Of a stretch of DNA of 64,000 nucleotides, positions 1 to 64,000 are shown piece by piece (position 1 is the stretch's first letter; each line of letters opens with the position of its first letter). The translations under genes and the position numbers were made by a program. The notes below the pieces were generated by a model that was given only the letters and a program-made list of their open reading frames with translations, had not been told where the DNA came from and ran no database searches. The stretch is from sequence record PQ464595.1. One strand, written 5' to 3'.

Positions 1-470
<470 letters not shown>

Positions 471-501
471 TTAAGGAACTCCATTTTCCATAATTTACTT
501 C

Positions 502-530
502 ATTATACCACATTTTCCAAGGTGGTTTCA
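502..530 (-). promoter_or_regulatory. Class A (early/middle-type) promoter TGAAAC-N17-TATAAT, extended -10, upstream of rnh
   Basis: Minus strand TGAAAC CACCTTGGAAAATGTGG TATAAT; one of 7 copies with the same spacing. Confidence 0.8.
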
Positions 531-539
531 CATATGAAA

Positions 540-612
540 TAAATAGTTGCATACAAACATTTTGATTAAATTTTTTACGTTATTAATAGTAACGAAAAGG
601 ATTTGATAAATA
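540..612 (+). promoter_or_regulatory. Two tandem late-type promoters (TAAATA at 540-545 and 607-612)
   Basis: T4 late-like core (TATAAATA) upstream of the 661 gene; leader hairpin GCAGG-TATTAAG-CCTGC at 620-636. Confidence 0.65.
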
Positions 613-660
613 ACATTAAGCAGGTATTAAGCCTGCACCAAATTAACAAGGAGATTTCTA

Positions 661-1221
661 ATGAGTCTTAATTCTTTTGATCGTAACTATGGTATGTCTG
701 CTAATAGTCGCGAATTTTGGGGTGGTGACAATGGTTTCGTAACTGTTGTTGTAACTCTACCTGCTGATGTAGAAATCGGCGTTTCTGCTGTAGCATTCGA
801 TGGTACTGAAGCTGGTGATAATGCCGCTCAAACCGCTCTATCTGCTGCTGAGAAAAACCAATTCATCATCGCTCAAGCTCTTGCTCAACGTGCGGTTCTA
901 GTAACCACTTCTGCGTTGTCAACTGATGTTGATCCTACTGCTGCTGGTTTTGAAACTGTTGGTGGAAACGTAATCGCTTTCGGTTCCGCTGGTACTCTTG
1001 CTGATGGTTCTTTCGGTATTACTTATATCGTTGAACGCCAAGACGTGTTTACCAAACAAGAAGGTAAACCAGGTTCTACTTACGCACTAGTTGTTGATCC
1101 AACTACAGAAATCGCTACCACTCTAGCACAAGCTGGTGTATTCCAGAAGAAAGACGGTACTCCCGCTCTTGCTGCTGCTGTTGGTATCAAAGTGTTCAAA
1201 GCACTTCCAGTACTACTATAA
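661..1221 (+). CDS. Putative abundant virion protein, paralog of 1239..1895
   Basis: SD AAGGAG, late promoter, strongly biased codons (GCT/GGT/CTA); motifs QRAVL, VER..VF.K and C-terminal KV.KA.P.L shared with the next gene. Confidence 0.7.
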   Translation: MSLNSFDRNYGMSANSREFWGGDNGFVTVVVTLPADVEIGVSAVAFDGTEAGDNAAQTALSAAEKNQFIIAQALAQRAVLVTTSALSTDVDPTAAGFETVGGNVIAFGSAGTLADGSFGITYIVERQDVFTKQEGKPGSTYALVVDPTTEIATTLAQAGVFQKKDGTPALAAAVGIKVFKALPVLL

Positions 1222-1238
1222 TTCAAGGAGAATAAAAT

Positions 1239-1895
1239 ATGTTAGAACGTATTAATGGTTTCTCCGAATCTGGAGTACTAGGTTATTTCTATGGTAAGAA
1301 CGCTCTAGTTTCTATCGCTATCGGCGGTGCTTCAAACGTAGTTGTTAAAGTTACTGGTGCTGTGGCATCTTTCGCTGAACTACAACGTTTCCTAAACACT
1401 GAAGATGTTGACGCTATCGTAGAATTCCTAAACGATAAAGGTGTTGTTCGTGTTGATGGTACAGAGTTCGTAGCTGTTTCCCTAGAAGCTGACTATACCG
1501 CTGCTTATGCCGCACAAACTAACGTTAAACGTGTTATCGACATTGTTCAACAACGTGCTGTAGTACTAAGTACTTCTCTAACCGCTCAAGGCGTAGCTGT
1601 TGCTGGTTTCCGTAATGCCCCTTCAGGTGTTACTGCTGCTGCTTCTGTTCCTGCTGCTAACGTTATTACTTTCCTAGTAGAACGTGCGAACGTGTTCGAT
1701 AAAGACCTAGTAACCTTCCAAGGTGTACCAGCTAACCAAATCGACGAAGGCCGTCTACTAATTGATGACCTAACAGGTGTACCAATGCTAACTGCTACTG
1801 GTACTGAAGTAATCCTAGCATCTTCAGCTACTGCTGCTACTGCTGGTAACTTCGCGATTAAAGTTTACAAAGCTATCCCAGCATTGTCAATCTAA
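1239..1895 (+). CDS. Putative abundant virion protein, paralog of 661..1221
   Basis: SD AAGGAG, same codon bias and shared motifs. Confidence 0.7.
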   Translation: MLERINGFSESGVLGYFYGKNALVSIAIGGASNVVVKVTGAVASFAELQRFLNTEDVDAIVEFLNDKGVVRVDGTEFVAVSLEADYTAAYAAQTNVKRVIDIVQQRAVVLSTSLTAQGVAVAGFRNAPSGVTAAASVPAANVITFLVERANVFDKDLVTFQGVPANQIDEGRLLIDDLTGVPMLTATGTEVILASSATAATAGNFAIKVYKAIPALSI

Positions 1896-1907
1896 TAAAT
1901 CCAAACG

Positions 1908-1938
1908 AAAAAAGGACGCTATAAGCGTCCTTTTTTTT
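1908..1938. terminator. Bidirectional intrinsic terminator
   Basis: A-tract, AAAGGACGCT-ATA-AGCGTCCTTT, T-tract, between convergent genes. Confidence 0.9.
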
Positions 1939-2662
1939 ATTCATAAATTTTGAAATTCGGATCAATAGAACCAGTCGGTTGATTCATCTCGTCGTTTACG
2001 CTTGTTAGCTTTGTGTCATAGTCACCGCTATAATCTTCTGTTGCTAACTTCCGACCCCAATCTTTAATAAAGTTATCAATGATCTCATGCTCGTCAACAC
2101 CAGGATGACCTTCAGCACGTAACTTTTTCCAGAAATGTTCGTTATAATCGAATATCATACTAAGCTCATTACTTTCCTCATTGAATTCAACATCGAATGC
2201 GAACCAAGGCTCACGTTTGAATGTTGCTAATTCTTTTTCGTACTCGTTCTCAGTAATTTCTTCATACTTCAAAGCGTACTTCAAAGCTGCGATGTATTTC
2301 TTATCTTCATCCTTGATTAGTTCAATGATTTGTTTATCATATTCCTTTTCATCAATTTTATGGAACTGAAGATCTAAATCCAACTTTTTCAGTACTACAG
2401 TGTCTTTACCAATCACTGCGTGTTTGAATGCCAAATCTACTTTATTCACTTCAAATTCATATTCAGTGAATTCTCCGTGATTGTATCGAATTTCATTTTT
2501 AGCTAGGTCGCGGTCGTGAAGCGTTAGATAGATAATATCCGCACGTTTCAAGTCAGCTTCTAAGCCTTCAAAGTGAAAATCAATTAATGCAAGCTCTTTA
2601 GCTTGACCTTTTAGACCCCAATGTGAAGGGTACATCCAGAATGGTATAATTCTCTTAGTCAT
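1937..2662 (-). CDS. Hypothetical protein with three short SHOCT-like motifs (probable start MTKRII)
   Basis: Long ORF in the minus-strand operon; motifs GEFTEYEFE, HKIDEKEYDK, EEITENEYEK. Confidence 0.7.
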   Translation of the reverse strand: MTKRIIPFWMYPSHWGLKGQAKELALIDFHFEGLEADLKRADIIYLTLHDRDLAKNEIRYNHGEFTEYEFEVNKVDLAFKHAVIGKDTVVLKKLDLDLQFHKIDEKEYDKQIIELIKDEDKKYIAALKYALKYEEITENEYEKELATFKREPWFAFDVEFNEESNELSMIFDYNEHFWKKLRAEGHPGVDEHEIIDNFIKDWGRKLATEDYSGDYDTKLTSVNDEMNQPTGSIDPNFKIYE

Positions 2663-2942
2663 TTTTCTTCCCAAATATATCACCAATTTTCATAACATAA
2701 TATTTTTTGTTATCTTCCTCTAGTGGCATATTTAGTGAAGATTTACCAAAAACGATCACATCCCCAGGAACTAGGCTATGGTCTTCACGAGAACCATCAT
2801 TCAGTACTCGGCCTTTGCCTACTGATATGATAGTACCTGTACATGGTGGTTCAACTTTAGTCAGGATTAGTCCACCTGAACTCTGTGTTGTATTGTCGAT
2901 TAGTTCAACAATAACGTAATCATTAATTGCTTGTAAACTCAT
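2655..2942 (-). CDS. groES: GroES-like co-chaperonin (functional analogue of T4 gp31)
   Basis: LQAINDYVIVE, mobile loop SSGGLIL, GTIISVGKG, GDVIVF; SD GGAG before MSLQ at 2942. Confidence 0.9.
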   Translation of the reverse strand: MSLQAINDYVIVELIDNTTQSSGGLILTKVEPPCTGTIISVGKGRVLNDGSREDHSLVPGDVIVFGKSSLNMPLEEDNKKYYVMKIGDIFGKKND

Positions 2943-2962
2943 ATTTGACTCCATTCAAATTA

Positions 2963-3172
2963 TTAGTAACCGCCAGTATTAGCGAACCAATTACCCCTAA
3001 AATAAAGATTACTACCTTTATTACCAGAGGTAAACATTTCATACTTCATACTTTTTTCAGTACCGCATTCAGAACAATCAAGTTCTGTAGTATCACGTTC
3101 TGCCATCTTTACAATTTTTTCAGTACTATGGTTACATTCTTCTTTGGTACAACGGTATGTATATAATGGCAT
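2963..3172 (-). CDS. FmdB-family zinc-ribbon protein
   Basis: MPLYTYRC.KE.C.H...C.ECG...F.G.WF.N pattern. Confidence 0.8.
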   Translation of the reverse strand: MPLYTYRCTKEECNHSTEKIVKMAERDTTELDCSECGTEKSMKYEMFTSGNKGSNLYFRGNWFANTGGY

Positions 3173-3183
3173 TGTTTATTCCT

Positions 3184-3798
3184 TTAAACAGTAATTTTTC
3201 GTGATTCTTCGAGTGCTTTGTAATACGCTGCCTTAGCAATTGGATTAGCTTCAATAACACTTAGTGCATCCTCATTAGGAACACCAGCGAAGATTTGTTG
3301 TGTACTATTTACTGTCTCAAAACCTTGACGTACTTCGTGAAGTGTACGAGGGAAGAAGTTCATGAAAGAACTGTCTACCGATACGTTCATATATTCCAGC
3401 CCACTTACAGATTCGGTATGAACGTGACCGTGGATATTCTTTTTACCACGTAGTTCTTCAGGGTGAATAGGAGCATGTGATAACCAGAATTCTTTGTACT
3501 TCATTAGTGCGTGAACTTCATCAAACGTATCACAAAGTTTACTAGTACTGATATATTCTGAACAGTGATTACCAAGAATCAGAATTTTAGTACCAGGAAG
3601 TTCTTTGAAGAACGGAAGATACTTTTCATCAAAGACAGCATCGCCTAAGATAAACATCGTATCACGTTTAGTACAGGTTTCAGCAAGGATGTATTGAAAG
3701 TACAAGTCATTATGTAAAGTACTTTCAAAAACTGGACGGTATTTCCAGATATTTTTGTGACCCATATGGGTATCAGCGATAAAACGAGGTGTACTCAT
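3184..3798 (-). CDS. Calcineurin-like metallophosphoesterase
   Basis: Motifs DTH.GH, GD, GNH, H, HGHVH. Confidence 0.9.
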   Translation of the reverse strand: MSTPRFIADTHMGHKNIWKYRPVFESTLHNDLYFQYILAETCTKRDTMFILGDAVFDEKYLPFFKELPGTKILILGNHCSEYISTSKLCDTFDEVHALMKYKEFWLSHAPIHPEELRGKKNIHGHVHTESVSGLEYMNVSVDSSFMNFFPRTLHEVRQGFETVNSTQQIFAGVPNEDALSVIEANPIAKAAYYKALEESRKITV

Positions 3799-3817
3799 AA
3801 TAACTTTTCCAAATAAG

Positions 3818-3839
3818 AAAAGGGAACCGAAGTTCCCTT
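3818..3839 (-). terminator. Intrinsic terminator with C(UUCG)G loop after the clamp gene
   Basis: Minus strand AAGGGAAC-TTCG-GTTCCCTT-TT. Confidence 0.8.
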
Positions 3840-3847
3840 AGATAAGA

Positions 3848-4579
3848 TTAGCAACCACTTACGTAGATGCTGTAAACAGCAATACCAGTATCAACAGTTA
3901 CGTTCATCATACCAGTTTTGGTGAATCCCATTGTCTTAGATTCAGCACTGGATACGCGGTTCAGTGCTTGGAATACACGGTCAATTGGATAACCATAACC
4001 TTTAGTTAGTTCACCTTCAGTTTTAGAGAACTGAATTGTACCTGTATGGTTGTTTTTATTCTTTTCACCAACGTAGAAATGTAAGCTGTCATCCTCAGTG
4101 TAGGGAGTGACTAAAGCAGAGAAAGATTTAAACACGCCTGAGAAGCTTTTTAGTTCATTGACCTTAGCAGCACTAGGTGTAACCTGTACGTCAAATGGTT
4201 GGTCAGTGAATCGTGGTTGGTTCGGAATATATTTTTCCGCAACTACTAGATAGTTGGTATTTGCTTCGTCGGAATTGAAAGTTAGGCTTTTAACTACGCC
4301 ATCTTTCTCATTCACGCCGATTTTAGTACTTTCAGTCTTATAGACGTTTAGGTTCAATAGACCTTGAAGCATTCCAAGATTACCAATACCGAAACGACCT
4401 ACAACTTCAGGTACGTCTTCTTTAGTATATGCTCGCATAACTAAATTTTTGTCAGAAGTATAAGCTTCCATATAAACACGTTGGCCTTCGCCACGATCTT
4501 CGCTTGAAATAGCGATACAATCAAAGTCAATTCCAGCGGTGGTGTTTACCAGGTCGCGTAGTACGTCACGTAATTCCAT
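3848..4579 (-). CDS. gp45: DNA polymerase sliding clamp (gp45-like)
   Basis: 243 aa, two-domain alpha/beta pattern (FGIGNLGMLQGLL; RVFQALNRV..MTFTK.GMMNVTVD), close to the polymerase gene. Confidence 0.7.
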   Translation of the reverse strand: MELRDVLRDLVNTTAGIDFDCIAISSEDRGEGQRVYMEAYTSDKNLVMRAYTKEDVPEVVGRFGIGNLGMLQGLLNLNVYKTESTKIGVNEKDGVVKSLTFNSDEANTNYLVVAEKYIPNQPRFTDQPFDVQVTPSAAKVNELKSFSGVFKSFSALVTPYTEDDSLHFYVGEKNKNNHTGTIQFSKTEGELTKGYGYPIDRVFQALNRVSSAESKTMGFTKTGMMNVTVDTGIAVYSIYVSGC

Positions 4580-4609
4580 TTGTTAAATCTCCATGTTGTT
4601 AACGGGTAC

Positions 4610-4638
4610 ATTATACCAGATAATTTCTACCCGTTTCA
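4610..4638 (-). promoter_or_regulatory. Class A promoter upstream of the clamp gene
   Basis: TGAAAC GGGTAGAAATTATCTGG TATAAT. Confidence 0.8.
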
Positions 4639-4647
4639 TCTTTTTTT

Positions 4648-5145
4648 TTAAATGTTTCTTGCTGACTTAGTGTTTTGAGCAATTTCATTAAGAAGATTGG
4701 TCATAACTTCAGTATTATCAGCTTTTGGAAAGCTATAATCTTCAAGAATACTCAAAGGATTATACGCAGCATTCATTAATGAAGTCGTTTGTCCTTTATA
4801 TTGTAAATGTGAGGTATCACCAGTACCAGTACCGTAAGTATACAATGGTTTTGTTTGATTGTAATACCAAATACCCGGAGCTGGACGACCATTAGGGTAA
4901 GATTGTTCGTTATTGTAAGGCCAAGAATTTTCTTTCTTAGGAACTTCAACAATCTTGATTACTTCTTTAGTTTTTTGTTCGATCTTAAACAGGGCGACGA
5001 TTTTATCGCCCTCTTTGATAGATCCAACCTTTGTAAAACCAGCAGCAGTTAGTACATCTTCTTCATGTTTACTTTCAGCACGAATAATATCGTGCTTACC
5101 GTTAGAAAGAAGTGCTTCGCCAATGCGTTCATAAATGTTAGACAT
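4648..5145 (-). CDS. Hypothetical protein carrying a 20-aa portal-like segment near its C-terminus (probable start MSNIYE)
   Basis: SD AAGGA after the pol stop; TSLMNAAYNPLSILEDYSFP (4726-4785) vs portal TSLMDAAYNPLSILEDYFFP (16686-16745). Confidence 0.85.
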   Translation of the reverse strand: MSNIYERIGEALLSNGKHDIIRAESKHEEDVLTAAGFTKVGSIKEGDKIVALFKIEQKTKEVIKIVEVPKKENSWPYNNEQSYPNGRPAPGIWYYNQTKPLYTYGTGTGDTSHLQYKGQTTSLMNAAYNPLSILEDYSFPKADNTEVMTNLLNEIAQNTKSARNI

Positions 5146-5159
5146 ATTTTTATCCTTTA

Positions 5160-8100
5160 TTACCAACCGAAGAAACCAGTGTTTAATTCGATTGAACTCT
5201 TTTCGTCTATAGCAATATCCATATCCAGAATACCGAAGATATTACCCAATTTCTTTGTCAGTACTGCCAATTCCATAGCATCATCATCGAACGGAAGTTC
5301 TAGATACCACTCTGGCAAGTAATCTACACAGTCAATTGGATAACCAATCTTCTTAATACCTAATGGATTCGGTTTTAGGTCACAAACAATTACTTTAGTA
5401 CCGTCTGTTGCTTCTGGAACTGATTTATCATCGTTCAAATCACGAAGTTTGTTCCATTGAATAGCGGCTAGTACGTGTCCTACCTTACATTTACCTGTAT
5501 CCTTGTATTCTTTCTCTTTATTGGTATAGTTTTTCACTGTTTTTGGTGAACCTTTCTCAATACTTGGCTTGTCTTTGAACTCTTTCTTGAACGCACGTAC
5601 ACGAGTACGTAGTTCTTCTTCAGATTCACCCACCAGTAACGCAACTAGAGTCTCTTCTAGGAAGTTCTGGATGTATTTTGGAGTATCTGAACGTTTAATT
5701 TCAAGACCCATAGCTTTGATTTTACCAGGTTTACCATCCACATCTAAACGGAATCCATCTTCCCAATATTTTAGAATAGCATAACGCTTCTTCTTCAAGA
5801 ATAAACCACGAGAACCAACCATTTCTAAGTCAGCACCAACGATTTTACCCTTTTCAATACCAGTATTAAAGGTTTCGTCCATAAATTCAGGGAATGATGC
5901 ACCTACTGTGTCACCAATCATTTGATAAAGTTCTACAACTTCATCTTTAGACATTTCAAATGGAATGTCGTTCTCTTTATAGTAGTGTGCTACGCTGAAA
6001 TACACGGAATCCGTGTCACCATATACAACTACACCACCATTATGATCGTATGTTTCAGTACATACTTCATTAATCTTACTCGCCATGTGCTTAGTCATGC
6101 TACGACCAGTTAATGTAACTGATTGACCTAGACGTTTGTCGAAGAAACGAGAACCTTTGTTCAACAACGCACCATATAGTGAGTTCAGAAGAATCTTACG
6201 AATCTGTTGGTTCTGTTTCCAGAACGCAGATTGCGTTTTACAGTACTTCTTATCTGAATCGAGTACGAATACACGACCATTCTCAAGACGCATACCATTA
6301 TCGGCAATAATCTTAGCAAGTTCAGCATAATTCTTGTCAGCCAGAGCTAAACGCATCAGATATACCGGATCACCTTCGTGTAGGTTCGTTTTATGGATAC
6401 CAGTACCGAATTGTAGTGATTTTAGTAGTTCTTCGAGTTCTTGTAAAGCCACTTCCGGCATTTCCCATCCATCTGATGCCAAATGTTTGTAGTCAATGAC
6501 CATTTTCTGTTGTGCTTTACGTTCTGAGTACCATACTGTAAGAATTTCTGGAATAACACCATACTTAGTCTTATCAAATAGAGTACCGTTCGCACTTAGT
6601 ACGATAGTACTGTCTTCTGCGAAGATAATATCATACAATTCCGCACCTGTTGCTTGGAAGCTTGTACCATCTTCAAGATCTACAGTAATGATTTCGTCAG
6701 ATTTCTCACGAACCATTGTAAATTCAATACTTGCGAACAAACCATGCCATGCTTCAGTATATTTCGGTTCAAAACGACCTTTTCCACGATAACGTAGACG
6801 TTGTTCCTCAATACGTGCTGCTAGATAAGCTTCAGTATAAGTTTGACGTAGCTGACCGAGAATACATTCAGTACTCATGCCTAAAGCACGTAGAACTGTT
6901 GGATATAGTGAGTTAAAGTCAGTACAACCCAACCAATCAATCAATCCTAGTACTGGATCTTGTACCCAAGCACCCGCAGCTTTAGAACCCTTCGGTGGTT
7001 CATCTTCATCATCTTCATCGTCATCATAATCCATTTCGTAGTCTTGATACTCGAAATCTGGTTCATCATCTTCAAGTTTACGCTTGTTGAATACTACTTC
7101 ACCACGTTGGTGAGCCAGGTTGATGATTGCGGTATCAATTAGTGCTACTGAACCCATTGTAGTACTGATAAGTACACATTCTTTGTGTGCTAGGCGGTTA
7201 TGTAGGTTAATGAAGTCCATTTTATCGTCGATTTTCTTCAACAAGATACTATCTTGCTTAGAATAACGCAAGAATGTCATGTAATCTTCACGATATAACT
7301 TATCCAAAGACCCTTCATAGGATACTTTGTTCTCGCCAGTGACTTTTTCAGCAATATAATCTAGTTTATATGACTGTTCTACTTGTCCAGCATGTTTCTT
7401 ATAAAGAGCTAGATAGTCTAGGTGAACACGTCCTACTAAATCATAGGTTACAATGGTTTTACCGAACATATCTGCTTCACGAGCGTTAGGTTTCTTGTTC
7501 CATAAGCACCAACGAGCAAGAGTAGCTTCATTAAAGAGCTTTCTTGTACGGTTTACCATGTATGGAATATCAAAGAATTCGCTGTTCCAGCCAGATAGAA
7601 TATCGCCGTCTTCAATTAGCTCAAAGAACGTTTCAAACATCTCTGTTTCTTCGGTATAGAGGATTACGACGCTATCAGGGTCGTTTGTTTCCGCGTTTAG
7701 GCGGTTAATAATGTCCTGAGCTTCATGAATTTCCATGTCAGTAGGAGCCATTGTAAGAACATAGTCCTTACCTGTCCAGCTTTGATACAAAGAAATTGCT
7801 GTAACTCGGTTAAATGGATCACTCGGCTGAGCATATCCGAATTTAGGGTGAAAGTCTGTTTCAATATCGAAGAATGCGATATTAAGGTCAGGAGACGACT
7901 TACCCATGTAATGTTTCGCAAGGGTTTTAAATGTTACATTACAATCTGCCTCATAAATCTTAGCAGAAACTGGTAATGTTTCCATTTGTTTTTTCATATC
8001 TGAATAGCGAGAGAACTCAAACTTCTCGGCAAAAGTACCGTTGATAGTTTTATGTTCACCACGTGGAGATTCTACATAGTACTCGTAAACTGGTTCGATT

Positions 8101-8189
8101 TCTCGTAGAACACGACGACCGTTTACACGTTCAGCAACATGTAGTACTTCTCCAGTACGCTTTCTATCCATATATCCATCTATATACAT
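5160..8189 (-). CDS. gp43: B-family DNA polymerase (gp43-like)
   Basis: ExoI DIETD, DFNSLYP, KILLNSLYG, YGDTDS, KKRY; uninterrupted ORF. Confidence 0.97.
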   Translation of the reverse strand: MYIDGYMDRKRTGEVLHVAERVNGRRVLREIEPVYEYYVESPRGEHKTINGTFAEKFEFSRYSDMKKQMETLPVSAKIYEADCNVTFKTLAKHYMGKSSPDLNIAFFDIETDFHPKFGYAQPSDPFNRVTAISLYQSWTGKDYVLTMAPTDMEIHEAQDIINRLNAETNDPDSVVILYTEETEMFETFFELIEDGDILSGWNSEFFDIPYMVNRTRKLFNEATLARWCLWNKKPNAREADMFGKTIVTYDLVGRVHLDYLALYKKHAGQVEQSYKLDYIAEKVTGENKVSYEGSLDKLYREDYMTFLRYSKQDSILLKKIDDKMDFINLHNRLAHKECVLISTTMGSVALIDTAIINLAHQRGEVVFNKRKLEDDEPDFEYQDYEMDYDDDEDDEDEPPKGSKAAGAWVQDPVLGLIDWLGCTDFNSLYPTVLRALGMSTECILGQLRQTYTEAYLAARIEEQRLRYRGKGRFEPKYTEAWHGLFASIEFTMVREKSDEIITVDLEDGTSFQATGAELYDIIFAEDSTIVLSANGTLFDKTKYGVIPEILTVWYSERKAQQKMVIDYKHLASDGWEMPEVALQELEELLKSLQFGTGIHKTNLHEGDPVYLMRLALADKNYAELAKIIADNGMRLENGRVFVLDSDKKYCKTQSAFWKQNQQIRKILLNSLYGALLNKGSRFFDKRLGQSVTLTGRSMTKHMASKINEVCTETYDHNGGVVVYGDTDSVYFSVAHYYKENDIPFEMSKDEVVELYQMIGDTVGASFPEFMDETFNTGIEKGKIVGADLEMVGSRGLFLKKKRYAILKYWEDGFRLDVDGKPGKIKAMGLEIKRSDTPKYIQNFLEETLVALLVGESEEELRTRVRAFKKEFKDKPSIEKGSPKTVKNYTNKEKEYKDTGKCKVGHVLAAIQWNKLRDLNDDKSVPEATDGTKVIVCDLKPNPLGIKKIGYPIDCVDYLPEWYLELPFDDDAMELAVLTKKLGNIFGILDMDIAIDEKSSIELNTGFFGW

Positions 8190-8220
8190 CTTATCTCCTT
8201 ATAATTACGTACTTAAAACT

Positions 8221-8243
8221 AAAGCCCCATCCATTGGGGCTTT
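8221..8243. terminator. Hairpin/terminator between dsbA-like gene and pol
   Basis: AAAGCCCCA-TCCAT-TGGGGCTTT. Confidence 0.65.
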
Positions 8244-8248
8244 ATTTA

Positions 8249-8554
8249 TTACTCGTCTTCGTCTTCCATTGAAGCCAAGTTACCGGAAACGGTAAGAATG
8301 GTTTCAACTTCGTCCTGATCGCGAACTTTATCGAAGAAGTCTTGCTTGTAGATACGCATCGCAGCAGATTTCAGTTTAGATTTGTCTAAACCAAGTTCAT
8401 CTGCTAGAGTATCCATGAAGTCGCCATATGATTCTTTAAGAGTATCAAGGTGGGTCAACTGTACTACCGCAGAATTCAAGCCATCTTTAAGTTTTTTACG
8501 TTGTACGTCATTCAACTCATGTGCTTCAATTTTAGATTCTGTCTTCTTAGCCAT
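8249..8554 (-). CDS. dsbA: DsbA/GapR-like dsDNA-binding protein
   Basis: ELGLDKSKLKSAAMRIYKQDF...DEVETIL resembles T4 DsbA ELGVDGKMFNRLLALYHKD (from recall); 101 aa. Confidence 0.6.
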   Translation of the reverse strand: MAKKTESKIEAHELNDVQRKKLKDGLNSAVVQLTHLDTLKESYGDFMDTLADELGLDKSKLKSAAMRIYKQDFFDKVRDQDEVETILTVSGNLASMEDEDE

Positions 8555-8574
8555 TTGTGTATTTCTCCATGTAT

Positions 8575-8606
8575 AAAAAAAGCATCCTAACTCTCCGCTA
8601 GGATGC
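8575..8606 (-). terminator. Intrinsic terminator of the tail-fibre unit
   Basis: Minus strand GCATCCTA-GCGGAGAGT-TAGGATGC-TTTTTTT. Confidence 0.75.
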
Positions 8607-8610
8607 CTAC

Positions 8611-8639
8611 ATTATAGCACAGGAATTTTACCCGTTTCA
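8611..8639 (-). promoter_or_regulatory. Class A promoter for dsbA-pol operon
   Basis: TGAAAC GGGTAAAATTCCTGTGC TATAAT. Confidence 0.8.
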
Positions 8640-9077
8640 GTTATTTTTGAGCTTTTCTTCTAAGCGAGTCTTGAGTTCTTCGAACTCTACTTTCTCAGAA
8701 GCAGTCATTTTTGACTTTAACATTAACAAAAATAGTTTATTCTTAATATCTTCGGCTGTTTCTCTCTTAATAACTTCCGTCAGATAAAATTTTTCACCAT
8801 CATAAGAATACTTGATAGATTCTAAATCTTCAGGTACATCTTCAGGTTGAATGATATGAAGGTTACAATCGTTAGGACTTAATGTAGTAGCATCATAATC
8901 GAATCCGACCACAACATTTCTTTCATTTGTTAGTACTTTTAGTGTATTAGTTTCAGCATGATCGGCGTATTCATACCAATCTTGACCATTTTCATCCATC
9001 CAGTACTGAACGAATCCGTAACCACCTTCTTTATTGTATTTCTTAAACATCTGAAATTGTTCTCCATGTTCCATCAA
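8637..9077 (-). CDS. Tail fibre assembly chaperone (Tfa-like)
   Basis: DENGQDWYE motif; directly downstream of a tail fibre gene. Confidence 0.75.
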   Translation of the reverse strand: MMEHGEQFQMFKKYNKEGGYGFVQYWMDENGQDWYEYADHAETNTLKVLTNERNVVVGFDYDATTLSPNDCNLHIIQPEDVPEDLESIKYSYDGEKFYLTEVIKRETAEDIKNKLFLLMLKSKMTASEKVEFEELKTRLEEKLKNN

Positions 9078-10659
9078 TTAATATTTGTACTGGTCTTGAA
9101 TATATCCATACGAATTCATCCTGAGCACTACTACTTGAATGAATAGAGAAACCAGTTACAAAACATCCTTCTGCCGCACGGTATACAAATGACTCATGAC
9201 CTAAAGGTTCACGTTCCGTTGCGATTTCAGCACCTCTGCGTTCATTTGTTACAACACCACCAGTAATACTTAGTGTTACGTTTCCGTTAGCATCAGCAGT
9301 TGTTCCATTAATAGCACGTACAATATTACGACCACCAACAGTACCACTCTGTCCAGATACTGTTAATCCAGAACTTGTTAGAACACCAGTATTGGAAATT
9401 GCTACTTCTGAACCACCAGCACTACGTAGACGAAGGGTATTAGTACTTGAGCTATGAAAGATAGCAGCACGTTCGCCACCAGAACTGTTCTGGAACCAGA
9501 ATACTAAGTTAGTATCATTAGCTCGTACAGCAGCACTGTTAGCAATCGTCAATGAACCTGTCATTACATCACCAGATTTCAAAACATAGCGAGCATCGCC
9601 TGATGCTTGGTTCAATGCTAAGCTTGGTTCAGCAATATTATAAAGCATCGCAACGTTAAAGTGTCCAACATCAATACCTGTAAGGTTATGGTTGTGCGTT
9701 GATGTGTTTCCATTAGGATAGATAGCAAATGTAGTACTAAATGCCACACGAGCATCCGAACCGTTAACACGAATAGATTCACGAGTGTTATTTTCACCAT
9801 TCATACGTAAACCATCATACGAAAATCCATCATTGAATGATTTTCCATATATGAAAATACCATCATCGGCATTACCACCAGATAGACCTAACATCATACC
9901 AGTACCGTGATAGTGTTGTGGTTCAGTTAAAGTAGTGCTACTAATTGTACCAGAACCGGCGATTACTGAATCAATTTTTGTTACTCCAGTTACTGTAATC
10001 CCTTTGAGATACGCTTCTTGGTTAATATTTGGTACTTGTTTTGTAATTGGAGTTTCACCATTCCAAACCCACCATAAACCATCACCGAAACACCAACCAG
10101 TTTTAGTAACATATGGAGCAGCTTGTGTACCATTTCTACCATTCTGACCACCAGTTACTCCACTTAATTGCTCACGAATACTAGCAACTGATTGTCCAGA
10201 AGTTAATGAATACTGCATTATACTTCCCGGTGGAGATGATGTAAACAATCCAGGAACAGCAGTTCCTCCGCCACTAGTACTGGTAGGAAATACAATATTC
10301 AAGTTAGTTCCACTTACAGAAGCAGAAGCTACCGCACTTGAACTGTAACTTACAGTACTAACACGGTTAGCTAGTTGATTATAAATGTTAGTTAACGATA
10401 CATTAACTGGAGCTAGAATATCATCCTGTGATAGTAATTCTACCCATGAAATTCCGTTATGATATTTTAGTGTTTTTGAGGTAGTGTCAAAGACAACTGC
10501 CCCAGCTTCACCGATTGGTAAAACCTTATTAGGCATAATAATCGAAGAAGCATTAAGTCTTAATGGACGTGGAACCGTTGGTGTTCCACCTTCAATGACT
10601 ATAGTTGCGGTATCAGTACTTGTAATAGTTCCTGCCGCATGATTAAATCTTATACTCAT
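9043..10659 (-). CDS. Tail fibre protein (collar-like domain plus receptor-binding C-terminus)
   Basis: PPGSIMQY..GWCFGDG collar motif; DARYVLKSGDVMTG; C-terminal YSRPVQILIDGTWRTI. Confidence 0.8.
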   Translation of the reverse strand: MSIRFNHAAGTITSTDTATIVIEGGTPTVPRPLRLNASSIIMPNKVLPIGEAGAVVFDTTSKTLKYHNGISWVELLSQDDILAPVNVSLTNIYNQLANRVSTVSYSSSAVASASVSGTNLNIVFPTSTSGGGTAVPGLFTSSPPGSIMQYSLTSGQSVASIREQLSGVTGGQNGRNGTQAAPYVTKTGWCFGDGLWWVWNGETPITKQVPNINQEAYLKGITVTGVTKIDSVIAGSGTISSTTLTEPQHYHGTGMMLGLSGGNADDGIFIYGKSFNDGFSYDGLRMNGENNTRESIRVNGSDARVAFSTTFAIYPNGNTSTHNHNLTGIDVGHFNVAMLYNIAEPSLALNQASGDARYVLKSGDVMTGSLTIANSAAVRANDTNLVFWFQNSSGGERAAIFHSSSTNTLRLRSAGGSEVAISNTGVLTSSGLTVSGQSGTVGGRNIVRAINGTTADANGNVTLSITGGVVTNERRGAEIATEREPLGHESFVYRAAEGCFVTGFSIHSSSSAQDEFVWIYSRPVQILIDGTWRTISDV

Positions 10660-10691
10660 ATAAATCAGTCCTCGCGTTTATATTATAGAGA

Positions 10692-10697
10692 TATTTA
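10692..10697 (-). promoter_or_regulatory. Late-type promoter (CATAAATA)
   Basis: TAAATA core 33 nt upstream of the fibre gene. Confidence 0.6.
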
Positions 10698-10701
10698 TGA
10701 A

Positions 10702-11013
10702 TTATTCCTGAGCTTCATCAAGATCATCCTTAACTCCATCTATCATATTAGCTGCGAGTTTCTTAGACATTTTATACCACTCTTTACCAGTACCTTGAGT
10801 TGCGTTCATATGCTTTAAACGTTTATTAACTTCTTTTTCCGCAGCTTTAGCATCTTCAAATTGTACTTCATGATAAACTTCATAATCTCTGAACGGAGAA
10901 CCAGTCTGGTACGTACTTAATCTGGTCTTCATTTCTTCTTTTGATGTAAATCCAATCTTAACCCATTCAGGCCATGCTTGATTCACTATTACGTAACAGA
11001 TTTGATTTGCCAT
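10702..11013 (-). CDS. T5orf172-domain (GIY-YIG superfamily) protein
   Basis: YVIVN...WVKIGFT...RL..YQTGSPF.DYEV......AEK..HK-type pattern. Confidence 0.8.
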   Translation of the reverse strand: MANQICYVIVNQAWPEWVKIGFTSKEEMKTRLSTYQTGSPFRDYEVYHEVQFEDAKAAEKEVNKRLKHMNATQGTGKEWYKMSKKLAANMIDGVKDDLDEAQE

Positions 11014-11039
11014 GTTGGTTCCCCTCTAAATTAGTGGGG

Positions 11040-11045
11040 TATTTA
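11040..11045 (-). promoter_or_regulatory. Late-type promoter (GATAAATA)
   Basis: TAAATA core upstream of 11013, overlapping the stop codon of the preceding gene. Confidence 0.55.
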
Positions 11046-11471
11046 TCCACGTAAAATTTGTACTTTTACGCCATGATTGCTTAAATTTTGTAGTACTGGA
11101 TTTGAGTTCAGTACTTCTCGTACTGGTTCAGGGTGAGATTGATACTCATTCATCTGAACACCAGGAATCATAGGTGGCATCTCATTTAATACTGGAGCAC
11201 CTGGATTATCACGAGCAAGTTTACCTTGATAGTACTGGATATATTGTTCATATGTCATTTCTTGAATATCGGAACTCATAACATCGTTGACATAGCGGTT
11301 CATATCGTAGTAAACTGTTTCGAATCCACAACATAGTACCCCCAAGTCCTCAATGTATCCAACCATTTTGTACTCTTGGAACAGTACTTCGAACTTACTG
11401 TATACACTACGATGATATTGTTGTTGAGTGTTAAGATACACTACGACTATTGAATCTGGTTTAATGATCAT
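11043..11471 (-). CDS. Hypothetical protein, 142 aa (start corrected from 11564)
   Basis: A class A promoter and SD GGAG lie inside the longer ORF call; ATG at 11471 follows GGAGACAATAAT. Confidence 0.75.
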   Translation of the reverse strand: MIIKPDSIVVVYLNTQQQYHRSVYSKFEVLFQEYKMVGYIEDLGVLCCGFETVYYDMNRYVNDVMSSDIQEMTYEQYIQYYQGKLARDNPGAPVLNEMPPMIPGVQMNEYQSHPEPVREVLNSNPVLQNLSNHGVKVQILRG

Positions 11472-11486
11472 ATTATTGTCTCCATG

Positions 11487-11515
11487 ATTATAGCACAAAG
11501 TGTGCTCTCGTTTCA
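11487..11515 (-). promoter_or_regulatory. Class A promoter
   Basis: TGAAAC GAGAGCACACTTTGTGC TATAAT. Confidence 0.8.
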
Positions 11516-11552
11516 CCATTATGCTATTTACTTTCTGTACGTCAGAAACGCG

Positions 11553-11576
11553 AAAAGGACGCATAAGCGTCCTTTT
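11553..11576 (-). terminator. Terminator of the major capsid gene
   Basis: AAAAGGACGC-ATAA-GCGTCCTTTT. Confidence 0.9.
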
Positions 11577-11621
11577 CTTGTTTTCAACATCAGATTTATT
11601 TAAATCTAAATGGTCACTTCA

Positions 11622-12797
11622 TTACATGAAGGTTACGTTGCGGATAGCAATTTTGCTGTAGTAGTCAGCAGCGTTACCTAGAGATGAAGTACTGTCAGTT
11701 AGTTGTACGTAACCATAACGAGTTAGGAAACTAGTAACTAGTTCACCAGTGTTAGGGTCCATTACAGTACCAGAAGCCATCAATGGGATGTATGGGCAGT
11801 AGAATGCACCAGCATCAGTTTCTTGAGAACCTTTGTAACCGATTAGTACATCAACGCTGTCATCAGCATATGTATCAACATATACACGCATTGTGGAGTT
11901 TAGTACACCAACGAATTTCACGTTAGTTGGAGCTTCGAATACACCTTCAGTAGTACGAGCAAAACTAGAAGTAGTTGCTGACTGAAGAATAGTTAGAGCG
12001 GTTGGTGAAACAACGGCCCAGTTCGCAGCACCACGTTTGGTACGACGAGCAACTTCGTTTGCTTGACGGTTGATTAGAGTAGCTAGAGCAGCGTGTTCAT
12101 CACCAACGAAGGTAGCAACACCAGTTACTTTAGATTGGTCATAAACAACAGCAGCAGCACCTGGTAGAGCACGTAGACGAGCTAGTAGTTCTTGGTCGAT
12201 CTCAGTAGTGATTTCTTGTGCGATAGCAGCCATTAGTTCAGCTTCAACGTCAATACCGTGTTGTGCTTGAGCATCTTGTGCAGATTCAACAGTCCAACGA
12301 GCAGATAGACGACGAGATTGAGCTTCTACGGTTTCACGTAGAATACGGATGTTCACACGACGACCCATAACACCTTCTAGTTGAGATGTTGGAGCAGCAC
12401 GTGGAGCGGTGTTGTCAGAATTGATTTCACCAGTATAAGATTTCGCAATCTTGTATGGAGAAAGTGCTTCTTCACCAGCTACAACGCCTGGTGCGTTATC
12501 AGCGTATTGTACACGTAGAGTGTGGATCTGACCAACTGGACCAGTCATAGGTTGAACACCGATGATTTCGTTAGCAATAACGGTTGGCATTACACGACGG
12601 ATAATTGGTAGAATTACTTTGTTTAGTGTAGCAATGTTACCAGCGGAGGTCGCACCAGCGGTAGCGGATTCGCGTAGCATTACTTTACGTTGGTTATCTA
12701 GAACTGCTTCCATAACAGTTTTACGATTACCATTTAGACCTTCAACAAGCTTATCTTTTACAGCAGCCCATTTAGATTCAGTTAATAGTTGTGACAT
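11622..12797 (-). CDS. gp23: Major capsid protein (gp23-like)
   Basis: IIGVQPMTGPVGQIHTLR, RRLSARWTVESAQD, EITTEIDQE, AFYCPYIPL, TRYG; extreme codon bias. Confidence 0.97.
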   Translation of the reverse strand: MSQLLTESKWAAVKDKLVEGLNGNRKTVMEAVLDNQRKVMLRESATAGATSAGNIATLNKVILPIIRRVMPTVIANEIIGVQPMTGPVGQIHTLRVQYADNAPGVVAGEEALSPYKIAKSYTGEINSDNTAPRAAPTSQLEGVMGRRVNIRILRETVEAQSRRLSARWTVESAQDAQAQHGIDVEAELMAAIAQEITTEIDQELLARLRALPGAAAVVYDQSKVTGVATFVGDEHAALATLINRQANEVARRTKRGAANWAVVSPTALTILQSATTSSFARTTEGVFEAPTNVKFVGVLNSTMRVYVDTYADDSVDVLIGYKGSQETDAGAFYCPYIPLMASGTVMDPNTGELVTSFLTRYGYVQLTDSTSSLGNAADYYSKIAIRNVTFM

Positions 12798-12841
12798 TAT
12801 AATCTCCTTAAAAGATATTTTTTTGCTTTTCTGTATGCTTT

Positions 12842-12847
12842 TATTTA
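12842..12847 (-). promoter_or_regulatory. Late-type promoter for major capsid gene (GATAAATA)
   Basis: TAAATA core 45 nt upstream of ATG. Confidence 0.7.
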
Positions 12848-12874
12848 TCTCACAGAAAAATTAGCATTTAATAA

Positions 12875-13999
12875 TTAACGTTTTTTATCCATTCCTGACA
12901 ATTTAGTGATTTCATTTAGGAAATCTAAATCATCCGAATCGAGTTCAGCGTTTTTAATGAAATTACTTTCACGGTTTCCGGTAACAACTTTACCTTCCGT
13001 TAAAGCATTTTTAGCCTTTGTATTAACTGCTGGACGGCTAGGATTAGCAGCAGATTCATTTACAGTACCCTTCAGTACGGACTTGTGGTACTTGCTGAAA
13101 TCATCTTTTAGCTTCTCGGTAGGAGTAGCAGCTAATAGCGATTCCATAATTTGTTTTTGTTGATTAGTAAGAGGCTTAGTAAGTTCAGAGATGATAGCAG
13201 AACGAGCTTGCGTATCTTCCATCATGCGAATCTTACGTTTAGCTTCAGCAGCTTGAGATTTTGCTTCTTGTAGAGCAACTTTAGCAGCGATAGCTTCTTC
13301 TTCAGCTTCTTTAACTGACTCATTCAACTCACGTAGAATAGAACTTTCGTTATATTGTTTTGAGTAGAACTCGTTAGCAAAAGCTTCAAAGATCTTACGA
13401 CCAAACATATTTTGTTTAGCTTCAAATAGTTCACCTTTAAGAGCCTGTAGGTTCTTAGCGGTAGTTTCGGTAATATAAGATGCAGCGGATTCCGCAGTAC
13501 GCTTAATAAAGTTCTCACGAGCTTCAGCGATTTGCTTAGAACCTTCAGCAATTAATTTTACACGAGATTCAACTAATTGACGTTTTTCATCATGGAAGTC
13601 TTTAAGTTCTTCAGCCATAATATGGTTACTGAATTGCATGAACTTGCCAAGGCTTTCATTGATGTGTTTGCGTTCATTACGCATTGATTTAACTTCTTCA
13701 GCTAGTACTGTGTTAGCGAAATCTGAGAAATTACCTAGTGTTTTACGTAGCTTAACTCGATCTTCAACAAGTTTACGCTTTTCAGCATACACTTCAGACA
13801 TTTGTTCGCTGATTACTTCAGCCATCATTTGGTCTAGACCTTCGGTTAGTTTAGCTAAGTCTTCTTGGTAACGTTCTTTCATTTCTTCACGCATTTCAGC
13901 AGCTACATTAGCCTTTTCTTCATTCCATGCTTCCTGAATAAGCTTTTTAGCTTCGTCAGAAAGAGATGATTCGTTTAGAAACTGATCCAATTTTGACAT
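12875..13999 (-). CDS. gp22: Prohead core scaffold (gp22-like)
   Basis: Coiled-coil, E/K-rich; FGRKIFEAF motif; L/I-x-E protease sites; between protease and capsid genes. Confidence 0.85.
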   Translation of the reverse strand: MSKLDQFLNESSLSDEAKKLIQEAWNEEKANVAAEMREEMKERYQEDLAKLTEGLDQMMAEVISEQMSEVYAEKRKLVEDRVKLRKTLGNFSDFANTVLAEEVKSMRNERKHINESLGKFMQFSNHIMAEELKDFHDEKRQLVESRVKLIAEGSKQIAEARENFIKRTAESAASYITETTAKNLQALKGELFEAKQNMFGRKIFEAFANEFYSKQYNESSILRELNESVKEAEEEAIAAKVALQEAKSQAAEAKRKIRMMEDTQARSAIISELTKPLTNQQKQIMESLLAATPTEKLKDDFSKYHKSVLKGTVNESAANPSRPAVNTKAKNALTEGKVVTGNRESNFIKNAELDSDDLDFLNEITKLSGMDKKR

Positions 14000-14052
14000 T
14001 CGTTTTCTCCTTTAAAGTACTGAGATAATATCTTGTACTCTTGATGTACAGA

Positions 14053-14060
14053 TATTTATA
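14053..14060 (-). promoter_or_regulatory. Late-type promoter (TATAAATA)
   Basis: Exact T4 late consensus upstream of the scaffold gene. Confidence 0.7.
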
Positions 14061-14071
14061 AATTTATTTTA

Positions 14072-14704
14072 TTAAGCTTTTAAATTCTTAAAAAATTGAT
14101 GAATTTCATCATCAATCGAGTTATTACGACCTTTTTGTGACTCAAATACACGATTTGTGCCAGATACAGGTGCTCCGTACTTACTATTCAGAGATTCGAA
14201 TACCGCTTTAGGATATGCATCTGGAGCACTTGGTTGTGCTACAATATCAATAGTTACGATTTCGAAATCAGATACAATACCGTTGTGATCAACGTTACCT
14301 GAACCACGAGAACTTACACCAAGCTTAACACCACTTTCAATCATGGTACGAATATCCTTACCATGAGTAGTATCAAGCAACATAATGGTAGCCATACCAT
14401 TTGGGCCTTCCATCCAAACCTGAGTAATCATTCCAACTACACGGTCCAAATTTACAGTTAAAGTTTCAGGGTGGTCACATTCACAAAGAATGCTTTCACC
14501 ACGTGAAATACGTTCTGCCATATTCTTAACAGCATTCGCAATTTCAGCGAATGGGTATACACGTTCATTTAAGTTACGTTGATCTGCTTGAATTGCTATC
14601 CCTTTAAGATAGCAATTCTTACGACCAGTCATCTGATCTTCTTTGTACTCTAAAACTATTTTAGAATCATTGAATGAAGACCATTCACGAATCATATTAC
14701 TCAT
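14072..14704 (-). CDS. gp21: Prohead protease (gp21-like)
   Basis: LKGIAIQAD..N.N.RVY, ECDHP, LGVSSRGSG, DIV..PSAPDAY. Confidence 0.95.
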   Translation of the reverse strand: MSNMIREWSSFNDSKIVLEYKEDQMTGRKNCYLKGIAIQADQRNLNERVYPFAEIANAVKNMAERISRGESILCECDHPETLTVNLDRVVGMITQVWMEGPNGMATIMLLDTTHGKDIRTMIESGVKLGVSSRGSGNVDHNGIVSDFEIVTIDIVAQPSAPDAYPKAVFESLNSKYGAPVSGTNRVFESQKGRNNSIDDEIHQFFKNLKA

Positions 14705-14724
14705 TTATGATCTTCCTTCTCTAA

Positions 14725-15597
14725 TTATTTTTGTTTTGGTAGTACTGACTTAGATTTTTCAGCGGTGTTGGTTGGAGTTTTAGCAGGTTTCATAACGTGT
14801 TTACCGTTATCCATAACGTTGTTATTATCTTCAACTTTAACGCTCATAGCATCTGAGTTTTCGAATTTGTCATCTGTCGCATCAACAGTACCATCTTTAA
14901 TAGTTACTGGTTTAACACCGTCTACTGGAGACTTAGCGTTTTTAGCAACTACAGATTTCTTGTTTACGCCAGCTTTTTCTGATTTTTCTGGTTCAGCAAC
15001 TTTCTTCATTTGGAAAGCTTCACCAACACGTTCGTCACCAAAGTCTACATCACCGAAATCGTCACCTTGACCTTCTTCGTCGCCGGAGAAATCATCTTCG
15101 CCGAAATCAGCATCGCCACCTTCGATTTCATCGAACATACGTTCTAGAGCATCGAAAGCATCTTTGATTTCTTCCCATTGGTCAGCATCAGGAGCACCGC
15201 CAGCAGCAGGAGCTTCTTCAGAACCGAAGTCGTCACCAGCATCATCAGTTGGGTCTTCATCTTCTTCAGTCATTTGACCAGAAGCAGAACCACCACCGAT
15301 ATTTACAGAGTTACCGTTACCAAAGTCAGAACCACCGAACATACTTTCTTCAAGGTCTTCTTCTTCATTTAGTTTGTAACCAACGTCTTCTTCCATGTCG
15401 TCTGCTTCACCAGTGTCAACATCTTCACACATTTCTTCTTCTTCAGAATCCATTTCTTCAGAAAGTTTCTTATTAATTTCTTGTGCGGTTTCAACAAAGT
15501 ACTTACGCATCTTACGGTCAGCTACTTCACTGTCGCCATTCGCAAAAGCTTGGATAGCTTCTTGCAATAGTTTAATATTTGCCATTATATCCTCCAA
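14725..15597 (-). CDS. Acidic prohead core protein (putative)
   Basis: Very D/E-rich, located in the head operon, own TATAAATA promoter. Confidence 0.65.
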   Translation of the reverse strand: MEDIMANIKLLQEAIQAFANGDSEVADRKMRKYFVETAQEINKKLSEEMDSEEEEMCEDVDTGEADDMEEDVGYKLNEEEDLEESMFGGSDFGNGNSVNIGGGSASGQMTEEDEDPTDDAGDDFGSEEAPAAGGAPDADQWEEIKDAFDALERMFDEIEGGDADFGEDDFSGDEEGQGDDFGDVDFGDERVGEAFQMKKVAEPEKSEKAGVNKKSVVAKNAKSPVDGVKPVTIKDGTVDATDDKFENSDAMSVKVEDNNNVMDNGKHVMKPAKTPTNTAEKSKSVLPKQK

Positions 15598-15629
15598 AAG
15601 ATATACAAAAATTTATTTTGGTATGTCCT

Positions 15630-15637
15630 TATTTATA
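15630..15637 (-). promoter_or_regulatory. Late-type promoter (TATAAATA)
   Basis: Exact T4 late consensus. Confidence 0.7.
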
Positions 15638-15692
15638 GCCTTAAAAAATACCATTTTCGAAAAAGCTCAAAAACGGTACTTTTTGCCATAAA

Positions 15693-15926
15693 TTACATCA
15701 TCCCACCACCAGATTGATCATCAGAAGGTGCAGCGGCATACACCACTGCTACTACTGCGTCTCGTTTAGCAGCTTCGTTCTTTTTAAATTCCCTGTACTT
15801 TCTCAAGTTGTTGAGAATTTGTAATGTCAATTTAGGTTTACGAGTATCGGTAATTTTATATACGGTCTGATCATCTTCAGGGTCGTACATAGAATCATCT
15901 TTAGCTTCAAAAATTTCGTCCAACAT
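15693..15926 (-). CDS. Small hypothetical head-module protein
   Basis: SD AAGGA; late-type promoter at 15975-15980; between portal and core genes. Confidence 0.75.
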   Translation of the reverse strand: MLDEIFEAKDDSMYDPEDDQTVYKITDTRKPKLTLQILNNLRKYREFKKNEAAKRDAVVAVVYAAAPSDDQSGGGMM

Positions 15927-15986
15927 AACCTATATCCTTAATTATATTAATCGTTCAAATGAACGAATCATAACTATTTATTACTG

Positions 15987-17723
15987 TTAAAATGAATTGC
16001 CTAAACTATTTGGGTCAAATCCACCATCTGCTTGAGAATCTTGATATTCAGAATCAGCACTGTCTAAGTTACCTTCATCATCAATACCTAGATCTTGTTC
16101 AGGATCATTTGGTGATTCAATACCAACTGATTGTAATCCTGCCGAAGCACCTGGAACATCTGGACCACCAGCAGCAGCAGCTTCAGGGTTTTCTTGTAAC
16201 CATAGCTTTTCATTCTCAACAATATCATCTTGCTCAAAGCCCATCTTTTTCATAATGAACTGTTTAGAGAAGTACTTGAGATCATTCAACGGCATATATG
16301 TTTGAATCAACTTAGCATCCATTTCAGCTTTACGGTTCGCCGCAAAGTTCATTGGTGGATTAAAAGTGACTTCAAAGGAAGATGCACTAATGTTATATCC
16401 ATTTTTAAGCATATAACGTTTGAATTCTTCATCAAAAGTTCTAGAAACAATACGTTGATAACGCATACATTCATTGTTAAAACGTAATTCACTAGCCATT
16501 GCTTGTGTAGCACCATCACCGAACAAAGCAACACCACCATCATCTGGACCCATAGGTAGATATGAAGCTGGAATTTGTAGACCACGAATCAATTTGTTAT
16601 TGAAGTATCGTAAGTCATCAATTTGTCCTAAATTATCACCACCCGGTAAAGTTTCTACTGAAGAACCACGCCCTTCCGCTGTCTGAGGGAAGAAATAGTC
16701 TTCAAGAATACTTAGTGGATTATATGCTGCATCCATCAATGAAGTACTACCACCCTTATTAGATGGAATACGACGCTGGTGAATATCGTTTTTAACTCTT
16801 TCAACAAATGCCATTGCCTGATGCGGTTGCATGTCACCTACGTCAATTTTAAAGACGCGGCGTTCAGGAGCACGTTGAACACGATAGATAATAATACTAT
16901 CTTCTAGAAGTTCTTTTTGTTTGTATACTTTGAAAATGTTTTCAAGAATACTAGTACCGAAAGGCCAGAAAGGATCTTGCCCGGTATTTAGTGATAAGTG
17001 AATAACGTGTTCTGCCGCTACAGGAAGAACATCTAACTGCCCACCAGTACCGAATTGTCCTGAACTATCAGAACCAGAACCACCAGCACTACCTAGAGAA
17101 CCGTAGTTATTACCAGAACTCGCTAAAGAGTTAGGCATCGTTCCTGGATAAGCTTGTTTATCAAAGCCAATTTGTAAATTACTCATTACTTTATCATGTA
17201 AGTTCAAATGAACATCACGCATAAAGTAAACAATAGGTGTTTTACCAGTTGCATTGTTTACCAGTACTTTATCAACGTTCATTGGATTTACCCAATACCA
17301 AACGAAGGTTTCTGGATCACGAATGAAGAACTGATCACCGTATTTTAGAATTCCACGAATAATATCGTAGATTCTCATTTTAAATTCGTTTAAATCAGAC
17401 CATGATTCAAGACGATCTTCTAAAGTCGTAACTTCAGTGTCGCCCATCGTGTCTTTATACTGAATTTGGAATGGTAGACCGAAATCTTTAGTACTTTGAG
17501 TACAGAAATCCGCAATAATGTTTAAAGCGGTTCGAATTTCAGGGTCTTGATCCATTTGATCGTATTGACGATAACGGTCAACACGATTTGATAGGCCAGT
17601 ATAGACAGCAGGTAGATAAGAAGAAAAATTCGTCTTAGAACCACCTGGCTGAGCCATAGCATTTTGTTGAGGAACGGTCGATAATTTAGAACGTCCTAGT
17701 GTCATATGTCGTTGCCAACTCAT
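15987..17723 (-). CDS. gp20: Portal protein (gp20-like)
   Basis: LLEDSIIIYRVQRAPERRVF.IDVG.M, EDYFFP, VETLPGG, YFNNKL.RGL.IP. Confidence 0.97.
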   Translation of the reverse strand: MSWQRHMTLGRSKLSTVPQQNAMAQPGGSKTNFSSYLPAVYTGLSNRVDRYRQYDQMDQDPEIRTALNIIADFCTQSTKDFGLPFQIQYKDTMGDTEVTTLEDRLESWSDLNEFKMRIYDIIRGILKYGDQFFIRDPETFVWYWVNPMNVDKVLVNNATGKTPIVYFMRDVHLNLHDKVMSNLQIGFDKQAYPGTMPNSLASSGNNYGSLGSAGGSGSDSSGQFGTGGQLDVLPVAAEHVIHLSLNTGQDPFWPFGTSILENIFKVYKQKELLEDSIIIYRVQRAPERRVFKIDVGDMQPHQAMAFVERVKNDIHQRRIPSNKGGSTSLMDAAYNPLSILEDYFFPQTAEGRGSSVETLPGGDNLGQIDDLRYFNNKLIRGLQIPASYLPMGPDDGGVALFGDGATQAMASELRFNNECMRYQRIVSRTFDEEFKRYMLKNGYNISASSFEVTFNPPMNFAANRKAEMDAKLIQTYMPLNDLKYFSKQFIMKKMGFEQDDIVENEKLWLQENPEAAAAGGPDVPGASAGLQSVGIESPNDPEQDLGIDDEGNLDSADSEYQDSQADGGFDPNSLGNSF

Positions 17724-17740
17724 ATTTTATATAACTCCAT

Positions 17741-19909
17741 TTATACATTTCGAGGTGGTTCAGTGTTCTCTGCAATCTGTCTTAATATAAGAGCAGTTTG
17801 GCTCGCATTTTGATTCTGAGCTTGTATACTATTTAGTATCTCTCCTAAGACCTTACTTGGGTCATCTTTACTAGTTGAAGCGGTTTGTTGCTCATTAACT
17901 GGTGTAGATTGATCTGCTTGTTCGACCTTAACGGGTTTAGTCATTTCAGTTTTTGCGGTTACAGTCTGATTACCTGAATTTGAAGGCTGTGATGCTGCTG
18001 GATTAGCAGGCTTTGAAGTACTTGCGGTTTTTGCTGGTTCAGCAACAGGTTTCTTTTCATCATCCCCATTCCACCAACTCTTAAACTTATTCAAGTATTC
18101 ATTTAGTTTATCATTTAATGAATTATACATATCCATAAATGATCTTTTCGTTTCTTCTTGCCCTGGTGGTGTAGTTTTTCCAATATCAGAGAATGCACCC
18201 TTAATACCATCCCAAACTGATGACGCTGCGTCCTTTATTCCATTAAGTTTGTCTTCAAGACTACTGTTCCACCATCCAGTAATGGAATCCCATAACATAG
18301 TTGGCAAGTTTAGTAGATTATTCATGAAATCTTCAAACGCTTTGGATACTTGAGTATAACTATCACCAAATAAACTGGTAGCCCAACCTTCTAGAAGATT
18401 TTGAAGATACAACATACCATCATTGAATATGTCTGGAATAGCTTTTAATCCATCACGGATTAGTTTAGCTGTGAAATCCCAAGCATTATCACTGTTATCT
18501 GCTAGATTAGTTAAGTAAGAAGCAGCAGATTCTGCCATTTCAGCATAGAAACGGCTAAATGGTTCAGTGAATGTAACACCAATCCAGTTATTGAATCGTT
18601 GAGTCATGTTTTCAAATAATGGTGTTGGATTATTTTTTGGATCATTCAATAATGCTTCTTGTGTCTTTAATTGTTTCAACCAAGCAGCCGCCGCAGTATT
18701 ATTCATTAAGGTTTGATTACCAATTTCCATGTCTAACATGTCTTGGTGCTCTTTAACCCACTGTGTCATTGCTCGACGTGCTTGCTTTTCATCAGTAACA
18801 CCAGCAGCTTGTAGTTGCTGTAACTGATTAGTATACAATTGAGTAAAGTTGTTATTGTATTCATCAGGTAACATATTTTGGAAGTTCTTACTGGACATTA
18901 ATTTCTGTAATGTCTCACCAGATTTACCCATACTCGCATATACGGAGTTAAATGTTTTGTTTACTTGAGCAGCTTTATCGTCACTAAAACCGAATCGTTG
19001 CTTCAATGCTTGTTCTGTTACTTCTGAATCAACTGTGTCTGACATGCTATCAAATGATTTTAATAGTTCGTCAACACTCTTACCTACAGTTTTACTTAGA
19101 TAGGTCATAGTACCGACAAATTTTTCAGTACTTTGAGATTCAGACATACTACGTAAACTTTGTTCACCAGCATACATCTTTTCAAATTTATAGTTCTTTG
19201 CGGTTAAATCTGTTAATTGCTGTTGAGATACACCATAAAGACCCATTTTGTCTTGAGCAAGTTGAACGGTATTTAGTAATTTACCAAAGTGTTCAACACC
19301 ATCGCCATATTGACCTTCCATCGCAGCCAATTCAGTACTGTTACGTTTAACTGCTGCACTGAAATCATTGATACTTAAGAAAGCTGAACCAGCACCTTTA
19401 CGAACGGTTAACATACCATCAGTTAGTGTAAGTCCTGCGGAGTTTAGTTCATTGTACATATTTAACTGTTCATTCATGTACTCATAAACCTGTCCAGCAA
19501 CTTGTACTACTTGTAAGAATGAAGAAGCAACCAGACCTATCGGGCCTGGTAGTTTACCTAATGAATTTTGAAGTACTTTAGCTCCAGCAGTAAATGAACC
19601 TACAGTATTCTGGATAGATCCACTGTTACCTAACATGGTTCTACCAATATTTTGTGCCTCGCCGAATAAATCTTTAAACGCATTCTTGAACGCTGAACCT
19701 GATCCACCAGAACCAGAACCACCGCGACCACCAGATCCATTATCTGAATCATTGTTGCCGCCACCTGAACCGCCTGAACCAGAACCTTTATTAGTGTTCT
19801 TCTTAATATCAAGCAGTACTGTACGCATCGCACTTAAATTATCATTCATAGCTACGCTTTGATCCAACAATTGCTGTTGGATATAGTCGTTGTTGCCAAT
19901 GCCCGCCAT
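17741..19909 (-). CDS. Tape measure / baseplate hub protein (gp29-like, putative)
   Basis: Long helical protein with periodic Trp in the C-terminal half; located between portal and hub genes. Confidence 0.6.
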   Translation of the reverse strand: MAGIGNNDYIQQQLLDQSVAMNDNLSAMRTVLLDIKKNTNKGSGSGGSGGGNNDSDNGSGGRGGSGSGGSGSAFKNAFKDLFGEAQNIGRTMLGNSGSIQNTVGSFTAGAKVLQNSLGKLPGPIGLVASSFLQVVQVAGQVYEYMNEQLNMYNELNSAGLTLTDGMLTVRKGAGSAFLSINDFSAAVKRNSTELAAMEGQYGDGVEHFGKLLNTVQLAQDKMGLYGVSQQQLTDLTAKNYKFEKMYAGEQSLRSMSESQSTEKFVGTMTYLSKTVGKSVDELLKSFDSMSDTVDSEVTEQALKQRFGFSDDKAAQVNKTFNSVYASMGKSGETLQKLMSSKNFQNMLPDEYNNNFTQLYTNQLQQLQAAGVTDEKQARRAMTQWVKEHQDMLDMEIGNQTLMNNTAAAAWLKQLKTQEALLNDPKNNPTPLFENMTQRFNNWIGVTFTEPFSRFYAEMAESAASYLTNLADNSDNAWDFTAKLIRDGLKAIPDIFNDGMLYLQNLLEGWATSLFGDSYTQVSKAFEDFMNNLLNLPTMLWDSITGWWNSSLEDKLNGIKDAASSVWDGIKGAFSDIGKTTPPGQEETKRSFMDMYNSLNDKLNEYLNKFKSWWNGDDEKKPVAEPAKTASTSKPANPAASQPSNSGNQTVTAKTEMTKPVKVEQADQSTPVNEQQTASTSKDDPSKVLGEILNSIQAQNQNASQTALILRQIAENTEPPRNV

Positions 19910-19920
19910 GTGATTTTCCT

Positions 19921-19961
19921 TATAAATATTGTATACAAATTCATGTATAGTCGTATTTATT
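19921..19961. promoter_or_regulatory. Face-to-face late-type promoters (+ TATAAATA 19921-19928; - AATAAATA 19954-19961)
   Basis: Each motif points at the gene on the far side of the other. Confidence 0.6.
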
Positions 19962-19972
19962 ATGGAGTCAAT

Positions 19973-20827
19973 ATGAATAAGATGAACCCTTTGTCCAAGT
20001 ATACTAAAGTAGAAGTACTTTACACTAAACTTGTGAGTAATAATGTTATTCCTTACCCAGCAGGTGTATTGAATAATGAAACTGTTGAATGTGGTATTTG
20101 TGCTCGTTCAGCACGTGATGAACTAATGTTCAACAATCCCGACGCATTGATTAACGGTGAAGCAGTAGCAAGTGTTATTGAAAACTGTGTTCCTAATATC
20201 GCAAATGCTAGACAACTTTTTGTACCAGATGTAGAATTACTACTTATTGGTATTAAAATCGCAACAAAAGAAACCTTCTATAACATTGAAGTTGAATGTC
20301 CAGAGTGTGGTCATCATGGTGCGTTTGAACGTGATCTAGAAGCACTACTAGCAAGTGCTGAATTACTGGAAGAACAACCTGAATTGCTACTTGAGGAAAT
20401 TGGTGGTTTACTATTGAAGTTTAAACCTCATACATGGGCTGAACATTCTAAATTCAGTCAGAAGATGTTTATTGAACAAAAGAAAGCTCGTTCTCTGGAA
20501 CAGTTGGAATTGTCTGATGATGAAAAGATGAAGCACTTCAGTGCTATTTTTGAAATTATGACTCAATTGAGTTTTGATATGACAGTCGCTAATATCGACT
20601 ATATTGAAACTGCTGATGGGGATAAAGTTACTGACCGTGAATTTATTGCGGAATGGTTAGGACAACAACCAGCATTTATACTTCGTCAAATTCGTGACAA
20701 AGCTGATGTTATTAACAATACTGGTATCAGTCATGAAATGGATGTGGGATGTTCTGAATGTGGTCATGAATGGACGCTAGAAAATCTACAATTCGATCCT
20801 AGCAGTTTTTTCGTACCAGGCTTCTAA
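19973..20827 (+). CDS. gp26: Baseplate hub assembly protein (gp26-like); start corrected to MNKMNP
   Basis: SD GGAG; RDEL...D.L, DVELLLIGIK, ECPECGH and C-terminal CSECGH motifs. Confidence 0.75.
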   Translation: MNKMNPLSKYTKVEVLYTKLVSNNVIPYPAGVLNNETVECGICARSARDELMFNNPDALINGEAVASVIENCVPNIANARQLFVPDVELLLIGIKIATKETFYNIEVECPECGHHGAFERDLEALLASAELLEEQPELLLEEIGGLLLKFKPHTWAEHSKFSQKMFIEQKKARSLEQLELSDDEKMKHFSAIFEIMTQLSFDMTVANIDYIETADGDKVTDREFIAEWLGQQPAFILRQIRDKADVINNTGISHEMDVGCSECGHEWTLENLQFDPSSFFVPGF

Positions 20828-21024
20828 TGGCTGATGCTCAAGAGACTAAACAAGAAATAGCAGACCTACACTTTAACTGTGAAGAAATAAAGAATGGATT
20901 AATGGAGGTGTCTGTGTACATCTCCAATACGAGCTATGAAATGCTCTTGAATATGCCTGTAACAGATCGTGACCTGATGGTGAAGCAATATAATAAAAAG
21001 GTCAAAAAAGAAAGCAAACAATAA
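20827..21024 (+). CDS. gp51: Baseplate hub assembly catalyst (gp51-like)
   Basis: LLNMPVTDRDLMV motif; translationally coupled to the gp26-like gene. Confidence 0.6.
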   Translation: MADAQETKQEIADLHFNCEEIKNGLMEVSVYISNTSYEMLLNMPVTDRDLMVKQYNKKVKKESKQ

Positions 21025-21029
21025 AAATT

Positions 21030-21054
21030 AACCAGCCTTAGTGCTGGTTTTTTT
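21030..21054 (+). terminator. Intrinsic terminator
   Basis: AACCAGC-CTTAGT-GCTGGTT-TTTTT. Confidence 0.85.
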
Positions 21055-21234
21055 GTGTCTGAAATTCTTGTACTATTTGAGATTTGCCATACTTCGTATG
21101 TCAAAGAATTTTCGTTGTTCTGTACTCTCTACGCTCGTACTGATCAACTCAATTCAGTTCTATTAGATACGTTTAACACGATTTATACTGACGAGATTTG
21201 GGGAGTTTATCATCCCCCGCTGGGGGAAGGATAT

Positions 21235-21712
21235 AAAAAAAGTACTAATTAAAGTACTCAATTCTGACGATGATAGTCGTCGTTTAATCGCATCGTAAAT
21301 TTCTATCTTTCAATAGAACGTAAGCGGGTTGTTCTGTTTCTCACTATTACGGTCTTATACAACGGTCGAGGGCTTACCTCACTCAGTACTAAGTCTATGC
21401 AATCAAACTCAGTACCTATTCTTCTGGAATTTTAGACGGATCAATATTGTATAAAATATGACCGCAAAATTCTTCTTCAGAAAAATTCCCTTAGCTATTT
21501 GGTAGGGGGCGATTCCTATATATCTATCGAGGAAGTTCTATCAGCTTAGTGAACTTCTTTATAGTGCCGTATTGCCGTGGGTGGTACAAACTATGCCATC
21601 TCCTAACGGGTGTCTTCTGCACTTCGAACTGCTTGAACTTCTCATTGTGCCAATTACTTTTCATCGGCGACTGTTTATTTGTCTACGCTAACGCATAGCC
21701 AAGCAGGGTTGT
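21235..21712 (-). ncRNA. Candidate large structured non-coding RNA (about 480 nt; may extend to about 21030)
   Basis: Class A promoter upstream; no credible ORF; three hairpins need G.U pairs on the minus strand only; ends in hairpin plus U7. Confidence 0.55.
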
Positions 21713-21718
21713 CCTATC

Positions 21719-21747
21719 ATTATACCAGATTTTTTTAGTTCGTTCCA
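21719..21747 (-). promoter_or_regulatory. Class A promoter firing into the gene-free interval
   Basis: TGGAAC GAACTAAAAAAATCTGG TATAAT. Confidence 0.8.
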
Positions 21748-21756
21748 CGATATTTC

Positions 21757-21762
21757 TAAATA
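21757..21762 (+). promoter_or_regulatory. Late-type promoter (CTAAATA)
   Basis: TAAATA core upstream of 21791. Confidence 0.55.
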
Positions 21763-21790
21763 CTGTAGAAGAACTTTTTGAGGAACTATA

Positions 21791-22273
21791 ATGAAAAGGG
21801 AAAGGTTAAAAAATTCTATGGAAGCTGCCAAATACAGGCAGGAATTACTTAAAAAACAAAAAGGTCTAGATCCTATTACTAAAGAGAAGGTAACTGATCC
21901 AGTACTTGACCATAATCATAAAGGTGAACAAGAGTGTAGAGCTGTTTTAGATAGAACAGTAAACTCATTTGAAGGTAAAGTACAAAATGCTTATGATAGA
22001 TACATAAAGCATTTGACTGATAAGAATCTACCAACTATTTTAAGAAATCTAGCAGATTATTACGAACAAGATACATCTGAAACTAAAATACATCATACCG
22101 CACTTACTATTGATGTTAAAAAGTTTAAAGCATTACCAGCAGCACAACAATGTTCAATTCTTGAATCATTTGAAGTTGTACCTGAATCTAATAGTGCTAA
22201 AAGAGCTAATCAAGCTCGTAAATTAATTAAAAGTGGTCAATTAGATATGACACAAATAAAAAAAGGAGCCTAG
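21791..22273 (+). CDS. gp49: Recombination endonuclease VII-like (gp49 family, His-Me finger), lacking the Zn-binding cysteine pairs
   Basis: QKGLDPIT...VLDHNH....CRAVLDRTVNSFEG matches the EndoVII DHDH...R.LL...N..EG core. Confidence 0.7.
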   Translation: MKRERLKNSMEAAKYRQELLKKQKGLDPITKEKVTDPVLDHNHKGEQECRAVLDRTVNSFEGKVQNAYDRYIKHLTDKNLPTILRNLADYYEQDTSETKIHHTALTIDVKKFKALPAAQQCSILESFEVVPESNSAKRANQARKLIKSGQLDMTQIKKGA

Positions 22274-22285
22274 TGGCTCCTTTTT
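22258..22285. terminator. Bidirectional terminator
   Basis: A-tract, GGAGCC-TAGT-GGCTCC, T-tract, between convergent genes. Confidence 0.9.
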
Positions 22286-22287
22286 GT

Positions 22288-24441
22288 TTATAGGTCTAAT
22301 ACATCACAAAATTCGATAGTACTGAAACTATCTTCTTTCACAACTCGTAAGATTGAGTTAGCACGTCCAATCAATTCTTCACGGTGTGATACCACAAAGA
22401 TGTTTTTACCACGTACAGCACTCAAATCTTGGAGCATATGCCATGAACTCTCAATACCACCAGTATCTAAACCATTATCTAGTAGTTCATCCACCAGCAA
22501 TAGGTTAATACCCTGGAATAAAGACTCGTATGTATCACGGAACGCAAGGTTCAACGCAATAATAACACGAGTACGCTCACCTCTGGACAATTGTTTGAAG
22601 TCATATGACTGACCATTCAAATCAATATCCACACTTAGATCATTTAGGAACTCTACTGTATGTAATGAACCTGATTTCTCAATCCAGTACTGAAGTCTAT
22701 TGTTCAAGAATGAGATATTCTGGTCAATAATACGACGACGCACGAATGAGTCCTTGTTCATTAGTAGTTTTGCCAAATAATCCTGATGATCAGCAAGTTT
22801 GACTAATTTATTGTACTCGTCATAGTCAACATGTTGAAGTGAGTTCGTTTGTAACGTCTCAATCTGTTCAAAGAATGGGTTCTGTGAGGATTGTTCACGT
22901 TCTAGTGAAGAAACCAACGTATCAAATGAACGTTGAAGGTCTTTCACTTCGTTAGTACTGAATGTTTCAGTGTATTCTTTGATTTCAGTACTTTCTAACT
23001 CCGCAAAGAGTGTCATAAGTTCTTCATCATAGATATTCACGTCTTCTTCCGTACTTTTCTTCTTCAGTTCTTCTAGTTTATGCTCATGAAGCTTAGCTTC
23101 AGAGAGTGAAGGGTAGAATGTAACTGGTTTCGCTGGCATATCGAACAATTCAATGCTTTCAACTGCTGCCGTTAATGTATTCATCTCATGCCAAGCAGAT
23201 TCATAGCTGCTTTGTAGTTCAGTCAGATTTTCTTCTGCTGTTTTCTTCATTGTTTCATGATTATGATTGCCTTGAATCGTATTTTCACACATTGGACACT
23301 TGTTGTCAACCAAAGATGCTAAATGTTTCTCTGCTTTAGCAATATTGTTACTGATTAAGGTAACTTTAGAGGTAGCAGCATTCAGTTCTTGTGTTTTAAA
23401 GCGTTTGGTGTTATTCAACTCTTTCAACATCTGGTCTAGAGTATTCCACGTTTCCAATTCATCATGTAAAGCGAGTTCGGCAGCAATATCAAACTTAGAT
23501 AGTTCATCAATGCTTTGTAGTACTGTAGCTTTCTTCTGTATTAGTGATTCTGAGTATTCCTCATGCTTCACTGCTACCTGAGCTAAGCGATTTTCCAGTA
23601 CGGTACGTGCATTGTTGTGTTTAATTGCTTCTTCCATCTTTGATGCTAGATCAAATAGAGATGTAAAGTCAATATCTTCGTAATCTGATAGCTGTTGAAC
23701 TAGAGATTCGATAGTACTTGTCTTCTTTTGTTCAAATTCATTCGCACGAAGTTGTAAAGATTCAATACTTTGAAGAATACGCTTGTTTGAAGCAGTAACA
23801 GTCTCAATTTTGAACTTCTCTTGATCTGCTTGGTTCTTCGTTTCACGATACATGTCTTTCAGAAGGTTAGCTTTCTCTGTAAGTTGAGTAATACAAAGGA
23901 GTTCTTCGATCATTTCACGTTGCTTTTGCTGTGATAGAGACAGGAATGGCTCTACGTTAGCATTCATCACAACAATATGTTCAAATAGAAGTTGGGAAAT
24001 ACCTAGAATCTCATTCAAGTCTTCTTGAGTATCTTTCTTCTCTCCCCTTGATTCATCAATTACTTCATTATCCTCACTTAGAGTGAGGAAAGTAAAATAA
24101 GTGGGACTACGCCCACGCTCAACACGATATTCAACACCATTTTTCTCGAAGTCGATAATGACTTCACAGTTTTTAGCATTAATCTTGTTTACCAAGTTCG
24201 GAATCTTAATATCGTTACCGATACTCTTACCGTATAAGCCAAAAACAATACCCTGAATAATGGCAGACTTACCTACACCATTTCTACGACCCGCATTATC
24301 ATCTCCGACAGATGCATCGTTGTTTTGACCAAGTACTAACGCAAGGTCAGTACTGTCAAGCTCCAATACTTGTGGAGCATTACCAAAAGAAAAGAAGTTA
24401 CGCATCGTAATGCGTTTAATATTAAGCATCCCTGCCTCCAA
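22288..24441 (-). CDS. gp46: Recombination nuclease ATPase subunit (gp46/SbcC/Rad50-like)
   Basis: Walker A NGVGKS, coiled coil with CPMC hook, LSRGE signature, LLVDE Walker B, H-loop VSH. Confidence 0.95.
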   Translation of the reverse strand: MEAGMLNIKRITMRNFFSFGNAPQVLELDSTDLALVLGQNNDASVGDDNAGRRNGVGKSAIIQGIVFGLYGKSIGNDIKIPNLVNKINAKNCEVIIDFEKNGVEYRVERGRSPTYFTFLTLSEDNEVIDESRGEKKDTQEDLNEILGISQLLFEHIVVMNANVEPFLSLSQQKQREMIEELLCITQLTEKANLLKDMYRETKNQADQEKFKIETVTASNKRILQSIESLQLRANEFEQKKTSTIESLVQQLSDYEDIDFTSLFDLASKMEEAIKHNNARTVLENRLAQVAVKHEEYSESLIQKKATVLQSIDELSKFDIAAELALHDELETWNTLDQMLKELNNTKRFKTQELNAATSKVTLISNNIAKAEKHLASLVDNKCPMCENTIQGNHNHETMKKTAEENLTELQSSYESAWHEMNTLTAAVESIELFDMPAKPVTFYPSLSEAKLHEHKLEELKKKSTEEDVNIYDEELMTLFAELESTEIKEYTETFSTNEVKDLQRSFDTLVSSLEREQSSQNPFFEQIETLQTNSLQHVDYDEYNKLVKLADHQDYLAKLLMNKDSFVRRRIIDQNISFLNNRLQYWIEKSGSLHTVEFLNDLSVDIDLNGQSYDFKQLSRGERTRVIIALNLAFRDTYESLFQGINLLLVDELLDNGLDTGGIESSWHMLQDLSAVRGKNIFVVSHREELIGRANSILRVVKEDSFSTIEFCDVLDL

Positions 24442-25473
24442 TTATAGTGAAAGATAAAGTTGAATCAGTAATTCATTGTCAATTACGTTGGATTTGTTCT
24501 CTTTAATCTGAGCTATGACAATTTCATCAACTGATTCAGTATTGGATGCGAAATCCTCTGAACCAAAGTTGCTTTCAACTGTTTTCTTCCCAGGTATGAT
24601 GTTAAATTCACGAATTTTGTACATCTTACAGAATGTTTCGCGAATAAAACTGATTTCATCCATTGTAACAGGAATATCGACCTGAACTTTAGCTATTACG
24701 TTGTCTTCCAAGTAATAAGTTGGTTCAGATAGAAGTTCTGACAGAGTAAAGGTTCTGTATCGTGGAGCACCAGGCCACATTTTGAATTCTGGCTCTCCAC
24801 CATGCTCTAGGAACATGATTCCACGTGCATCATCCCATGTATCTGAGAAGTTATGCGGGAAACAGTTACCAGTGTACAGGATTTTAGTACCTTTTGATGT
24901 AACTTTAGCTTGTCTCTTGTGGAAATGTCCACTAAAGACATATTCACATCCACTAAACGAATCTTCAGTCTCTTTTCCATGATCTGGCATCTCAACCATC
25001 TTATTAAGAAGGTATCCAGGCAGTTCTAAGTGACCAAAAACATACTTACTACGTAATGAAGGTAGTTTTTTGTATTCATCGTCAATCATAAACGGAATAA
25101 ATGAACAATCATCAATGGTTTCTATCTGGTTTATGAAGTGAATACGTTCAAAAACAGATGCCATGTTAATACTGGTCACATCACGTTTATTTTTATGGTA
25201 CATGTCATGGTTCCCAACGAGAAAATACGTCATATCGAAGTTCTCATTAAGTAGATGCATGATTTGAAGACCATAATCTAGTGTATTGATGTTAATATTA
25301 CTACGATTGTGGAAGAAATCTCCCATAAAGATACAGATTTTAATATCTCTTTCTTTTGCTTCATCGATCATGAACTTTACAAAGTTAACACAATCAATAT
25401 TATGTTCTCTACTGTTATTCTTTAGACCTAAGTGAATATCAGTGAACACAATTGACTTATCAAATAGTGCCAT
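24442..25473 (-). CDS. gp47: Recombination nuclease subunit (gp47/SbcD/Mre11-like)
   Basis: DIHLG, GDFFH, GNHD, GHLE, SGHFH. Confidence 0.95.
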   Translation of the reverse strand: MALFDKSIVFTDIHLGLKNNSREHNIDCVNFVKFMIDEAKERDIKICIFMGDFFHNRSNININTLDYGLQIMHLLNENFDMTYFLVGNHDMYHKNKRDVTSINMASVFERIHFINQIETIDDCSFIPFMIDDEYKKLPSLRSKYVFGHLELPGYLLNKMVEMPDHGKETEDSFSGCEYVFSGHFHKRQAKVTSKGTKILYTGNCFPHNFSDTWDDARGIMFLEHGGEPEFKMWPGAPRYRTFTLSELLSEPTYYLEDNVIAKVQVDIPVTMDEISFIRETFCKMYKIREFNIIPGKKTVESNFGSEDFASNTESVDEIVIAQIKENKSNVIDNELLIQLYLSL

Positions 25474-26320
25474 TTTGCTTCCTTTCTAGCATTTTCATCT
25501 CAATTTCAATTTGTCGTGTATGACTAGGGTTGAACCCTTGAAGTTCTAGTAAGTCATCACGAATGTTACGTACATTCTTTTCTGAGTTAAGTACAGAACG
25601 GAATGCGTTGTTAACAAATGAGGTGTAATATGCGAAAGGATTAAGTTGTACTGCTGGTTTTACCTTTTTGTACAGAATACTTTCATTGAATAGCAAGGCA
25701 TTCTTAACTAATTGAATGCGAGCATCACCCATCATCTCGTCTAAGTACGTATAATTACGATAGTTAGGTTTGTGAGATATTTCTTCTGCCAGTTTAATGA
25801 ACATCTTGCCTAGTTCATTTGTTTGACGACCATGAGTTAGGCTGAAAACGCCATCTTCAAGATCACCTTTCCAATGTGAACGGGCAACTTCATACAATTC
25901 ACCAGTGTTATCACAAATGTAATGTTTAAAGGGTTCAAAATTGGTACGAACTTTCTTCTCAATCTCAGTATTCTCAATAAATGGAATGTGTTCATTCGTT
26001 ATCACACGAACAACAACTTCATCAACTGGAATATCGTGAATGAGTAAGTTCTTTTCGTCAGCGTACTCTTTTGCTTTCTTGGCAGTGAAAGCATGTTCAG
26101 CACGTATTTTGTCTAGCGTACTCGAATTTAAGCGTTTAATACGCTCCGCAGTAGCCAGTTCAAGTAATTCTTCAGTAATTTCGGACTCGTCGAAGACGAT
26201 ATAATCGTACATATTGTAAGCATCGTCTAGCACCCAACAATATGACATTTTACTGATATGAATTTCTCTTAGCAAATCCGCATTGTTCAAGTACTTCTTG
26301 CGTTTTGGTTTAATTGCCAT
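25460..26320 (-). CDS. gp55: Late sigma factor (gp55-like); probable start MAIKPK
   Basis: YLNNADLL, PNYRNYTYLDEMMGDA, NPFAYYT...NAF; gene order 55-47-46 as in T4. Confidence 0.9.
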   Translation of the reverse strand: MAIKPKRKKYLNNADLLREIHISKMSYCWVLDDAYNMYDYIVFDESEITEELLELATAERIKRLNSSTLDKIRAEHAFTAKKAKEYADEKNLLIHDIPVDEVVVRVITNEHIPFIENTEIEKKVRTNFEPFKHYICDNTGELYEVARSHWKGDLEDGVFSLTHGRQTNELGKMFIKLAEEISHKPNYRNYTYLDEMMGDARIQLVKNALLFNESILYKKVKPAVQLNPFAYYTSFVNNAFRSVLNSEKNVRNIRDDLLELQGFNPSHTRQIEIEMKMLERKQNGTI

Positions 26321-26367
26321 AAAAATCTCCATGTTTTTATATAAAACGATCCTTGTTTTACAGCTAC

Positions 26368-26396
26368 ATTATACCACATTTTTAATTTTCGTTCCA
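26368..26396 (-). promoter_or_regulatory. Class A promoter for gp55-47-46
   Basis: TGGAAC GAAAATTAAAAATGTGG TATAAT. Confidence 0.8.
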
Positions 26397-26401
26397 CATA
26401 A

Positions 26402-26407
26402 TAAATA
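26402..26407 (+). promoter_or_regulatory. Late-type promoter of the baseplate operon
   Basis: AATAAATA upstream of 26436. Confidence 0.7.
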
Positions 26408-26435
26408 CAGGATAACATTTTCACGGAGAACGTAT

Positions 26436-27173
26436 ATGATAGATCGCAGAATCCGACTAAGACCTAAAGATGCCGCAGCAAGCTATGTGTATGGTGATAG
26501 AAGCCAAACAGGTAGTACTCAATCATCTATATTGTCTTTTTTACGTGTTACTAATGGTATGGTATGGAACTATACACCTATCATATCTGAACAACGTACA
26601 GTCAATTATGAATCGGAACAGCCGATTCACACAAACAGTGGTTATAACAACTACAAAAACACATCAAACACAACAATCACTATCCAAGGTTCTTTCTACG
26701 CAAGTACGGGCATGGAAGCAATGTACACACTAGCATGTATGCATTTCCTTCGCTCCGCAACACAAATGGACTTCGGTAGAACAGCCGCCTTGTCAAGTAA
26801 TCCTGACTTCGCAGTTGTTGGTGCTCCACCTCCAATATTGTTACTAAGTGGTTATGGACGATACATTTACAATGACATTCCTGTTATTATCAAATCGTAC
26901 CAGTTCAGTTATGCTGATGATGTTCCTTATATTCAAGTACCAGTAGATAGTTCAGTCGATGGTTATGATTATTCCGATTCCGCAACTCGTGCGTACTTTG
27001 AGAATCTTCGTAATGCTGGTACAGTAAATCCAGAAAACGAAGTTTGGGTTCCTCAAAAAATGAATATCACTATTCAATTAGAAGAACAACCTACACCGAA
27101 CTTTATGACCACGAAGTTCAATTTGAACTCATTTAAACGTGGTGAAATGCTTCGCAAAGGAGGATTCATTTAA
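26436..27173 (+). CDS. Baseplate/tail-tube initiator-like protein (gp48/gp54-like, putative); start corrected to MIDRRI
   Basis: SD GGAG; GAPPPILLLSGYG..IY.DIPVII pattern; first gene of the baseplate operon. Confidence 0.6.
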   Translation: MIDRRIRLRPKDAAASYVYGDRSQTGSTQSSILSFLRVTNGMVWNYTPIISEQRTVNYESEQPIHTNSGYNNYKNTSNTTITIQGSFYASTGMEAMYTLACMHFLRSATQMDFGRTAALSSNPDFAVVGAPPPILLLSGYGRYIYNDIPVIIKSYQFSYADDVPYIQVPVDSSVDGYDYSDSATRAYFENLRNAGTVNPENEVWVPQKMNITIQLEEQPTPNFMTTKFNLNSFKRGEMLRKGGFI

Positions 27174-27487
27174 TGGCATCTCAATACAGTACTTACTCAC
27201 CTTATTCTAAGGTAGATCAAACATGGTATCTTGATTACAATTTACCACAAACTATGTCTAAAGCAGATAGTGATTCGGAATACATCATTCCACCTCAGTA
27301 CAATGAACAACCTTGGCGTTTAGCTAAGGATTTGTACGGTAATGAACGTTTGTATTACATCTTTGCTTTACTTAATCCAGATCTTCTCGTAGATCCAATT
27401 TATGATTTTACGGCTGGAACAACAATTTTAATTCCATCATTACAACGTGTGCAAGTTTGGTTAAACGGTTCACGTAACGTTAAGTAA
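27173..27487 (+). CDS. gp53: Baseplate wedge protein (gp53/LysM-like)
   Basis: YII......PWRLAKDLYGNERLYYIFALLN...DP..DF.AG..I.IP. Confidence 0.8.
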   Translation: MASQYSTYSPYSKVDQTWYLDYNLPQTMSKADSDSEYIIPPQYNEQPWRLAKDLYGNERLYYIFALLNPDLLVDPIYDFTAGTTILIPSLQRVQVWLNGSRNVK

Positions 27488-27498
27488 GGATTTTCAAC

Positions 27499-29880
27499 AT
27501 GGCGTCAATTAATAACCTTATTAACAAGGTACAAACTGGTAGCACCAAAATTCCAGAAACAAATATGGAAGGTGTAGGTGATCAAATTCTATCGAATGTA
27601 GAAAGCCTAAACCAAACCGCACAATCATTGAAAAATAGTGCGACTCAAGCTAGTAACGCAGCAGTCTCAGCAGCAAAAAGTGGTGTTGAAAAAGTTAGTT
27701 CTAGTGTTAAAGGTATGATTCCAGGTGAAGCAAATGCTTATGTGGCTCGTACAGCACAAGAAAAACAAAAATCATATGATGCTGAATCTAACTTGTATTC
27801 AAACATAGATTTGAATTCTTTAGTACTGCCATATGATAATCCACTACTTGCGTATCATAACTATACTTGGAATTTCTCACTTTATACAATGTCACCTGCT
27901 GAATATGAATTATTTTTAGATAATGATACAGCAGATGTAAACAAATACGTTGTAGCACAAAGTGCGGTAACTGGTAGATATAGTATCGAGAGTGTAAAGA
28001 TTACTCAAGCTGGTCCAGCAACACCAGGTATTACTTCTAACTATTCCATGAACACTGCTATAATGGAAATTAAAGAGAATGGTGGACAACACTTGTTCGA
28101 TGACCTTGTAGTACTTTCAAATACTCTAGGTTATAAAAAATTCATGGATGTACCTTTTGTAATGGAACTAAATTTTATTGGTTTTGATGAAAATACTGGT
28201 GTTCCAACAACTATGAAATCTCTAAACCGCAAATGGGGTGTTCGGTTGAATACGATTCAAGGAACAGCATCACAAAGTGGTGGAGCTATCACATACACAC
28301 TATCATTGAGTAGTACTCGTGGTGGTATGATGGAAAACAAAGACTGGACTCTTAAAGAACCTTATACTTGTACTACTGGTACATTTGGTGAGTTCATTCA
28401 ACAACTACAAGACCATATGAATAAAGTCGCAACTGACCAGTACGGTTATCTTCGTTATCGTTATGATGCTTTTTCAAATGACGAATACTTTAAAATGATT
28501 CTCCCTACTGAACTTGCTAACATGACTATTAACTACGATTCTAAACAGAGTCCAGAAGTTAACCAAACCAAATCGGGTGCTAGTGGTGCTAAAGATTTTA
28601 CATGGGGTGCAGATGTTCCTGTATCTCGTGTAATCGACGATGTATTGGACTGTTGTATGCCACTTCATGAAAGTACTGACAAGCGTCGTAACTTCGTTAA
28701 TATCATTCCTGTTTCTCGTTATGTTGGATATGATCCAATTCGTGATACAAGTGCATATAAGAATTTTTTCTATATCTTGAAGTATAAAATTGGTGACGTA
28801 ACTTCAAAAGATGATTTACTTCCAGAGTCTTTCAATCTTCAGTACTTCTACGATAACGCAGATAAGATTAATGATGCTGCTGATTCTGATAAGCCAAAAA
28901 TAAATGGCAAGCGTTACGACTATCAATTTAGTGGTCTTAATACAGAAATCCTTAATTTAGATATTAAGTATGATCAAGGATTCAATATTGCTGTAACTCG
29001 TAACCCACAATCTCAGATTGATAAGTCAAACAGTACTGGTACACACGTAGCTGAAACTTTAGAGCTTGCTGGACAAGAATATAGTACTGCTGATACAGCA
29101 CAACTATGGGCTAAATCTCAGGAATTAGTTAACAAACAGAAAGCTGGACAAACACTAACTGATGAAGAACGTCAGTTTATTCGTGATGCTCAGGGTGCTT
29201 CTGCTACACGAGTAATGCCTACTGAGGGAGAACAAGACCAAGCTAATACAAATTTATCTATGGCTCCTGCGTTACCATCTTACATTGAAGATTTCCGTAA
29301 TACAATCGACGTTGGTGTTGAAGGTACAAACGGAATCGGTACTCCACGTGTTGATAGTGTTCCAACTGAACCTACTAACATTGGTAGAACAAACTCTGGT
29401 GCTAAAGGTGATAACAGTTCAGATGATGAATTACAACGTCGCTTAATTCGTGACAACTACTATAACCGTTCCTTCTTAGGTAAATTGGATATTAAAGTTG
29501 TTGGTGATCCATTCTGGTTAGGATGGGGAGACTATTCATATATTCGTTACTTAGACCGAGCGGCACGTGGAGAAGATATTAAACCAAATGCTGAAGATAT
29601 TCACTTTGCTAATTACATGACTACTGAAACATACTTACTATTGAACTTAAAGCCTATTGTTGCTATTAGTGATGATACTGGTATTCTAGAAGTTAATCAG
29701 AAGTCAGTATTCAATCAAAACTTCTATCGTGTTAACAAAGTTGTTAGCGAATTCAGTAGTAATGGTTCATTCACTCAGCAATTATCTGCTGGTTTAGTGA
29801 TTCGCTCACTACGTAATAATGATCAACAAACAACTGGTACGCAATCAGCGGAATCAGTTAAGAAAAACGGGAAACAATAA
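27499..29880 (+). CDS. Baseplate hub protein (gp27-like, putative)
   Basis: Lies between gp53 and gp5; C-terminal LDIKVVGDP and YRVNKVVSEF...G.FTQ.L motifs of hub proteins. Confidence 0.6.
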   Translation: MASINNLINKVQTGSTKIPETNMEGVGDQILSNVESLNQTAQSLKNSATQASNAAVSAAKSGVEKVSSSVKGMIPGEANAYVARTAQEKQKSYDAESNLYSNIDLNSLVLPYDNPLLAYHNYTWNFSLYTMSPAEYELFLDNDTADVNKYVVAQSAVTGRYSIESVKITQAGPATPGITSNYSMNTAIMEIKENGGQHLFDDLVVLSNTLGYKKFMDVPFVMELNFIGFDENTGVPTTMKSLNRKWGVRLNTIQGTASQSGGAITYTLSLSSTRGGMMENKDWTLKEPYTCTTGTFGEFIQQLQDHMNKVATDQYGYLRYRYDAFSNDEYFKMILPTELANMTINYDSKQSPEVNQTKSGASGAKDFTWGADVPVSRVIDDVLDCCMPLHESTDKRRNFVNIIPVSRYVGYDPIRDTSAYKNFFYILKYKIGDVTSKDDLLPESFNLQYFYDNADKINDAADSDKPKINGKRYDYQFSGLNTEILNLDIKYDQGFNIAVTRNPQSQIDKSNSTGTHVAETLELAGQEYSTADTAQLWAKSQELVNKQKAGQTLTDEERQFIRDAQGASATRVMPTEGEQDQANTNLSMAPALPSYIEDFRNTIDVGVEGTNGIGTPRVDSVPTEPTNIGRTNSGAKGDNSSDDELQRRLIRDNYYNRSFLGKLDIKVVGDPFWLGWGDYSYIRYLDRAARGEDIKPNAEDIHFANYMTTETYLLLNLKPIVAISDDTGILEVNQKSVFNQNFYRVNKVVSEFSSNGSFTQQLSAGLVIRSLRNNDQQTTGTQSAESVKKNGKQ

Positions 29881-32579
29881 TGGCATCTCAACAACCTAAT
29901 GGTTCAGGTACTAGTAATAGTATGGCGTATGCTAAGAATCAGGCCGCTCGTTTCAATCCACAGTTCGTACAACTTGCTACGGTTATGGATAACAGAGATC
30001 CTGCCAAAACTGGTAAACTAAAAGTTTGGGTACAGAACTCACAATCAGATTCTGATTCTAAAGGTTCATGGTTAACAGCATCATATCTATCACCATTTGC
30101 TGGGAGAACTCCTGGTACTCCTGGTGCTGAATCTTATTCACAATTTCCTAAAGGTTACGGCTTTTGGGCTGTACCACCAGATGTAGGAACTACTGTTGCG
30201 ATATTCTTTGCTAACGGTAACATTCATGATTGCTGGTGGTTCGCATGTGGTTATGAAGACCGCATGAACACAATGGTTCCTGGTAGTGCTACACAAACAC
30301 TACCGAACAGTGGTTATGACATGGCTGTACCTATTACTGACTATGACCGTAACACACTACAAACACAAATGGATCAGAAATATGTCAACGTACCGTTGGT
30401 AGCTGGTCTAACAAAACAAAACTTGTTATATGATGAACAAAAAGGTGCGGCGAACCGTTCCAGTACTCGTCAAACTACTAGTACTGTTTATGGTATGTCA
30501 TCACCTCGTGGTAACAGCTTTATCATTGATGATGGTTACACCGATGCTGAATTGACAGCACCTAATTGGGATGATGATCCTGATTCATATCAAAATACAC
30601 AATTGTCAAATCCAGTGAACGATACAACTATCGGTCAACGTAAAAACGAAGGTATTGTACTACGTACACGTAGTGGTGCTCAGTTCTTACTTTCAGAAGA
30701 CCAAGGAAATGTATTTTTGATTAACCGTGATGGTACAGCACGATTTGAAATGACTCCTGATGGACAAATTACTGTTCACTCAGACAAGAGTATTACTATT
30801 CGTACCGATGAAGATTTCAACCTTACTGTCGCACGAGATATGAACGTTGAAGTTGGTGGGAACTATAACATGAAGGTTCAAGGTGCTACTAAGTTAGATC
30901 TAGTAGGAACCTTAGATGCTAAAGTGGGTGGTCAAGTTGTCATTAATACTGGTGCTGATTTACGTTTAGTAGCAGCAGCAAGTATTCGTGTTCAAAGTGG
31001 TTCCAGTACTAACATCACTTCTGGTGAGAACACCGCAATTAAAACTGGTTCTACTTTTGATGTTACGGCTCCTACAGCAGTTAACTTAAGCGGTGGTGGC
31101 ACGAACTTTACTATTGCTGGTACAGTTGACAGTAGTTCACAAATTAATGCTCCAGACTTTGTTTCTCCATCAGTTGGTTTAAATAGTCACATTCACTTAC
31201 ACGCAGCATTCTCTGACGCAAGTAATCACAGTAATGAAATGGCAGCACCTGTTCAGGGTGGTGGTGGAAACAACGCTAAAGCAGCAGCAGAACCGCAGCC
31301 AGCTAACGATGTAGCACCAGTAACGCCGACAGTACAGCAACAAGAGAACGTACAGCATATTAACAGTACGAGCGAGGTTGGTCAAGTACTAACGCAAGAT
31401 TTAGTGGTTTCAGATGGCGGTGAGGATAACACAACAGTTGAATCATACACTACTACCTATGAAGGTTTACAACTATTCATGCCATGTACCGGAACCATTC
31501 GTGAATTCGGATATTGGGGTAAAGGTGTTCCAACGCAAAGTGGAAGTACTACAAATCGTAATGGTTGGATTATTCAAGCCAAAGGCGATGTAGTTGCTCC
31601 AGAGGGTGGTTTAGTTACTAAGATGGGTAATGGTGGTATTATTATTACACACCCAATTGGTTATAAGAGTATTTTCTATGATATTGATGTAACTGTAACA
31701 AACAAAGATACGGTAACTAAAGGTCAGAAGATTGGTACAGCTAATGGTGTATTTGAATTTGAAATTCGTCTTGCTTCCGCAAACATCTACGGATGGAGTG
31801 GTACAGTTGACCCAGGATTATTCTACAGTACTGTAACTGCTAAGGGAGCAGATTGTGCGAATAAGAGTTTAACCGTTGGTAAACCTTCTAACCCTAATCC
31901 TAAACCTGCTGCTTCTTATTCAGAGAACAGTACAGATTTGGTTGTTATTACTAGCGTAGGAAGTATTGGTTCAGGATATTCACAACGTGGTTCTCTACAT
32001 GTTCCAAGACGTACCAGTACTAAAAAACGAAATTCTAACACCTCAGCTAATGTTCCAGCAGAAGATTTGTCAAATATTGATAAAACCGCACAGGACTGGA
32101 AAGTATCACCATCTGATAGTAAATTACTTGAAGAAGTAAAAGAATTTGAAGGTACAATTCAATATCAAACAGCAGTTGGATATTATCGTAACGGTAGATT
32201 CTGGATCTATAAAGATAGTCTAGGTTATCCAACAATTGGTTACGGTCATTTAATCACTGCTGCTGACAACTTCGGTGGTGGTATTGATGAAGCTCAAGCA
32301 GATGCACTTTTACAGAAGGACTTAGCCCGTACTGTGCGTGATGCTCAATCACTTTATGCTCAGTATAATATGAAAACCCCATATATTTGTCAAATAGTTT
32401 TAGTAGAAATGTGTTTCCAAATGGGTAAAGGTAAAGTAGCTAAGTTTAAAAATACATTACAAGCTATGGCGAACGGTGATTATAAAGCGGCTGCTGCTGG
32501 TATTAGAAACTCAGCTTGGTATAGACAAACAACTCGTCGTGCTGAAATTATGGCTCGTCGTGTAGAGTCTTGTCAATAA
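29880..32579 (+). CDS. gp5: Central spike (gp5-like): OB-fold, beta-helix, HxH apex, M23-like domain, C-terminal GH24 lysozyme
   Basis: VMDNRDP.K.GKLKVW, PPDVGTTV.IFF; SHIHLH; FEG..Y.D.LGYPTIGYGH. Confidence 0.85.
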   Translation: MASQQPNGSGTSNSMAYAKNQAARFNPQFVQLATVMDNRDPAKTGKLKVWVQNSQSDSDSKGSWLTASYLSPFAGRTPGTPGAESYSQFPKGYGFWAVPPDVGTTVAIFFANGNIHDCWWFACGYEDRMNTMVPGSATQTLPNSGYDMAVPITDYDRNTLQTQMDQKYVNVPLVAGLTKQNLLYDEQKGAANRSSTRQTTSTVYGMSSPRGNSFIIDDGYTDAELTAPNWDDDPDSYQNTQLSNPVNDTTIGQRKNEGIVLRTRSGAQFLLSEDQGNVFLINRDGTARFEMTPDGQITVHSDKSITIRTDEDFNLTVARDMNVEVGGNYNMKVQGATKLDLVGTLDAKVGGQVVINTGADLRLVAAASIRVQSGSSTNITSGENTAIKTGSTFDVTAPTAVNLSGGGTNFTIAGTVDSSSQINAPDFVSPSVGLNSHIHLHAAFSDASNHSNEMAAPVQGGGGNNAKAAAEPQPANDVAPVTPTVQQQENVQHINSTSEVGQVLTQDLVVSDGGEDNTTVESYTTTYEGLQLFMPCTGTIREFGYWGKGVPTQSGSTTNRNGWIIQAKGDVVAPEGGLVTKMGNGGIIITHPIGYKSIFYDIDVTVTNKDTVTKGQKIGTANGVFEFEIRLASANIYGWSGTVDPGLFYSTVTAKGADCANKSLTVGKPSNPNPKPAASYSENSTDLVVITSVGSIGSGYSQRGSLHVPRRTSTKKRNSNTSANVPAEDLSNIDKTAQDWKVSPSDSKLLEEVKEFEGTIQYQTAVGYYRNGRFWIYKDSLGYPTIGYGHLITAADNFGGGIDEAQADALLQKDLARTVRDAQSLYAQYNMKTPYICQIVLVEMCFQMGKGKVAKFKNTLQAMANGDYKAAAAGIRNSAWYRQTTRRAEIMARRVESCQ

Positions 32580-32610
32580 ATACTTGTACTGATTAATTCA
32601 GGAGGTATAA

Positions 32611-33099
32611 ATGAGTAATTGGGTATTAACAAGTTCAGATTCTGGTCTTTTAAATGATATTAAAAATTTTGAAGGTACAATTGCGTATCAAACAAAAGTT
32701 GGATATTACAAGGATGGTAAATTCTGGACTTATAAAGATAGCTTAGGCTATCCAACAATTGGTTATGGTCATTTGATTTTGACAGGTGAGAACTTTAAAC
32801 AAGGTCTTAATGAAAGTCAAGCTAATGATCTATTGGCTAAAGATCTCGCATCTAAAGTTGCTGACGCTAAATCATTGTATGATCAATATGGCATGAAGGG
32901 TGGAATTGCTTTACAAAAAGTACTAACTCAGATGGTATTCCAAATGGGTAAACCTAGAGTATCGCAATTCAAAAATGCTCTTACCGCTATGGGTAAAGGT
33001 GATTATAAATTAGCTGCTAAAGAAATGCGTAATTCTAATTGGTACAAACAAACTACATCACGTGCTGAAAAACTAGCTCGTATTGTAGAATCTCTATAA
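32611..33099 (+). CDS. GH24 (T4-type) lysozyme, paralog of the gp5 C-terminal domain
   Basis: E-D-T triad (FEG...YKDSLGYPTIGYGH), FQMG, NS.WY.QT..RA; own late promoter at 32577-32582. Confidence 0.92.
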   Translation: MSNWVLTSSDSGLLNDIKNFEGTIAYQTKVGYYKDGKFWTYKDSLGYPTIGYGHLILTGENFKQGLNESQANDLLAKDLASKVADAKSLYDQYGMKGGIALQKVLTQMVFQMGKPRVSQFKNALTAMGKGDYKLAAKEMRNSNWYKQTTSRAEKLARIVESL

Positions 33100-33109
33100 G
33101 GAATAACAG

Positions 33110-33499
33110 ATGGCAGTTATATTCAAAGGCTTTTCTTCTCCAGTTGTGGGGAAGACTGAAGTACTATACGATATTGACATTGTTCGTCAAGACTTACTAA
33201 ATCACTTTAACACTCGAAAGGGTGAACGTGTAATGGATGTTGAGTACGGTTTTATTGGTTGGGACTTGCTTTTCGAAATCGACAGACCAGGAAACTCACA
33301 ACTACTAGAAGCTGACGTTCGTCGTATCGTAGCACTTGATCCTCGTTTACAATTGCTATCTGTAACCGTATCAAGTGTAGAATATGGTTATCGTATTGAT
33401 CTTTCTCTCTATTATGTTCAATTAGAAACAGTAGAAGATTTAGAATTAGTATTTGATAACAGATCACAACAAAGAATGGCGTTTGTTAACGCCGCTTAA
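33110..33499 (+). CDS. gp25: Baseplate wedge protein (gp25-like)
   Basis: LLNHFNTRKGERVMD.EYG..G.DLLFE...DPRL. Confidence 0.9.
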   Translation: MAVIFKGFSSPVVGKTEVLYDIDIVRQDLLNHFNTRKGERVMDVEYGFIGWDLLFEIDRPGNSQLLEADVRRIVALDPRLQLLSVTVSSVEYGYRIDLSLYYVQLETVEDLELVFDNRSQQRMAFVNAA

Positions 33500-33509
33500 A
33501 TAAAGTTTA

Positions 33510-33546
33510 AAGGCATCCTCTGGATGCCTTTTCTTTTGGATAAATA
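33510..33546 (+). terminator. Terminator (33510-33532) followed by late-type promoter GATAAATA (core 33541-33546)
   Basis: AAGGCATCC-TCT-GGATGCCTT-TT. Confidence 0.8.
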
Positions 33547-33578
33547 TTTCTATATTATTATATGAGGTGTATAAAAAC

Positions 33579-36500
33579 ATGGCACAACAAAAACGACAAT
33601 CCAATTTGTATGCTGCTGAAGATTGGCAACAAGTATATGAGTCATTTGCTCAAATCAACTTGACTGCGTATGATTTTGATACAATTCGTGAAAGTATGGT
33701 TAATTATCTTCGTCTAACATATCCAGATTCTTTTAATGACTGGATTGAAAACGACGAGTTCATTTTTATTCTTGATACAATCGCACTGATTGGACAGAAC
33801 TTAGCATTTCGTATGGACTTGAACAGCCGTGAGAACTTTCTCGATACAGCAGAGCGTAGAGCTTCAGTACTGAAACTGGCTAAGATGATTTCTTATGCAC
33901 CGAAACGTGCATACCCTGGACGTGGCATAGCAAAAGTTATGACCGTTAAAACAAACCAAGATATTAAAAATAGCTTTGGTCAATCTTTAAAGAACCAACT
34001 AGTACGTTGGAATGACCCAAGTGATAACAACTGGTACGAGAACTTCATTCTTGTAATGAATAGTGTTCTAATTGATACTAACCAATTTGGTGATCCAGTT
34101 AAAAAAGTAACAGTTAACGGGGTTTCGAATCAACTTTATCAGATGAATACAATTCCAATGACCGCTCCAAATATTCCGTTCACCGTGAATATTAATGGTG
34201 CTTCCGTTCCATTTGAAGTTGTTAACCCTGATATTACCAGTACTGGTACAGTTACAGAACGTCATCCACAACCACAAGAACAAAAACATATTATCTATCG
34301 TAATGATGGTAATGGGTTTGATTCGCCATATACTGGATTCTTTGTATATTTCAAACAAGGTAACTTATCCTTTACTGACTACGAATATGACCAACGTATT
34401 GAAAGTCGTGTTCAGGATTTGAATACAAATAACATCAACGAGATTGATGTATGGGTACAAGAAATTACAGATGATGGTTTAGTACGTACAAAGTGGACAC
34501 GTGTTCCAGCAATTGAATCAATTTCTTATAACTCTGTAGACCGTAAACAAAAAAATATTTTCTCTGTAACTACTCGTGATAACGATCAGATTACAATTAA
34601 ATTCCCTGACGCTCGTTCAGGCCAAGTACCTCGTGGTACTTATCGTTTCTGGTACAGGGTTAGTAATGGTGAAACTTATACCATTAAAACAACTGATATT
34701 CAGAATAAACCTGTAAAGTACACATATCGTACTAATACACAATCTGAATTCGAATCAAGTACTTTAGACATGCAATTTAGTCTTCAATTCCAGTCATCAC
34801 TTGCTCAATCTCGTGAAACTATTGAACAGATTAAAGAACGTGCTCCACAATTGTACTACACGCAGAACCGTTTCGTCAATGGTGAAGATTATAATATCGC
34901 ACCACTAATGTTAGGGAACACTGTACTAAAAGCTAAAGCTATTAACCGTATCTATAGTGGACAATCACGTTTCATTGATATTAATGACCCAACAGGTAAG
35001 TATCAAAACACTGATGTATTCACTGATGATGGAGCAATCTATCGTGATACCATTCAAGCAAGTAATTCAGTACTTCTACCAACGGCGAAATCTAATACAG
35101 CAATCGTAATTGACAGTATTCAGCCTCTAATCGGGTCGAACGCAGTTATTCAGTTGTATCAAGAGTTCCCAACTAATACAGTTATCATTAGTAACAACCA
35201 ACAATGGAAACCAGAGTTCAACTCAAGCTATTCTTCTAACACATATGGTAGAATAATGGTGGGTAGTACTGTTGTATCTTATGATATTGGCACAATTATT
35301 AATTTCCCAACTTCTTCAGGTGTAGATATTTGGACTTCTGTAGTTGATACAACGGCTGACGGCTATCTAGTACTGTCAATGCCAATTTCAAATAACCAAT
35401 CCGCGACGGAATTCATTAAACCGTTCCGTGTGAAGTTCTCAAACGTTGAAGTTCAAACGATTGCTGCTGAATTGGATAAAAAGACTGACTTTGTACTGAT
35501 TTATGATCCAAATACACTAACATGGATTCCAATTGAAGGAACCTATACCACTGATACAGTACAATACAACAATGTTGTGTATCCTATCCTTATAAACATT
35601 TCTTATACCTCTGAGTCATGGGAATTTGTTAGTAATGGAGTGAATTACATCTTTGTTGGGGGCGAAAAAGTTCGATTCTATTTCGTTAGTACTGAAAATA
35701 TCAGCGATATTAGTACTGGTACTGTCCAATCTGATAAAATTGATATTCTATCCTATAACTCGAATTATACAAATAACAATGGTTATACAGATGATGAATC
35801 ATTCCAAATTATTGAGACTGTGAATCAGGAAAATGGTTATATTGATGGTTCTCGTGTAATTATCACCAGTTCATCTCGTGATACAAACGGTATTCCATTG
35901 AACCCTAATCAATTTAGAAATATTGTTCCTACCTTAACTGGTACTAACAAGACTAAATTTGAACAGTGGCTGGTATTCCATGAAAATACGGACTTTACGA
36001 TTGATATGATTGATCCAACAAGTTCTGATTTCACACTACTTGATAGTACTTGGACATATACCATGACTGATGTGACCGCTGAAACCATTGCTTATCGTAA
36101 AGCTGCATTACTTCGTAATGTTACTATGCGTAGTACCAATGTTTCCGCTCTTTTGAACAGAGGTTCAGGCTTTGTTATTGGTTTTGAATTAGATGGTTCT
36201 GATTATTTCGTACAACAGACCGTTGGTAACAACAATGATCGTATGAATAACTTCTTGTCTAACATGACATTACCAACTGACCAGAATCCACTAACGCCAG
36301 AGCAAGCATTTAAACGTGCTATTGATAATATGAGTTCTGATACGGCTGATGAATCAGTTAAATTGGACTATTATGGCTATATTGATGTAAGTACTGACTA
36401 CTTTATCAGAAAAGATGCTCGTGTAGATATTAATTATCATTGGAAGCACTATGCTCCAGATGATAATCGTATCGACCCAAGCCGTACTAACTTGATTGAT

Positions 36501-37043
36501 ATGTATGTATTAACAAGTTCTTATAAAGATGCTGTTGATATTTGGTTGAAACAGGCAAATGGTTCTGAATTCCCTAAACCACCTACTAGTACTGAACTAG
36601 CTGAGATGTTTACGGATGTTGAGAACAAGATTGTAATAAGTGATAGTATGATTTGGCATAGTGCTACGTACTTGAAACTGTTTGGTGATACTGCTGATGT
36701 AGATTATCGTGCTGATTTCAAGGTTATCAAACTAGCTAATAGTACTTTAAGTGATGACGAGATTCGTCAGAAGGTAATTTCACTAACCAATGACTTCTTT
36801 AGTGTAGACAATTGGGATTTCGGTGAAAGCTTCTACTATACTGAACTAGCAACATACATTCACATCAACTTAAGTACTGAAATCGCTTCTGTGGTTATCG
36901 TACCTCAGAATCCAAGTTCTAAGTTCGGTGAATTGTTCGAAATACCAAGTGCTTCAGACCAATTGTTTGTAAGTACTGCGACTGTTGATAACGTTATTAT
37001 CGTGAACTCTCTAGCGAAAAGTAACATTAACATTGGCAAATAA
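33579..37043 (+). CDS. gp6: Baseplate wedge protein (gp6-like); start MAQQKR
   Basis: YDFDTIRESM..YL..T....FND, FLDTAERR.SV..LAK...Y, IKERAP..Y.TQNR.V..EDY. Confidence 0.9.
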   Translation: MAQQKRQSNLYAAEDWQQVYESFAQINLTAYDFDTIRESMVNYLRLTYPDSFNDWIENDEFIFILDTIALIGQNLAFRMDLNSRENFLDTAERRASVLKLAKMISYAPKRAYPGRGIAKVMTVKTNQDIKNSFGQSLKNQLVRWNDPSDNNWYENFILVMNSVLIDTNQFGDPVKKVTVNGVSNQLYQMNTIPMTAPNIPFTVNINGASVPFEVVNPDITSTGTVTERHPQPQEQKHIIYRNDGNGFDSPYTGFFVYFKQGNLSFTDYEYDQRIESRVQDLNTNNINEIDVWVQEITDDGLVRTKWTRVPAIESISYNSVDRKQKNIFSVTTRDNDQITIKFPDARSGQVPRGTYRFWYRVSNGETYTIKTTDIQNKPVKYTYRTNTQSEFESSTLDMQFSLQFQSSLAQSRETIEQIKERAPQLYYTQNRFVNGEDYNIAPLMLGNTVLKAKAINRIYSGQSRFIDINDPTGKYQNTDVFTDDGAIYRDTIQASNSVLLPTAKSNTAIVIDSIQPLIGSNAVIQLYQEFPTNTVIISNNQQWKPEFNSSYSSNTYGRIMVGSTVVSYDIGTIINFPTSSGVDIWTSVVDTTADGYLVLSMPISNNQSATEFIKPFRVKFSNVEVQTIAAELDKKTDFVLIYDPNTLTWIPIEGTYTTDTVQYNNVVYPILINISYTSESWEFVSNGVNYIFVGGEKVRFYFVSTENISDISTGTVQSDKIDILSYNSNYTNNNGYTDDESFQIIETVNQENGYIDGSRVIITSSSRDTNGIPLNPNQFRNIVPTLTGTNKTKFEQWLVFHENTDFTIDMIDPTSSDFTLLDSTWTYTMTDVTAETIAYRKAALLRNVTMRSTNVSALLNRGSGFVIGFELDGSDYFVQQTVGNNNDRMNNFLSNMTLPTDQNPLTPEQAFKRAIDNMSSDTADESVKLDYYGYIDVSTDYFIRKDARVDINYHWKHYAPDDNRIDPSRTNLIDMYVLTSSYKDAVDIWLKQANGSEFPKPPTSTELAEMFTDVENKIVISDSMIWHSATYLKLFGDTADVDYRADFKVIKLANSTLSDDEIRQKVISLTNDFFSVDNWDFGESFYYTELATYIHINLSTEIASVVIVPQNPSSKFGELFEIPSASDQLFVSTATVDNVIIVNSLAKSNINIGK

Positions 37044-37049
37044 TAAAAT

Positions 37050-37085
37050 GGGCATCTTCGGATGCCCTTTATCTTGCCATAAATA
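37050..37085 (+). terminator. UUCG terminator (37050-37070) followed by late-type promoter (core 37080-37085)
   Basis: GGGCATC-TTCG-GATGCCC-TTT; CATAAATA. Confidence 0.8.
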
Positions 37086-37122
37086 AAACAAATGAGAAAA
37101 AGAATTTTTATTGGAGAATAAA

Positions 37123-40100
37123 ATGGCGAACGAATTTAAATTTCAGGCTTCTAAAGTAGCTGAAGCAGTGAATCAAAAATTGTTCATTAAAAGATTGCCA
37201 GAATGGATGCAAGGTCTAGAACAAATTCAAATGTTCTGTGATGACATTATCCAACAATGGTTTAATCCAGCAGATGAAGAAATCGTAGACGGTTATATCG
37301 GTGATCGCGGATCACCTGCGGCTGCTGGAAAGATTTTCCTTAATGAATTAGACCTTCAACGTCAAGATTATCAGTTTAGTCCAGCATATGTATCCCGTAA
37401 TAGTGATACCAGCGTTCGTTCTCTCCAATTCTACCCTGATTTAGTCGGTTATTTGGAGCATTACGGTGCGTTAACTGAGAATCAAGCACGTCTCTTAAGT
37501 GGGAAGTTCTATTCATGGACTCCACCAATTAACCCTAACAAATTACAAAACTTCAGTTCCTATTTGTGGGATACAGAAAACGAATATGGTATTTCTCCAG
37601 ACTATATCGTAATGGAACGTGGTGCTCTAAATGGTAACACATGGTCATTACAGAACTTCTGGTATACCATTGGACAAACTCTGCCTGATGGAACTGTTGT
37701 AACTGAACAAATGGCACAAGGAACTCGTTTCCGTCGTGCACAAGCTCCAATCATTGAGTTCAATAAGAACATTGAACTAATGAACTACGGTACTCGCTAT
37801 CGTGGTGATGTTGATTATCTATCAGATTCTATTAAACCAGAAGATATTGTACAGAAAAACGTTGGTAACAACGTTCGTATTGACGGATTTGTACTTAAAG
37901 CTGGTGATCGTATTCTATTCACTAGTATTGGTAACGCTGGTGAAAACAACCGTATCTATAAAGTGTACATTAAGCAAATGGCTGACGGAACACGTGTGTA
38001 CGGCCTTGTATTAGACGAAGACGAAGAAACAACCGCACGTCCAACTGGTGAGCCTTTGCTCGGTGACGTGGTTCTGGTGCGTTCTGGTAACGTATATGGC
38101 AATACTGCTGTGTATTGGAATGGTAACGAATGGACTGAAGCACAAGCTAAGCCTGGTGTTAATTCATTCCCATTGTTCCAATTATACGATAAGAACGGTA
38201 TTAAGCTAGATAACAGTACTGCTTACCCAAGCAGCACCTTTACTGGTTCAAGTTTGTTCGGCCTAAAAATCAATTACAACTACGGTATGGACAAGATCTA
38301 TCAAGAACATGTAGAATTAAGTGAATACAACTACTACATCTTTGAGAACTTCCTACAAACTGTTCGTTATACGTATTCAAAAGCTGGTGCTCTAACAGAA
38401 ATCCCAGGTTTGTATTTCTATAACGTCATTGGGGAAGATGTATCTGGTGATCTAGTACGTAACCTACACTCGGATTGGGTTCGTAATCCAGAAGAATCAA
38501 AACAAACTGTTCGTCAAGTACCTGAAGTTACTAAATCTTCAATGTATCGTGTGTTCAATACTGTTTCAGAGATGAATCTATTCAAGTCTCCAGTAGAAAA
38601 CATGTACGCATATGTAGTTGAGAACGACAAAACTTACAAATATTACCAACCATCTAACAGTACATTCATGAAATGGAATGCTATTTCTGATGTTGCTATT
38701 CAATCTGATTTGTATCAAACTACATACGAGCTTGCTCAGAAGATTGATCCAGCTAATACTGATGAAACAATTGAAGTATTCTTTAATGGTACTAAAACTT
38801 TCGACTATACTACCACTCTAACAACTGATGGTCTAGTAGATAGCATTACCTTTAATAGCAGTACTAGTATTGTTGAAGATAGTATCATTGAAATTGTTAC
38901 CTATAGTCCAACTAAGGTTCCTGATTTAGATCTAGGTTCGTACACGATTCCAATTAACTTACAGAATAACCCATACAATGACTTCGTGGATTACATTCAT
39001 CAAGGTGAATACACTCCGCACTTCTTGGATATTATCGGTAAGAACATTACTAATGGTTCCGTAAATGATTTAAACAACTATGAACTTCGTTTAGAAGCTG
39101 GTCTAGTAGATAACTCTGTTGGTACTAAGATTATTCAGAACGAAACATCTCTATTACCATTGATGCTTCATAGTGCAAATGAAAACTTGGACTTGTTCAG
39201 TGCTATTATCTTTACTCAGTACGAATATTTCCGTTTCAAAAACAAATTTAACACTCAGATGATGAAGATGTATACTAGCGATCCTGCTTCATTCATGGCT
39301 GAGAGTGCGTCTAACATCGTGGATTTGATTTTCTCTGCTATTAATGTAGGTAAAGATAATACATTCCCATTCGCGTTAGACAACGTAGGTTCTAATACTA
39401 CAACTAACAAGACGTTTATTCCACCTACTCCACAATTCTTAGGTATCCTAAAACCTTACACTCCAGAAAAAGCTACATACGTACATGTAGGTAGTACAAT
39501 TGGTTGTTATAACATCGACCATATGGGTGTAATCAGTAAAGCATATCGTGTAATTAATGGTGTAGACCTAATGGATGACGTTATCTATGAACTAGAGAAT
39601 CGTATCTTCTCAAGTATTGATAATACATTTAAGGCGATTGATTTCGTTCCAGCAATGGATTCTGATTTCTTGAAACCAACCCCGTACTTTGAAAGTACTG
39701 CGTACAATTCAGATGAATATAATTCACTAGAACTACGTGGATACGTTAACTTCATCGCTACTCAGGGTATTGATAATAGTACACATAGCTACGACCAATC
39801 TAACTGGATGACATGGAACTATACCGGAACAACTTACGTTGTTAACGGTCAACCAACAGATATTCCAGCACGTGGTTCATGGAGAGCAATTTATACTGAC
39901 ATGTTCGGTACATATCGCCCAGCAACCCATCCGTGGGAAATGTTCGGTTTCGCACAACGTCCAGACTGGTTTAACCAGGAATACGAACCAACTAAAGTTC
40001 GTTTAGGTACAGCGACAACTGAGTACGTTTATGTTTACCCAGCATACGTTACTGACGAGAACGGTGATCTAGTTCCAAGTGGACTATGGGATACTACTTC

Positions 40101-43100
40101 TGGTCAAGGTGACGCAAGCACTGGTACAATCCTACACGGAAGCCGTGCGGGTCAATATGACCAATACAAACGTTTTGGTACACAACCATTTGAACTAGTT
40201 AGTACTGGTACATTTGCTTCTGATGGTGAAGAAATCTTCGAACTAAATCTAATTGCTCCTGAAGTATTAGGTCTAGTCAGTGGTGCTCTAGCACATGTTA
40301 GCGAACCTTGGGTTTATGGTGACATGGGTGAGATGGAATTCACTTATATGAACACGGTAATGTACGCATATGATAAAGTTATGGCTTTATTACGTGCTAA
40401 GCCTGGTCAGTTCGCTAACTACTTCTACGATACAAAGGGAAGTACTATTCAGGAAATTACCAGTGATGGTTATCAATTCCTGTACGGTGAGTCAAACAAA
40501 CGTTTGAACTTTAACAGTACTGCTATTGTTCATGGTGAAAACAACCAACGTATCCTTGGATACCAAACATGGGTAAGTGATTACCTAACGTATCAAAATA
40601 AAAACGTAACTACAAACTATGGTGACATTCTTCGTTCGTCTTACATTAATGTCGGTCATCGTATTGGTGGATATACTAAACAAGATCAGCTAACATTTAG
40701 TTCTGATTCATTCGGTCTAGTATCTCAAGAAAACCAACACATCGGTCTAGTTAAGAGTTCTTCTTTCCGTGATGAAGCACTAAGTGCTGTTAAGATTCAA
40801 TGGACAGGATCAGGATTCTCTATTAGTGGATATGACCTTGTAGGTGCTAAACTAAATTATAAATTACCAAACAAAACTGGTCGTCGTGTATCAGTGACAG
40901 TTGGTAAACGTTCTGTTGTTCATTATAACGAGTACCTTGAACAGTACGGTTCATATGAATATGGAACACTACTTAAGACTTTCCAAGAAGTTTATACCTT
41001 CTTGTGTGGTTACGGTGAATATCTGGAAGACAGAGGCTGGATTTTTGAGGATGTTGACACTGATGGTGTTACTCAAGATTGGTCAGTAATCGGTAAGGAC
41101 TTTATCTCATGGAGTGCAACAAATCCAGCAGTAGGTGAGTTTATTTCCGTATCTCCAAGTACTAAGAACGCGAAGTTCGGTACGGCTTTCGGTTCAGTTC
41201 AATCCGTAACACAATTTAATGGTGGAGTATGGTCACTTCTTGATGATACAAACACTGGTATTCGTCCATTTGAAATTGATACATCTCGTATCGGTAACGT
41301 ATTCAGCGTTCGCGTTGAAGATGATATTGATAAGCGTATGGCTCTAATTCGCGTTAGCGTTGTTTCATATGAACATGCGGTAATCTTTGATGATAAAACT
41401 ATCTTCGGCAACGACATTTACATGCCTAAGTACGGTGTAATCCATGAAATGCTGAAAATGTATGGTTATGTTACCGGATCTTGGAATGGTCGTCTAGAAG
41501 CACCTGGATTTATTATTCTAGAAGCTGGTACTATGCCAGATTTCGAAAAACTAGTTGATGACTTCAGAAGTTATTACGATACTGACCATCCGGTAGACGA
41601 TGTTACTTTACGTAACCTTGCTCGTCACTTGATTGGATTCCAGACTCGTGATTATATTTCTCAAATGATTACAAGTGATACCTCACAAATTGATTTTTAT
41701 AAAGGCTTTATCCGTGATAAAGGTACTAATCAAGTGTTCGAACGTGTACTTCGTGTATCCAAATCGTACAACACTGATAACTACAAAGCATTACAGGAAT
41801 GGGCATTTAAAATTGGTGAATATGGTAATATCTACGGTAAGAAACACCTACAGTTCCAACTAATCAATAATGAGTTCGCACAAGAACCTCAGATGTTTAC
41901 ATTTGATTCTCTAGCAACTACTGATAGTACTGAGAACAATATTGTGTACTACGGTACTCAAGGTGTCGATTCTCGATGGATTACTCGTCCTAATGGTACA
42001 TTTGCGTTCCCAACCCGTACAGGTAAGAGTGAACGTATCCATCTACCAGATATTGGACCAGTAACACTAGATGAAGTATCTTATACTACTCGTGATTTTA
42101 CTACAGCTTACGCTGACCGTCTATCCTTTATCACTAATACGGACACAACACCTACTTCGGTATGGGTATTCCGTGATATGGATAACAACTGGAACATTTA
42201 TGAACTAGAAAATACTGGAATTACGCTTTCTTCTATCACACCAATTGGTGAAGATAGTTATACCGGAAACCATTGTACTTTACAACTAAGTGCGGCACAC
42301 GGTATGGAAGATGGAGATTACTTCTTCTTCGTAGACGAATCTGAATATATGCCAGATTTGCTAAAAGCTGAAACTCAGTACTTTACAACCGGATCTGATC
42401 CGACTAGCTTCGTAATTCCATTGAACGTGACTAATACTATCAGTTTCGCAGACAATAATCCAGTACTATATCGCTATGTTAACCGTTTCAGCACTGCTGA
42501 CGCTAAAACTGCGTATATTACTCAGAAATATTCCTATGAAGCTCCTGAAAGTACGTTATTCGTTCGTCCAACTACATACAATGATGAAACTAACGTAACT
42601 GAATTGTATATGAACGTCTATGACCCAATCAACGGCGTTATTCCTGGTAGTATCATGACTGACATTACTTATGTAAGTCCAGTTGACCCTGCTAAGTATA
42701 ACAGTGAAGATGAAACGGTACAAGCATGGGGTTCAGAGAGAGTTGGTCTTGTATGGTGGAATACAACAAATGCGTTCTTTATGGATTATACCCGTCCAAT
42801 CTATGATGAAGACGGAAACGTTGATGAAGAAGCAACAAATAGCTATAAACGCTATAATTGGGGTAAACTACTACCAAATTCTGAAATTAACGTTCTAGAA
42901 TGGGTAGCATCTCCATATCCTCCATATGAATGGGCTAAGTACTGTGAACGTCAGGCTAAGTTGAACAAGGATAATACAGCTTGGATTCCAAGTGGCGAAG
43001 CAATTGAAGACTTCTTCTCCGTATTCCAAGAATACGATGAAAGTACTAATGCTTATAAGACAGTTTACTATTTTTGGGTTAAAAACGCAATCTACGTTCC

Positions 43101-46100
43101 AAAAGTTAAGAACCGTAACAAACCATGTAATGAATTGTCTAGAACAATTCAAAATCCATCTCTGCTAAACGCTCCTTGGTTCGCACCAATTAGTACAGAT
43201 TCATTCATCATCAGTGGTCTTCAACAAGAAATCACAGATGATAAGAGCATTCTAAGTATTACATATCAAAATGATGCTACTGAAGTTGTGAAACATGAAC
43301 AGTATCAGCTATGTAAAGAAGGAATGGATTATAATTTCAACCCTGTTATTTGGGATTCAATGTGGAACTCTCTACTATCTCAAGAAACTTTACCGAATGG
43401 TACAGTACTTGAATTGAATTATCCAACTAACGATAACGGTATTTTGCCTGGTCAAACATGGTTCCGCGATGTGATTGAAGCACGTAGAACATTTGTTGAT
43501 TCAGCTAACGCAATTTACAAAACAATTAACGTAACAACTGATTCCGTAACAATGGCTGATGTGTTTAACGTGAAAACTGTAGAAGAAAACCCTAATCTTA
43601 TCAGTTTTAAAGTACTAAACTTTAATAACGAACTTGTAATTAACCCAACAACTGCTGCTTTCGTCGAGAACGATGCGGTACTAGTGAGTTCAAATGGTAC
43701 TCTACCATCTCCGTTGGATTCAACAACTGTGTACTTCGTACACTTCGATGAAAACAATTACATTCGTTTAATGAACTCTCCAAGTACTGGAGGTACAGCA
43801 GTTTACATTACTCTTGAAAACCGTGGGGAAGGTCAGCATAAAATGATCAAGCAAGCTGACTATATTGAATCCCTTGGAACTTCTCTTGATATGACTCAGT
43901 ATTGGTCACTAGCTGACTGGTACTCAATCGGTTACGACGAGAACACTACATACACTGATGAAATAAGCATTGATGTAGCGAACACGAAGAACTATCAAGA
44001 AGGTGACGTGATTCGTATTCTTGATGCAGATGGTGTTTGGACATTGTATGTTAAAACTTTGTCAAGACAAGTAGTTATCTGGCAAGCTATTGCTCGTCAG
44101 AACAGTACTGTCGCATTGAACAACCAATTGTATAACGGTTACGAGCAGTATAATGCTGATGGTTCATTGTCTAATGTTGAAATTAACGTTCGCAAAGCTC
44201 TTGCTTTGATCAAGAACTCTTTCAACACTACTCAGAGTCGTTTAGTATTTGATATGGTTAAGTATGTTCATACTGAACAAACTGTAGTAGCATGGGTATT
44301 CAAAACTTCTTATATCTATATTGTTGGTCTAGAGCAATCTCTACAACAAAATAGTAGTACTGATAACTTGATTAGTCAAATTGTTGAGTACTTCGAAGAA
44401 GTTAAGCCGTACAGAACGAAAATTCGTTCTCAGATTGAGCAGAAAACCTCTAACACTGATGAAATGACAGGTATCAGCAATGACCTAGATCCTAACGGAT
44501 ATGTCTTCATCAACGGTGCTTGGGTTAAGACGCAATCAGATATTTGGGATCATGAATACGCTCAGTATAACAGTACTACAGGCAAATGGGAAATTGTAGG
44601 TTCACTACCAAGTGACTTTACCTCACCGAACCGTAGATTCCAAGAATCTTACGAGATGTTGGTATATGATAACTTCCAATGTACACCAGATGCTGATTTA
44701 GCTGATGCTCTAACACTAGAAGCTGTTAATAACTCATACATGAGTAACGCAGATGACCTTCTAAGTGCTGGTAATCACTATAAGCTACAACGTTACGCAT
44801 TTACATATCCAGTAATTGATGATGCCGCTATTGAACGAAATGTGTTCTCCGGTATTAGTTCGATTTACACGAATATGGATTTAACACTAACACTAGAAGA
44901 AGCTATTAAGGCTCAACTAGCTGAATATAAAGATGACGTAGAGTTATCAGCACAATTCGAGAGTGATCTTCAACGTGTGTATAATTCAGTAATTAGTGCT
45001 GAACCAACTGTTACAACAGCAACACAATATGGTCAATACAATACATTAGCGAACCGTCGCAGACTGTATACCCAGCTAAATGATAGTACAATTTCACAAG
45101 AAATGAACTGTCCATTTAAAGGACGTGTACTATCTGATAACTTGAACACTCGCTTACCATTCGGATACTCCGGTTCCAATGGTGAAACTTACGGATATAT
45201 CCTGTACAGTCGTGACTTGTACGATAAGTTCGTATCGCTTGTTCTAGAAGCTAATCCTACATTCAGTACTGATGAAATCAATAACTACCTAGTGTATGAA
45301 TATGGTTTATATCCTTGGATGTATGATATTGAAAATACGGACGCAACCAGCGGTGAATTGAATGGTAAAAACTACTTAGATACATTATATGTTCTAACAG
45401 CAATGTTGAATACATATAACCCTGATGAAGTTGATACTTTTGAAATTGCTCGTCAAATTTTGACAACACCAACGATTGATATGTACTGTATGGTTATGAT
45501 TCCACGTAAGCTTGCTTATGTTAAGAATCTAAACACTGATGAATATCTTTCAGTACCAATGGATACAAGCCTAGACGGATTTATGCAAGATGCTCTAATC
45601 GCTAATAACGATGTGATCGCAATGGCAGAAATCAACTTAAACGATCTACCGCTTGATATTAACAATCCATTGTACGATGAAATTCAAGATGTTCTAACGA
45701 CTGTAAATGGTGCTCAGTACGTTAATGATGCTAACGCATTTGATAGCTTCGGCTTAGAATCTCAAACAAAGAATATCGCATACTACGCATCTGGAACAGT
45801 TAACGCTACTCAAGATCCAACGTTTGTGAATATTTCTGAAATCAACCCACTAGGACTTGATTCAGCACAATTGAGATTCACCGTAAACGGATATGGTTAT
45901 GATACCTCTGGTAATACACAACTTAAATCTGTTGGTAACTTCCAAATTGAAGGACACGTTCTATTGAACCCTTACAATACTAAGGAAGCTATCGTAAGTA
46001 TCCCACGCTATAATGAAGCAATGAGTTATATGCAAAGGAACTTGATTTCTAGAAACGAAATTCGTTACTCTTACAAAGTACAAGATATTATCAATACCAC

Positions 46101-47142
46101 TGGTACTGTTCGTCTTGTTCAAGATAACGACTTTGTGGTTGGTGAAAAAGTAATGGTGTTTACACCTGAAGCTTCTGACTATGATGTTCAAATGTCTGAT
46201 GGTACTTGGAATACAGTACTACCTGTTGCGAACATCAAAACTGGTACAAGACCTAGAATTTACACAATCAGTTCTGTAAGTAATGATACAATTCGCTTAG
46301 GTGGATTTACAACTTCCAGTACATATGATAGTGAATCTACTACTCTTATGAACCCAGGTCGTCCAACTGCTATTAATATTGTTCGAATCACCTCTTTCAA
46401 CGATGCGTCGTTTGTAAGTGGTAGCATTGCGAAGTACAGTACTGACCGTTCTTACCAAATTAACATTCTTGATTATGACTTGTTCTATGACAGAATGCTT
46501 AAGAGTGGAGCGTATACTGATACTTACAGTACTGATGATTACGATGATTGGTACATTTCTAATGAAATTGTTGAGGTGGATGGAGTTGAAGTTGACCACG
46601 GATACTATCTACCAATTTACGGTAAAGGTGTTCTAAGCGAACTAGTACGTACTAAGATGGATGATAGTCTACAGATATTCGTTTACGAATACTCAGGCAT
46701 CAACCCTGTTAAGAGTGGCGACACTTGGACTTACAGCGGTACATTAGTTGATAACGTTTATATCAGTGACAGCGACGCAGCATTGGTAGTTGCGATTTCG
46801 GATTCAGTACAACATACTGGATACGTAGCTACCCCAACAAATGTTGAAAGTACTTCTATCACTAACGGTATTCTAACAAGCACAAACTCTGGCGAAGCAG
46901 ATTTGGTCGCAGTTAATAACGAAATTGTGTTACTACGCAACAACAATAATATGTTGAGAGCAGTATACGGTACAGTTGAAAACAATTATGAGACAGGAAC
47001 AACATATACTAAGTTAGGTGTTATTCTTGGGAAAGAGGAAGATTTGGAAGTGTATGCTAACCATTATCCTCAAATACCTTTGAGTACATTTAGTAATGGT
47101 TATGTAGTGAGTGGAGCAGTAATTGGACAATTACTACAATAA
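37123..47142 (+). CDS. Giant baseplate wedge protein (gp7-like, putative), about 3340 aa
   Basis: Follows gp6; single long ORF; YFEEVKPYRTKIR motif; SD GGAG before MANEF. Confidence 0.7.
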   Translation: MANEFKFQASKVAEAVNQKLFIKRLPEWMQGLEQIQMFCDDIIQQWFNPADEEIVDGYIGDRGSPAAAGKIFLNELDLQRQDYQFSPAYVSRNSDTSVRSLQFYPDLVGYLEHYGALTENQARLLSGKFYSWTPPINPNKLQNFSSYLWDTENEYGISPDYIVMERGALNGNTWSLQNFWYTIGQTLPDGTVVTEQMAQGTRFRRAQAPIIEFNKNIELMNYGTRYRGDVDYLSDSIKPEDIVQKNVGNNVRIDGFVLKAGDRILFTSIGNAGENNRIYKVYIKQMADGTRVYGLVLDEDEETTARPTGEPLLGDVVLVRSGNVYGNTAVYWNGNEWTEAQAKPGVNSFPLFQLYDKNGIKLDNSTAYPSSTFTGSSLFGLKINYNYGMDKIYQEHVELSEYNYYIFENFLQTVRYTYSKAGALTEIPGLYFYNVIGEDVSGDLVRNLHSDWVRNPEESKQTVRQVPEVTKSSMYRVFNTVSEMNLFKSPVENMYAYVVENDKTYKYYQPSNSTFMKWNAISDVAIQSDLYQTTYELAQKIDPANTDETIEVFFNGTKTFDYTTTLTTDGLVDSITFNSSTSIVEDSIIEIVTYSPTKVPDLDLGSYTIPINLQNNPYNDFVDYIHQGEYTPHFLDIIGKNITNGSVNDLNNYELRLEAGLVDNSVGTKIIQNETSLLPLMLHSANENLDLFSAIIFTQYEYFRFKNKFNTQMMKMYTSDPASFMAESASNIVDLIFSAINVGKDNTFPFALDNVGSNTTTNKTFIPPTPQFLGILKPYTPEKATYVHVGSTIGCYNIDHMGVISKAYRVINGVDLMDDVIYELENRIFSSIDNTFKAIDFVPAMDSDFLKPTPYFESTAYNSDEYNSLELRGYVNFIATQGIDNSTHSYDQSNWMTWNYTGTTYVVNGQPTDIPARGSWRAIYTDMFGTYRPATHPWEMFGFAQRPDWFNQEYEPTKVRLGTATTEYVYVYPAYVTDENGDLVPSGLWDTTSGQGDASTGTILHGSRAGQYDQYKRFGTQPFELVSTGTFASDGEEIFELNLIAPEVLGLVSGALAHVSEPWVYGDMGEMEFTYMNTVMYAYDKVMALLRAKPGQFANYFYDTKGSTIQEITSDGYQFLYGESNKRLNFNSTAIVHGENNQRILGYQTWVSDYLTYQNKNVTTNYGDILRSSYINVGHRIGGYTKQDQLTFSSDSFGLVSQENQHIGLVKSSSFRDEALSAVKIQWTGSGFSISGYDLVGAKLNYKLPNKTGRRVSVTVGKRSVVHYNEYLEQYGSYEYGTLLKTFQEVYTFLCGYGEYLEDRGWIFEDVDTDGVTQDWSVIGKDFISWSATNPAVGEFISVSPSTKNAKFGTAFGSVQSVTQFNGGVWSLLDDTNTGIRPFEIDTSRIGNVFSVRVEDDIDKRMALIRVSVVSYEHAVIFDDKTIFGNDIYMPKYGVIHEMLKMYGYVTGSWNGRLEAPGFIILEAGTMPDFEKLVDDFRSYYDTDHPVDDVTLRNLARHLIGFQTRDYISQMITSDTSQIDFYKGFIRDKGTNQVFERVLRVSKSYNTDNYKALQEWAFKIGEYGNIYGKKHLQFQLINNEFAQEPQMFTFDSLATTDSTENNIVYYGTQGVDSRWITRPNGTFAFPTRTGKSERIHLPDIGPVTLDEVSYTTRDFTTAYADRLSFITNTDTTPTSVWVFRDMDNNWNIYELENTGITLSSITPIGEDSYTGNHCTLQLSAAHGMEDGDYFFFVDESEYMPDLLKAETQYFTTGSDPTSFVIPLNVTNTISFADNNPVLYRYVNRFSTADAKTAYITQKYSYEAPESTLFVRPTTYNDETNVTELYMNVYDPINGVIPGSIMTDITYVSPVDPAKYNSEDETVQAWGSERVGLVWWNTTNAFFMDYTRPIYDEDGNVDEEATNSYKRYNWGKLLPNSEINVLEWVASPYPPYEWAKYCERQAKLNKDNTAWIPSGEAIEDFFSVFQEYDESTNAYKTVYYFWVKNAIYVPKVKNRNKPCNELSRTIQNPSLLNAPWFAPISTDSFIISGLQQEITDDKSILSITYQNDATEVVKHEQYQLCKEGMDYNFNPVIWDSMWNSLLSQETLPNGTVLELNYPTNDNGILPGQTWFRDVIEARRTFVDSANAIYKTINVTTDSVTMADVFNVKTVEENPNLISFKVLNFNNELVINPTTAAFVENDAVLVSSNGTLPSPLDSTTVYFVHFDENNYIRLMNSPSTGGTAVYITLENRGEGQHKMIKQADYIESLGTSLDMTQYWSLADWYSIGYDENTTYTDEISIDVANTKNYQEGDVIRILDADGVWTLYVKTLSRQVVIWQAIARQNSTVALNNQLYNGYEQYNADGSLSNVEINVRKALALIKNSFNTTQSRLVFDMVKYVHTEQTVVAWVFKTSYIYIVGLEQSLQQNSSTDNLISQIVEYFEEVKPYRTKIRSQIEQKTSNTDEMTGISNDLDPNGYVFINGAWVKTQSDIWDHEYAQYNSTTGKWEIVGSLPSDFTSPNRRFQESYEMLVYDNFQCTPDADLADALTLEAVNNSYMSNADDLLSAGNHYKLQRYAFTYPVIDDAAIERNVFSGISSIYTNMDLTLTLEEAIKAQLAEYKDDVELSAQFESDLQRVYNSVISAEPTVTTATQYGQYNTLANRRRLYTQLNDSTISQEMNCPFKGRVLSDNLNTRLPFGYSGSNGETYGYILYSRDLYDKFVSLVLEANPTFSTDEINNYLVYEYGLYPWMYDIENTDATSGELNGKNYLDTLYVLTAMLNTYNPDEVDTFEIARQILTTPTIDMYCMVMIPRKLAYVKNLNTDEYLSVPMDTSLDGFMQDALIANNDVIAMAEINLNDLPLDINNPLYDEIQDVLTTVNGAQYVNDANAFDSFGLESQTKNIAYYASGTVNATQDPTFVNISEINPLGLDSAQLRFTVNGYGYDTSGNTQLKSVGNFQIEGHVLLNPYNTKEAIVSIPRYNEAMSYMQRNLISRNEIRYSYKVQDIINTTGTVRLVQDNDFVVGEKVMVFTPEASDYDVQMSDGTWNTVLPVANIKTGTRPRIYTISSVSNDTIRLGGFTTSSTYDSESTTLMNPGRPTAINIVRITSFNDASFVSGSIAKYSTDRSYQINILDYDLFYDRMLKSGAYTDTYSTDDYDDWYISNEIVEVDGVEVDHGYYLPIYGKGVLSELVRTKMDDSLQIFVYEYSGINPVKSGDTWTYSGTLVDNVYISDSDAALVVAISDSVQHTGYVATPTNVESTSITNGILTSTNSGEADLVAVNNEIVLLRNNNNMLRAVYGTVENNYETGTTYTKLGVILGKEEDLEVYANHYPQIPLSTFSNGYVVSGAVIGQLLQ

Positions 47143-47143
47143 T

Positions 47144-47171
47144 AAAAAAGGGAGCCATTGGCTCCCTTTTT
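47144..47171. terminator. Bidirectional terminator
   Basis: A-tract, GGGAGCC-ATT-GGCTCCC, T-tract. Confidence 0.9.
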
Positions 47172-47175
47172 GTTT

Positions 47176-49470
47176 TTAGACTAACTTGATTTCGCCGTCA
47201 ACGAAATCGAATGTCGCAGTACCGCCTTTCTTCAGAGAGCCGATCAGCATCTCTTTAGCCAGTGGTACACGAATCTTATCGTTGATGATACGTTTCATCG
47301 GACGAGCACCCATTCCTGGAGTTACACCCTTCTCTGCCAGTTCTGCTTTCGCAGCATCAGTCAGGACGATATTAACTTTACGGGAAGCGGTTTCACCGTT
47401 CAGTTCGCCAATGAACTTATCAACTACGCTCAGAATAACATCCTGGCCGAGTTCGTTGAACTTCACAACACCGTCGATACGGTTCAGGAATTCTGGTGGC
47501 AAGTGTTGCTTGATAGCAGCATCCATACCATCATCACCTGAACTATCCATACCCATTGACAGTACTGAAGCATCACGAGCACCTAAGTTGGTGGTCATAA
47601 TGATCGTAACGTTGTCGAAGTGTACAGTCTTACCGTGTGAACCAGTCAGGCGGCCTTCATCCATTACCTGGAGGAAAGTCAGAAGTACTTTCTTGTTCGC
47701 CTTTTCGATCTCGTCCAGCAGTAAGATACAGTTCGGATTTGCTTCAACTTTGTCAAGCAGCATACCGTTACCTGCGTCGTGACCTACATAACCTGGAGGT
47801 GAACCAATCAGTTTAGATACGTTGAACTCTTGTGCGAATTCAGACATATCGAAGCGAATAAGTTCTTGACCCATTGAGTCAGCCAGAGCTTTAGTCAGTT
47901 CAGTTTTACCAGTACCGGATGGTCCGACAAACATGAATGCACCCTGAATAGTACTCTTACCACGCAGACCAGCACGAGCAACCATTACGTTCTCTACCAG
48001 TTTTTCAACTGCCTGATCCTGTCCGAATACTTTCTTACGCAGGTTATCACCCAAGTTCAGCATACGATCAGATTCTTCACATGCTACGATTTCCAGAGGA
48101 ATGTTCGCAATACGTGATACTTCACCTTCAATGTCAGCACGGACAATAGTCTTAGCTGGTTCAGGTTTAGTACGATTGCGAGCACCCGCCGCATCCATAA
48201 GGTCAATAGCCTTATCAGGGAAACGTTTGTTCTGGAGGAACTTAGTACTCAGCTCCAGTACTGCTTCCATAGCTTCAGGAGTGAAGGTAACACTGTGGAA
48301 CTTCTCGTAAGTGGCTTTAACACCTTCTACGATCTGACGGGTTTCGTCAAGAGTAGGTTCCAGAATATCAACTTTCATGAAACGACGTTGTAGTGCTGCG
48401 TCTTTCTCGATGTGTTTACGATATTCATCGTAAGTGGTAGCACCGATGACGCGAATCTCACCACGAGACAATGCTGGTTTCAGCATATTGCTCATGTCCA
48501 GAGAACCACCGCCAGTAGCACCAGCACCCATAATAGTATGGATTTCGTCGATGAACAGAATCACATCATCGCGACCTTTAAGTTCTGACAACAGGTTTTC
48601 AACACGTTCTTCGAACTCACCACGATACTTAGTACCAGCAGTGAAAGCACCCATGTTCAGAGAAAGGATTTCAACACCTTTCAGGTCTTCAGGTACATTA
48701 CCATCAGCAATCATCTGAGCTAAACCGTCGATGATTTGGGTTTTACCAACACCAGGTTCACCAACCAGAGCACCGTTACACTTGGTCTTACGAGACAGGA
48801 TCTGAATCAAATCAGCCAGTTCGTTAGTACGACCAATCAGCGGATCGAGTTTACCATCTGAAGCAAGTTCAGTCAGGTTAGTTGTGAAACTTTCAATGCT
48901 ACGTTTTTGACCATCACCTTTACGGGAAGGACGAGCACCTGATACAGACGGTTTATCATCTTTCTCTGGTTCTTCATCACGAGTCGCATCACGCAGATCA
49001 ACATCGTAGTTACGGCTGTTGATATAGTTTTGGAGTTCACGTGCTACAGCAGTACGACTAAGGTCGAGTTCTGCCAGAGCAGTATCCAGGGCTGTGTGTG
49101 GGAAGGACAGACATTCGAACAGAATGAAATACGCCTGGATGGTGTAATCATTTTCTTTCAGTTGTTCGATGACTGCTTTCTTCTGTAGCTCAACCATGAT
49201 TTTAGTAATCATAGATGATACAGGAGTCATGTCTTGTCCGAGTTGTTCTTCAACTGAATATGGCAGTACTGGTGTTGGGGAGTTCTTTAAGAAGTCCACA
49301 ATACGGTCTTTCAGTTTAGCAGCATCTACGTTAATGTCATCCAGGAACGCGACAACGCTTGGTACATCAAGGGCAATAGCAGTAAGATGGTCTACAGTCA
49401 TGATTGAATGACCCATAGAACGTGCTAATGATTCACCTTCTTGATAAAAATCTTCAAAGCTATAGCTCAT
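47176..49470 (-). CDS. clpA: ClpA-like Hsp100 ATPase (N-domain plus two AAA+ modules)
   Basis: GEPGVGKT, pore loop KYRGEFE, LFIDEIH, RFLPDKAID-like RFPDKAIDL, GPSGTGKTE, LIGSPPGYVG, LLLDEIEKA, GARPMKR. Confidence 0.95.
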   Translation of the reverse strand: MSYSFEDFYQEGESLARSMGHSIMTVDHLTAIALDVPSVVAFLDDINVDAAKLKDRIVDFLKNSPTPVLPYSVEEQLGQDMTPVSSMITKIMVELQKKAVIEQLKENDYTIQAYFILFECLSFPHTALDTALAELDLSRTAVARELQNYINSRNYDVDLRDATRDEEPEKDDKPSVSGARPSRKGDGQKRSIESFTTNLTELASDGKLDPLIGRTNELADLIQILSRKTKCNGALVGEPGVGKTQIIDGLAQMIADGNVPEDLKGVEILSLNMGAFTAGTKYRGEFEERVENLLSELKGRDDVILFIDEIHTIMGAGATGGGSLDMSNMLKPALSRGEIRVIGATTYDEYRKHIEKDAALQRRFMKVDILEPTLDETRQIVEGVKATYEKFHSVTFTPEAMEAVLELSTKFLQNKRFPDKAIDLMDAAGARNRTKPEPAKTIVRADIEGEVSRIANIPLEIVACEESDRMLNLGDNLRKKVFGQDQAVEKLVENVMVARAGLRGKSTIQGAFMFVGPSGTGKTELTKALADSMGQELIRFDMSEFAQEFNVSKLIGSPPGYVGHDAGNGMLLDKVEANPNCILLLDEIEKANKKVLLTFLQVMDEGRLTGSHGKTVHFDNVTIIMTTNLGARDASVLSMGMDSSGDDGMDAAIKQHLPPEFLNRIDGVVKFNELGQDVILSVVDKFIGELNGETASRKVNIVLTDAAKAELAEKGVTPGMGARPMKRIINDKIRVPLAKEMLIGSLKKGGTATFDFVDGEIKLV

Positions 49471-49505
49471 GGTGCTTCTCCTTGGTTTATTTTGCTCACT
49501 TGTGC

Positions 49506-49534
49506 ATTATAGCACAAAAATTTTTGTCGTTCCA
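49506..49534 (-). promoter_or_regulatory. Class A promoter for clpA
   Basis: TGGAAC GACAAAAATTTTTGTGC TATAAT. Confidence 0.8.
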
Positions 49535-49538
49535 AAAA

Positions 49539-49544
49539 TAAATA
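49539..49544 (+). promoter_or_regulatory. Late-type promoter of the neck operon
   Basis: AATAAATA upstream of 49576. Confidence 0.7.
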
Positions 49545-49575
49545 CGATATAAATTTCTTTTTGGAGATTAAGAAT

Positions 49576-51072
49576 ATGGCATATCAAATGTGGAAAAAAG
49601 GTCGTAACAGTAATGACTACAACTTCTTTGACCGTTCTATTGCTGAGCAATATCGAATGGGCGGTACTGACATGTGGTTATACACGTATCAGGGGCCGAA
49701 GGGCAATGAAGGTAGTACTGACGAAACATTACCTGATTTCAGTGATGGCAGTGGTAAACTTACTGATATAGGAGATATTGTTCTCGGTGAAACCGTGAAC
49801 CGTTCCTATAGTGTACAAGCTATCACACTACCAGTTGTTTATCAAGTTCAGGAAGCCACACCTGATTTAAAAATTAACGGCATCATGTATTTCAACTTCG
49901 ACACTATGGACATTACCATGCATTATAACACAATGATGCAACGTGTGGGAAGAAAGATTTTACCTGGCGACGTTATCGAATTACCTAACCTACGTGATTT
50001 CGATGTATTAGACCGTGACGTAGGTATTAACAAATTTTATGTTGTCCAAGATGCTTTTAGATCTTCTACTGGTTATTCCGCAACATGGCAACATCATATC
50101 TTCATGATTCGAGTGAAACCATTAACGGATTCTCCAGAGTTCTCAGATATTACTGATGCTATAAATGAAGGGTTCCCCGACAATCCAGACGATCCAAATA
50201 ATGGAAATGGTTCTGGTGGTGGCATCAGTACTGGAAGTTTCGAGCTTGATATTATGAATAGAATTATTCAGCAAGCAGATTCCGAAGTACCATACATTCA
50301 CTATACTAACGAGCACATTTATAATGACATTTCAGACATTAATGAACTAGCACGTTATATCATAAATGGATATGATTTTCCAACAAATCCATCTAAAAAC
50401 ATGTTTTTCATAAAGAACACACTACCAGTACTTTATGAGAAAGATGCTGATGCGAATTGGGTTCCAGTAGAAACCAAATACGGTACTAAGTTACCTTCTA
50501 GGGCGAAGGATTTTGCTTTCTTCTTCAAAGAAGATTCAGCAAGTGTAGCAGGTTATTCATTGTTCCAGTACTACAGTACAGATAAAAAATGGCTTAGCTG
50601 TGTGCTGCCGTTCACCGATGAAGACACTGTACCACAAGACGCCGAGGATTTCTACTGTTTTTACAAAAAACCTCAACTTTACCAGGTTCAGGACGATGGC
50701 GTAACTTGGGTCATTCCACCAGAATCACACTCAAACGTGCCGTTCACTACTAAAGATATTGCTGGTAACAGAACATCACATGATGATACTCGTTCAGCTA
50801 TACCTCCAGCACGTGGTGACGTTGGAGAGGGAGAAGTGTTCCCATCGAATCCAGAAGATGGTGAGTACTTCTATCGTACTGATTATGTTCCAGTGACATT
50901 ATGGCAATATAGTGCTGAAAAGTCAACTTGGACACAATTCAATTATGGTGGTCGTCTACCTTGGACTGGTGCTAATATCGAACAAACCCGCTTCATCAAT
51001 AGTCCTGATAGAGTTTCTATTCAAGACGTTGTTAAGCCTAACATAGTTAACAGACGCAAGGACACTAACTAA
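49576..51072 (+). CDS. gp14: Neck / head-completion protein (gp14-like) with C-terminal repeats; start MAYQMW
   Basis: FFDRSIAEQYRMGGTDMWLY, PGDVIELP; adjacent to gp15. Confidence 0.7.
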   Translation: MAYQMWKKGRNSNDYNFFDRSIAEQYRMGGTDMWLYTYQGPKGNEGSTDETLPDFSDGSGKLTDIGDIVLGETVNRSYSVQAITLPVVYQVQEATPDLKINGIMYFNFDTMDITMHYNTMMQRVGRKILPGDVIELPNLRDFDVLDRDVGINKFYVVQDAFRSSTGYSATWQHHIFMIRVKPLTDSPEFSDITDAINEGFPDNPDDPNNGNGSGGGISTGSFELDIMNRIIQQADSEVPYIHYTNEHIYNDISDINELARYIINGYDFPTNPSKNMFFIKNTLPVLYEKDADANWVPVETKYGTKLPSRAKDFAFFFKEDSASVAGYSLFQYYSTDKKWLSCVLPFTDEDTVPQDAEDFYCFYKKPQLYQVQDDGVTWVIPPESHSNVPFTTKDIAGNRTSHDDTRSAIPPARGDVGEGEVFPSNPEDGEYFYRTDYVPVTLWQYSAEKSTWTQFNYGGRLPWTGANIEQTRFINSPDRVSIQDVVKPNIVNRRKDTN

Positions 51073-52418
51073 TGAAATTAAATTACTACTATGACGGACA
51101 ATTTCGCCGTCTATTGAAGCATCTTATCAGAGTGTTCGGGGAATTTCAAGTAAAAAATGGCCTTGATGCGAACGGGAATCAGAAGTACAAAACGGTTCCC
51201 TGTCGCTATGCTGACATTTCGAGAATGGCAGCTTATATCATCAGTGGTGGTTCTGAAAACGTTCTACCATCTGCCCCAGGTATTACAATCAACGTACAAT
51301 CGTTGAAGCTTGATCGTCCGAACATTCGTGCTCCAGCACAATATACTTCTGTCATGGGAACAAACGTTAGTCCTGAAGAAAATCAGTACACAAGTGAACT
51401 TGACAAGCAGTATCAAATTTCCCGATATAACCCAACACCTTGGAAATTAGTTTTCAACGTTAATATCTGGACAACTAACTTAACAAACAAGTTAGAGCTA
51501 TGGGAACAAATAGCAACACTATTCAACCCATCGGTTGTTTTACAAGTAACAGAGAACCCTTACGATTGGACAGGTACAGTTGATATTGAACTTACCGATT
51601 GCCAATTCAGTACTAGAGGATTTCCACAAGGTACAGATTCCGATTTAGATGTTATGGTTTTAACCTTTGAATGTCCAATTTGGTTGAGTCTACCTGCTAA
51701 TGTGAAACAAGCTAAACTTATCCAGCAGATTGTTACTAATATCAATCTTGCTAAAGATGAATTAGAAATTGACTTAGGTAATTATAACGACAGTATTACT
51801 GATGTTTATACACCTAAGAATATGTGTATTCTGGTGAATCGAACACAAACGGTGAATTCACTTGAAACTTATGAAGTAACTCTAGTAAGTTCAAGTTTGA
51901 ACCCACTTTCAAGTAATGGTAAGATTTATTCGTGGAATAGATACCTTGAGTATCTTGACCCAAGTTTCGAAGAAAAATCTCTGTACTTGAAGTTCCAACA
52001 AGGTATTGAAGAAGCAAACCCAATTCGTGGAGATGTTATTCAAATGCCAACTGAAGGTGCTCCTAACAAGATTATCGTTCAGGTTGATTCATCTTTATAT
52101 GGTGGCTCAGGAATCAGTATAACATCTTTCATCTCAGAAAGCAACCAGTTATCGAAAGCCCTACCCGCTCAGTACTACATCAATATCGCAGAACATAACA
52201 TTGAATATGGCGAAACAACCATTAAACCAAATGATTTGTTCATGATAGGTAATGACCGTAATTCTGCGATTATCACTAATCCGATTGATGTTGATGGATA
52301 CGTTTACAATTCAGATGACACATATTATTACAGATATAACGAAGTCGTAGGTTGGCATCAATCGGTGCAAAACAAATACAGACAAGGTTATTGGAGAATT
52401 GCGTTTACAGACGCATAA
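51072..52418 (+). CDS. gp15: Tail terminator / sheath stabiliser (gp15-like)
   Basis: YYYDGQFRR....F..F, VPCRYA, PW.L.FNVNIW, EQI..LFNP. Confidence 0.85.
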   Translation: MKLNYYYDGQFRRLLKHLIRVFGEFQVKNGLDANGNQKYKTVPCRYADISRMAAYIISGGSENVLPSAPGITINVQSLKLDRPNIRAPAQYTSVMGTNVSPEENQYTSELDKQYQISRYNPTPWKLVFNVNIWTTNLTNKLELWEQIATLFNPSVVLQVTENPYDWTGTVDIELTDCQFSTRGFPQGTDSDLDVMVLTFECPIWLSLPANVKQAKLIQQIVTNINLAKDELEIDLGNYNDSITDVYTPKNMCILVNRTQTVNSLETYEVTLVSSSLNPLSSNGKIYSWNRYLEYLDPSFEEKSLYLKFQQGIEEANPIRGDVIQMPTEGAPNKIIVQVDSSLYGGSGISITSFISESNQLSKALPAQYYINIAEHNIEYGETTIKPNDLFMIGNDRNSAIITNPIDVDGYVYNSDDTYYYRYNEVVGWHQSVQNKYRQGYWRIAFTDA

Positions 52419-52427
52419 GGATTAATT

Positions 52428-52895
52428 ATGACTAACGAAGCAGTGGGAGCTATATTTTTATCAAAACGTACAGGACGTATGATGCTTAACTTACGTTCCG
52501 AAACCGTTACGTACTCAAATAATTGGGGCTTCGTTGGTGGTAAGATAGAACGTGGAGAATCAGCTATCGAAGCTTTGTATAGAGAGATTGCTGAAGAATT
52601 GGGGGATTCTGTACCCCCAATCGAAGATATAATTCCCTTTGATGTTTTCTGTACTAAGAACGAGAAGTTCAAGTACTATTCATTTATTGTAGTTGTACAG
52701 GAAGAATTCATTCCTGAACTAAATGATGAAAGTGCTGGATACTCTTGGGTTAAAATAGGAAACTGGCCTAAGCCACTTCATCCAGGAGCTAAAAGTACTT
52801 TATACAATGTTAACATTGTTGAAGATATGAATGCTTTATGGGAATCAATAAAAAATGGCAAACCATTTAAAAACAGTTTGCCATATCAAATATAA
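52428..52895 (+). CDS. Nudix hydrolase
   Basis: Nudix box GGKIERGESAIEALYREIAEELG. Confidence 0.95.
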   Translation: MTNEAVGAIFLSKRTGRMMLNLRSETVTYSNNWGFVGGKIERGESAIEALYREIAEELGDSVPPIEDIIPFDVFCTKNEKFKYYSFIVVVQEEFIPELNDESAGYSWVKIGNWPKPLHPGAKSTLYNVNIVEDMNALWESIKNGKPFKNSLPYQI

Positions 52896-52922
52896 AAAGG
52901 AGGCGTATGCCTCCTTTTTTTT
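52894..52922. terminator. Bidirectional terminator
   Basis: AAAAAGGAGGC-GTAT-GCCTCCTTTTT. Confidence 0.9.
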
Positions 52923-54024
52923 ATACCCCAACAGGTGGAATACCAGTTAAGTTCAGTAGTGCTGACCACTGAGTTAAAGTTGTTTGTCCAGCGTTCAAAT
53001 CAGATAGTGTAGCATCAATACGGAAACCTAAGTGTTTAGCACTGTTCAAGGAAGCAGTAACGTATGTATTATAATCTGTTTGAGTTGAACCTAATCGACT
53101 TGGTAGAGTAATATCTTCACCATTAATTACAACGTTCACTGACCATGTTTGGTCTTGACTATCAATTGTATCAACAATCTGAGTCAATTGATAAATCTTA
53201 CGTGGATCAGGAATTTGATTCGCAGTAACTGTACCAGGAACGATTGTGCCCTCATTATCTACGTAGAATGAACCTTTCACTAACCAAGTACTGTAAATGC
53301 TTGGGAATGGTACAATAGCACCAGTAGTATCAGTATTCACCTGACGACCCATTATTTTCAATTCATAGAAATAGTTCGAACCGAATTGAAGAACACTATC
53401 ACCATTCTGGAAAGTAACCCATCCATCAGAATCAGTAATACTCGCACCACCTAAGTTGAAATAAGCAATAGGCTTAGTAGCAGTATTTTGAGTGAACGCA
53501 ATATACTTAAAACCAGTATCGTAGTTAATATCTAGTAGTGAAGAATATTCTTTATTCATTGGTCGTGTAGTTTGAATTTCACGCCATTCTTTATTCTTCA
53601 TTAGACACATCAAACGGTCGCCATTATTGGTAAGAACCATACGACCCATGATGGATGTATCACCATCAGGAACAGTGTTGAATAAAGTAATCATTGGGAT
53701 ACTAGCCCAATCTAATTCGGTAGAAGGTACAGTGTTATCAGGTTGACGAGCACTATCTACTAGAGAGATTAGTAGTTCACCAGTACCGGAAGTATTTCTG
53801 TACCATAATTGGCCAGGAACAGAACCTTTAGGTCTAATTTGACCGGAAAAGTTTTCTGCCAACCAAAGGAAGTTTTCGTTCAGTGCTTGACCATAACTAA
53901 CTTTATCACGACCAACTAGGTTAATCGGAACAGGGTTCTGATTAGGTTGGTTCGGTCCAAGAATCGTATTGTTCGGTACTGAAGCGTAGATTTTACCATT
54001 ACTACGCTTTATAATATAGTTCAT
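52921..54024 (-). CDS. Putative virion structural protein
   Basis: N-terminal NLVG...SYG...NENFL.L.ENFS....P.....GQLWY motif; in a late operon. Confidence 0.65.
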   Translation of the reverse strand: MNYIIKRSNGKIYASVPNNTILGPNQPNQNPVPINLVGRDKVSYGQALNENFLWLAENFSGQIRPKGSVPGQLWYRNTSGTGELLISLVDSARQPDNTVPSTELDWASIPMITLFNTVPDGDTSIMGRMVLTNNGDRLMCLMKNKEWREIQTTRPMNKEYSSLLDINYDTGFKYIAFTQNTATKPIAYFNLGGASITDSDGWVTFQNGDSVLQFGSNYFYELKIMGRQVNTDTTGAIVPFPSIYSTWLVKGSFYVDNEGTIVPGTVTANQIPDPRKIYQLTQIVDTIDSQDQTWSVNVVINGEDITLPSRLGSTQTDYNTYVTASLNSAKHLGFRIDATLSDLNAGQTTLTQWSALLNLTGIPPVGV

Positions 54025-54036
54025 GTGTATCTCCTA

Positions 54037-54645
54037 TTATTGTAACTGTACTCGTACTGTATACTTAATCTGAAGAATACGGTTCGCACTTTTTTCCACA
54101 GGGTGGAAGATAATATGAGATAGAGCCATACCATTATCACCATCAGTATAAAGACCTAGTTCATCAAATACGTAGTTTCCTTCCATATCTGTAGTTGAAC
54201 TTACGTTTTGGTCAGATGGTTCACCTAGACCTAAAGTACACAAACAAACAATATCAGTATAAACCTGACCAGGAATGTGAACTGTAGTAACATTATTGTA
54301 TTCAGTTTCTACGCCAGCATTTACGTTAGCGTTAATTTTTTTCACGTAAGTTTCGGAATAAAGACCACCGAAAGAACTAATACGTGGAGTTTTGTAAGTA
54401 ACACGACCAGTACTAAGAACAACAGTACCACCATTACCAAATCTCATTTCTGAGATAGCTCCTAGACTAACACCTAATGAATCTTGACTATTAGCAAGAG
54501 CATAAGCAATTGCTTGACTCATGTTTTCAGGGTGAATTGCGTTTGACTTGTCAACGACAATCGAAACATTTTCAGGATCAGTAATATCGGTAATTAGCAC
54601 ATGTCCTTTAACAAATAGTCTTGGAAGTTCAGTTTTGTTATTCAT
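54037..54645 (-). CDS. Putative baseplate/fibre-associated protein
   Basis: FDELGLY......LSH.IF.PVEK..N..L.I.Y motif; in a late operon. Confidence 0.6.
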   Translation of the reverse strand: MNNKTELPRLFVKGHVLITDITDPENVSIVVDKSNAIHPENMSQAIAYALANSQDSLGVSLGAISEMRFGNGGTVVLSTGRVTYKTPRISSFGGLYSETYVKKINANVNAGVETEYNNVTTVHIPGQVYTDIVCLCTLGLGEPSDQNVSSTTDMEGNYVFDELGLYTDGDNGMALSHIIFHPVEKSANRILQIKYTVRVQLQ

Positions 54646-54655
54646 TTCTAATCCC

Positions 54656-55153
54656 TTAGTAATTAATTTGTACTTCTTCTAACTTACCTGCCATTTGCTT
54701 TTGAAGCAATGAGGGTTCACCACTGATATAGTTACGATCTATACCAACACGTAAGTAAGTAAAGTTTCCGACTACGTTCTCAGCAAATGTTCCAGTTACC
54801 CCATGTTGATAGATGGTGATTTCTGAATCAGGGTTGTAGATTCGCGTGTCGGTAAATTCTATATAAAAATTGCAACATTCTTGGAATTTGATTGGGAACC
54901 AATCTGCTTCCGTAGGTTCACTCGCTAATGTTGCTTGTACATAAATTCGTCCAATGAAATTACGTAATGTAAATGCGAGTGTATGTAAACCTGAAGTACT
55001 GCCATAGTAACCACCAGCAGCTAGTGGAAGTGAGACTTCATTCCAATGGTAATCATTGTTAGTGTTATACCATGAATCTGAATCTTGATAATCAAGTTCC
55101 TCACCATCTTTGCTTGTTCTTCTAAAAAGAAAATTCTTTGATCTTAAAGCCAT
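54656..55153 (-). CDS. Hypothetical late protein
   Basis: SD AGGA; TATAAATA promoter at 55185-55192. Confidence 0.7.
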   Translation of the reverse strand: MALRSKNFLFRRTSKDGEELDYQDSDSWYNTNNDYHWNEVSLPLAAGGYYGSTSGLHTLAFTLRNFIGRIYVQATLASEPTEADWFPIKFQECCNFYIEFTDTRIYNPDSEITIYQHGVTGTFAENVVGNFTYLRVGIDRNYISGEPSLLQKQMAGKLEEVQINY

Positions 55154-55184
55154 TGTCTTTAGTCCTCTATTATGAACTTTTACT

Positions 55185-55224
55185 TATTTATAGCATAGCT
55201 CTTAGTAGAAAGAGGGGATAAATA
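55185..55224. promoter_or_regulatory. Back-to-back divergent late-type promoters
   Basis: Minus TATAAATA 55185-55192; plus TAAATA 55219-55224. Confidence 0.7.
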
Positions 55225-55259
55225 TTTGTAATATGACATAACATAAAAAGGAATGAACT

Positions 55260-56390
55260 ATGACAATTTCATTTAATAATGGATCTTCAGGTTCTTGCAA
55301 TTGTTCAGGTATTAGCAGTTTAGTGATCAATAACGCTGGTCATTTAATAGTTACATATGATGACAATACCATTCAAGATTTGGGTCAAGTCGTTGGTGCT
55401 GATGGTGCTAACGGAACAAACTTTTATCCAAATGAAGTAGGATTCGTGATTCCAGATAGCACTTTCGACCTTGATAAAGATATAGGTTGGTCGTACTTAA
55501 GTCTGTTAATTAACAGTACTCAAACAGTACCTACCATCTATTTTAAAACTAATGCAGCTAACTCTCCTACGGCAACGTGGGCTAGTGCTCCATTCGGACA
55601 AGGTGCGAAGGGTGAAGCTGGTGAACCATTCCATATTGATTCTCAAGGCACAACTAAACCAACAGATGTATTTGATAATTACACATTCTTAGATACCGAT
55701 GACGGTACTATTTGGATTTACGACTCAGATACTTCAACCTGGGCTGGTCCATATCAGTTCCGTGGTCAACAAGGGCTACAAGGTCGATTCATTATTGATT
55801 CTCAAGGTGATACTTTCCCTGTAATTACAGACTTAGATCCTGGATATACTTTCTATGCTACAGATACAGGTTTCTTGTATTATGTAGTTCAAGACACTAC
55901 TACACTTCAGAAATCTTGGAGTCCTGGAATTCTATTCCGTGGTCCGAAAGGTGAACAAGGTGATCAGGGTGAACAAGGTTTACCAGGTTCTGATGCTAAT
56001 AATATCTACGCAATCAAAAACGTTATTGATACTTCTTACGAAAATACCCTACTTGTTATTGGTAAAGTGCCAGCAGGTTACTTGGTAACTCGTATTGAGG
56101 TAACAGTACAGAACGCTTATGACTTAACAGTTAATGCGTTGACAGTACGTTTTGGTGGTACAGTACAATCTGATGAAGGTAGTACTGATATTGCTCCACC
56201 AGATTATTTTGATATTAATACGGCACAACGTTATATCGTTGATGAAGTAAATCATGAAATCAGTACGAGTGAAGAAATTCTATCTTGTGTATTCAATGAA
56301 TCTGTTAACAACAGTGAAGTAGGTCTAATGACTATTATCTGTACTATTGCTAAACAGCTTCCGATTACACCAATCGAAGACAACATTTAA
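55260..56390 (+). CDS. Collagen-repeat fibre/whisker-like protein
   Basis: G-X-Y runs (GPKGEQGDQGEQGLPG) separating repeated globular modules. Confidence 0.75.
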   Translation: MTISFNNGSSGSCNCSGISSLVINNAGHLIVTYDDNTIQDLGQVVGADGANGTNFYPNEVGFVIPDSTFDLDKDIGWSYLSLLINSTQTVPTIYFKTNAANSPTATWASAPFGQGAKGEAGEPFHIDSQGTTKPTDVFDNYTFLDTDDGTIWIYDSDTSTWAGPYQFRGQQGLQGRFIIDSQGDTFPVITDLDPGYTFYATDTGFLYYVVQDTTTLQKSWSPGILFRGPKGEQGDQGEQGLPGSDANNIYAIKNVIDTSYENTLLVIGKVPAGYLVTRIEVTVQNAYDLTVNALTVRFGGTVQSDEGSTDIAPPDYFDINTAQRYIVDEVNHEISTSEEILSCVFNESVNNSEVGLMTIICTIAKQLPITPIEDNI

Positions 56391-56394
56391 AAAG

Positions 56395-56435
56395 AAGGGA
56401 GCAATATGCTCCCTTTTTTATTGTGTAGATAAATA
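56395..56435 (+). terminator. Terminator (56395-56419) followed by late-type promoter (core 56430-56435)
   Basis: AAGGGAGC-AATAT-GCTCCCTT-TTTT; GATAAATA. Confidence 0.8.
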
Positions 56436-56468
56436 TTAGAAACACAAACTCATAGGAGAAAGTAACCG

Positions 56469-57326
56469 ATGGCAGTTTTTTCTAATTTAGAAGGAACCAT
56501 GAAGAGATCGTTTATCCTTGGTAAAAATGGTGCGAAACTATCATTCGATAGTGGAGTACTAGTTGTTCGCAACTATCAAGATACGGCTCTCATTCCAATT
56601 AGTGCGGCAGACCCGACTTCCGGTACTCACCTTGTAACTTTACAGTACTTGAACACTCATGGTGGTTCAGGTAATACTCTGCGTGGTACGGTAGATCCAG
56701 ATCCAAGCTTAGGTATTGACGGTGATGTATACTACAAAGTTGATGATACCAGCATTCTACAAATTTATATTAAAGATTTAGGAATCTGGAAACCTTTTAG
56801 TTCAGCCCCAGCACAAGATTCAGATTATGTTTCTACAACAGTAGCAGCACCTTCTGATTTCCAACAAGTAGGTTCTAATTACGTATATACCTTATCAGCG
56901 TCAGCACATGGTCGTGGTTCAGACATTATTGTACAACTTCAAGGTTCTACTGGTGATGTTCAGGATGCGAACGTAACTGTAGATTCTTCCGGTAATATTA
57001 CAGTAACTTCAGTCACACTACCTACAGGTAACATTAACGTAGTAATTATAGGAGAAACTACTTTGTCTACACCATATAGTCGATTAATCAACAAAGCCGA
57101 TTGGACAGTATCAGGTTCAGAATTTACCTTATCTATTCCACAGGCTACACATGGTCAGGCTGCTGGGGCGATATTCCTTGCTGTTTACGAAAACAGTACT
57201 GATAGTGCTACTAGTGCTTCGCCTTATCAAATCACTGCTGTACAAACAGCAATTGATGGCTCCGGTAATATCACACTAACTGCGTCAGTACGATTCAGTG
57301 GTAAAGTGGTAATCAGCGGAAAATAA
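56469..57326 (+). CDS. Putative virion structural protein with two repeated C-terminal beta modules
   Basis: HG.G..I.V....ST...A.V.VD.SGNIT.T module occurs twice; DPDPSLG.DGD.YY motif. Confidence 0.7.
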   Translation: MAVFSNLEGTMKRSFILGKNGAKLSFDSGVLVVRNYQDTALIPISAADPTSGTHLVTLQYLNTHGGSGNTLRGTVDPDPSLGIDGDVYYKVDDTSILQIYIKDLGIWKPFSSAPAQDSDYVSTTVAAPSDFQQVGSNYVYTLSASAHGRGSDIIVQLQGSTGDVQDANVTVDSSGNITVTSVTLPTGNINVVIIGETTLSTPYSRLINKADWTVSGSEFTLSIPQATHGQAAGAIFLAVYENSTDSATSASPYQITAVQTAIDGSGNITLTASVRFSGKVVISGK

Positions 57327-57333
57327 CATTTAT

Positions 57334-57403
57334 AAAATCCAGAATCTAAGTTCTGGATTTTTTTCTTATTATGGTACTCATAAAGGTTGACCCATAATAA
57401 ATA
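57334..57403 (+). terminator. Terminator (57334-57364) followed by late-type promoter (core 57398-57403)
   Basis: AAAATCCAGAA-TCTAAG-TTCTGGATTTT; AATAAATA. Confidence 0.8.
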
Positions 57404-57462
57404 CATAAAATAATGATTTGGGATAAAGGTTTTTCCATATTCAAATCCAACGGAGGGATTAC

Positions 57463-60400
57463 ATGTATTCTATAAAAACTGATCTTGACGTATCTGGTAA
57501 TCAAACGATCCAAAAAGATCTTTTGGTTAATGGCAGTGCAGTCATTACGAATGATTTGACCGTAAGGGGTACAATCAACTTCGCTAATGCTACATTTACT
57601 CAGATTACAGTCACTGGAGCAGCGAATCTTAACAACGTAACCTCAACAGGTACAGCTACATTGAATGATGTAAACGTTTCTGGTAATACAGTACTTGGTG
57701 ATTCCGGCACTGATACTGTTACTGTAAACGGCGTTTCTACATTCAATGCTGATATCACTGCGAAAAGCAACGTATCTATTGAAGGAAATACAGTTGTTGG
57801 TGACGCAAGTTCCGACACTCTAACAGTTAACGCAACTAGCACATTTGTAGCACCAGCTACTTTTAATGGCGATGTTACCATTGGTGACACTGCTACTGAC
57901 GCTTTGACTGTAAATTCTACAACGAATTTAAAAAATAACGTAACTATCGGTGAAGACGCGACGGACGTTCTAACTGTTAATAGTACCTCTAACTTTGCTA
58001 ACAATGTTACTCTTGGTTCTGATGGAACAGATTCACTAACCGTGAACGCTGCTACCAATATTAAGAACAACATGACTATCGGTGAAGACACTACTGATAC
58101 TCTAACAATCAACAGTACTACAACTATTGCTGGTCCGCTAACTGCTGATGACCTAAGCGTAGGTGGTGATCTAACTGTTACTGGTGGAACTACCCTAGAA
58201 TCACTAACCGTTAACGGTGTAACCAATCTTAACAGCGATTTGATTTTAGCATCTGGCACAACTGCTACTTTTGATGACGTAGTAATTAATGGTGCTCTAA
58301 GTGGTTCTTTCACTCTTGCTAATGGTAGTTTTCAAACTCTAAATGTTAGCGGTGCTTCAACCCTTAATAGTATCACTGCGTCTGGTAACAGTTCACTAAC
58401 CAACGTAACTGTTAGTGGTAACGTAACTGGTACAAATAGTCAAGCTACATTCAACATTTATAATGTTGCTGGTAGTACTGGTATTCTTCAATTTAGTTAT
58501 AATGATCCAGCACGTACAAATGATATTAAATCTTCAGTTGAACCATATCAAGTGAGTTCACATGAATTCCGAGGCCAATTGGCAGATATTGATCGTATTA
58601 CTGTTGGTGATGTAACATTCAATGACGCAGGTCTAACTGCGGCAGGTATCGCAAAAATTGATTATCTTGATATTGTAGGTAACTCTACTACTGGTACTGG
58701 TCGTCCTCAACTAACTGTTGCTGGAAAAACACTTCTTAAAGATTTAGAAGTAACTGGTACTGTGTCTGGTATTACATTTGATTTAACTGGTCAAGATATT
58801 AATGTTAATTCATTAACTGCTACTGCTGGTTTGTCTGGTGCTACACTTTCTACCTCTGGTAACGCAACTGTTGGTGGTTCACTAACTGTAACTGGCGATG
58901 CTTCACTTGGTGGTTCTACTGGTACTACAACAATCCATAACTTAAATGTAACTGGTACTACTACTGGTGTAACTGTAGCTGCTAACGTTGATGGATTAAA
59001 CATTGCTCCAGCAACAGTATCTTCAACTGGTGATATTTCTGTTGGTGGTGATCTAGCGGTAACTGGTAATGTAACTGGTACATTAAAAACAACAAACGTA
59101 ACTACATCTGGTACTCTAGGCGTAACTGGAGCTACAACACTAGCTGGACTAACAGCGAGTACTACCACCCTTGGTGCTACAACAGTAAGTTCTTTGAACG
59201 ATACAGGTAACGCAACAATTAGTGGAACTTTAGGTGTAACTGGTATTGCTACATTTGGAAATGACGTAACCGTTAACGGTCAAACCGTAACTGTTAAAGA
59301 CCTAGTAGTAACTGGTAATACAACTGGCGTAACTGCTGTTGCTAACGTTGATGGTCTTGATATTGCTCCTAAGTCAGTAGACGTAACTACAACATTAGAT
59401 GTAACTGGTGCTACAACATTAGCAGATCTAACTGCTGGTGCGACAACAGTAAGTTCACTAACTAGTTCTGGTAATGCTCAAGCAGCATCTGGTACTATTA
59501 CTGGTGCTCTAACTGCTGGTTCATTAGTAACTGGTACTATTGGAAACAGTACTAATCCTGTTAACTTCACATCTAATGTGACTATGGCACAAAACCTAAC
59601 AGTAACTGGTACTCTATCTGCTGATGGTATTGATTTAAGCGGAACTACTATTGCGGCGACAGGTCTAAACACTACTGGTGATGTAAATGTTGGTGGTAAC
59701 TTAACTGTTACTGGAACATTCAATCTAAGTGGTTCTGATGTTACTGTTAATTCACTAACAAGTACTGATATTATTACCGTAAATGATACAACTAATCCTT
59801 CAGTTCTTCCTCGTGTAAGCAGTACTGCTATTACTACTGGCACACTAACTGCTACTGGTGCTTCTACATTTGCTGCGGTATCTGCTACTAATGTAACTGC
59901 TTCAGGTACTCTAGATGTTACTGGTGCTACTACATTAACAAGCGTTACTGCAGGTGCTACAACCGTAAGTTCATTAACTTCAACTGGTACTTCTACATTT
60001 AATGGTAATATTACTTCAGCTAATACAACTGTAGAAATTGCTAAATCAACAGAAATTACTGGTGATCTATCAGTAAGTGGTACAATTACCCCAGGTGATC
60101 TAGATTTAAGTACTACTGATGTTACTGTACAATCATTAATTTCAAGTGGTAACGCTACTATTAATGGTAGTTTAACAGTTGGTGGTACATTTGACCTTTC
60201 CAGTACAAATATTAGTGCGGCTTCTTTAGCTTCTGCTAGTACTGTTACTGTTGGTACAGATTTAGTACTAACTACTGGTGTAATTACTGGTGCTCCACAA
60301 ATTTCTGGAAACACTACTATTAGTGGTACTCTAGGTGTAACTGGTGCTACAACACTAGCTGGTGTTACTGCTACAAGTCTAACAGTTCCGACTATTAATG

Positions 60401-61881
60401 GCAACACTACTTTTGCTAACAATGTAACTGTATCTGGAACCTTTACTCCTGCTGGTGGTTTAGTCCTAAGCGGTGCTGATATTTCAGCTAATAGTATTGC
60501 TCTTGCTGCTGGTGCTACCGTTGGTACAACACTAGGTGTAACTGGTAATACAACTGTTGGTGGTACTCTAGGTGTTACAGGATTAACAACCTTAGCTGGT
60601 GTTAACTCAGGAAACCATGCTATTACTGGTACTCTATCAGTTTCTGGTGCTTCAACACTAGCTGCGGTATCTGCTACTAACGTAACTGCTTCTGGTACTC
60701 TAGGCGTAACTGGTAATACAACTGTTGGTGGTACTCTAACTGTTTCTGGTACTGGTGTTTCAACAATTCCAAATCTACAAGTCGGTACAGGTACTGCTGA
60801 TCCAGCTTACATTGTAAACGTATTTGGTAATTCAGTACTAAATGGTAACTTAGATGTTACTGGTACAATCAACGCACAAATTAACTTAACTGGTCGTGAC
60901 ATTGCTCCACGTAAAGTTACTGCTTCGACTGACATTGAAGCTGCTGGTTCAATTACTGCTGGTACTTCAATTACTGCTGCTACAGCAATCATTGGTGCAT
61001 CTGGTAATACTAATAACAACCTACAAGTTAATGGTAATGCTACTTATACTGGTAACTTAACAGTTGGTGGAGTAATTATTGGTACATTTGATCAAACAAC
61101 ATCAGATGTAACTATGAAATCACTAACTACTACACAAAGTGCAAGTATAGGTACAACATTAGGTGTTACTGGAGCTACAACTCTAACTACACTAAGTACT
61201 TCTGGTGCGGCAACACTTGCTTCTGCTAGTGTTACTGGTGCTCTAACTGTTGGTACAACACTAGGTGTTACTGGAACTTCTACACTAGGGGTGTTGAATG
61301 CTGGGAATACGGCAATCACGGGTACTCTAAGTACTTCAGGATTAGCAACTCTTGCTTCTGGCTCTGTAACTGGTGCTCTAACTGTTGCTGGTACTGCTAC
61401 CTTTAATGGTAACACTGTAATTGGTGATGCTGGAACTGACACTCTGACTGTTAACGCAGCTAGTACATTTGTTGGTGATGTAACCGTAGCCAACCTAGAT
61501 GTAACCGGAAATCTAACATATGACTTGTCAAATGTTGTTACCGAATCTGTTACAACTGGTACTTACTATGTTAAACAACATGCTGCTGAAACTGTTAGTA
61601 CCTCAACATGGACTCCAGATGGTACTAGTAATGTTTACAATATTACTGCGACTAATGATACTGTTATTCAAGGAATCACAGGAGCAACAACTAAAGGTGC
61701 AGGTTCATGGTTTATATATGTAACCCAAGATTCCACAGGTCACAACGTAACATTTGACCCAGCCATTTATAAAACCATCGGTGGTTCTGTAAGTACTACC
61801 GCAAACAGTGTTAGTATTTGTCAAGTAGTTTATTGTGGTATTGGTTCAATTTTTGATGTGTTCATCGCACAACGTCCATAA
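57463..61881 (+). CDS. Long T/G/V/S-rich repeat fibre protein (beta-helix-like)
   Basis: Reiterated G.TLGVTG.TT and G.V.IGD...D.LTVN motifs; followed by chaperone-like genes. Confidence 0.75.
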   Translation: MYSIKTDLDVSGNQTIQKDLLVNGSAVITNDLTVRGTINFANATFTQITVTGAANLNNVTSTGTATLNDVNVSGNTVLGDSGTDTVTVNGVSTFNADITAKSNVSIEGNTVVGDASSDTLTVNATSTFVAPATFNGDVTIGDTATDALTVNSTTNLKNNVTIGEDATDVLTVNSTSNFANNVTLGSDGTDSLTVNAATNIKNNMTIGEDTTDTLTINSTTTIAGPLTADDLSVGGDLTVTGGTTLESLTVNGVTNLNSDLILASGTTATFDDVVINGALSGSFTLANGSFQTLNVSGASTLNSITASGNSSLTNVTVSGNVTGTNSQATFNIYNVAGSTGILQFSYNDPARTNDIKSSVEPYQVSSHEFRGQLADIDRITVGDVTFNDAGLTAAGIAKIDYLDIVGNSTTGTGRPQLTVAGKTLLKDLEVTGTVSGITFDLTGQDINVNSLTATAGLSGATLSTSGNATVGGSLTVTGDASLGGSTGTTTIHNLNVTGTTTGVTVAANVDGLNIAPATVSSTGDISVGGDLAVTGNVTGTLKTTNVTTSGTLGVTGATTLAGLTASTTTLGATTVSSLNDTGNATISGTLGVTGIATFGNDVTVNGQTVTVKDLVVTGNTTGVTAVANVDGLDIAPKSVDVTTTLDVTGATTLADLTAGATTVSSLTSSGNAQAASGTITGALTAGSLVTGTIGNSTNPVNFTSNVTMAQNLTVTGTLSADGIDLSGTTIAATGLNTTGDVNVGGNLTVTGTFNLSGSDVTVNSLTSTDIITVNDTTNPSVLPRVSSTAITTGTLTATGASTFAAVSATNVTASGTLDVTGATTLTSVTAGATTVSSLTSTGTSTFNGNITSANTTVEIAKSTEITGDLSVSGTITPGDLDLSTTDVTVQSLISSGNATINGSLTVGGTFDLSSTNISAASLASASTVTVGTDLVLTTGVITGAPQISGNTTISGTLGVTGATTLAGVTATSLTVPTINGNTTFANNVTVSGTFTPAGGLVLSGADISANSIALAAGATVGTTLGVTGNTTVGGTLGVTGLTTLAGVNSGNHAITGTLSVSGASTLAAVSATNVTASGTLGVTGNTTVGGTLTVSGTGVSTIPNLQVGTGTADPAYIVNVFGNSVLNGNLDVTGTINAQINLTGRDIAPRKVTASTDIEAAGSITAGTSITAATAIIGASGNTNNNLQVNGNATYTGNLTVGGVIIGTFDQTTSDVTMKSLTTTQSASIGTTLGVTGATTLTTLSTSGAATLASASVTGALTVGTTLGVTGTSTLGVLNAGNTAITGTLSTSGLATLASGSVTGALTVAGTATFNGNTVIGDAGTDTLTVNAASTFVGDVTVANLDVTGNLTYDLSNVVTESVTTGTYYVKQHAAETVSTSTWTPDGTSNVYNITATNDTVIQGITGATTKGAGSWFIYVTQDSTGHNVTFDPAIYKTIGGSVSTTANSVSICQVVYCGIGSIFDVFIAQRP

Positions 61882-61893
61882 TGGAGATAATAT

Positions 61894-62532
61894 ATGATTT
61901 TCGTATCAGTAATTAAAGATGAAAATGACAATTGGAAAATTGTCAAAGTTCTAAGCTCACCGCTAAATGCGGTGGGTAACAAAACCGGTGCAATCTGGCC
62001 TGATATTTCTAAATTAAGTTTAGAAAAACGATTAGATGAAGGTTTTTGGACACAGAATGATGTGTATGAAAATACTGGTGAATTCAAGCAATTCAAAGAA
62101 AAAACTACCACATTTGATGAAGTTAATGGTGTAGTTACTAATACCTACATATATGAATTGATGGATTTAGAAGTAATTAAGACTGATTTAAAAGGTCGTG
62201 TTGATTCTAAACGAGACAATGTATATTTCGGTGGTTTTGAATTCAATGGTAAAACATTCTTTTCAGGTCTAAGCAATCGCAGTAATATTCAACTTATGCT
62301 ACTATCATCTCTAGTAGATGAAGCAAATTTCCCATCAGATTTAGTATGGGATACAGTTGATGGTGAAAGAATCCCAATGGATTTAGCAACCTTCAAACAA
62401 TTTGCTCAAGCACTTGTTGATTTTACTAGAACAATATTCATTAAAACACGTGCTATCAAAGATGCTATCGAAGCTGCTACAGATTACGATTCAATTCGTG
62501 CTGCGGCATCGTGGGATGGTGAAGCTCTATAA
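61894..62532 (+). CDS. DUF4376-like tail fibre assembly protein
   Basis: K.DLK.RVD.KRD...FGGFEFNG.....W.T.DG..I.M......FA.A......F...R.IK.AI. Confidence 0.75.
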   Translation: MIFVSVIKDENDNWKIVKVLSSPLNAVGNKTGAIWPDISKLSLEKRLDEGFWTQNDVYENTGEFKQFKEKTTTFDEVNGVVTNTYIYELMDLEVIKTDLKGRVDSKRDNVYFGGFEFNGKTFFSGLSNRSNIQLMLLSSLVDEANFPSDLVWDTVDGERIPMDLATFKQFAQALVDFTRTIFIKTRAIKDAIEAATDYDSIRAAASWDGEAL

Positions 62533-62536
62533 TATT

Positions 62537-62582
62537 AAAAGCCAGGAAACACCTGGCTTTTTTATTTGTTTTTCGATAAATA
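62537..62582 (+). terminator. Terminator (62537-62563) followed by late-type promoter (core 62577-62582)
   Basis: AAAAGCCAGG-AAACA-CCTGGCTTTT; GATAAATA. Confidence 0.8.
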
Positions 62583-62614
62583 TGTTACTTAAGCAATTTT
62601 AATAAGGAAAATAT

Positions 62615-63367
62615 ATGGCTTCATATGTATTAGTTCAAAAAATCAATGATAATTATACTGTTATAAAATTTCTCCCAATCGGTGAATATCTTACTGCTCC
62701 AAATTCAGGTTATCCAAATATGCGAGTATTGTATGGTGATAAAAATTATCCAGGAGATAATGTTTATGCTGACACTATGGAAACATATGTCTTGAATAGA
62801 ACATCTGCTGGCTTTTGGTTTATGGATTATGTTGAAAGTGGATTGCAAAATATAAATGGTGAAAATCTTGAATTTAGAACGTATTCTCATTCTGAAGATG
62901 AGTTTTTTGAAACTGGAAAATTTAAAAAATTAACAGTAATAAGAACAAATTACAATGTTGACCAAGATTTGGATAGTGTAAAAGAGCAGTTAAAAAATTC
63001 CACATTGTGGAAGAAAGATGAAAAGATCAATGTTCCATACACATTTAAATCTAAAGATAATAAAATTACTTTAGAATTTAATATGAGTAATGACGCTCGT
63101 TATAATATTCGTGATGCATATTATCTACAACAAGATATGAAAACTGCCGATATTTCATTTTTCATAGATAATACTCCAATTCGCTTACCTAAAAAATACA
63201 TCAAAGAGTTATTCATTGAAGTTAACGAATTTGTATACAATATTTTAGTAGAGTACCAACGACAAATTTTGAATATTGAGTCTTCAGACAATATATATGA
63301 TGCTCAAGTGAGTGCTGCTTGGGTATATGAAGGTTTTGAAATACCAGAACGCACTATTGCTAACTGA
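62615..63367 (+). CDS. Divergent DUF4376-like protein
   Basis: Same layout as 61894..62532 (ends in a W-x motif); more AT-rich. Confidence 0.55.
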   Translation: MASYVLVQKINDNYTVIKFLPIGEYLTAPNSGYPNMRVLYGDKNYPGDNVYADTMETYVLNRTSAGFWFMDYVESGLQNINGENLEFRTYSHSEDEFFETGKFKKLTVIRTNYNVDQDLDSVKEQLKNSTLWKKDEKINVPYTFKSKDNKITLEFNMSNDARYNIRDAYYLQQDMKTADISFFIDNTPIRLPKKYIKELFIEVNEFVYNILVEYQRQILNIESSDNIYDAQVSAAWVYEGFEIPERTIAN

Positions 63368-63374
63368 TTAATTT

Positions 63375-63422
63375 AAGGCTGACTTATGTTGGCCTTTTGT
63401 TTTTTGTACCCCATAATAAATA
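63375..63422 (+). terminator. Terminator (63375-63398) followed by late-type promoter (core 63417-63422)
   Basis: AAGGCTGAC-TTAT-GTTGGCCTT-TT; AATAAATA. Confidence 0.7.
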
Positions 63423-63453
63423 CAGGATACAACCATTATCTGAGGAATTTTTA

Positions 63454-64000
63454 ATGAGTGCATATACTATAAAAGGTGCTGAAGGTGTTGTGATAAACAG
63501 TACTTACTTTTTAGAACTACCAAAAGCTCCTACAAAACAAACAACCTACGCTGAACGTGCAGGTATGATTCGTTATAACTCAGAATGGAAAGCATTTGAA
63601 GGTGTAATTGAATTCACAGATGGTTCTCTGAACTATCGTCGTTTCGCTCAACTTGACGAAAACGGTCAACTACAAACTTCCCAATTACCAGATTCCATAA
63701 CAAGTGGTATGCAATGGATTGGTACTTATGCTCCTATTTCTGATGATATTGATCCACCTGTTGACTCTGCGTATACAAAACTTCCCGCTCCAAGTTCTAC
63801 CAATTCTGGTCAGTACTACATTGTTCGTGGGATTTATGACGCTGCTGTAACCCACTTTAGAGCGAATAACCCAACTACTGCTACAGTAACATTCACTCCT
63901 ACAAACCCAAGTTCAGCAGGAAACTGGATTCAAATCAAATATTATATTGATACTGACCCAACAAATACTGCTAATAGAATAGTAGTTGCTGCTTTTGCTC
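63454..64000 (+). CDS. Putative virion/fibre protein, 5' part; runs off window end; missing from ORF track
   Basis: SD GAGGA; hand translation MSAYTIKGAEGVVINSTYFLELPKAP...AGMIRYNSEWKAFEG... stays open to the window edge. Confidence 0.75.
   Translation, partial: MSAYTIKGAEGVVINSTYFLELPKAPTKQTTYAERAGMIRYNSEWKAFEGVIEFTDGSLNYRRFAQLDENGQLQTSQLPDSITSGMQWIGTYAPISDDIDPPVDSAYTKLPAPSSTNSGQYYIVRGIYDAAVTHFRANNPTTATVTFTPTNPSSAGNWIQIKYYIDTDPTNTANRIVVAAFA

What the first reader, a model, noticed from the sequence alone, without database searches (positions are those of the whole stretch)
4726..4785. A replication-operon gene carries a selected 20-aa copy of the phage's own portal clip segment (possible decoy/mimic)
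Seen: ORF 4648..5145 encodes TSLMNAAYNPLSILEDYSFP and the portal (16686-16745) encodes TSLMDAAYNPLSILEDYFFP, 18/20 identical. The two DNA copies differ at 12 of 60 nt: 9 synonymous changes in 8 codons and only 2 amino-acid changes. That pattern suggests the peptide is conserved, rather than a recent DNA duplication. Flanking sequence is unrelated. Knowledge: this segment sits between RAPxRR and TLPG and aligns with the T4 gp20 clip region, the exposed surface used by terminase and neck proteins; STAND-family Avs4 sensors are triggered by portal. Inference: the gene is co-transcribed with pol from a class A promoter, so it is made before the portal. It could act as an anti-defence decoy, or as a timing inhibitor of packaging or neck assembly.
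Basis: partly seen in the sequence, partly recalled or inferred. Interest (0 to 1): 0.88.

Follow-up and report, generated by a model that had tools for sequence, protein, structure and literature searches.

The report
Small phage protein copying portal motifs
A small non-structural protein of a giant Erwinia phage carries selected short copies of two of the phage's own head-vertex proteins (the portal clip and the tail of the neighbouring virion protein), which suggests a built-in competitor or decoy, although its function has not been tested.

Summary

The window is Erwinia phage Kaldavass, a Rak2/GAP32-like jumbo phage. The 165-aa ORF lies just downstream of DNA polymerase in all relatives examined. 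It has a folded N-domain and a C-terminal half predicted to be disordered.

- **Selection:** Where the clip-like segment (B) is retained, it is the best-conserved part of the protein. It is under purifying selection (P=3.7e-6), and synonymous sites are near saturation.
- **Permuted copy in relatives:** In the Munch-like clade the copy is longer and circularly permuted (B then A, whereas the portal has A then B).
- **Second copy (new):** The Kaldavass ORF's C-terminal tail copies the C-terminus of the 722-aa virion protein encoded next to the portal (hhalign 96.5%; 0/300 shuffles reach its score).
- **Dispensable and exchangeable:** B is missing in many relatives. A genome about 95–99% identical in the flanks has a swapped C-terminal cassette (47% identity over B).
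- **T4 mapping:** B corresponds to the loop after helix α6 plus the first strand of the inter-subunit clip sheet. It does not include the terminase-contact tip.

The decoy or competitor function is plausible, because portal clips are known docking sites for immune sensors, but it is untested.

The parts
4648..5145 (-). Small ORF, 165 aa (phrog_25089, function unknown), directly downstream of DNA polymerase
   Evidence: Orthologues lie at the same position in 8 relatives. Shine-Dalgarno AAGGA lies 8 nt before the ATG.
4972..5145 (-). N-terminal folded domain, aa 1-58 (alpha-beta-alpha-beta-beta); the conserved core of the family
   Evidence: AF2 pLDDT 70-84. Invariant R7 G9 S14 G16 F37 G41. Only 12 clusters among 1.84 billion proteins, always at the N-terminus of short proteins. 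N-domain-only versions exist in RaK2 and phage UB.
4786..4971 (-). Linker rich in Y/P/G/N/T, aa 59-120, including the conserved YTYGTGTGD motif; predicted disordered
   Evidence: pLDDT <50; composition; alignment A2.
4726..4785 (-). Segment B copy, aa 121-140: 18/20 identical to portal aa 327-346
   Evidence: It is the most conserved stretch in the 18 B-retaining homologues (0.86, computed on aa 120-139). Purifying selection P=3.7e-6.
4651..4725 (-). C-terminal tail, aa 141-165: a copy of the C-terminal tail of the 722-aa virion protein
   Evidence: hhalign 96.5%, E=8e-10, both aligned to their C-termini. 0/300 column shuffles reach the score. HMM E=0.0026 against all window ORFs.
15987..17723 (-). 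Portal protein, 578 aa, T4 gp20-like
   Evidence: Pfam PF07230 E=6e-115; PDB 3ja7/6uzc E=1e-25.
16623..16871 (-). Clip domain of the portal (about aa 285-367), mapped from T4 gp20 residues 279-358
   Evidence: alignment together with the domain limits given in PMC4493910.
16686..16745 (-). Portal segment B, aa 327-346 (loop after helix alpha6 plus the first strand of the clip hairpin); the source of the ORF copy
   Evidence: Invariant in 9 phages.
16770..16862 (-). Portal segment A, aa 288-318 (clip strand, terminase-contact tip, helix alpha6). It is copied after B in Munch-type relatives but not in this window's ORF.
17741..19909 (-). 722-aa virion structural protein encoded immediately upstream of the portal (phrog_14121)
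   Evidence: Its CBB homologue CBB_251 was found in the virion by mass spectrometry (29 peptides, 50% coverage).
17744..17818 (-). C-terminal tail of the 722-aa protein, aa 698-722 (ends ..LRQIAENTEPPRNV); the source or counterpart of the ORF tail
   Evidence: Conserved in 9 phages.
19793..19846 (-). A related motif near the N-terminus of the 722-aa protein, aa 22-39
   Evidence: weak; BLASTP E=0.19.
5160..8189 (-). Family B DNA polymerase, 1009 aa; in the same transcription unit as the ORF
8249..8554 (-). 101-aa gene at the head of the unit (weak match to a PHROG transcriptional-regulator family)
8611..8639 (-). TGAAACG-type promoter-like site upstream of the 101-aa gene / pol / ORF unit
   Evidence: 0.04 expected by chance. 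The class is described in PMC5259590. Conserved in XbC2.
4610..4638 (-). TGAAACG-type promoter-like site just after the ORF stop; it starts the next unit
   Evidence: Conserved in XbC2, GAP32 and CBB.
17738..17745 (-). T4-late-like motif (7 of 8 positions) just upstream of the portal ATG, overlapping the stop codon of the 722-aa gene
   Evidence: The motif class is described in PMC5259590. Exact copies lie before other head genes.

Best explanation
SHOWN:
- The ORF belongs to a small protein family confined to Rak2-like jumbo phages and always encoded just after DNA polymerase.
- It has a folded about 58-aa N-domain, which is the conserved core, followed by a long C-terminal half predicted to be disordered.
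- That half carries short copies of late head-vertex proteins. In Kaldavass there are two: 20-25 aa of the portal clip (segment B), and about 25 aa matching the C-terminal tail of the 722-aa virion protein encoded next to the portal.
- In the Munch-like clade the copy is a longer, circularly permuted clip: hairpin B joined to strand A plus helix alpha6.
- B was captured once, long ago, and is kept by purifying selection where present.
- The whole C-terminal cassette is nevertheless dispensable and is exchanged between otherwise near-identical genomes.

INFERRED MECHANISM: The protein is made from a replication-class promoter, ahead of or independently of the late portal. It acts as a monovalent competitor, comparable to a microProtein, that presents portal-vertex motifs to a partner which normally recognises the real clip. 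The cassette is conditionally useful and the portal is invariant, so I think the partner is most likely a host factor. My first candidate is an immune sensor that docks on portal clips and is activated by clustering on the 12-mer ring. A single-copy mimic could occupy such a sensor without activating it.
For: - Copy and selection.
- Family, architecture and disorder.
- Permuted clip in relatives: Pfam stretches in reversed order; BLAST; hhalign 94% with 0/150 shuffles reaching the score.
- Second motif.
- Cassette exchange: flanks 95-99% identical, B 47%. B+ and B- lineages are interleaved on the N-domain tree.
- Not listed among virion proteins in CBB, whereas the 722-aa homologue is.
- Promoter classes.
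- The clip as a documented immune target: SpbK docks on the clip domains of the SPbeta portal ring and is activated by clustering, with an escape mutation in the clip helix; EcAvs4 contacts the stem, clip and wing of portal monomers (PMC12847820). RAZR assembles around portal rings (PMC13017515).
Against: - There are no expression, binding or phenotype data.
- 20 aa in a disordered context is small compared with known sensor interfaces. Avs4 reads a fold across stem, clip and wing, and SpbK contacts the clip helix, which the Kaldavass copy lacks.
- No portal sensor is known for hosts of these phages.
- The gene sits in a conserved replication/morphogenesis block, not in the early accessory region where anti-defence genes usually cluster (PMC5259590).
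- The conserved part of the family is the N-domain, whose function is unknown and may be unrelated to the portal.
- AF2 gives no confident structure for the C-terminal half, although the alignments are shallow (22-27 sequences).
Confidence: 0.35

Rival explanations
1. Internal timing regulator. The clip mimic competes with the real portal for the phage's own clip-binding partners (large terminase, or the gp13-like neck adaptor). This would keep them from acting prematurely until portal-containing proheads accumulate.
For: In T4 the clip is the docking site for gp17 and gp13 (PMC4493910). The C-terminal arm of gp13 inserts between alpha6 helices and contacts a clip strand, and gp20 N323, which lies inside the B-equivalent, contacts gp14 in a mis-assembled complex (PMC12929587). 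Munch-type proteins carry the strand, tip and alpha6 that hold the terminase-contact positions. The ORF lies in a block that mixes replication and morphogenesis genes, including TerL and a GroES-like gene.
Against: The Kaldavass-type copy lacks the terminase-contact tip. The portal is invariant and its partners are conserved, yet B is lost or swapped in close relatives with the same portal. That is hard to reconcile with a needed assembly control.
Confidence: 0.2
2. Portal-binding cap or chaperone. Segment B is the first strand of the inter-subunit clip sheet. A free copy could pair with the complementary strand of an unassembled portal subunit. That would hold monomers back or shield them, functionally like T4's portal-assembly chaperone gp40.
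For: [quoted passage not shown] B in the ORF lies in a region predicted to be disordered, as expected for a strand that folds on binding. T4 portal assembly needs a dedicated phage chaperone (figure legend).
Against: No family search returned gp40 or any named chaperone. Munch-type proteins contain all three strands, so they would be self-satisfied rather than capping. The dispensability argument above also applies.
Confidence: 0.12
3. Historical capture without mimicry. The pieces were acquired by illegitimate recombination from the adjacent 722-aa and portal genes. They are now kept because they serve the ORF's own fold or an N-domain-related function, not because they resemble the portal.
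For: The conserved core is the N-domain. The two source genes are adjacent, so one capture region could supply both pieces. Many lineages do without B.
Against: B stays 85-95% identical to an invariant portal segment although synonymous sites are near saturation. It is more conserved than the N-domain itself (0.86 versus 0.63). Two different source proteins are copied. The order in the ORF (B then tail) does not match the genomic order.
Confidence: 0.15
4. Recent duplication, ongoing gene conversion, chance similarity or an assembly artefact.
For: None beyond the similarity itself.
Against: E=8e-10 in the window. The arrangement is present in independent isolates and metagenomes. pS is 0.63-1.0 between the ORF and its own portal, no lower than against foreign portals. 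ORF-specific shared states (TT before S; N to D in three lineages) indicate one old capture.
Confidence: 0.01

Closest known systems
T4 gp20 portal clip domain (PF07230; PDB 3JA7, 6UZC)
   Same: Segment B aligns to gp20 318-337 within the clip (279-358). Munch-type relatives also carry the clip strand and helix alpha6.
   Different: The ORF is not a portal. It has only 20-25 aa of portal sequence (up to about 65 aa in relatives). The pieces are in permuted order, attached to an unrelated N-domain, and predicted to be disordered on their own.
MicroProteins / dominant-negative fragments (small proteins derived from the interaction module of a larger protein; recalled from general knowledge)
   Same: It is small, it is derived from the interaction surface of a larger oligomeric protein, and it lacks the rest of that protein.
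   Different: Competitive binding has not been shown. The concept is described mainly in eukaryotes. Here two different source proteins are sampled, and the module is exchangeable.
Phage anti-defence proteins that compete with a structural-protein trigger, e.g. DSAD1 against DSR2, which senses the tail tube (PMC11087589, listed)
   Same: The idea is the same: a phage protein occupies a sensor of a conserved structural protein.
   Different: From the abstract, DSAD1 is described as a separate phage protein and nothing there says it copies the trigger. Here the candidate is a literal copy of the phage's own structural motifs. No sensor has been identified.
SpbK-YonE and Avs4-portal recognition (PMC12847820)
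   Same: These show that portal clips are docking platforms for host immune proteins. They also show that activation can depend on clustering on the 12-mer ring.
   Different: Those are Bacillus SPbeta and T7-like portals. The contact is mainly with the clip helix or a large fold surface. No phage-encoded clip mimic is described there.
T4 gp40 (portal assembly chaperone; named only)
   Same: It is a small phage protein acting on portal assembly, and by my recollection it is encoded among replication genes.
   Different: No family or structure search returned it for this ORF, so no relationship can be claimed.

Membership tests
T4-like portal protein (Pfam PF07230) | A match to the portal profile above the gathering score, over the wing-stem-clip-crown core | tested here: not met
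   The Kaldavass ORF has no Pfam family at E<=0.01. P0023 reaches 30.4 bits (cut-off 22.9), but only as two short stretches (the best maps to profile 202-234), placed after the B stretch, that is, in reversed order.
T4-like portal protein (Pfam PF07230) | Collinear order of the clip elements (strand A, helix alpha6, hairpin B) | tested here: not met
   The order is B then A in Munch-type, Hallingskeid, P0026, P0034, P0141 and P0144. The Kaldavass ORF has only B.
Intein / Hint domain (bacterial intein-like) | An all-beta Hint fold with a conserved N-terminal nucleophile and a C-terminal Asn before a +1 Ser/Thr/Cys | tested here: not met
   The only lead was a PDB hit at E=0.58 (2lwy). The AF2 N-domain is alpha-beta-alpha-beta-beta. 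No Hint match appears in the fold search. No conserved nucleophile and no conserved residue before the TTS of segment B appear in the alignment.
MicroProtein-like competitor derived from a larger protein | A small protein whose only similarity to the parent is an interaction module | tested here: met
   The ORF is 165 aa. Its similarity is limited to clip segment B and to the tail of the 722-aa protein.
MicroProtein-like competitor derived from a larger protein | Binds the parent's partner and competes with the parent | not testable with these tools
Known anti-defence protein families | Sequence or fold match to a described anti-defence protein | tested here: inconclusive
   PHROGs gives 'unknown function'. 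Pfam and NCBIfam give nothing. The PDB and BFVD fold searches return only family members or noise. No dedicated anti-defence library was available.
Virion structural protein | Detected in purified virions | tested here: not met
   The CBB orthologue CBB_264 does not occur in the main text of PMC5259590, whose virion table lists CBB_251 and others. The CBB and BF GenBank records mark neighbours as structural but not this gene. This is indirect evidence and comes from relatives only.

The most novel reading that the evidence does not exclude
A phage strings short copies of its own conserved late structural proteins (the portal clip and the tail of the portal-neighbour virion protein) onto a disordered tether behind a small anchor domain, and expresses this protein ahead of the late genes. 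The protein would work as a monovalent 'self-epitope' decoy that blunts host immune sensors which recognise, or cluster on, those structural proteins. Different phage lineages would swap the cassette to match what their hosts sense.
Probability: 0.2. Interest if true: 0.9.

Novelty: new variant of a known kind. Interest (0 to 1): 0.66.

Why it matters
Portals and other core virion proteins are now known to trigger several bacterial immune systems. How phages protect such invariant proteins is an open question, because escape mutations in them are costly. Even if the partner turns out to be the phage's own terminase, neck or portal subunit, the family would be a clear natural case of a circularly permuted, domain-swapped interface turned into a small regulator. 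It would also point to which parts of the jumbo-phage portal vertex are functional contact sites. The finding supplies concrete, alignable alleles (B+, B to A, B-) for comparative work.

Tried and rejected
1. Co-variation of the ORF segment with each phage's own portal. This is uninformative, because portal segment B is invariant in all 9 phages.
2. Concerted evolution or recent gene conversion. Rejected: pS between the ORF and its own portal is 0.63-1.0, no lower than against foreign portals.
3. Intein/Hint origin, from a PDB hit at E=0.58. Rejected by the fold and the alignment.
4. The Kaldavass C-terminal helix as a remnant of clip helix alpha6. Rejected: hhalign against the portal gives 0.2%, and against the alpha6-containing region of B-to-A relatives 0.08%. 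It matches the tail of the 722-aa protein instead.
5. A source protein for the alternative 'ELYKLAT'-type tails of B-minus alleles. None was found in the 30-kb loci or by tblastn of all phage records. Whole genomes were not scanned sensitively.
6. Other small clip-copy families. The clip-only search returned portal fragments plus two more members of this same family.
7. Identity of the N-domain. There is no significant PDB fold match. BFVD returns only family members. The Hallingskeid orthologue has a weak hit to RNase_J_C, below threshold.
8. Identity of the 722-aa protein. Pfam, NCBIfam and PDB give only low-complexity noise.
9. AF2 of the monomers gave no confident structure for the C-terminal half.

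Full report
**Identity of the window.** Region 3800-8200 is 100% identical to Erwinia phage Kaldavass (PQ464595, 366.6 kb). Its closest relatives are XbC2 (93%), GAP32, CBB, BF, the pEa_SNUABM phages and fHe-Yen9-04. More distant relatives are the Munch/SE_PL and 121Q groups. All of these are Rak2-like jumbo myoviruses.

**Observation.**
- The ORF at 4648..5145 (- strand, 165 aa) carries TSLMNAAYNPLSILEDYSFP at aa 121-140.
- The T4 gp20-like portal (15987..17723, Pfam Portal_T4 E=6e-115) carries TSLMDAAYNPLSILEDYFFP at aa 327-346.
- There are 12 nt differences in 60: 9 synonymous changes in 8 codons, plus 2 amino-acid changes.
- In a tblastn of the clip region against the whole window, this is the only second hit (E=8e-10; the next has E=5).

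It is neither chance nor an artefact, because independent genomes show the same arrangement.

**The gene and its family.**
- Orthologues lie immediately downstream of the family B DNA polymerase in all eight relatives examined. Gene order is the same throughout: 722-aa virion protein, portal, small head genes, protease, scaffold, major capsid protein, tail fibre, chaperone, small gene, pol, this ORF, a 243-aa gene, phosphoesterase, GroES-like gene, and so on.
- A search of 5.8 billion proteins found 26 relatives.
- An exhaustive HMMER scan with the N-domain alone found only 12 clusters at 50% identity among 1.84 billion proteins. The domain is always at the N-terminus of a protein of 68-184 aa.
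- AlphaFold2 on two alignments gives a folded alpha-beta-alpha-beta-beta N-domain (aa 1-58, pLDDT 70-84). Confidence is low for aa 59-134, which includes the copied segment. A C-terminal helix follows.
- Fold searches return no known fold and only family members. Among these are N-domain-only versions in RaK2 and phage UB.

The N-domain is therefore the conserved core, and the C-terminal half is a variable appendage.

**Selection.**
- The useful comparison is between ORF orthologues. Three phylogenetically independent pairs give 24.3 synonymous and 21.7 non-synonymous differences over 20 codons. The synonymous fraction is 0.53, against 0.21 expected under neutrality (binomial P=3.7e-6). pS is 0.41-0.79 and pN is 0.08-0.26.
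- pS between each ORF and its own portal (0.63-1.0) is no lower than against foreign portals. There is therefore no recent gene conversion.
- ORF-specific shared states (TT before S; N to D in CBB, Munch and Hallingskeid) point to one old capture.
- Among the 18 homologues that retain B, it is the most conserved stretch of the protein: 0.86, against 0.63 for the N-domain and 0.41 for the linker.

**A longer, permuted copy in relatives.**
- In the Munch-like clade (P0020-P0025, P0141, Munch) the copy extends through the second hairpin strand. It is then joined directly to a stretch matching portal aa about 287-319: the clip strand, the tip and helix alpha6.
- P0026, P0034, P0144 and Hallingskeid have B joined to the same A stretch.
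- In the portal, A precedes B. In these ORFs, B precedes A.
- Pfam confirms this independently. In P0023, residues 139-171 match Portal_T4 profile positions 202-234. The preceding B stretch matches positions about 245-267 in clade members.
- hhalign of the post-B regions against the portal alignment gives 94% probability (E=1e-7). No column shuffle out of 150 reaches the score.
- The T4 structure paper states that the clip (gp20 279-358) has three strands and helix alpha6. Its sheet is inter-subunit: one strand comes from one subunit and two from the neighbour (PMC4493910).
- Inference: a B-to-A fusion would be a single-chain version of that domain-swapped unit. I could not test this structurally.

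**What B corresponds to.**
- Using the HMMER alignment to 3JA7/6UZC, Kaldavass B (327-346) equals T4 gp20 318-337. This is the loop after alpha6 plus the first hairpin strand.
- The T4 residues reported to touch terminase gp17 (N291, M292, R295, K296) map to Kaldavass 297-302. They lie in segment A, which the Kaldavass ORF lacks.
- The T4 neck paper reports the gp13 C-terminal arm inserting between alpha6 helices and contacting a clip strand. It also reports gp20 N323, inside the B-equivalent, contacting gp14 in a mis-assembled complex (PMC12929587).

**A second copied motif (new).**
- The extreme C-terminus of the Kaldavass ORF (..LLNEIAQNTKSARNI) resembles the extreme C-terminus of the 722-aa virion structural protein encoded immediately upstream of the portal (..ILRQIAENTEPPRNV). 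XbC2 and GAP32 reach 9/15 identity.
- An HMM of 16 ORF tails, run against all 836 stop-to-stop ORFs of the window, finds that protein as the best non-self hit (E=0.0026; the next has E>=0.5). The reverse HMM is weak (E=0.11).
- Profile-profile comparison gives 96.5% probability and E=8e-10 over 25 columns, aligned flush to both C-termini. No column shuffle out of 300 comes close (36.3, against 6.8 +/- 1.6 and a maximum of 12.5).
- The same tails show no similarity to the portal or to the alpha6 region of B-to-A relatives.
- The 722-aa protein also has a related stretch near its own N-terminus.
- Its CBB homologue is an abundant virion protein by mass spectrometry. The ORF's homologue is not listed.

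The Kaldavass ORF therefore samples two adjacent head-vertex genes.

**Dispensability and cassette exchange.**
- B is absent or replaced in P0007, P0008, P0011, P0013, P0015, P0017, P0019/BF and fHe-Yen9-04.
- 121Q-like phages keep only the N-domain.
- B+ and B- lineages are interleaved on an N-domain tree.
- Against a 371-kb metagenomic contig (L009), nucleotide identity varies sharply by region:

| Region | Window coordinates | Identity to L009 |
|---|---|---|
| DNA polymerase | 5160-8189 | 95.3% |
| ORF N-domain | 4972-5145 | 98.9% |
| ORF linker | 4789-4971 | 77.6% |
| ORF segment B | 4726-4785 | 46.7% |
| ORF tail | 4651-4725 | 60% |
| Next gene | 3848-4579 | 96.3% |

- The boundaries are sharp, near 4940 and 4650. 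This is a swapped module, not slow decay.
The segment is selected where present but is not essential.

**Transcription.**
- The pol stop and the ORF ATG are 14 nt apart, with an AAGGA Shine-Dalgarno sequence and no terminator between them.
- Sites of the form TGAAACG(N)TATAAT lie at 8639-8611, upstream of the 101-aa gene / pol / ORF unit, and at 4638-4610, just after the ORF. A third lies at 11515-11487. Only 0.04 are expected by chance. The sites flanking the ORF are conserved in XbC2, GAP32 and CBB.
- The CBB paper describes this divergent RpoD-like class, concentrated before DNA-synthesis genes including pol. It also describes a separate T4-late-like motif before structural genes (PMC5259590).
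- Exact late-like motifs precede head genes here, and a 7-of-8 version precedes the portal ATG.
- This supports different temporal classes by motif only. I found no expression data for this phage group.

**Mechanism.**
- Shown: a non-virion accessory protein carries selected, exchangeable copies of portal-vertex motifs on a tether predicted to be disordered.
- Inferred: it competes for a partner that reads those motifs.
- Literature makes a host partner plausible. SpbK docks on the clip domains of the assembled SPbeta portal and is activated by clustering, with an escape mutation in the clip helix. EcAvs4 contacts the stem, clip and wing of portal monomers (PMC12847820). RAZR rings assemble around portal rings (PMC13017515). 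A monovalent mimic could occupy a clustering-activated sensor without activating it.
- Conditional usefulness (cassette swapping while the portal stays invariant) favours a host-side partner over the phage's own conserved terminase, neck or portal. The latter remain serious rivals.
- Against the decoy reading: the copy is short; known sensor contacts centre on the clip helix or on large surfaces; no sensor is known for these hosts; and the gene lies in a core block rather than in the early accessory region.
- I put the host-factor competitor at about 0.35, an internal timing regulator at 0.20, a portal cap or chaperone at 0.12, capture without mimicry at 0.15, and artefact or chance at 0.01.

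**Comparison with known systems.**
- The ORF is not a portal: the profile test and the collinearity test both fail.
- It is not an intein: the fold and the catalytic residues are not met.
- It matches no named family in Pfam, PHROGs, NCBIfam, PDB or BFVD.
- T4 gp40, which I had in mind as a functional analogue, did not come back from any search, so no relationship is claimed.
- The closest concept is a microProtein-like competitor, or a trigger-competing anti-defence protein. A literal self-copy of structural motifs, from two source proteins and in permuted form, is to my knowledge undescribed. The literature searches found none.

- the T4 late-promoter octamer, before the CBB paper showed it;
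- a generic Hint-block pattern;
- the T4 prohead-protease cleavage consensus.

Noticed in passing
window 17744-17818 and 19793-19846 (- strand): The 722-aa virion protein next to the portal has similar short motifs near both of its ends (N-terminal ..MRTVLLDIKKNT.., C-terminal ..LILRQIAENT..). The C-terminal one is conserved to the last residue in nine phages. This suggests both ends dock on the same kind of site.
   Followed up: partly
window 17738-17745 (- strand): The last codons and the stop of the 722-aa gene overlap a T4-late-like promoter motif for the portal. Part of the conservation of that protein's final residues could therefore be a DNA-level constraint.
   Followed up: no
window 16800-16960 versus 16686-16760 (portal, - strand): Inside the portal, the stem-helix region before the clip (..TSILENIF..LLEDSIIIY..) weakly resembles segment B (..TSLMDAAY..ILEDYFFP..). 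BLAST aligns Munch-type ORFs to both registers (ORF 97-193 to portal 244-335, E=5e-10).
   Followed up: partly
window 4610-4638, 8611-8639, 11487-11515 (- strand): Three copies of a phage-specific promoter-like element (-35 TGAAACG, extended -10 TGnTATAAT). Two share an 11-base upstream block, TGAAACGGGTA. This is the class described for CBB and GAP32.
   Followed up: partly
window 8580-8608 (- strand): A strong terminator-like hairpin (12 pairs followed by a T run) lies immediately downstream of the 8639-8611 promoter-like site and before the 101-aa gene. This is an odd promoter-then-terminator order and might be an attenuator or a 5' leader structure.
   Followed up: no
P0026 (metagenomic homologue), aa about 105-142: The first half of segment B occurs twice in tandem (..DLMDVAYNPI.. 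then ..TLMDAAYNPLSILEDYFFPQ..). P0034 shows the same arrangement.
   Followed up: no
L001 21204-23544, L002 21200-23543, L003 21201-23544, L005 21169-23515: In several relatives the large terminase is annotated as two adjacent CDS (about 230 aa plus about 549 aa). They overlap in GAP32, CBB and BF, and are separated by a single base in XbC2.
   Followed up: no
L007 15001-15504 (Hallingskeid orthologue), aa 11-64: The N-domain gives a near-threshold Pfam hit to the RNase J C-terminal domain (E=5e-4, 21.5 bits against a cut-off of 23.8). This is the only hint about the N-domain's fold family.
   Followed up: no
L008 14859-15297 (phage 121Q): In 121Q-like phages the position after pol holds two short overlapping CDS (49 aa and 98 aa). 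The second is an N-domain-only version of the family with an unrelated C-terminus.
   Followed up: partly
window 10702-11013 (- strand): By synteny with GAP32_253 and CBB_259, this is a T5orf172-domain gene sitting between the capsid genes and the tail-fibre gene.
   Followed up: no

Follow-up and report, generated by a model that had tools for sequence, protein, structure and literature searches.

The question raised by a long gene-free gap in the genome of Erwinia phage Kaldavass, a 366-kb RaK2-like jumbo phage, is whether it holds the gene for a large structured RNA and what such an RNA may do. The window, a stretch of 64,000 nucleotides from record PQ464595.1, contains a single interval of at least 250 nt without an ORF of at least 70 aa (20828-21790), in agreement with the first-pass annotation, which had described the gap as the only long one in the window. 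The six hairpins, promoter and terminator that it had placed there were re-checked on the sequence and are all found at those coordinates on the minus strand. The earlier observation of RNA-like features in the gap is confirmed, and it understated them. The MFE z-score of the gap sequence is -3.65 for the minus strand and -2.35 for the plus strand; the minus-strand value indicates that the fold of this element, copy A, exceeds that expected by chance. The best explanation, to which a probability of about 0.6 is assigned, is that minus-strand positions 21235-21747 are the gene for a ~480-nt structured non-coding RNA of type A, which acts through its fold, mainly in trans. That the gene belongs to a structured RNA gene family with five ancient paralogues (A-E) in RaK2-like jumbo phages is nearly certain, and the odds that the predicted RNA acts through its fold and mainly in trans are about even.

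Paralogues and coding potential

When the whole Kaldavass genome is searched with the family profile, exactly five paralogous elements emerge, all on the minus strand, each within its own gene-free gap of 0.7-0.9 kb and 56-85 kb apart. The match of the family profile HMM to copy A spans 21176-21717 on the minus strand (E=2e-119). Blastn gave 245 matching places in 61 phage records and 284 in 71, and the genomes listed carry four to five copies each. The family is present in at least four named genera (Mimasvirus, Eneladusvirus, Asteriusvirus and Alcyoneusvirus) and in unclassified Salmonella, Klebsiella and Erwinia phages, and RaK2 contains a divergent copy (E=4e-35). Among the first 120 pattern matches listed for bacterial contigs one is real; it comes from a Buttiauxella MAG, on a contig of 68.8 kb that is probably phage; a looser pattern applied to IMG/VR added two more copies, of known types, among the matches listed. 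As traced by these sequence searches, the family is one of jumbo phages of enterobacteria (the RaK2/GAP32/121Q group) with up to five ancient copies per genome. In a tree of the copies, five clades (types A-E) each hold one copy per genome; therefore, the paralogy is ancient. Outside the window, the phage encodes an 'RNA-binding protein' (CDS0476) with DUF2828, DUF7788 and a weak VWA match; as a candidate protein partner of the RNA it is a lead only.

The annotation of PQ464595 places three plus-strand 'hypothetical proteins' of 41-65 aa (XPP60255-57) in the gap. The corresponding ORFs exist, at 21055-21252, 21329-21454 and 21549-21698; however, no reading frame is conserved among the copies, in which homologous stretches lie in different frames with frame shifts between them. 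Stop-free stretches are at most 86 aa long, and all six frames are equally similar. Substitutions are compensatory within helices and have no codon pattern, the promoter faces in the opposite direction, and the gaps are unannotated in the curated records of CBB, GAP32, BF, 121Q and RaK2. The coding potential of the element was rejected for lack of a conserved frame, and small protein genes are a scarcely credible reading of the gap.

A covariance-model search against Rfam 15 (4227 families) gives no match, 6S RNA included, at gathering thresholds in the whole 64-kb window. At E<=10, the only matches within 20900-21900 are sub-threshold and of sRNA type, and they miss the folded domain and cover the terminator, promoter and gene ends on either side of it; at E<=1, ten other family loci give only two matches, both at chance level. 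ARAGORN finds no tRNA or tmRNA gene in 20800-22000. These negative results from Rfam and ARAGORN bear out the remark that the element has no hallmark of tmRNA, RNase P or group I/II introns. A description of the family was not found in the searchable literature, and the same searches yielded no RNA-seq data set of a RaK2-like phage.

Structure model of the minus-strand RNA

Alignment A1 contains 47 non-redundant copies with less than 95% identity, and RNA position p of copy A corresponds to window coordinate 21722-p. Comparison of the copies shows a predicted minus-strand RNA with at least 12 conserved helices and three pseudoknots (Table 1); the scored model has 16 helices with the three pseudoknots. 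The hairpins reported in the first-pass annotation are those now named P1a (21683-21698), P4 (21532-21557), P6 (21386-21415), P7 (21368-21380), P10 (21301-21318) and P12 with its U7 run (21235-21259). Strong covariation across the 47 homologues shows P4, P6, P7 and P10 to be real, whereas the three pseudoknots and the long-range helices P1, P3 and P8 are newly found.

Table 1 Features of copy A and its surroundings, in window coordinates.
Feature	Coordinates	Strand	Remarks
Promoter TGGAAC-N17-TATAAT	21719-21747	-	-35-like TGGAAC, 21747-21742; -10 TATAAT, 21724-21719
TG of the 17-nt promoter spacer	21727-21726	-	At -15/-14
Predicted RNA, copy A	21235-21713	-	~479 nt; start (~21712-21715) deduced from the -10 box, end from the terminator
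5' domain	21626-21706	-	P1, 21699-21706 with 21629-21636, around P1a and P1b
P1a hairpin	21683-21698	-	Inside P1
P1b hairpin	21649-21668	-	Inside P1; conserved loop GAAAAGUA
Pseudoknot PK1	21639-21641 with 21626-21628	-	Brackets 3' strand of P1
P3	21563-21623 (21619-21623 with 21563-21567)	-	Encloses P3a and P3b
P3a	21606-21609 with 21575-21578	-	
P3b hairpin	21580-21603	-	Forms in 42/47 copies
P4 hairpin	21532-21557	-	7/7 pairs changed on both sides; at most 4 pair types per position
Pseudoknot PK2	21542-21546 (P4 loop) with 21493-21497	-	Target just 5' of invariant UAAGGGA
P5	21503-21518	-	Between P4 and 3' strand of PK2
A/U-rich stem module	21429-21459	-	Conserved 19-nt loop RUACAAUAUAGAUCCGUCY
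P6 hairpin, 12 bp	21385-21416	-	11/12 pairs changed on both sides
Pseudoknot PK3	21397-21402 (P6 loop) with 21288-21293	-	3' strand directly adjoins P8
P7 hairpin	21367-21381	-	GAGG/CCUC in copy A; 92% paired; 3/5 pairs changed on both sides
P8	21347-21351 with 21294-21298	-	Encloses P9 and P10
P9	21320-21344	-	Conserved 15-nt loop AAACAGAACAACCCG
P10	21301-21318	-	GAAA loop; 4/5 pairs changed on both sides
P11 hairpin GACGA-CUAUCA-UCGUC	21266-21281	-	Conserved as GACUAYCAYCGUCAG; register ambiguous, left unscored
P12 intrinsic terminator AGUACU-UUAAUU-AGUACU, then U7	21235-21258	-	93% paired; 4/6 pairs changed on both sides
Conserved 3' segment past terminator	21188-21226	-	P13, G-run and CAAAUCUCGUCAG
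P13 CCCCC-AGC-GGGGG	21214-21226	-	Invariant G-run (~21214-21218) plus AU
CAAAUCUCGUCAG block	21188-21200	-	
Bidirectional terminator AACCAGC-loop-GCTGGTT	21030-21049		T-runs on both sides; from terminator scan

The helices were defined by a covariation scan and inspection and were then scored. In A1, 94.0% of the cells are paired, compared with 74.4% in shuffled alignments and 36-45% with slid partners. The helices covary, with changes on both sides in 63 of 84 pairs; compensatory cells number 656 against 185+-12 after shuffling, and the covariation score is 0.468, as opposed to 0.06-0.10 with partners displaced by 1-3 columns. On every measure, all 500 shuffles fall short of the observed value, but these shuffle statistics overstate independence because the structure was derived and scored on one family of related sequences. 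The slid-partner controls and the RaK2 copy, which was left out of model building, lessen this concern and do not abolish it. Of 75 pairs, 64 persist in the RaK2 copy, and in 28 of these both partners have changed; P6 retains 12/12 pairs and PK3 6/6. RNAalifold recovered the structure only in part from raw MAFFT alignments. Since MAFFT misaligned P1a, P1b and P3b, these were checked by folding each copy singly: a P1a hairpin of at least 4 bp with unrelated stem sequences forms in 45 of the 47 copies, and 19 distinct stem pairs occur in P1b.

The individual elements differ in how they vary. Seven of the eight pairs of P1 have changes on both sides, and PK1 is paired in 47/47 copies (100%), in the variants UA, AU and CG. 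The P3 region contains the invariant strands ACCCGUUAG and CACGGCAAUGCGGC; P3 and P3a are 100% paired, and four of the five P3 pairs are changed on both sides. The same holds for four of the five pairs of PK2 despite the imperfect MAFFT alignment there, and matching variants of loop and target are visible in the alignment. Among the 38 copies with the P6 hairpin, PK3 is paired without exception (100%; 5/6 pairs changed on both sides), and P8 and P9 are 100% paired in 47/47 copies, each with such changes in four of five pairs. Types A, B and E carry the module with the 19-nt loop in the interval from P5 to P6 (alignment columns 385-420), and types C and D carry it atop P10 (columns 553-585); this swapping between two sites fits peripheral elements of compactly folded RNAs. 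About one quarter of the nucleotides are invariant or nearly invariant across paralogues and genera. Many of the invariant blocks inspected are in loops or junctions: ACCCGUUAG, CACGGCAAUGCGGC, UAAGGGA, CGACCGUUG, which directly follows P7, and the loops of P9 and P1b. Past the terminator, G504-U510 and CAAAUCUCGUCAG are invariant or nearly so in 47/47 copies. Only the C/U strand of P13 varies; therefore, P13 is conserved as sequence and not simply as pairing.

Within the helices, G.U and U.G occur 279 times and A.C and C.A 65 times, and pairing is 94.0% on the minus strand compared with 88.0% on the plus strand. Because G.U is far above A.C, the minus strand is the folded strand, as had been proposed. 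A folded single-stranded DNA of this strand would likewise tolerate covariation and G.T wobble, and the elements could be DNA-level repeats, that is, minus-strand ssDNA structures, protein-binding sites, or recombination or packaging signals, with transcription being incidental. The GACGA/TCGTC palindrome, the presence of TCGTCAG twice and the even spacing of the copies would suit such repeats. However, the promoter of every copy is aimed to transcribe exactly the folded strand, three of the five types have intrinsic terminators, and the conservation extends over ~540 nt, beyond short binding sites. We know of no ssDNA signals with pseudoknotted folds of ~480 nt, and a DNA-level element is very improbable. 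Compensatory changes above controls and strand-specific wobble, the generic marks of a structured non-coding RNA, are both present. Together with the conserved promoter, the lack of a conserved frame and the lack of an Rfam match, they uphold the proposal of an undescribed large phage non-coding RNA on the minus strand. The large pseudoknotted RNA family is real and previously undescribed.

Transcription, downstream genes and replication

The promoter of copy A has a family-wide consensus, TGRRAC-N17-TATAAT, located ~45 nt upstream of P1 in each family member examined. The claim that the candidate RNA has its own promoter holds beyond copy A, as the motif is kept in every copy and aimed into the folded strand. 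There are 33 occurrences of the motif in the Kaldavass genome, on the minus strand without exception, and the same promoter class is found in front of tRNA and replication genes. A 'divergent RpoD-like' promoter consisting of TGAAACG plus TATA has been described in phage CBB, and the copy-A promoter agrees with it (PMC5259590). It is the conserved promoter and the terminators that argue for a transcript from the family loci. The terminator attributed to the RNA is present in copy A, where P12 precedes U7, but it is not a family-wide feature: P12 occurs in only ~20 of 47 copies, those of types A and C, type D has a differently placed terminator hairpin, and types B and E have none. Similarly, there is a terminator where the unit had been proposed to end; however, the conserved sequence runs ~50 nt further. 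The terminator stem of type D shares GUCAG with P11, and therefore both structures would be mutually exclusive.

This exclusivity resembles an expression platform, and the RNA might act on transcription in cis, for instance as a giant leader, a riboswitch-like sensor or an HK022 put-like processive antiterminator, in which the nascent RNA modifies its own polymerase or decides read-through into downstream genes. Two observations are in line with such an element: four of the five copies are embedded in long runs of minus-strand genes that share their direction, and types B and E lack a terminator. By contrast, copy A has no downstream gene to control: its nearest genes on the 3' side are convergent, and the bidirectional terminator in between ends the plus-strand gene that converges on it (20827-21024) and would also stop transcripts that read through from the RNA gene. 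Copy A thus lacks the promoter-proximal position to co-directional genes that a leader or antiterminator would have. The co-directional genes that follow copies B-E apparently have a separate sigma-70-like promoter (TTGACW with UP-like GAAAATTC) and may therefore be expressed independently of read-through. No leader of this kind near ~480 nt and with three pseudoknots is known to us, and regulation of transcription in cis is an improbable role for the family.

The genomic arrangement of the copies raises the possibility of cis-acting RNA-primed replication origins, the alternative put forward in the first-pass annotation by analogy with T4 middle-promoter origins. A transcript from the middle-type promoter would form a persistent R-loop immediately past the folded domain, where the invariant G-run is located, and prime the leading strand, while the fold would bring in replisome proteins or else hold the primer in place or shield it. 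The spacing of the five copies in the 366-kb genome is consistent with such a role, as the chance that the smallest gap between five random points on a circle is this large is ~0.003, calculated as (1-5x)^4 with x=0.153. Their cyclic order and similar spacing are shared by fHe-Yen9-04, GAP32 and two metagenomic genomes, and the paralogues are ancient, syntenic and unhomogenised. The promoter class is that preceding replication genes (genome motif survey; PMC5259590), and in all copies the transcript would run into the candidate zone. The invariant run of G5-6 on the non-template strand is directly 3' of the fold and conserved beyond the needs of pairing, and the phage encodes a T4-type replisome, RNase H and UvsX/UvsY. 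However, conserved spacing is conserved synteny and constitutes one observation only. Priming alone leaves the three pseudoknots and the paralogue-invariant loops unexplained, and R-loop origins known to us need no elaborate fold. Types A, C and D have a strong terminator between the fold and the G-run, and therefore most of their transcripts would stop short of the G-run. GC skew tracks gene orientation without an inflection at the five loci, which is uninformative for T4-like replication. RNA-primed origins are a possible, although unlikely, function of the copies, and the same is true of RNA-defined origins in which the template-held pseudoknotted domain and the G-run would nucleate the R-loop and recruit the T4-type replisome.

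The structured RNA acting mainly in trans is the preferred reading. The gene would be transcribed leftward in the early-middle phase by host RNA polymerase, with a phage factor probably redirecting the enzyme, and in types A, C and D a discrete RNA would be released by the intrinsic terminator. The RNA may work via its compact fold, with the invariant unpaired nucleotides forming one surface, for binding or activity, that all five copies present to the same partner; this partner could be a small ligand, a protein or another RNA molecule. Redundancy among the copies would be avoided by their type-specific peripheral hairpins. Several observations count against this reading. Types B and E lack a terminator, and a simple discrete RNA leaves unexplained the invariant G-run and CAAAUCUCGUCAG past the terminator in types A, C and D. 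No partner protein gene adjoins the copies, and each of the five loci has different neighbouring genes. Five syntenic, evenly spaced and non-homogenised copies fit a role in cis at least as well as one in trans.

Relation to known RNAs and significance

The comparison with ROOL and GOLLD made in the first-pass annotation is fair as regards size, and there is no homology. ROOL and GOLLD are likewise phage-borne RNAs of the ~500-800 nt class; they are rich in helices and pseudoknots, their unpaired nucleotides are highly conserved, and no ORF is associated with them. As far as is known, they usually occur as single copies, in Firmicutes or in phages of Firmicutes. By contrast, the RNA described here has four to five ancient, syntenic and evenly spaced paralogues in Enterobacterales jumbo phages, each with its own phage promoter, and it shares no sequence or structure homology with ROOL and GOLLD and no Rfam 15 match to them even at E<=10. 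Cryo-EM work on ROOL and GOLLD has been presented in a preprint (bioRxiv 10.1101/2024.12.08.627333).

ColE1 RNA II and the T4 origins oriF and oriG resemble the jumbo-phage RNA in having a promoter-driven transcript of ~0.5 kb with a G-rich stretch near the 3' part, a replication-linked promoter class and several loci per genome. T4 has about five origins, and the ColE1 RNA II is ~550 nt long and structure-dependent. These systems form simple stem-loops or need no particular fold, and their origins show no sequence paralogy, whereas the jumbo-phage RNA has a pseudoknotted fold, invariant loops and, in three of the five types, a terminator before the G-run. RNase P RNA and tmRNA are comparable in size and pseudoknot content. 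ACAGAACAACCCGCUUA resembles CR-V and GAAAAGUA resembles CR-I of RNase P, which we take to be a superficial likeness and a lead only. Identity with RNase P was rejected, as the CR-I/CR-V-like strings are without Rfam support and the topology does not fit: ACAGAACAACCCG forms the loop of the local hairpin P9 and is not one strand of a long-range P4 helix. Unlike tmRNA, the RNA has no tRNA-like end and no match in Rfam or ARAGORN. The pRNA of phage phi29 is also a phage-encoded structured RNA acting as RNA, in an oligomeric ring on the packaging motor; it is ~120-174 nt long, single-copy and without a pseudoknotted core, and the jumbo-phage RNA gives no Rfam match to it. The ncRNA004 of PA5oct, a jumbo phage distantly related to the RaK2 group, is a 'putative lncRNA' of 619 nt detected by RNA-seq (PMC7318152) and is similarly a transcribed, ORF-free region of ~0.6 kb. 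It was rejected as a distant homologue because nhmmer with the family profile finds nothing in it and the invariant blocks are absent.

To our knowledge, very few classes of large (>400 nt), highly structured RNAs have been recognised in bacteria and phages, and each so far has been a ribozyme, the core of an RNP or an unexpected self-assembling architecture, as in ROOL and GOLLD. We know of no precedent for a large non-coding RNA arranged as five non-homogenised, evenly spaced syntenic paralogues. The family is new in itself and in its genomic arrangement, while the category of large phage non-coding RNAs was already known. Its comparative support is unusually strong and includes three pseudoknots, and the copies have been kept for as long as the phage genera have diverged. 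The results correct the annotation of several GenBank records, which place spurious short ORFs across these RNA genes. If the loci were RNA-defined origins, they would represent a class of origin specified by a conserved RNA tertiary fold and not by DNA sequence; a new ribozyme of large size, or a hetero-oligomeric RNA machine of five specialised paralogues, is equally admissible. Members of the family are present in the cultivable phages 121Q and PBECO4 of E. coli, GAP32 of Cronobacter and RaK2 of Klebsiella, and therefore its role in jumbo phages is directly testable.

Five copies of the element in the Kaldavass genome

The gene-free gap at 21025–21790 is identical (100%, blastn) to positions 207025–207790 of the 366,556-bp record PQ464595, and record coordinates are therefore obtained by adding 186000 to those of the window. 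The record is the genome of Erwinia phage Kaldavass, a RaK2-like jumbo phage with a T4 core. The gap is the only long gene-free stretch in the window, as claimed in the first-pass annotation: the single stretch of at least 250 nucleotides without an ORF of at least 70 amino acids is 20828–21790. The complete Kaldavass genome contains exactly five copies of the element, A–E, in one common orientation. Each copy occupies a separate gene-free gap of 690–930 nucleotides, and minus-strand genes surround four of the five. The GenBank annotation of PQ464595 places three short ORFs labelled as hypothetical proteins in the gap of copy A, and such ORFs span all five RNA genes, not copy A alone; the homologous gaps are unannotated in the curated records of the related phages CBB, GAP32, BF, 121Q and RaK2. 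The short ORFs are almost certainly false gene calls.

Copies of the element and other features (window coordinates unless marked as record or as L002–L012, other pieces of the Kaldavass genome; copies located by local blastn and profile HMM, short ORFs from GenBank)
Feature	Coordinates	Strand
Copy A (the window's copy)	record 207.0–207.8 kb	minus
Copy B	record 44.3–45.0 kb	
Copy C	record 122.2–123.0 kb	
Copy D	record 288.6–289.6 kb	
Copy E	record 354.6–355.3 kb	
Left neighbours of gap: baseplate-hub gene, 65-aa ORF		plus
Right neighbour of gap: endonuclease VII		plus
Next on right: SbcC/SbcD-like genes, late sigma factor		minus
Short ORFs over copy A	21055–21252, 21329–21454, 21549–21698	plus
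Short ORFs over other copies	L002 44307–44887; L004 22241–22907; L010 38690–39526; L012 4612–5270	
Promoters of the RNA-copy class (examples)	498–541, 4607–4647, 8608–8648, 26364–26407	
Four like bidirectional terminators	1899–1942, 22250–22293, 47136–47179, 52884–52927	
Terminator separating endonuclease VII from SbcC-like gene	22260–22285	
Direct repeat, 134 nt	32139–32272, 32662–32795	
722-aa virion structural protein	17741–19909	minus
Dense short direct repeats within one long ORF	57600–61400	plus
504-aa annotated RNA-binding protein (outside window)	L010 28662–30176 (record 278662–280176)	

A blastn search of 50,697 phage records with copy A identified 245 matching places in 61 records, three to five per genome; the 121Q copy as query matched 284 places in 71 records. 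A pattern scan of IMG/VR with a profile filter yielded 62 matches among the loci included. One of the 120 pattern matches listed from bacterial genomes is a true member, and the contig bearing it is probably phage. A divergent copy in Klebsiella phage RaK2, which blastn barely detects, is matched by nhmmer at E = 4e-35; it lies in a 739-nt unannotated gap adjoining the dam methyltransferase gene, the neighbourhood of type E. The maximum-likelihood tree of 48 copies, which covers Mimasvirus, Eneladusvirus, several metagenomic genomes and more distant relatives, contains five clades, A–E, each with one copy per genome. Therefore, the paralogues are ancient and have not been homogenised. Record OP292654, 'Xanthomonas phage XbC2', has five copies and is 95% identical to Kaldavass over the gap, which is surprising because the assigned hosts belong to different bacterial orders.

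A conserved pseudoknotted RNA fold

The promoter and six hairpins (P1a, P4, P6, P7, P10 and the terminator P12) recognized from the sequence alone are all found where they had been placed. Folding of the minus strand of 21234–21713 has a z-score of −3.65 relative to shuffles, none of 100 being as good; that of the plus strand is −2.35. In an alignment of the five paralogues, invariant blocks lie between stems whose two sides change in concert. Helices were located by a covariation scan and inspection, and the resulting model has 16 helices, 84 pairs and three pseudoknots (PK1–PK3). For scoring, 47 copies with less than 95% identity were aligned by tool, and the model was compared with shuffles and with a slid control whose partners were displaced by 1–3 columns. 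Standard pairs fill 94.0% of cells (shuffled 74.4 ± 0.4%, slid 36–45%), compensatory cells number 656 (185 ± 12, 71–116), and the covariation score is 0.468 (0.167, 0.06–0.10). Covariation among relatives, which the first-pass annotation had proposed as a check, is seen in 63 of the 84 pairs changing on both sides (48.6 ± 2.1, 23–35). None of 500 shuffles equals the observed value in any of the four measures.

Helices P3, P3a, P8, P9, PK1 and PK3 are 100% paired wherever present, and single positions show as many as four pair types. MAFFT misaligned the variable hairpins P1a, P1b and P3b, and these were checked sequence by sequence: P1a forms in 45 of 47 copies from unrelated stem sequences, P1b combines a conserved GAAAA(N)GUA loop with 19 different stem pairs, and P3b is present in 42 of 47 copies. 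Of the 75 pairs scored in the RaK2 copy, which was held out from model building, 64 are kept, and in 28 of these both partners differ from those of copy A (kept in full: P6 12/12, PK3 6/6; P7, P8 and P9 5/5 each). G·U outnumbers A·C by 279 to 65 in scored pairs, and several positions are G·U in 25–36 sequences and A·C in none. Therefore, the folded strand is the minus strand of the window, as G·U pairs had indicated at first pass.

In copy A (the RNA position is 21722 minus that in the window), the 5′ domain is formed by P1, which encloses P1a and P1b and whose 3′ strand is clamped by PK1. P3 and P3a enclose P3b. PK2 connects the P4 loop with the stretch directly 5′ of the invariant UAAGGGA, with P5 in between; an A/U-stem module with a 19-nt conserved loop comes next. 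PK3 joins the P6 loop to the strand immediately 3′ of P8, so that P8 and PK3 can stack. P7 is followed by P8, inside which lie P9, with a conserved loop of 15 nt, and P10, with a GAAA loop; the RNA ends with P11 and P12. Types A, B and E carry the A/U-stem module between P5 and P6, types C and D atop P10; position-swapping is the behaviour of peripheral elements in compact RNAs. The scoring alignment has 88 invariant columns and another 53 with at least 90% conservation; in the blocks inspected, loops and junctions hold many of them.

The element carries a conserved pseudoknotted RNA fold with its own phage promoter, and the probability that it is a gene of a structured-RNA family is estimated at 0.9–0.95. 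Function at the level of DNA alone is very unlikely. Stop-free stretches reach at most 86 amino acids, similarity between copies extends to all six frames, and homologous stretches occupy differing frames. This frame-shifting homology and the absence of a conserved frame speak against a protein-coding gene, and coding is the least probable reading of all.

The whole window has no match in Rfam 15 at gathering thresholds. At E ≤ 10, the gap has only sub-threshold matches, none in the folded domain and all falling on the terminator, promoter and gene ends that flank it, and at E ≤ 1 nothing relevant was found in ten other family loci; no known family fits. ARAGORN detected no tRNA or tmRNA, and RNase P RNA was rejected because CR-I- and CR-V-like strings sit in the wrong structural context. 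The only ncRNAs reported in this phage lineage are four RNA-seq regions of PA5oct (PMC7318152); the longest, ncRNA004, was compared and has no similarity. A search of about 8.4 million papers and preprints turned up no account of the RNA. The family is real, better supported than the first-pass annotation could know, and absent from Rfam and from the literature searched, in line with the earlier term 'undescribed'.

Promoters, 3′ ends and replication

Every copy is preceded at a fixed distance by TG(A/G)(A/G)AC-N17-TATAAT with TG at −15/−14, copy C having a TGGATC variant. All 33 exact copies of the pattern in Kaldavass (spacer N16–18, extended −10 box) are on the minus strand, and the sites precede the tRNA region, replication genes and four of the five RNA copies. 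The motif matches the 'divergent RpoD-like promoter' (TGAAACG plus TATA) reported mostly upstream of DNA-synthesis genes in CBB and GAP32 (PMC5259590). Several two-copy 'repeats' of the window appear to be minus-strand promoters read on the plus strand.

The promoter claimed for the element is present in every copy; the claimed terminator is present in types A and C, as a stand-alone hairpin followed by a U-run; D has a different terminator, whose stem shares the 3′ strand of P11, and B and E have none. All types have a conserved 3′ segment consisting of a CCCC-loop-GGGGGG hairpin with an invariant G-run, followed by CAAAUCUCGUCAG. Farther 3′ are a late-promoter-like TATAAAT and a sigma-70-like TTGACW preceded by GAAAATTC; both are putative promoters. 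The four-copy bidirectional terminator of the window is AAAAAGGAGCC-loop-GGCTCCTTTTT, flanked by A/T runs on both sides.

The spacing of the copies, 78, 85, 82, 66 and 56 kb (a smallest gap this large has p of about 0.003, our calculation), the promoter class tied to replication genes and the invariant G-run after the fold would suit a cis-acting RNA-primed replication origin. The kept order and similar spacing in other genomes also do so, as one observation, because synteny is reflected. However, priming gives no reason for the elaborate fold, and in three types the terminator lies ahead of the G-run; an origin is the strongest rival, but a doubtful one. GC skew has no inflection at the five loci, which for T4-like replication points neither way. 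A transcriptional leader or antiterminator is less likely still, and fails for copy A because no gene lies downstream.

Proteins of the genome and possible function of the RNA

The ORF with dense repeats (43–104-nt units of type GGTNNNNNNACTGTTGGTGGT) looks like that of a structural protein, highly repetitive and resembling a fibre or adhesin. The 722-aa virion protein has a long Gly/Ser/Asn low-complexity tract near its N-terminus and a C-terminal tail rich in Pro/Ala/Ser/Thr/Gln. The copies of the 134-nt repeat are 78% identical and 523 nucleotides apart. The 504-aa protein matches DUF2828, DUF7788 and, weakly, VWA, an architecture that may be Ro60-like. It could be a candidate partner of the RNA; nothing ties the two together.

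There is about an even chance that the RNA acts through its fold in trans. Were it to work in this way, the five paralogues would share a surface for binding or catalysis, built from the invariant nucleotides left unpaired, and the peripheral stems specific to each type would keep the paralogues from being redundant.
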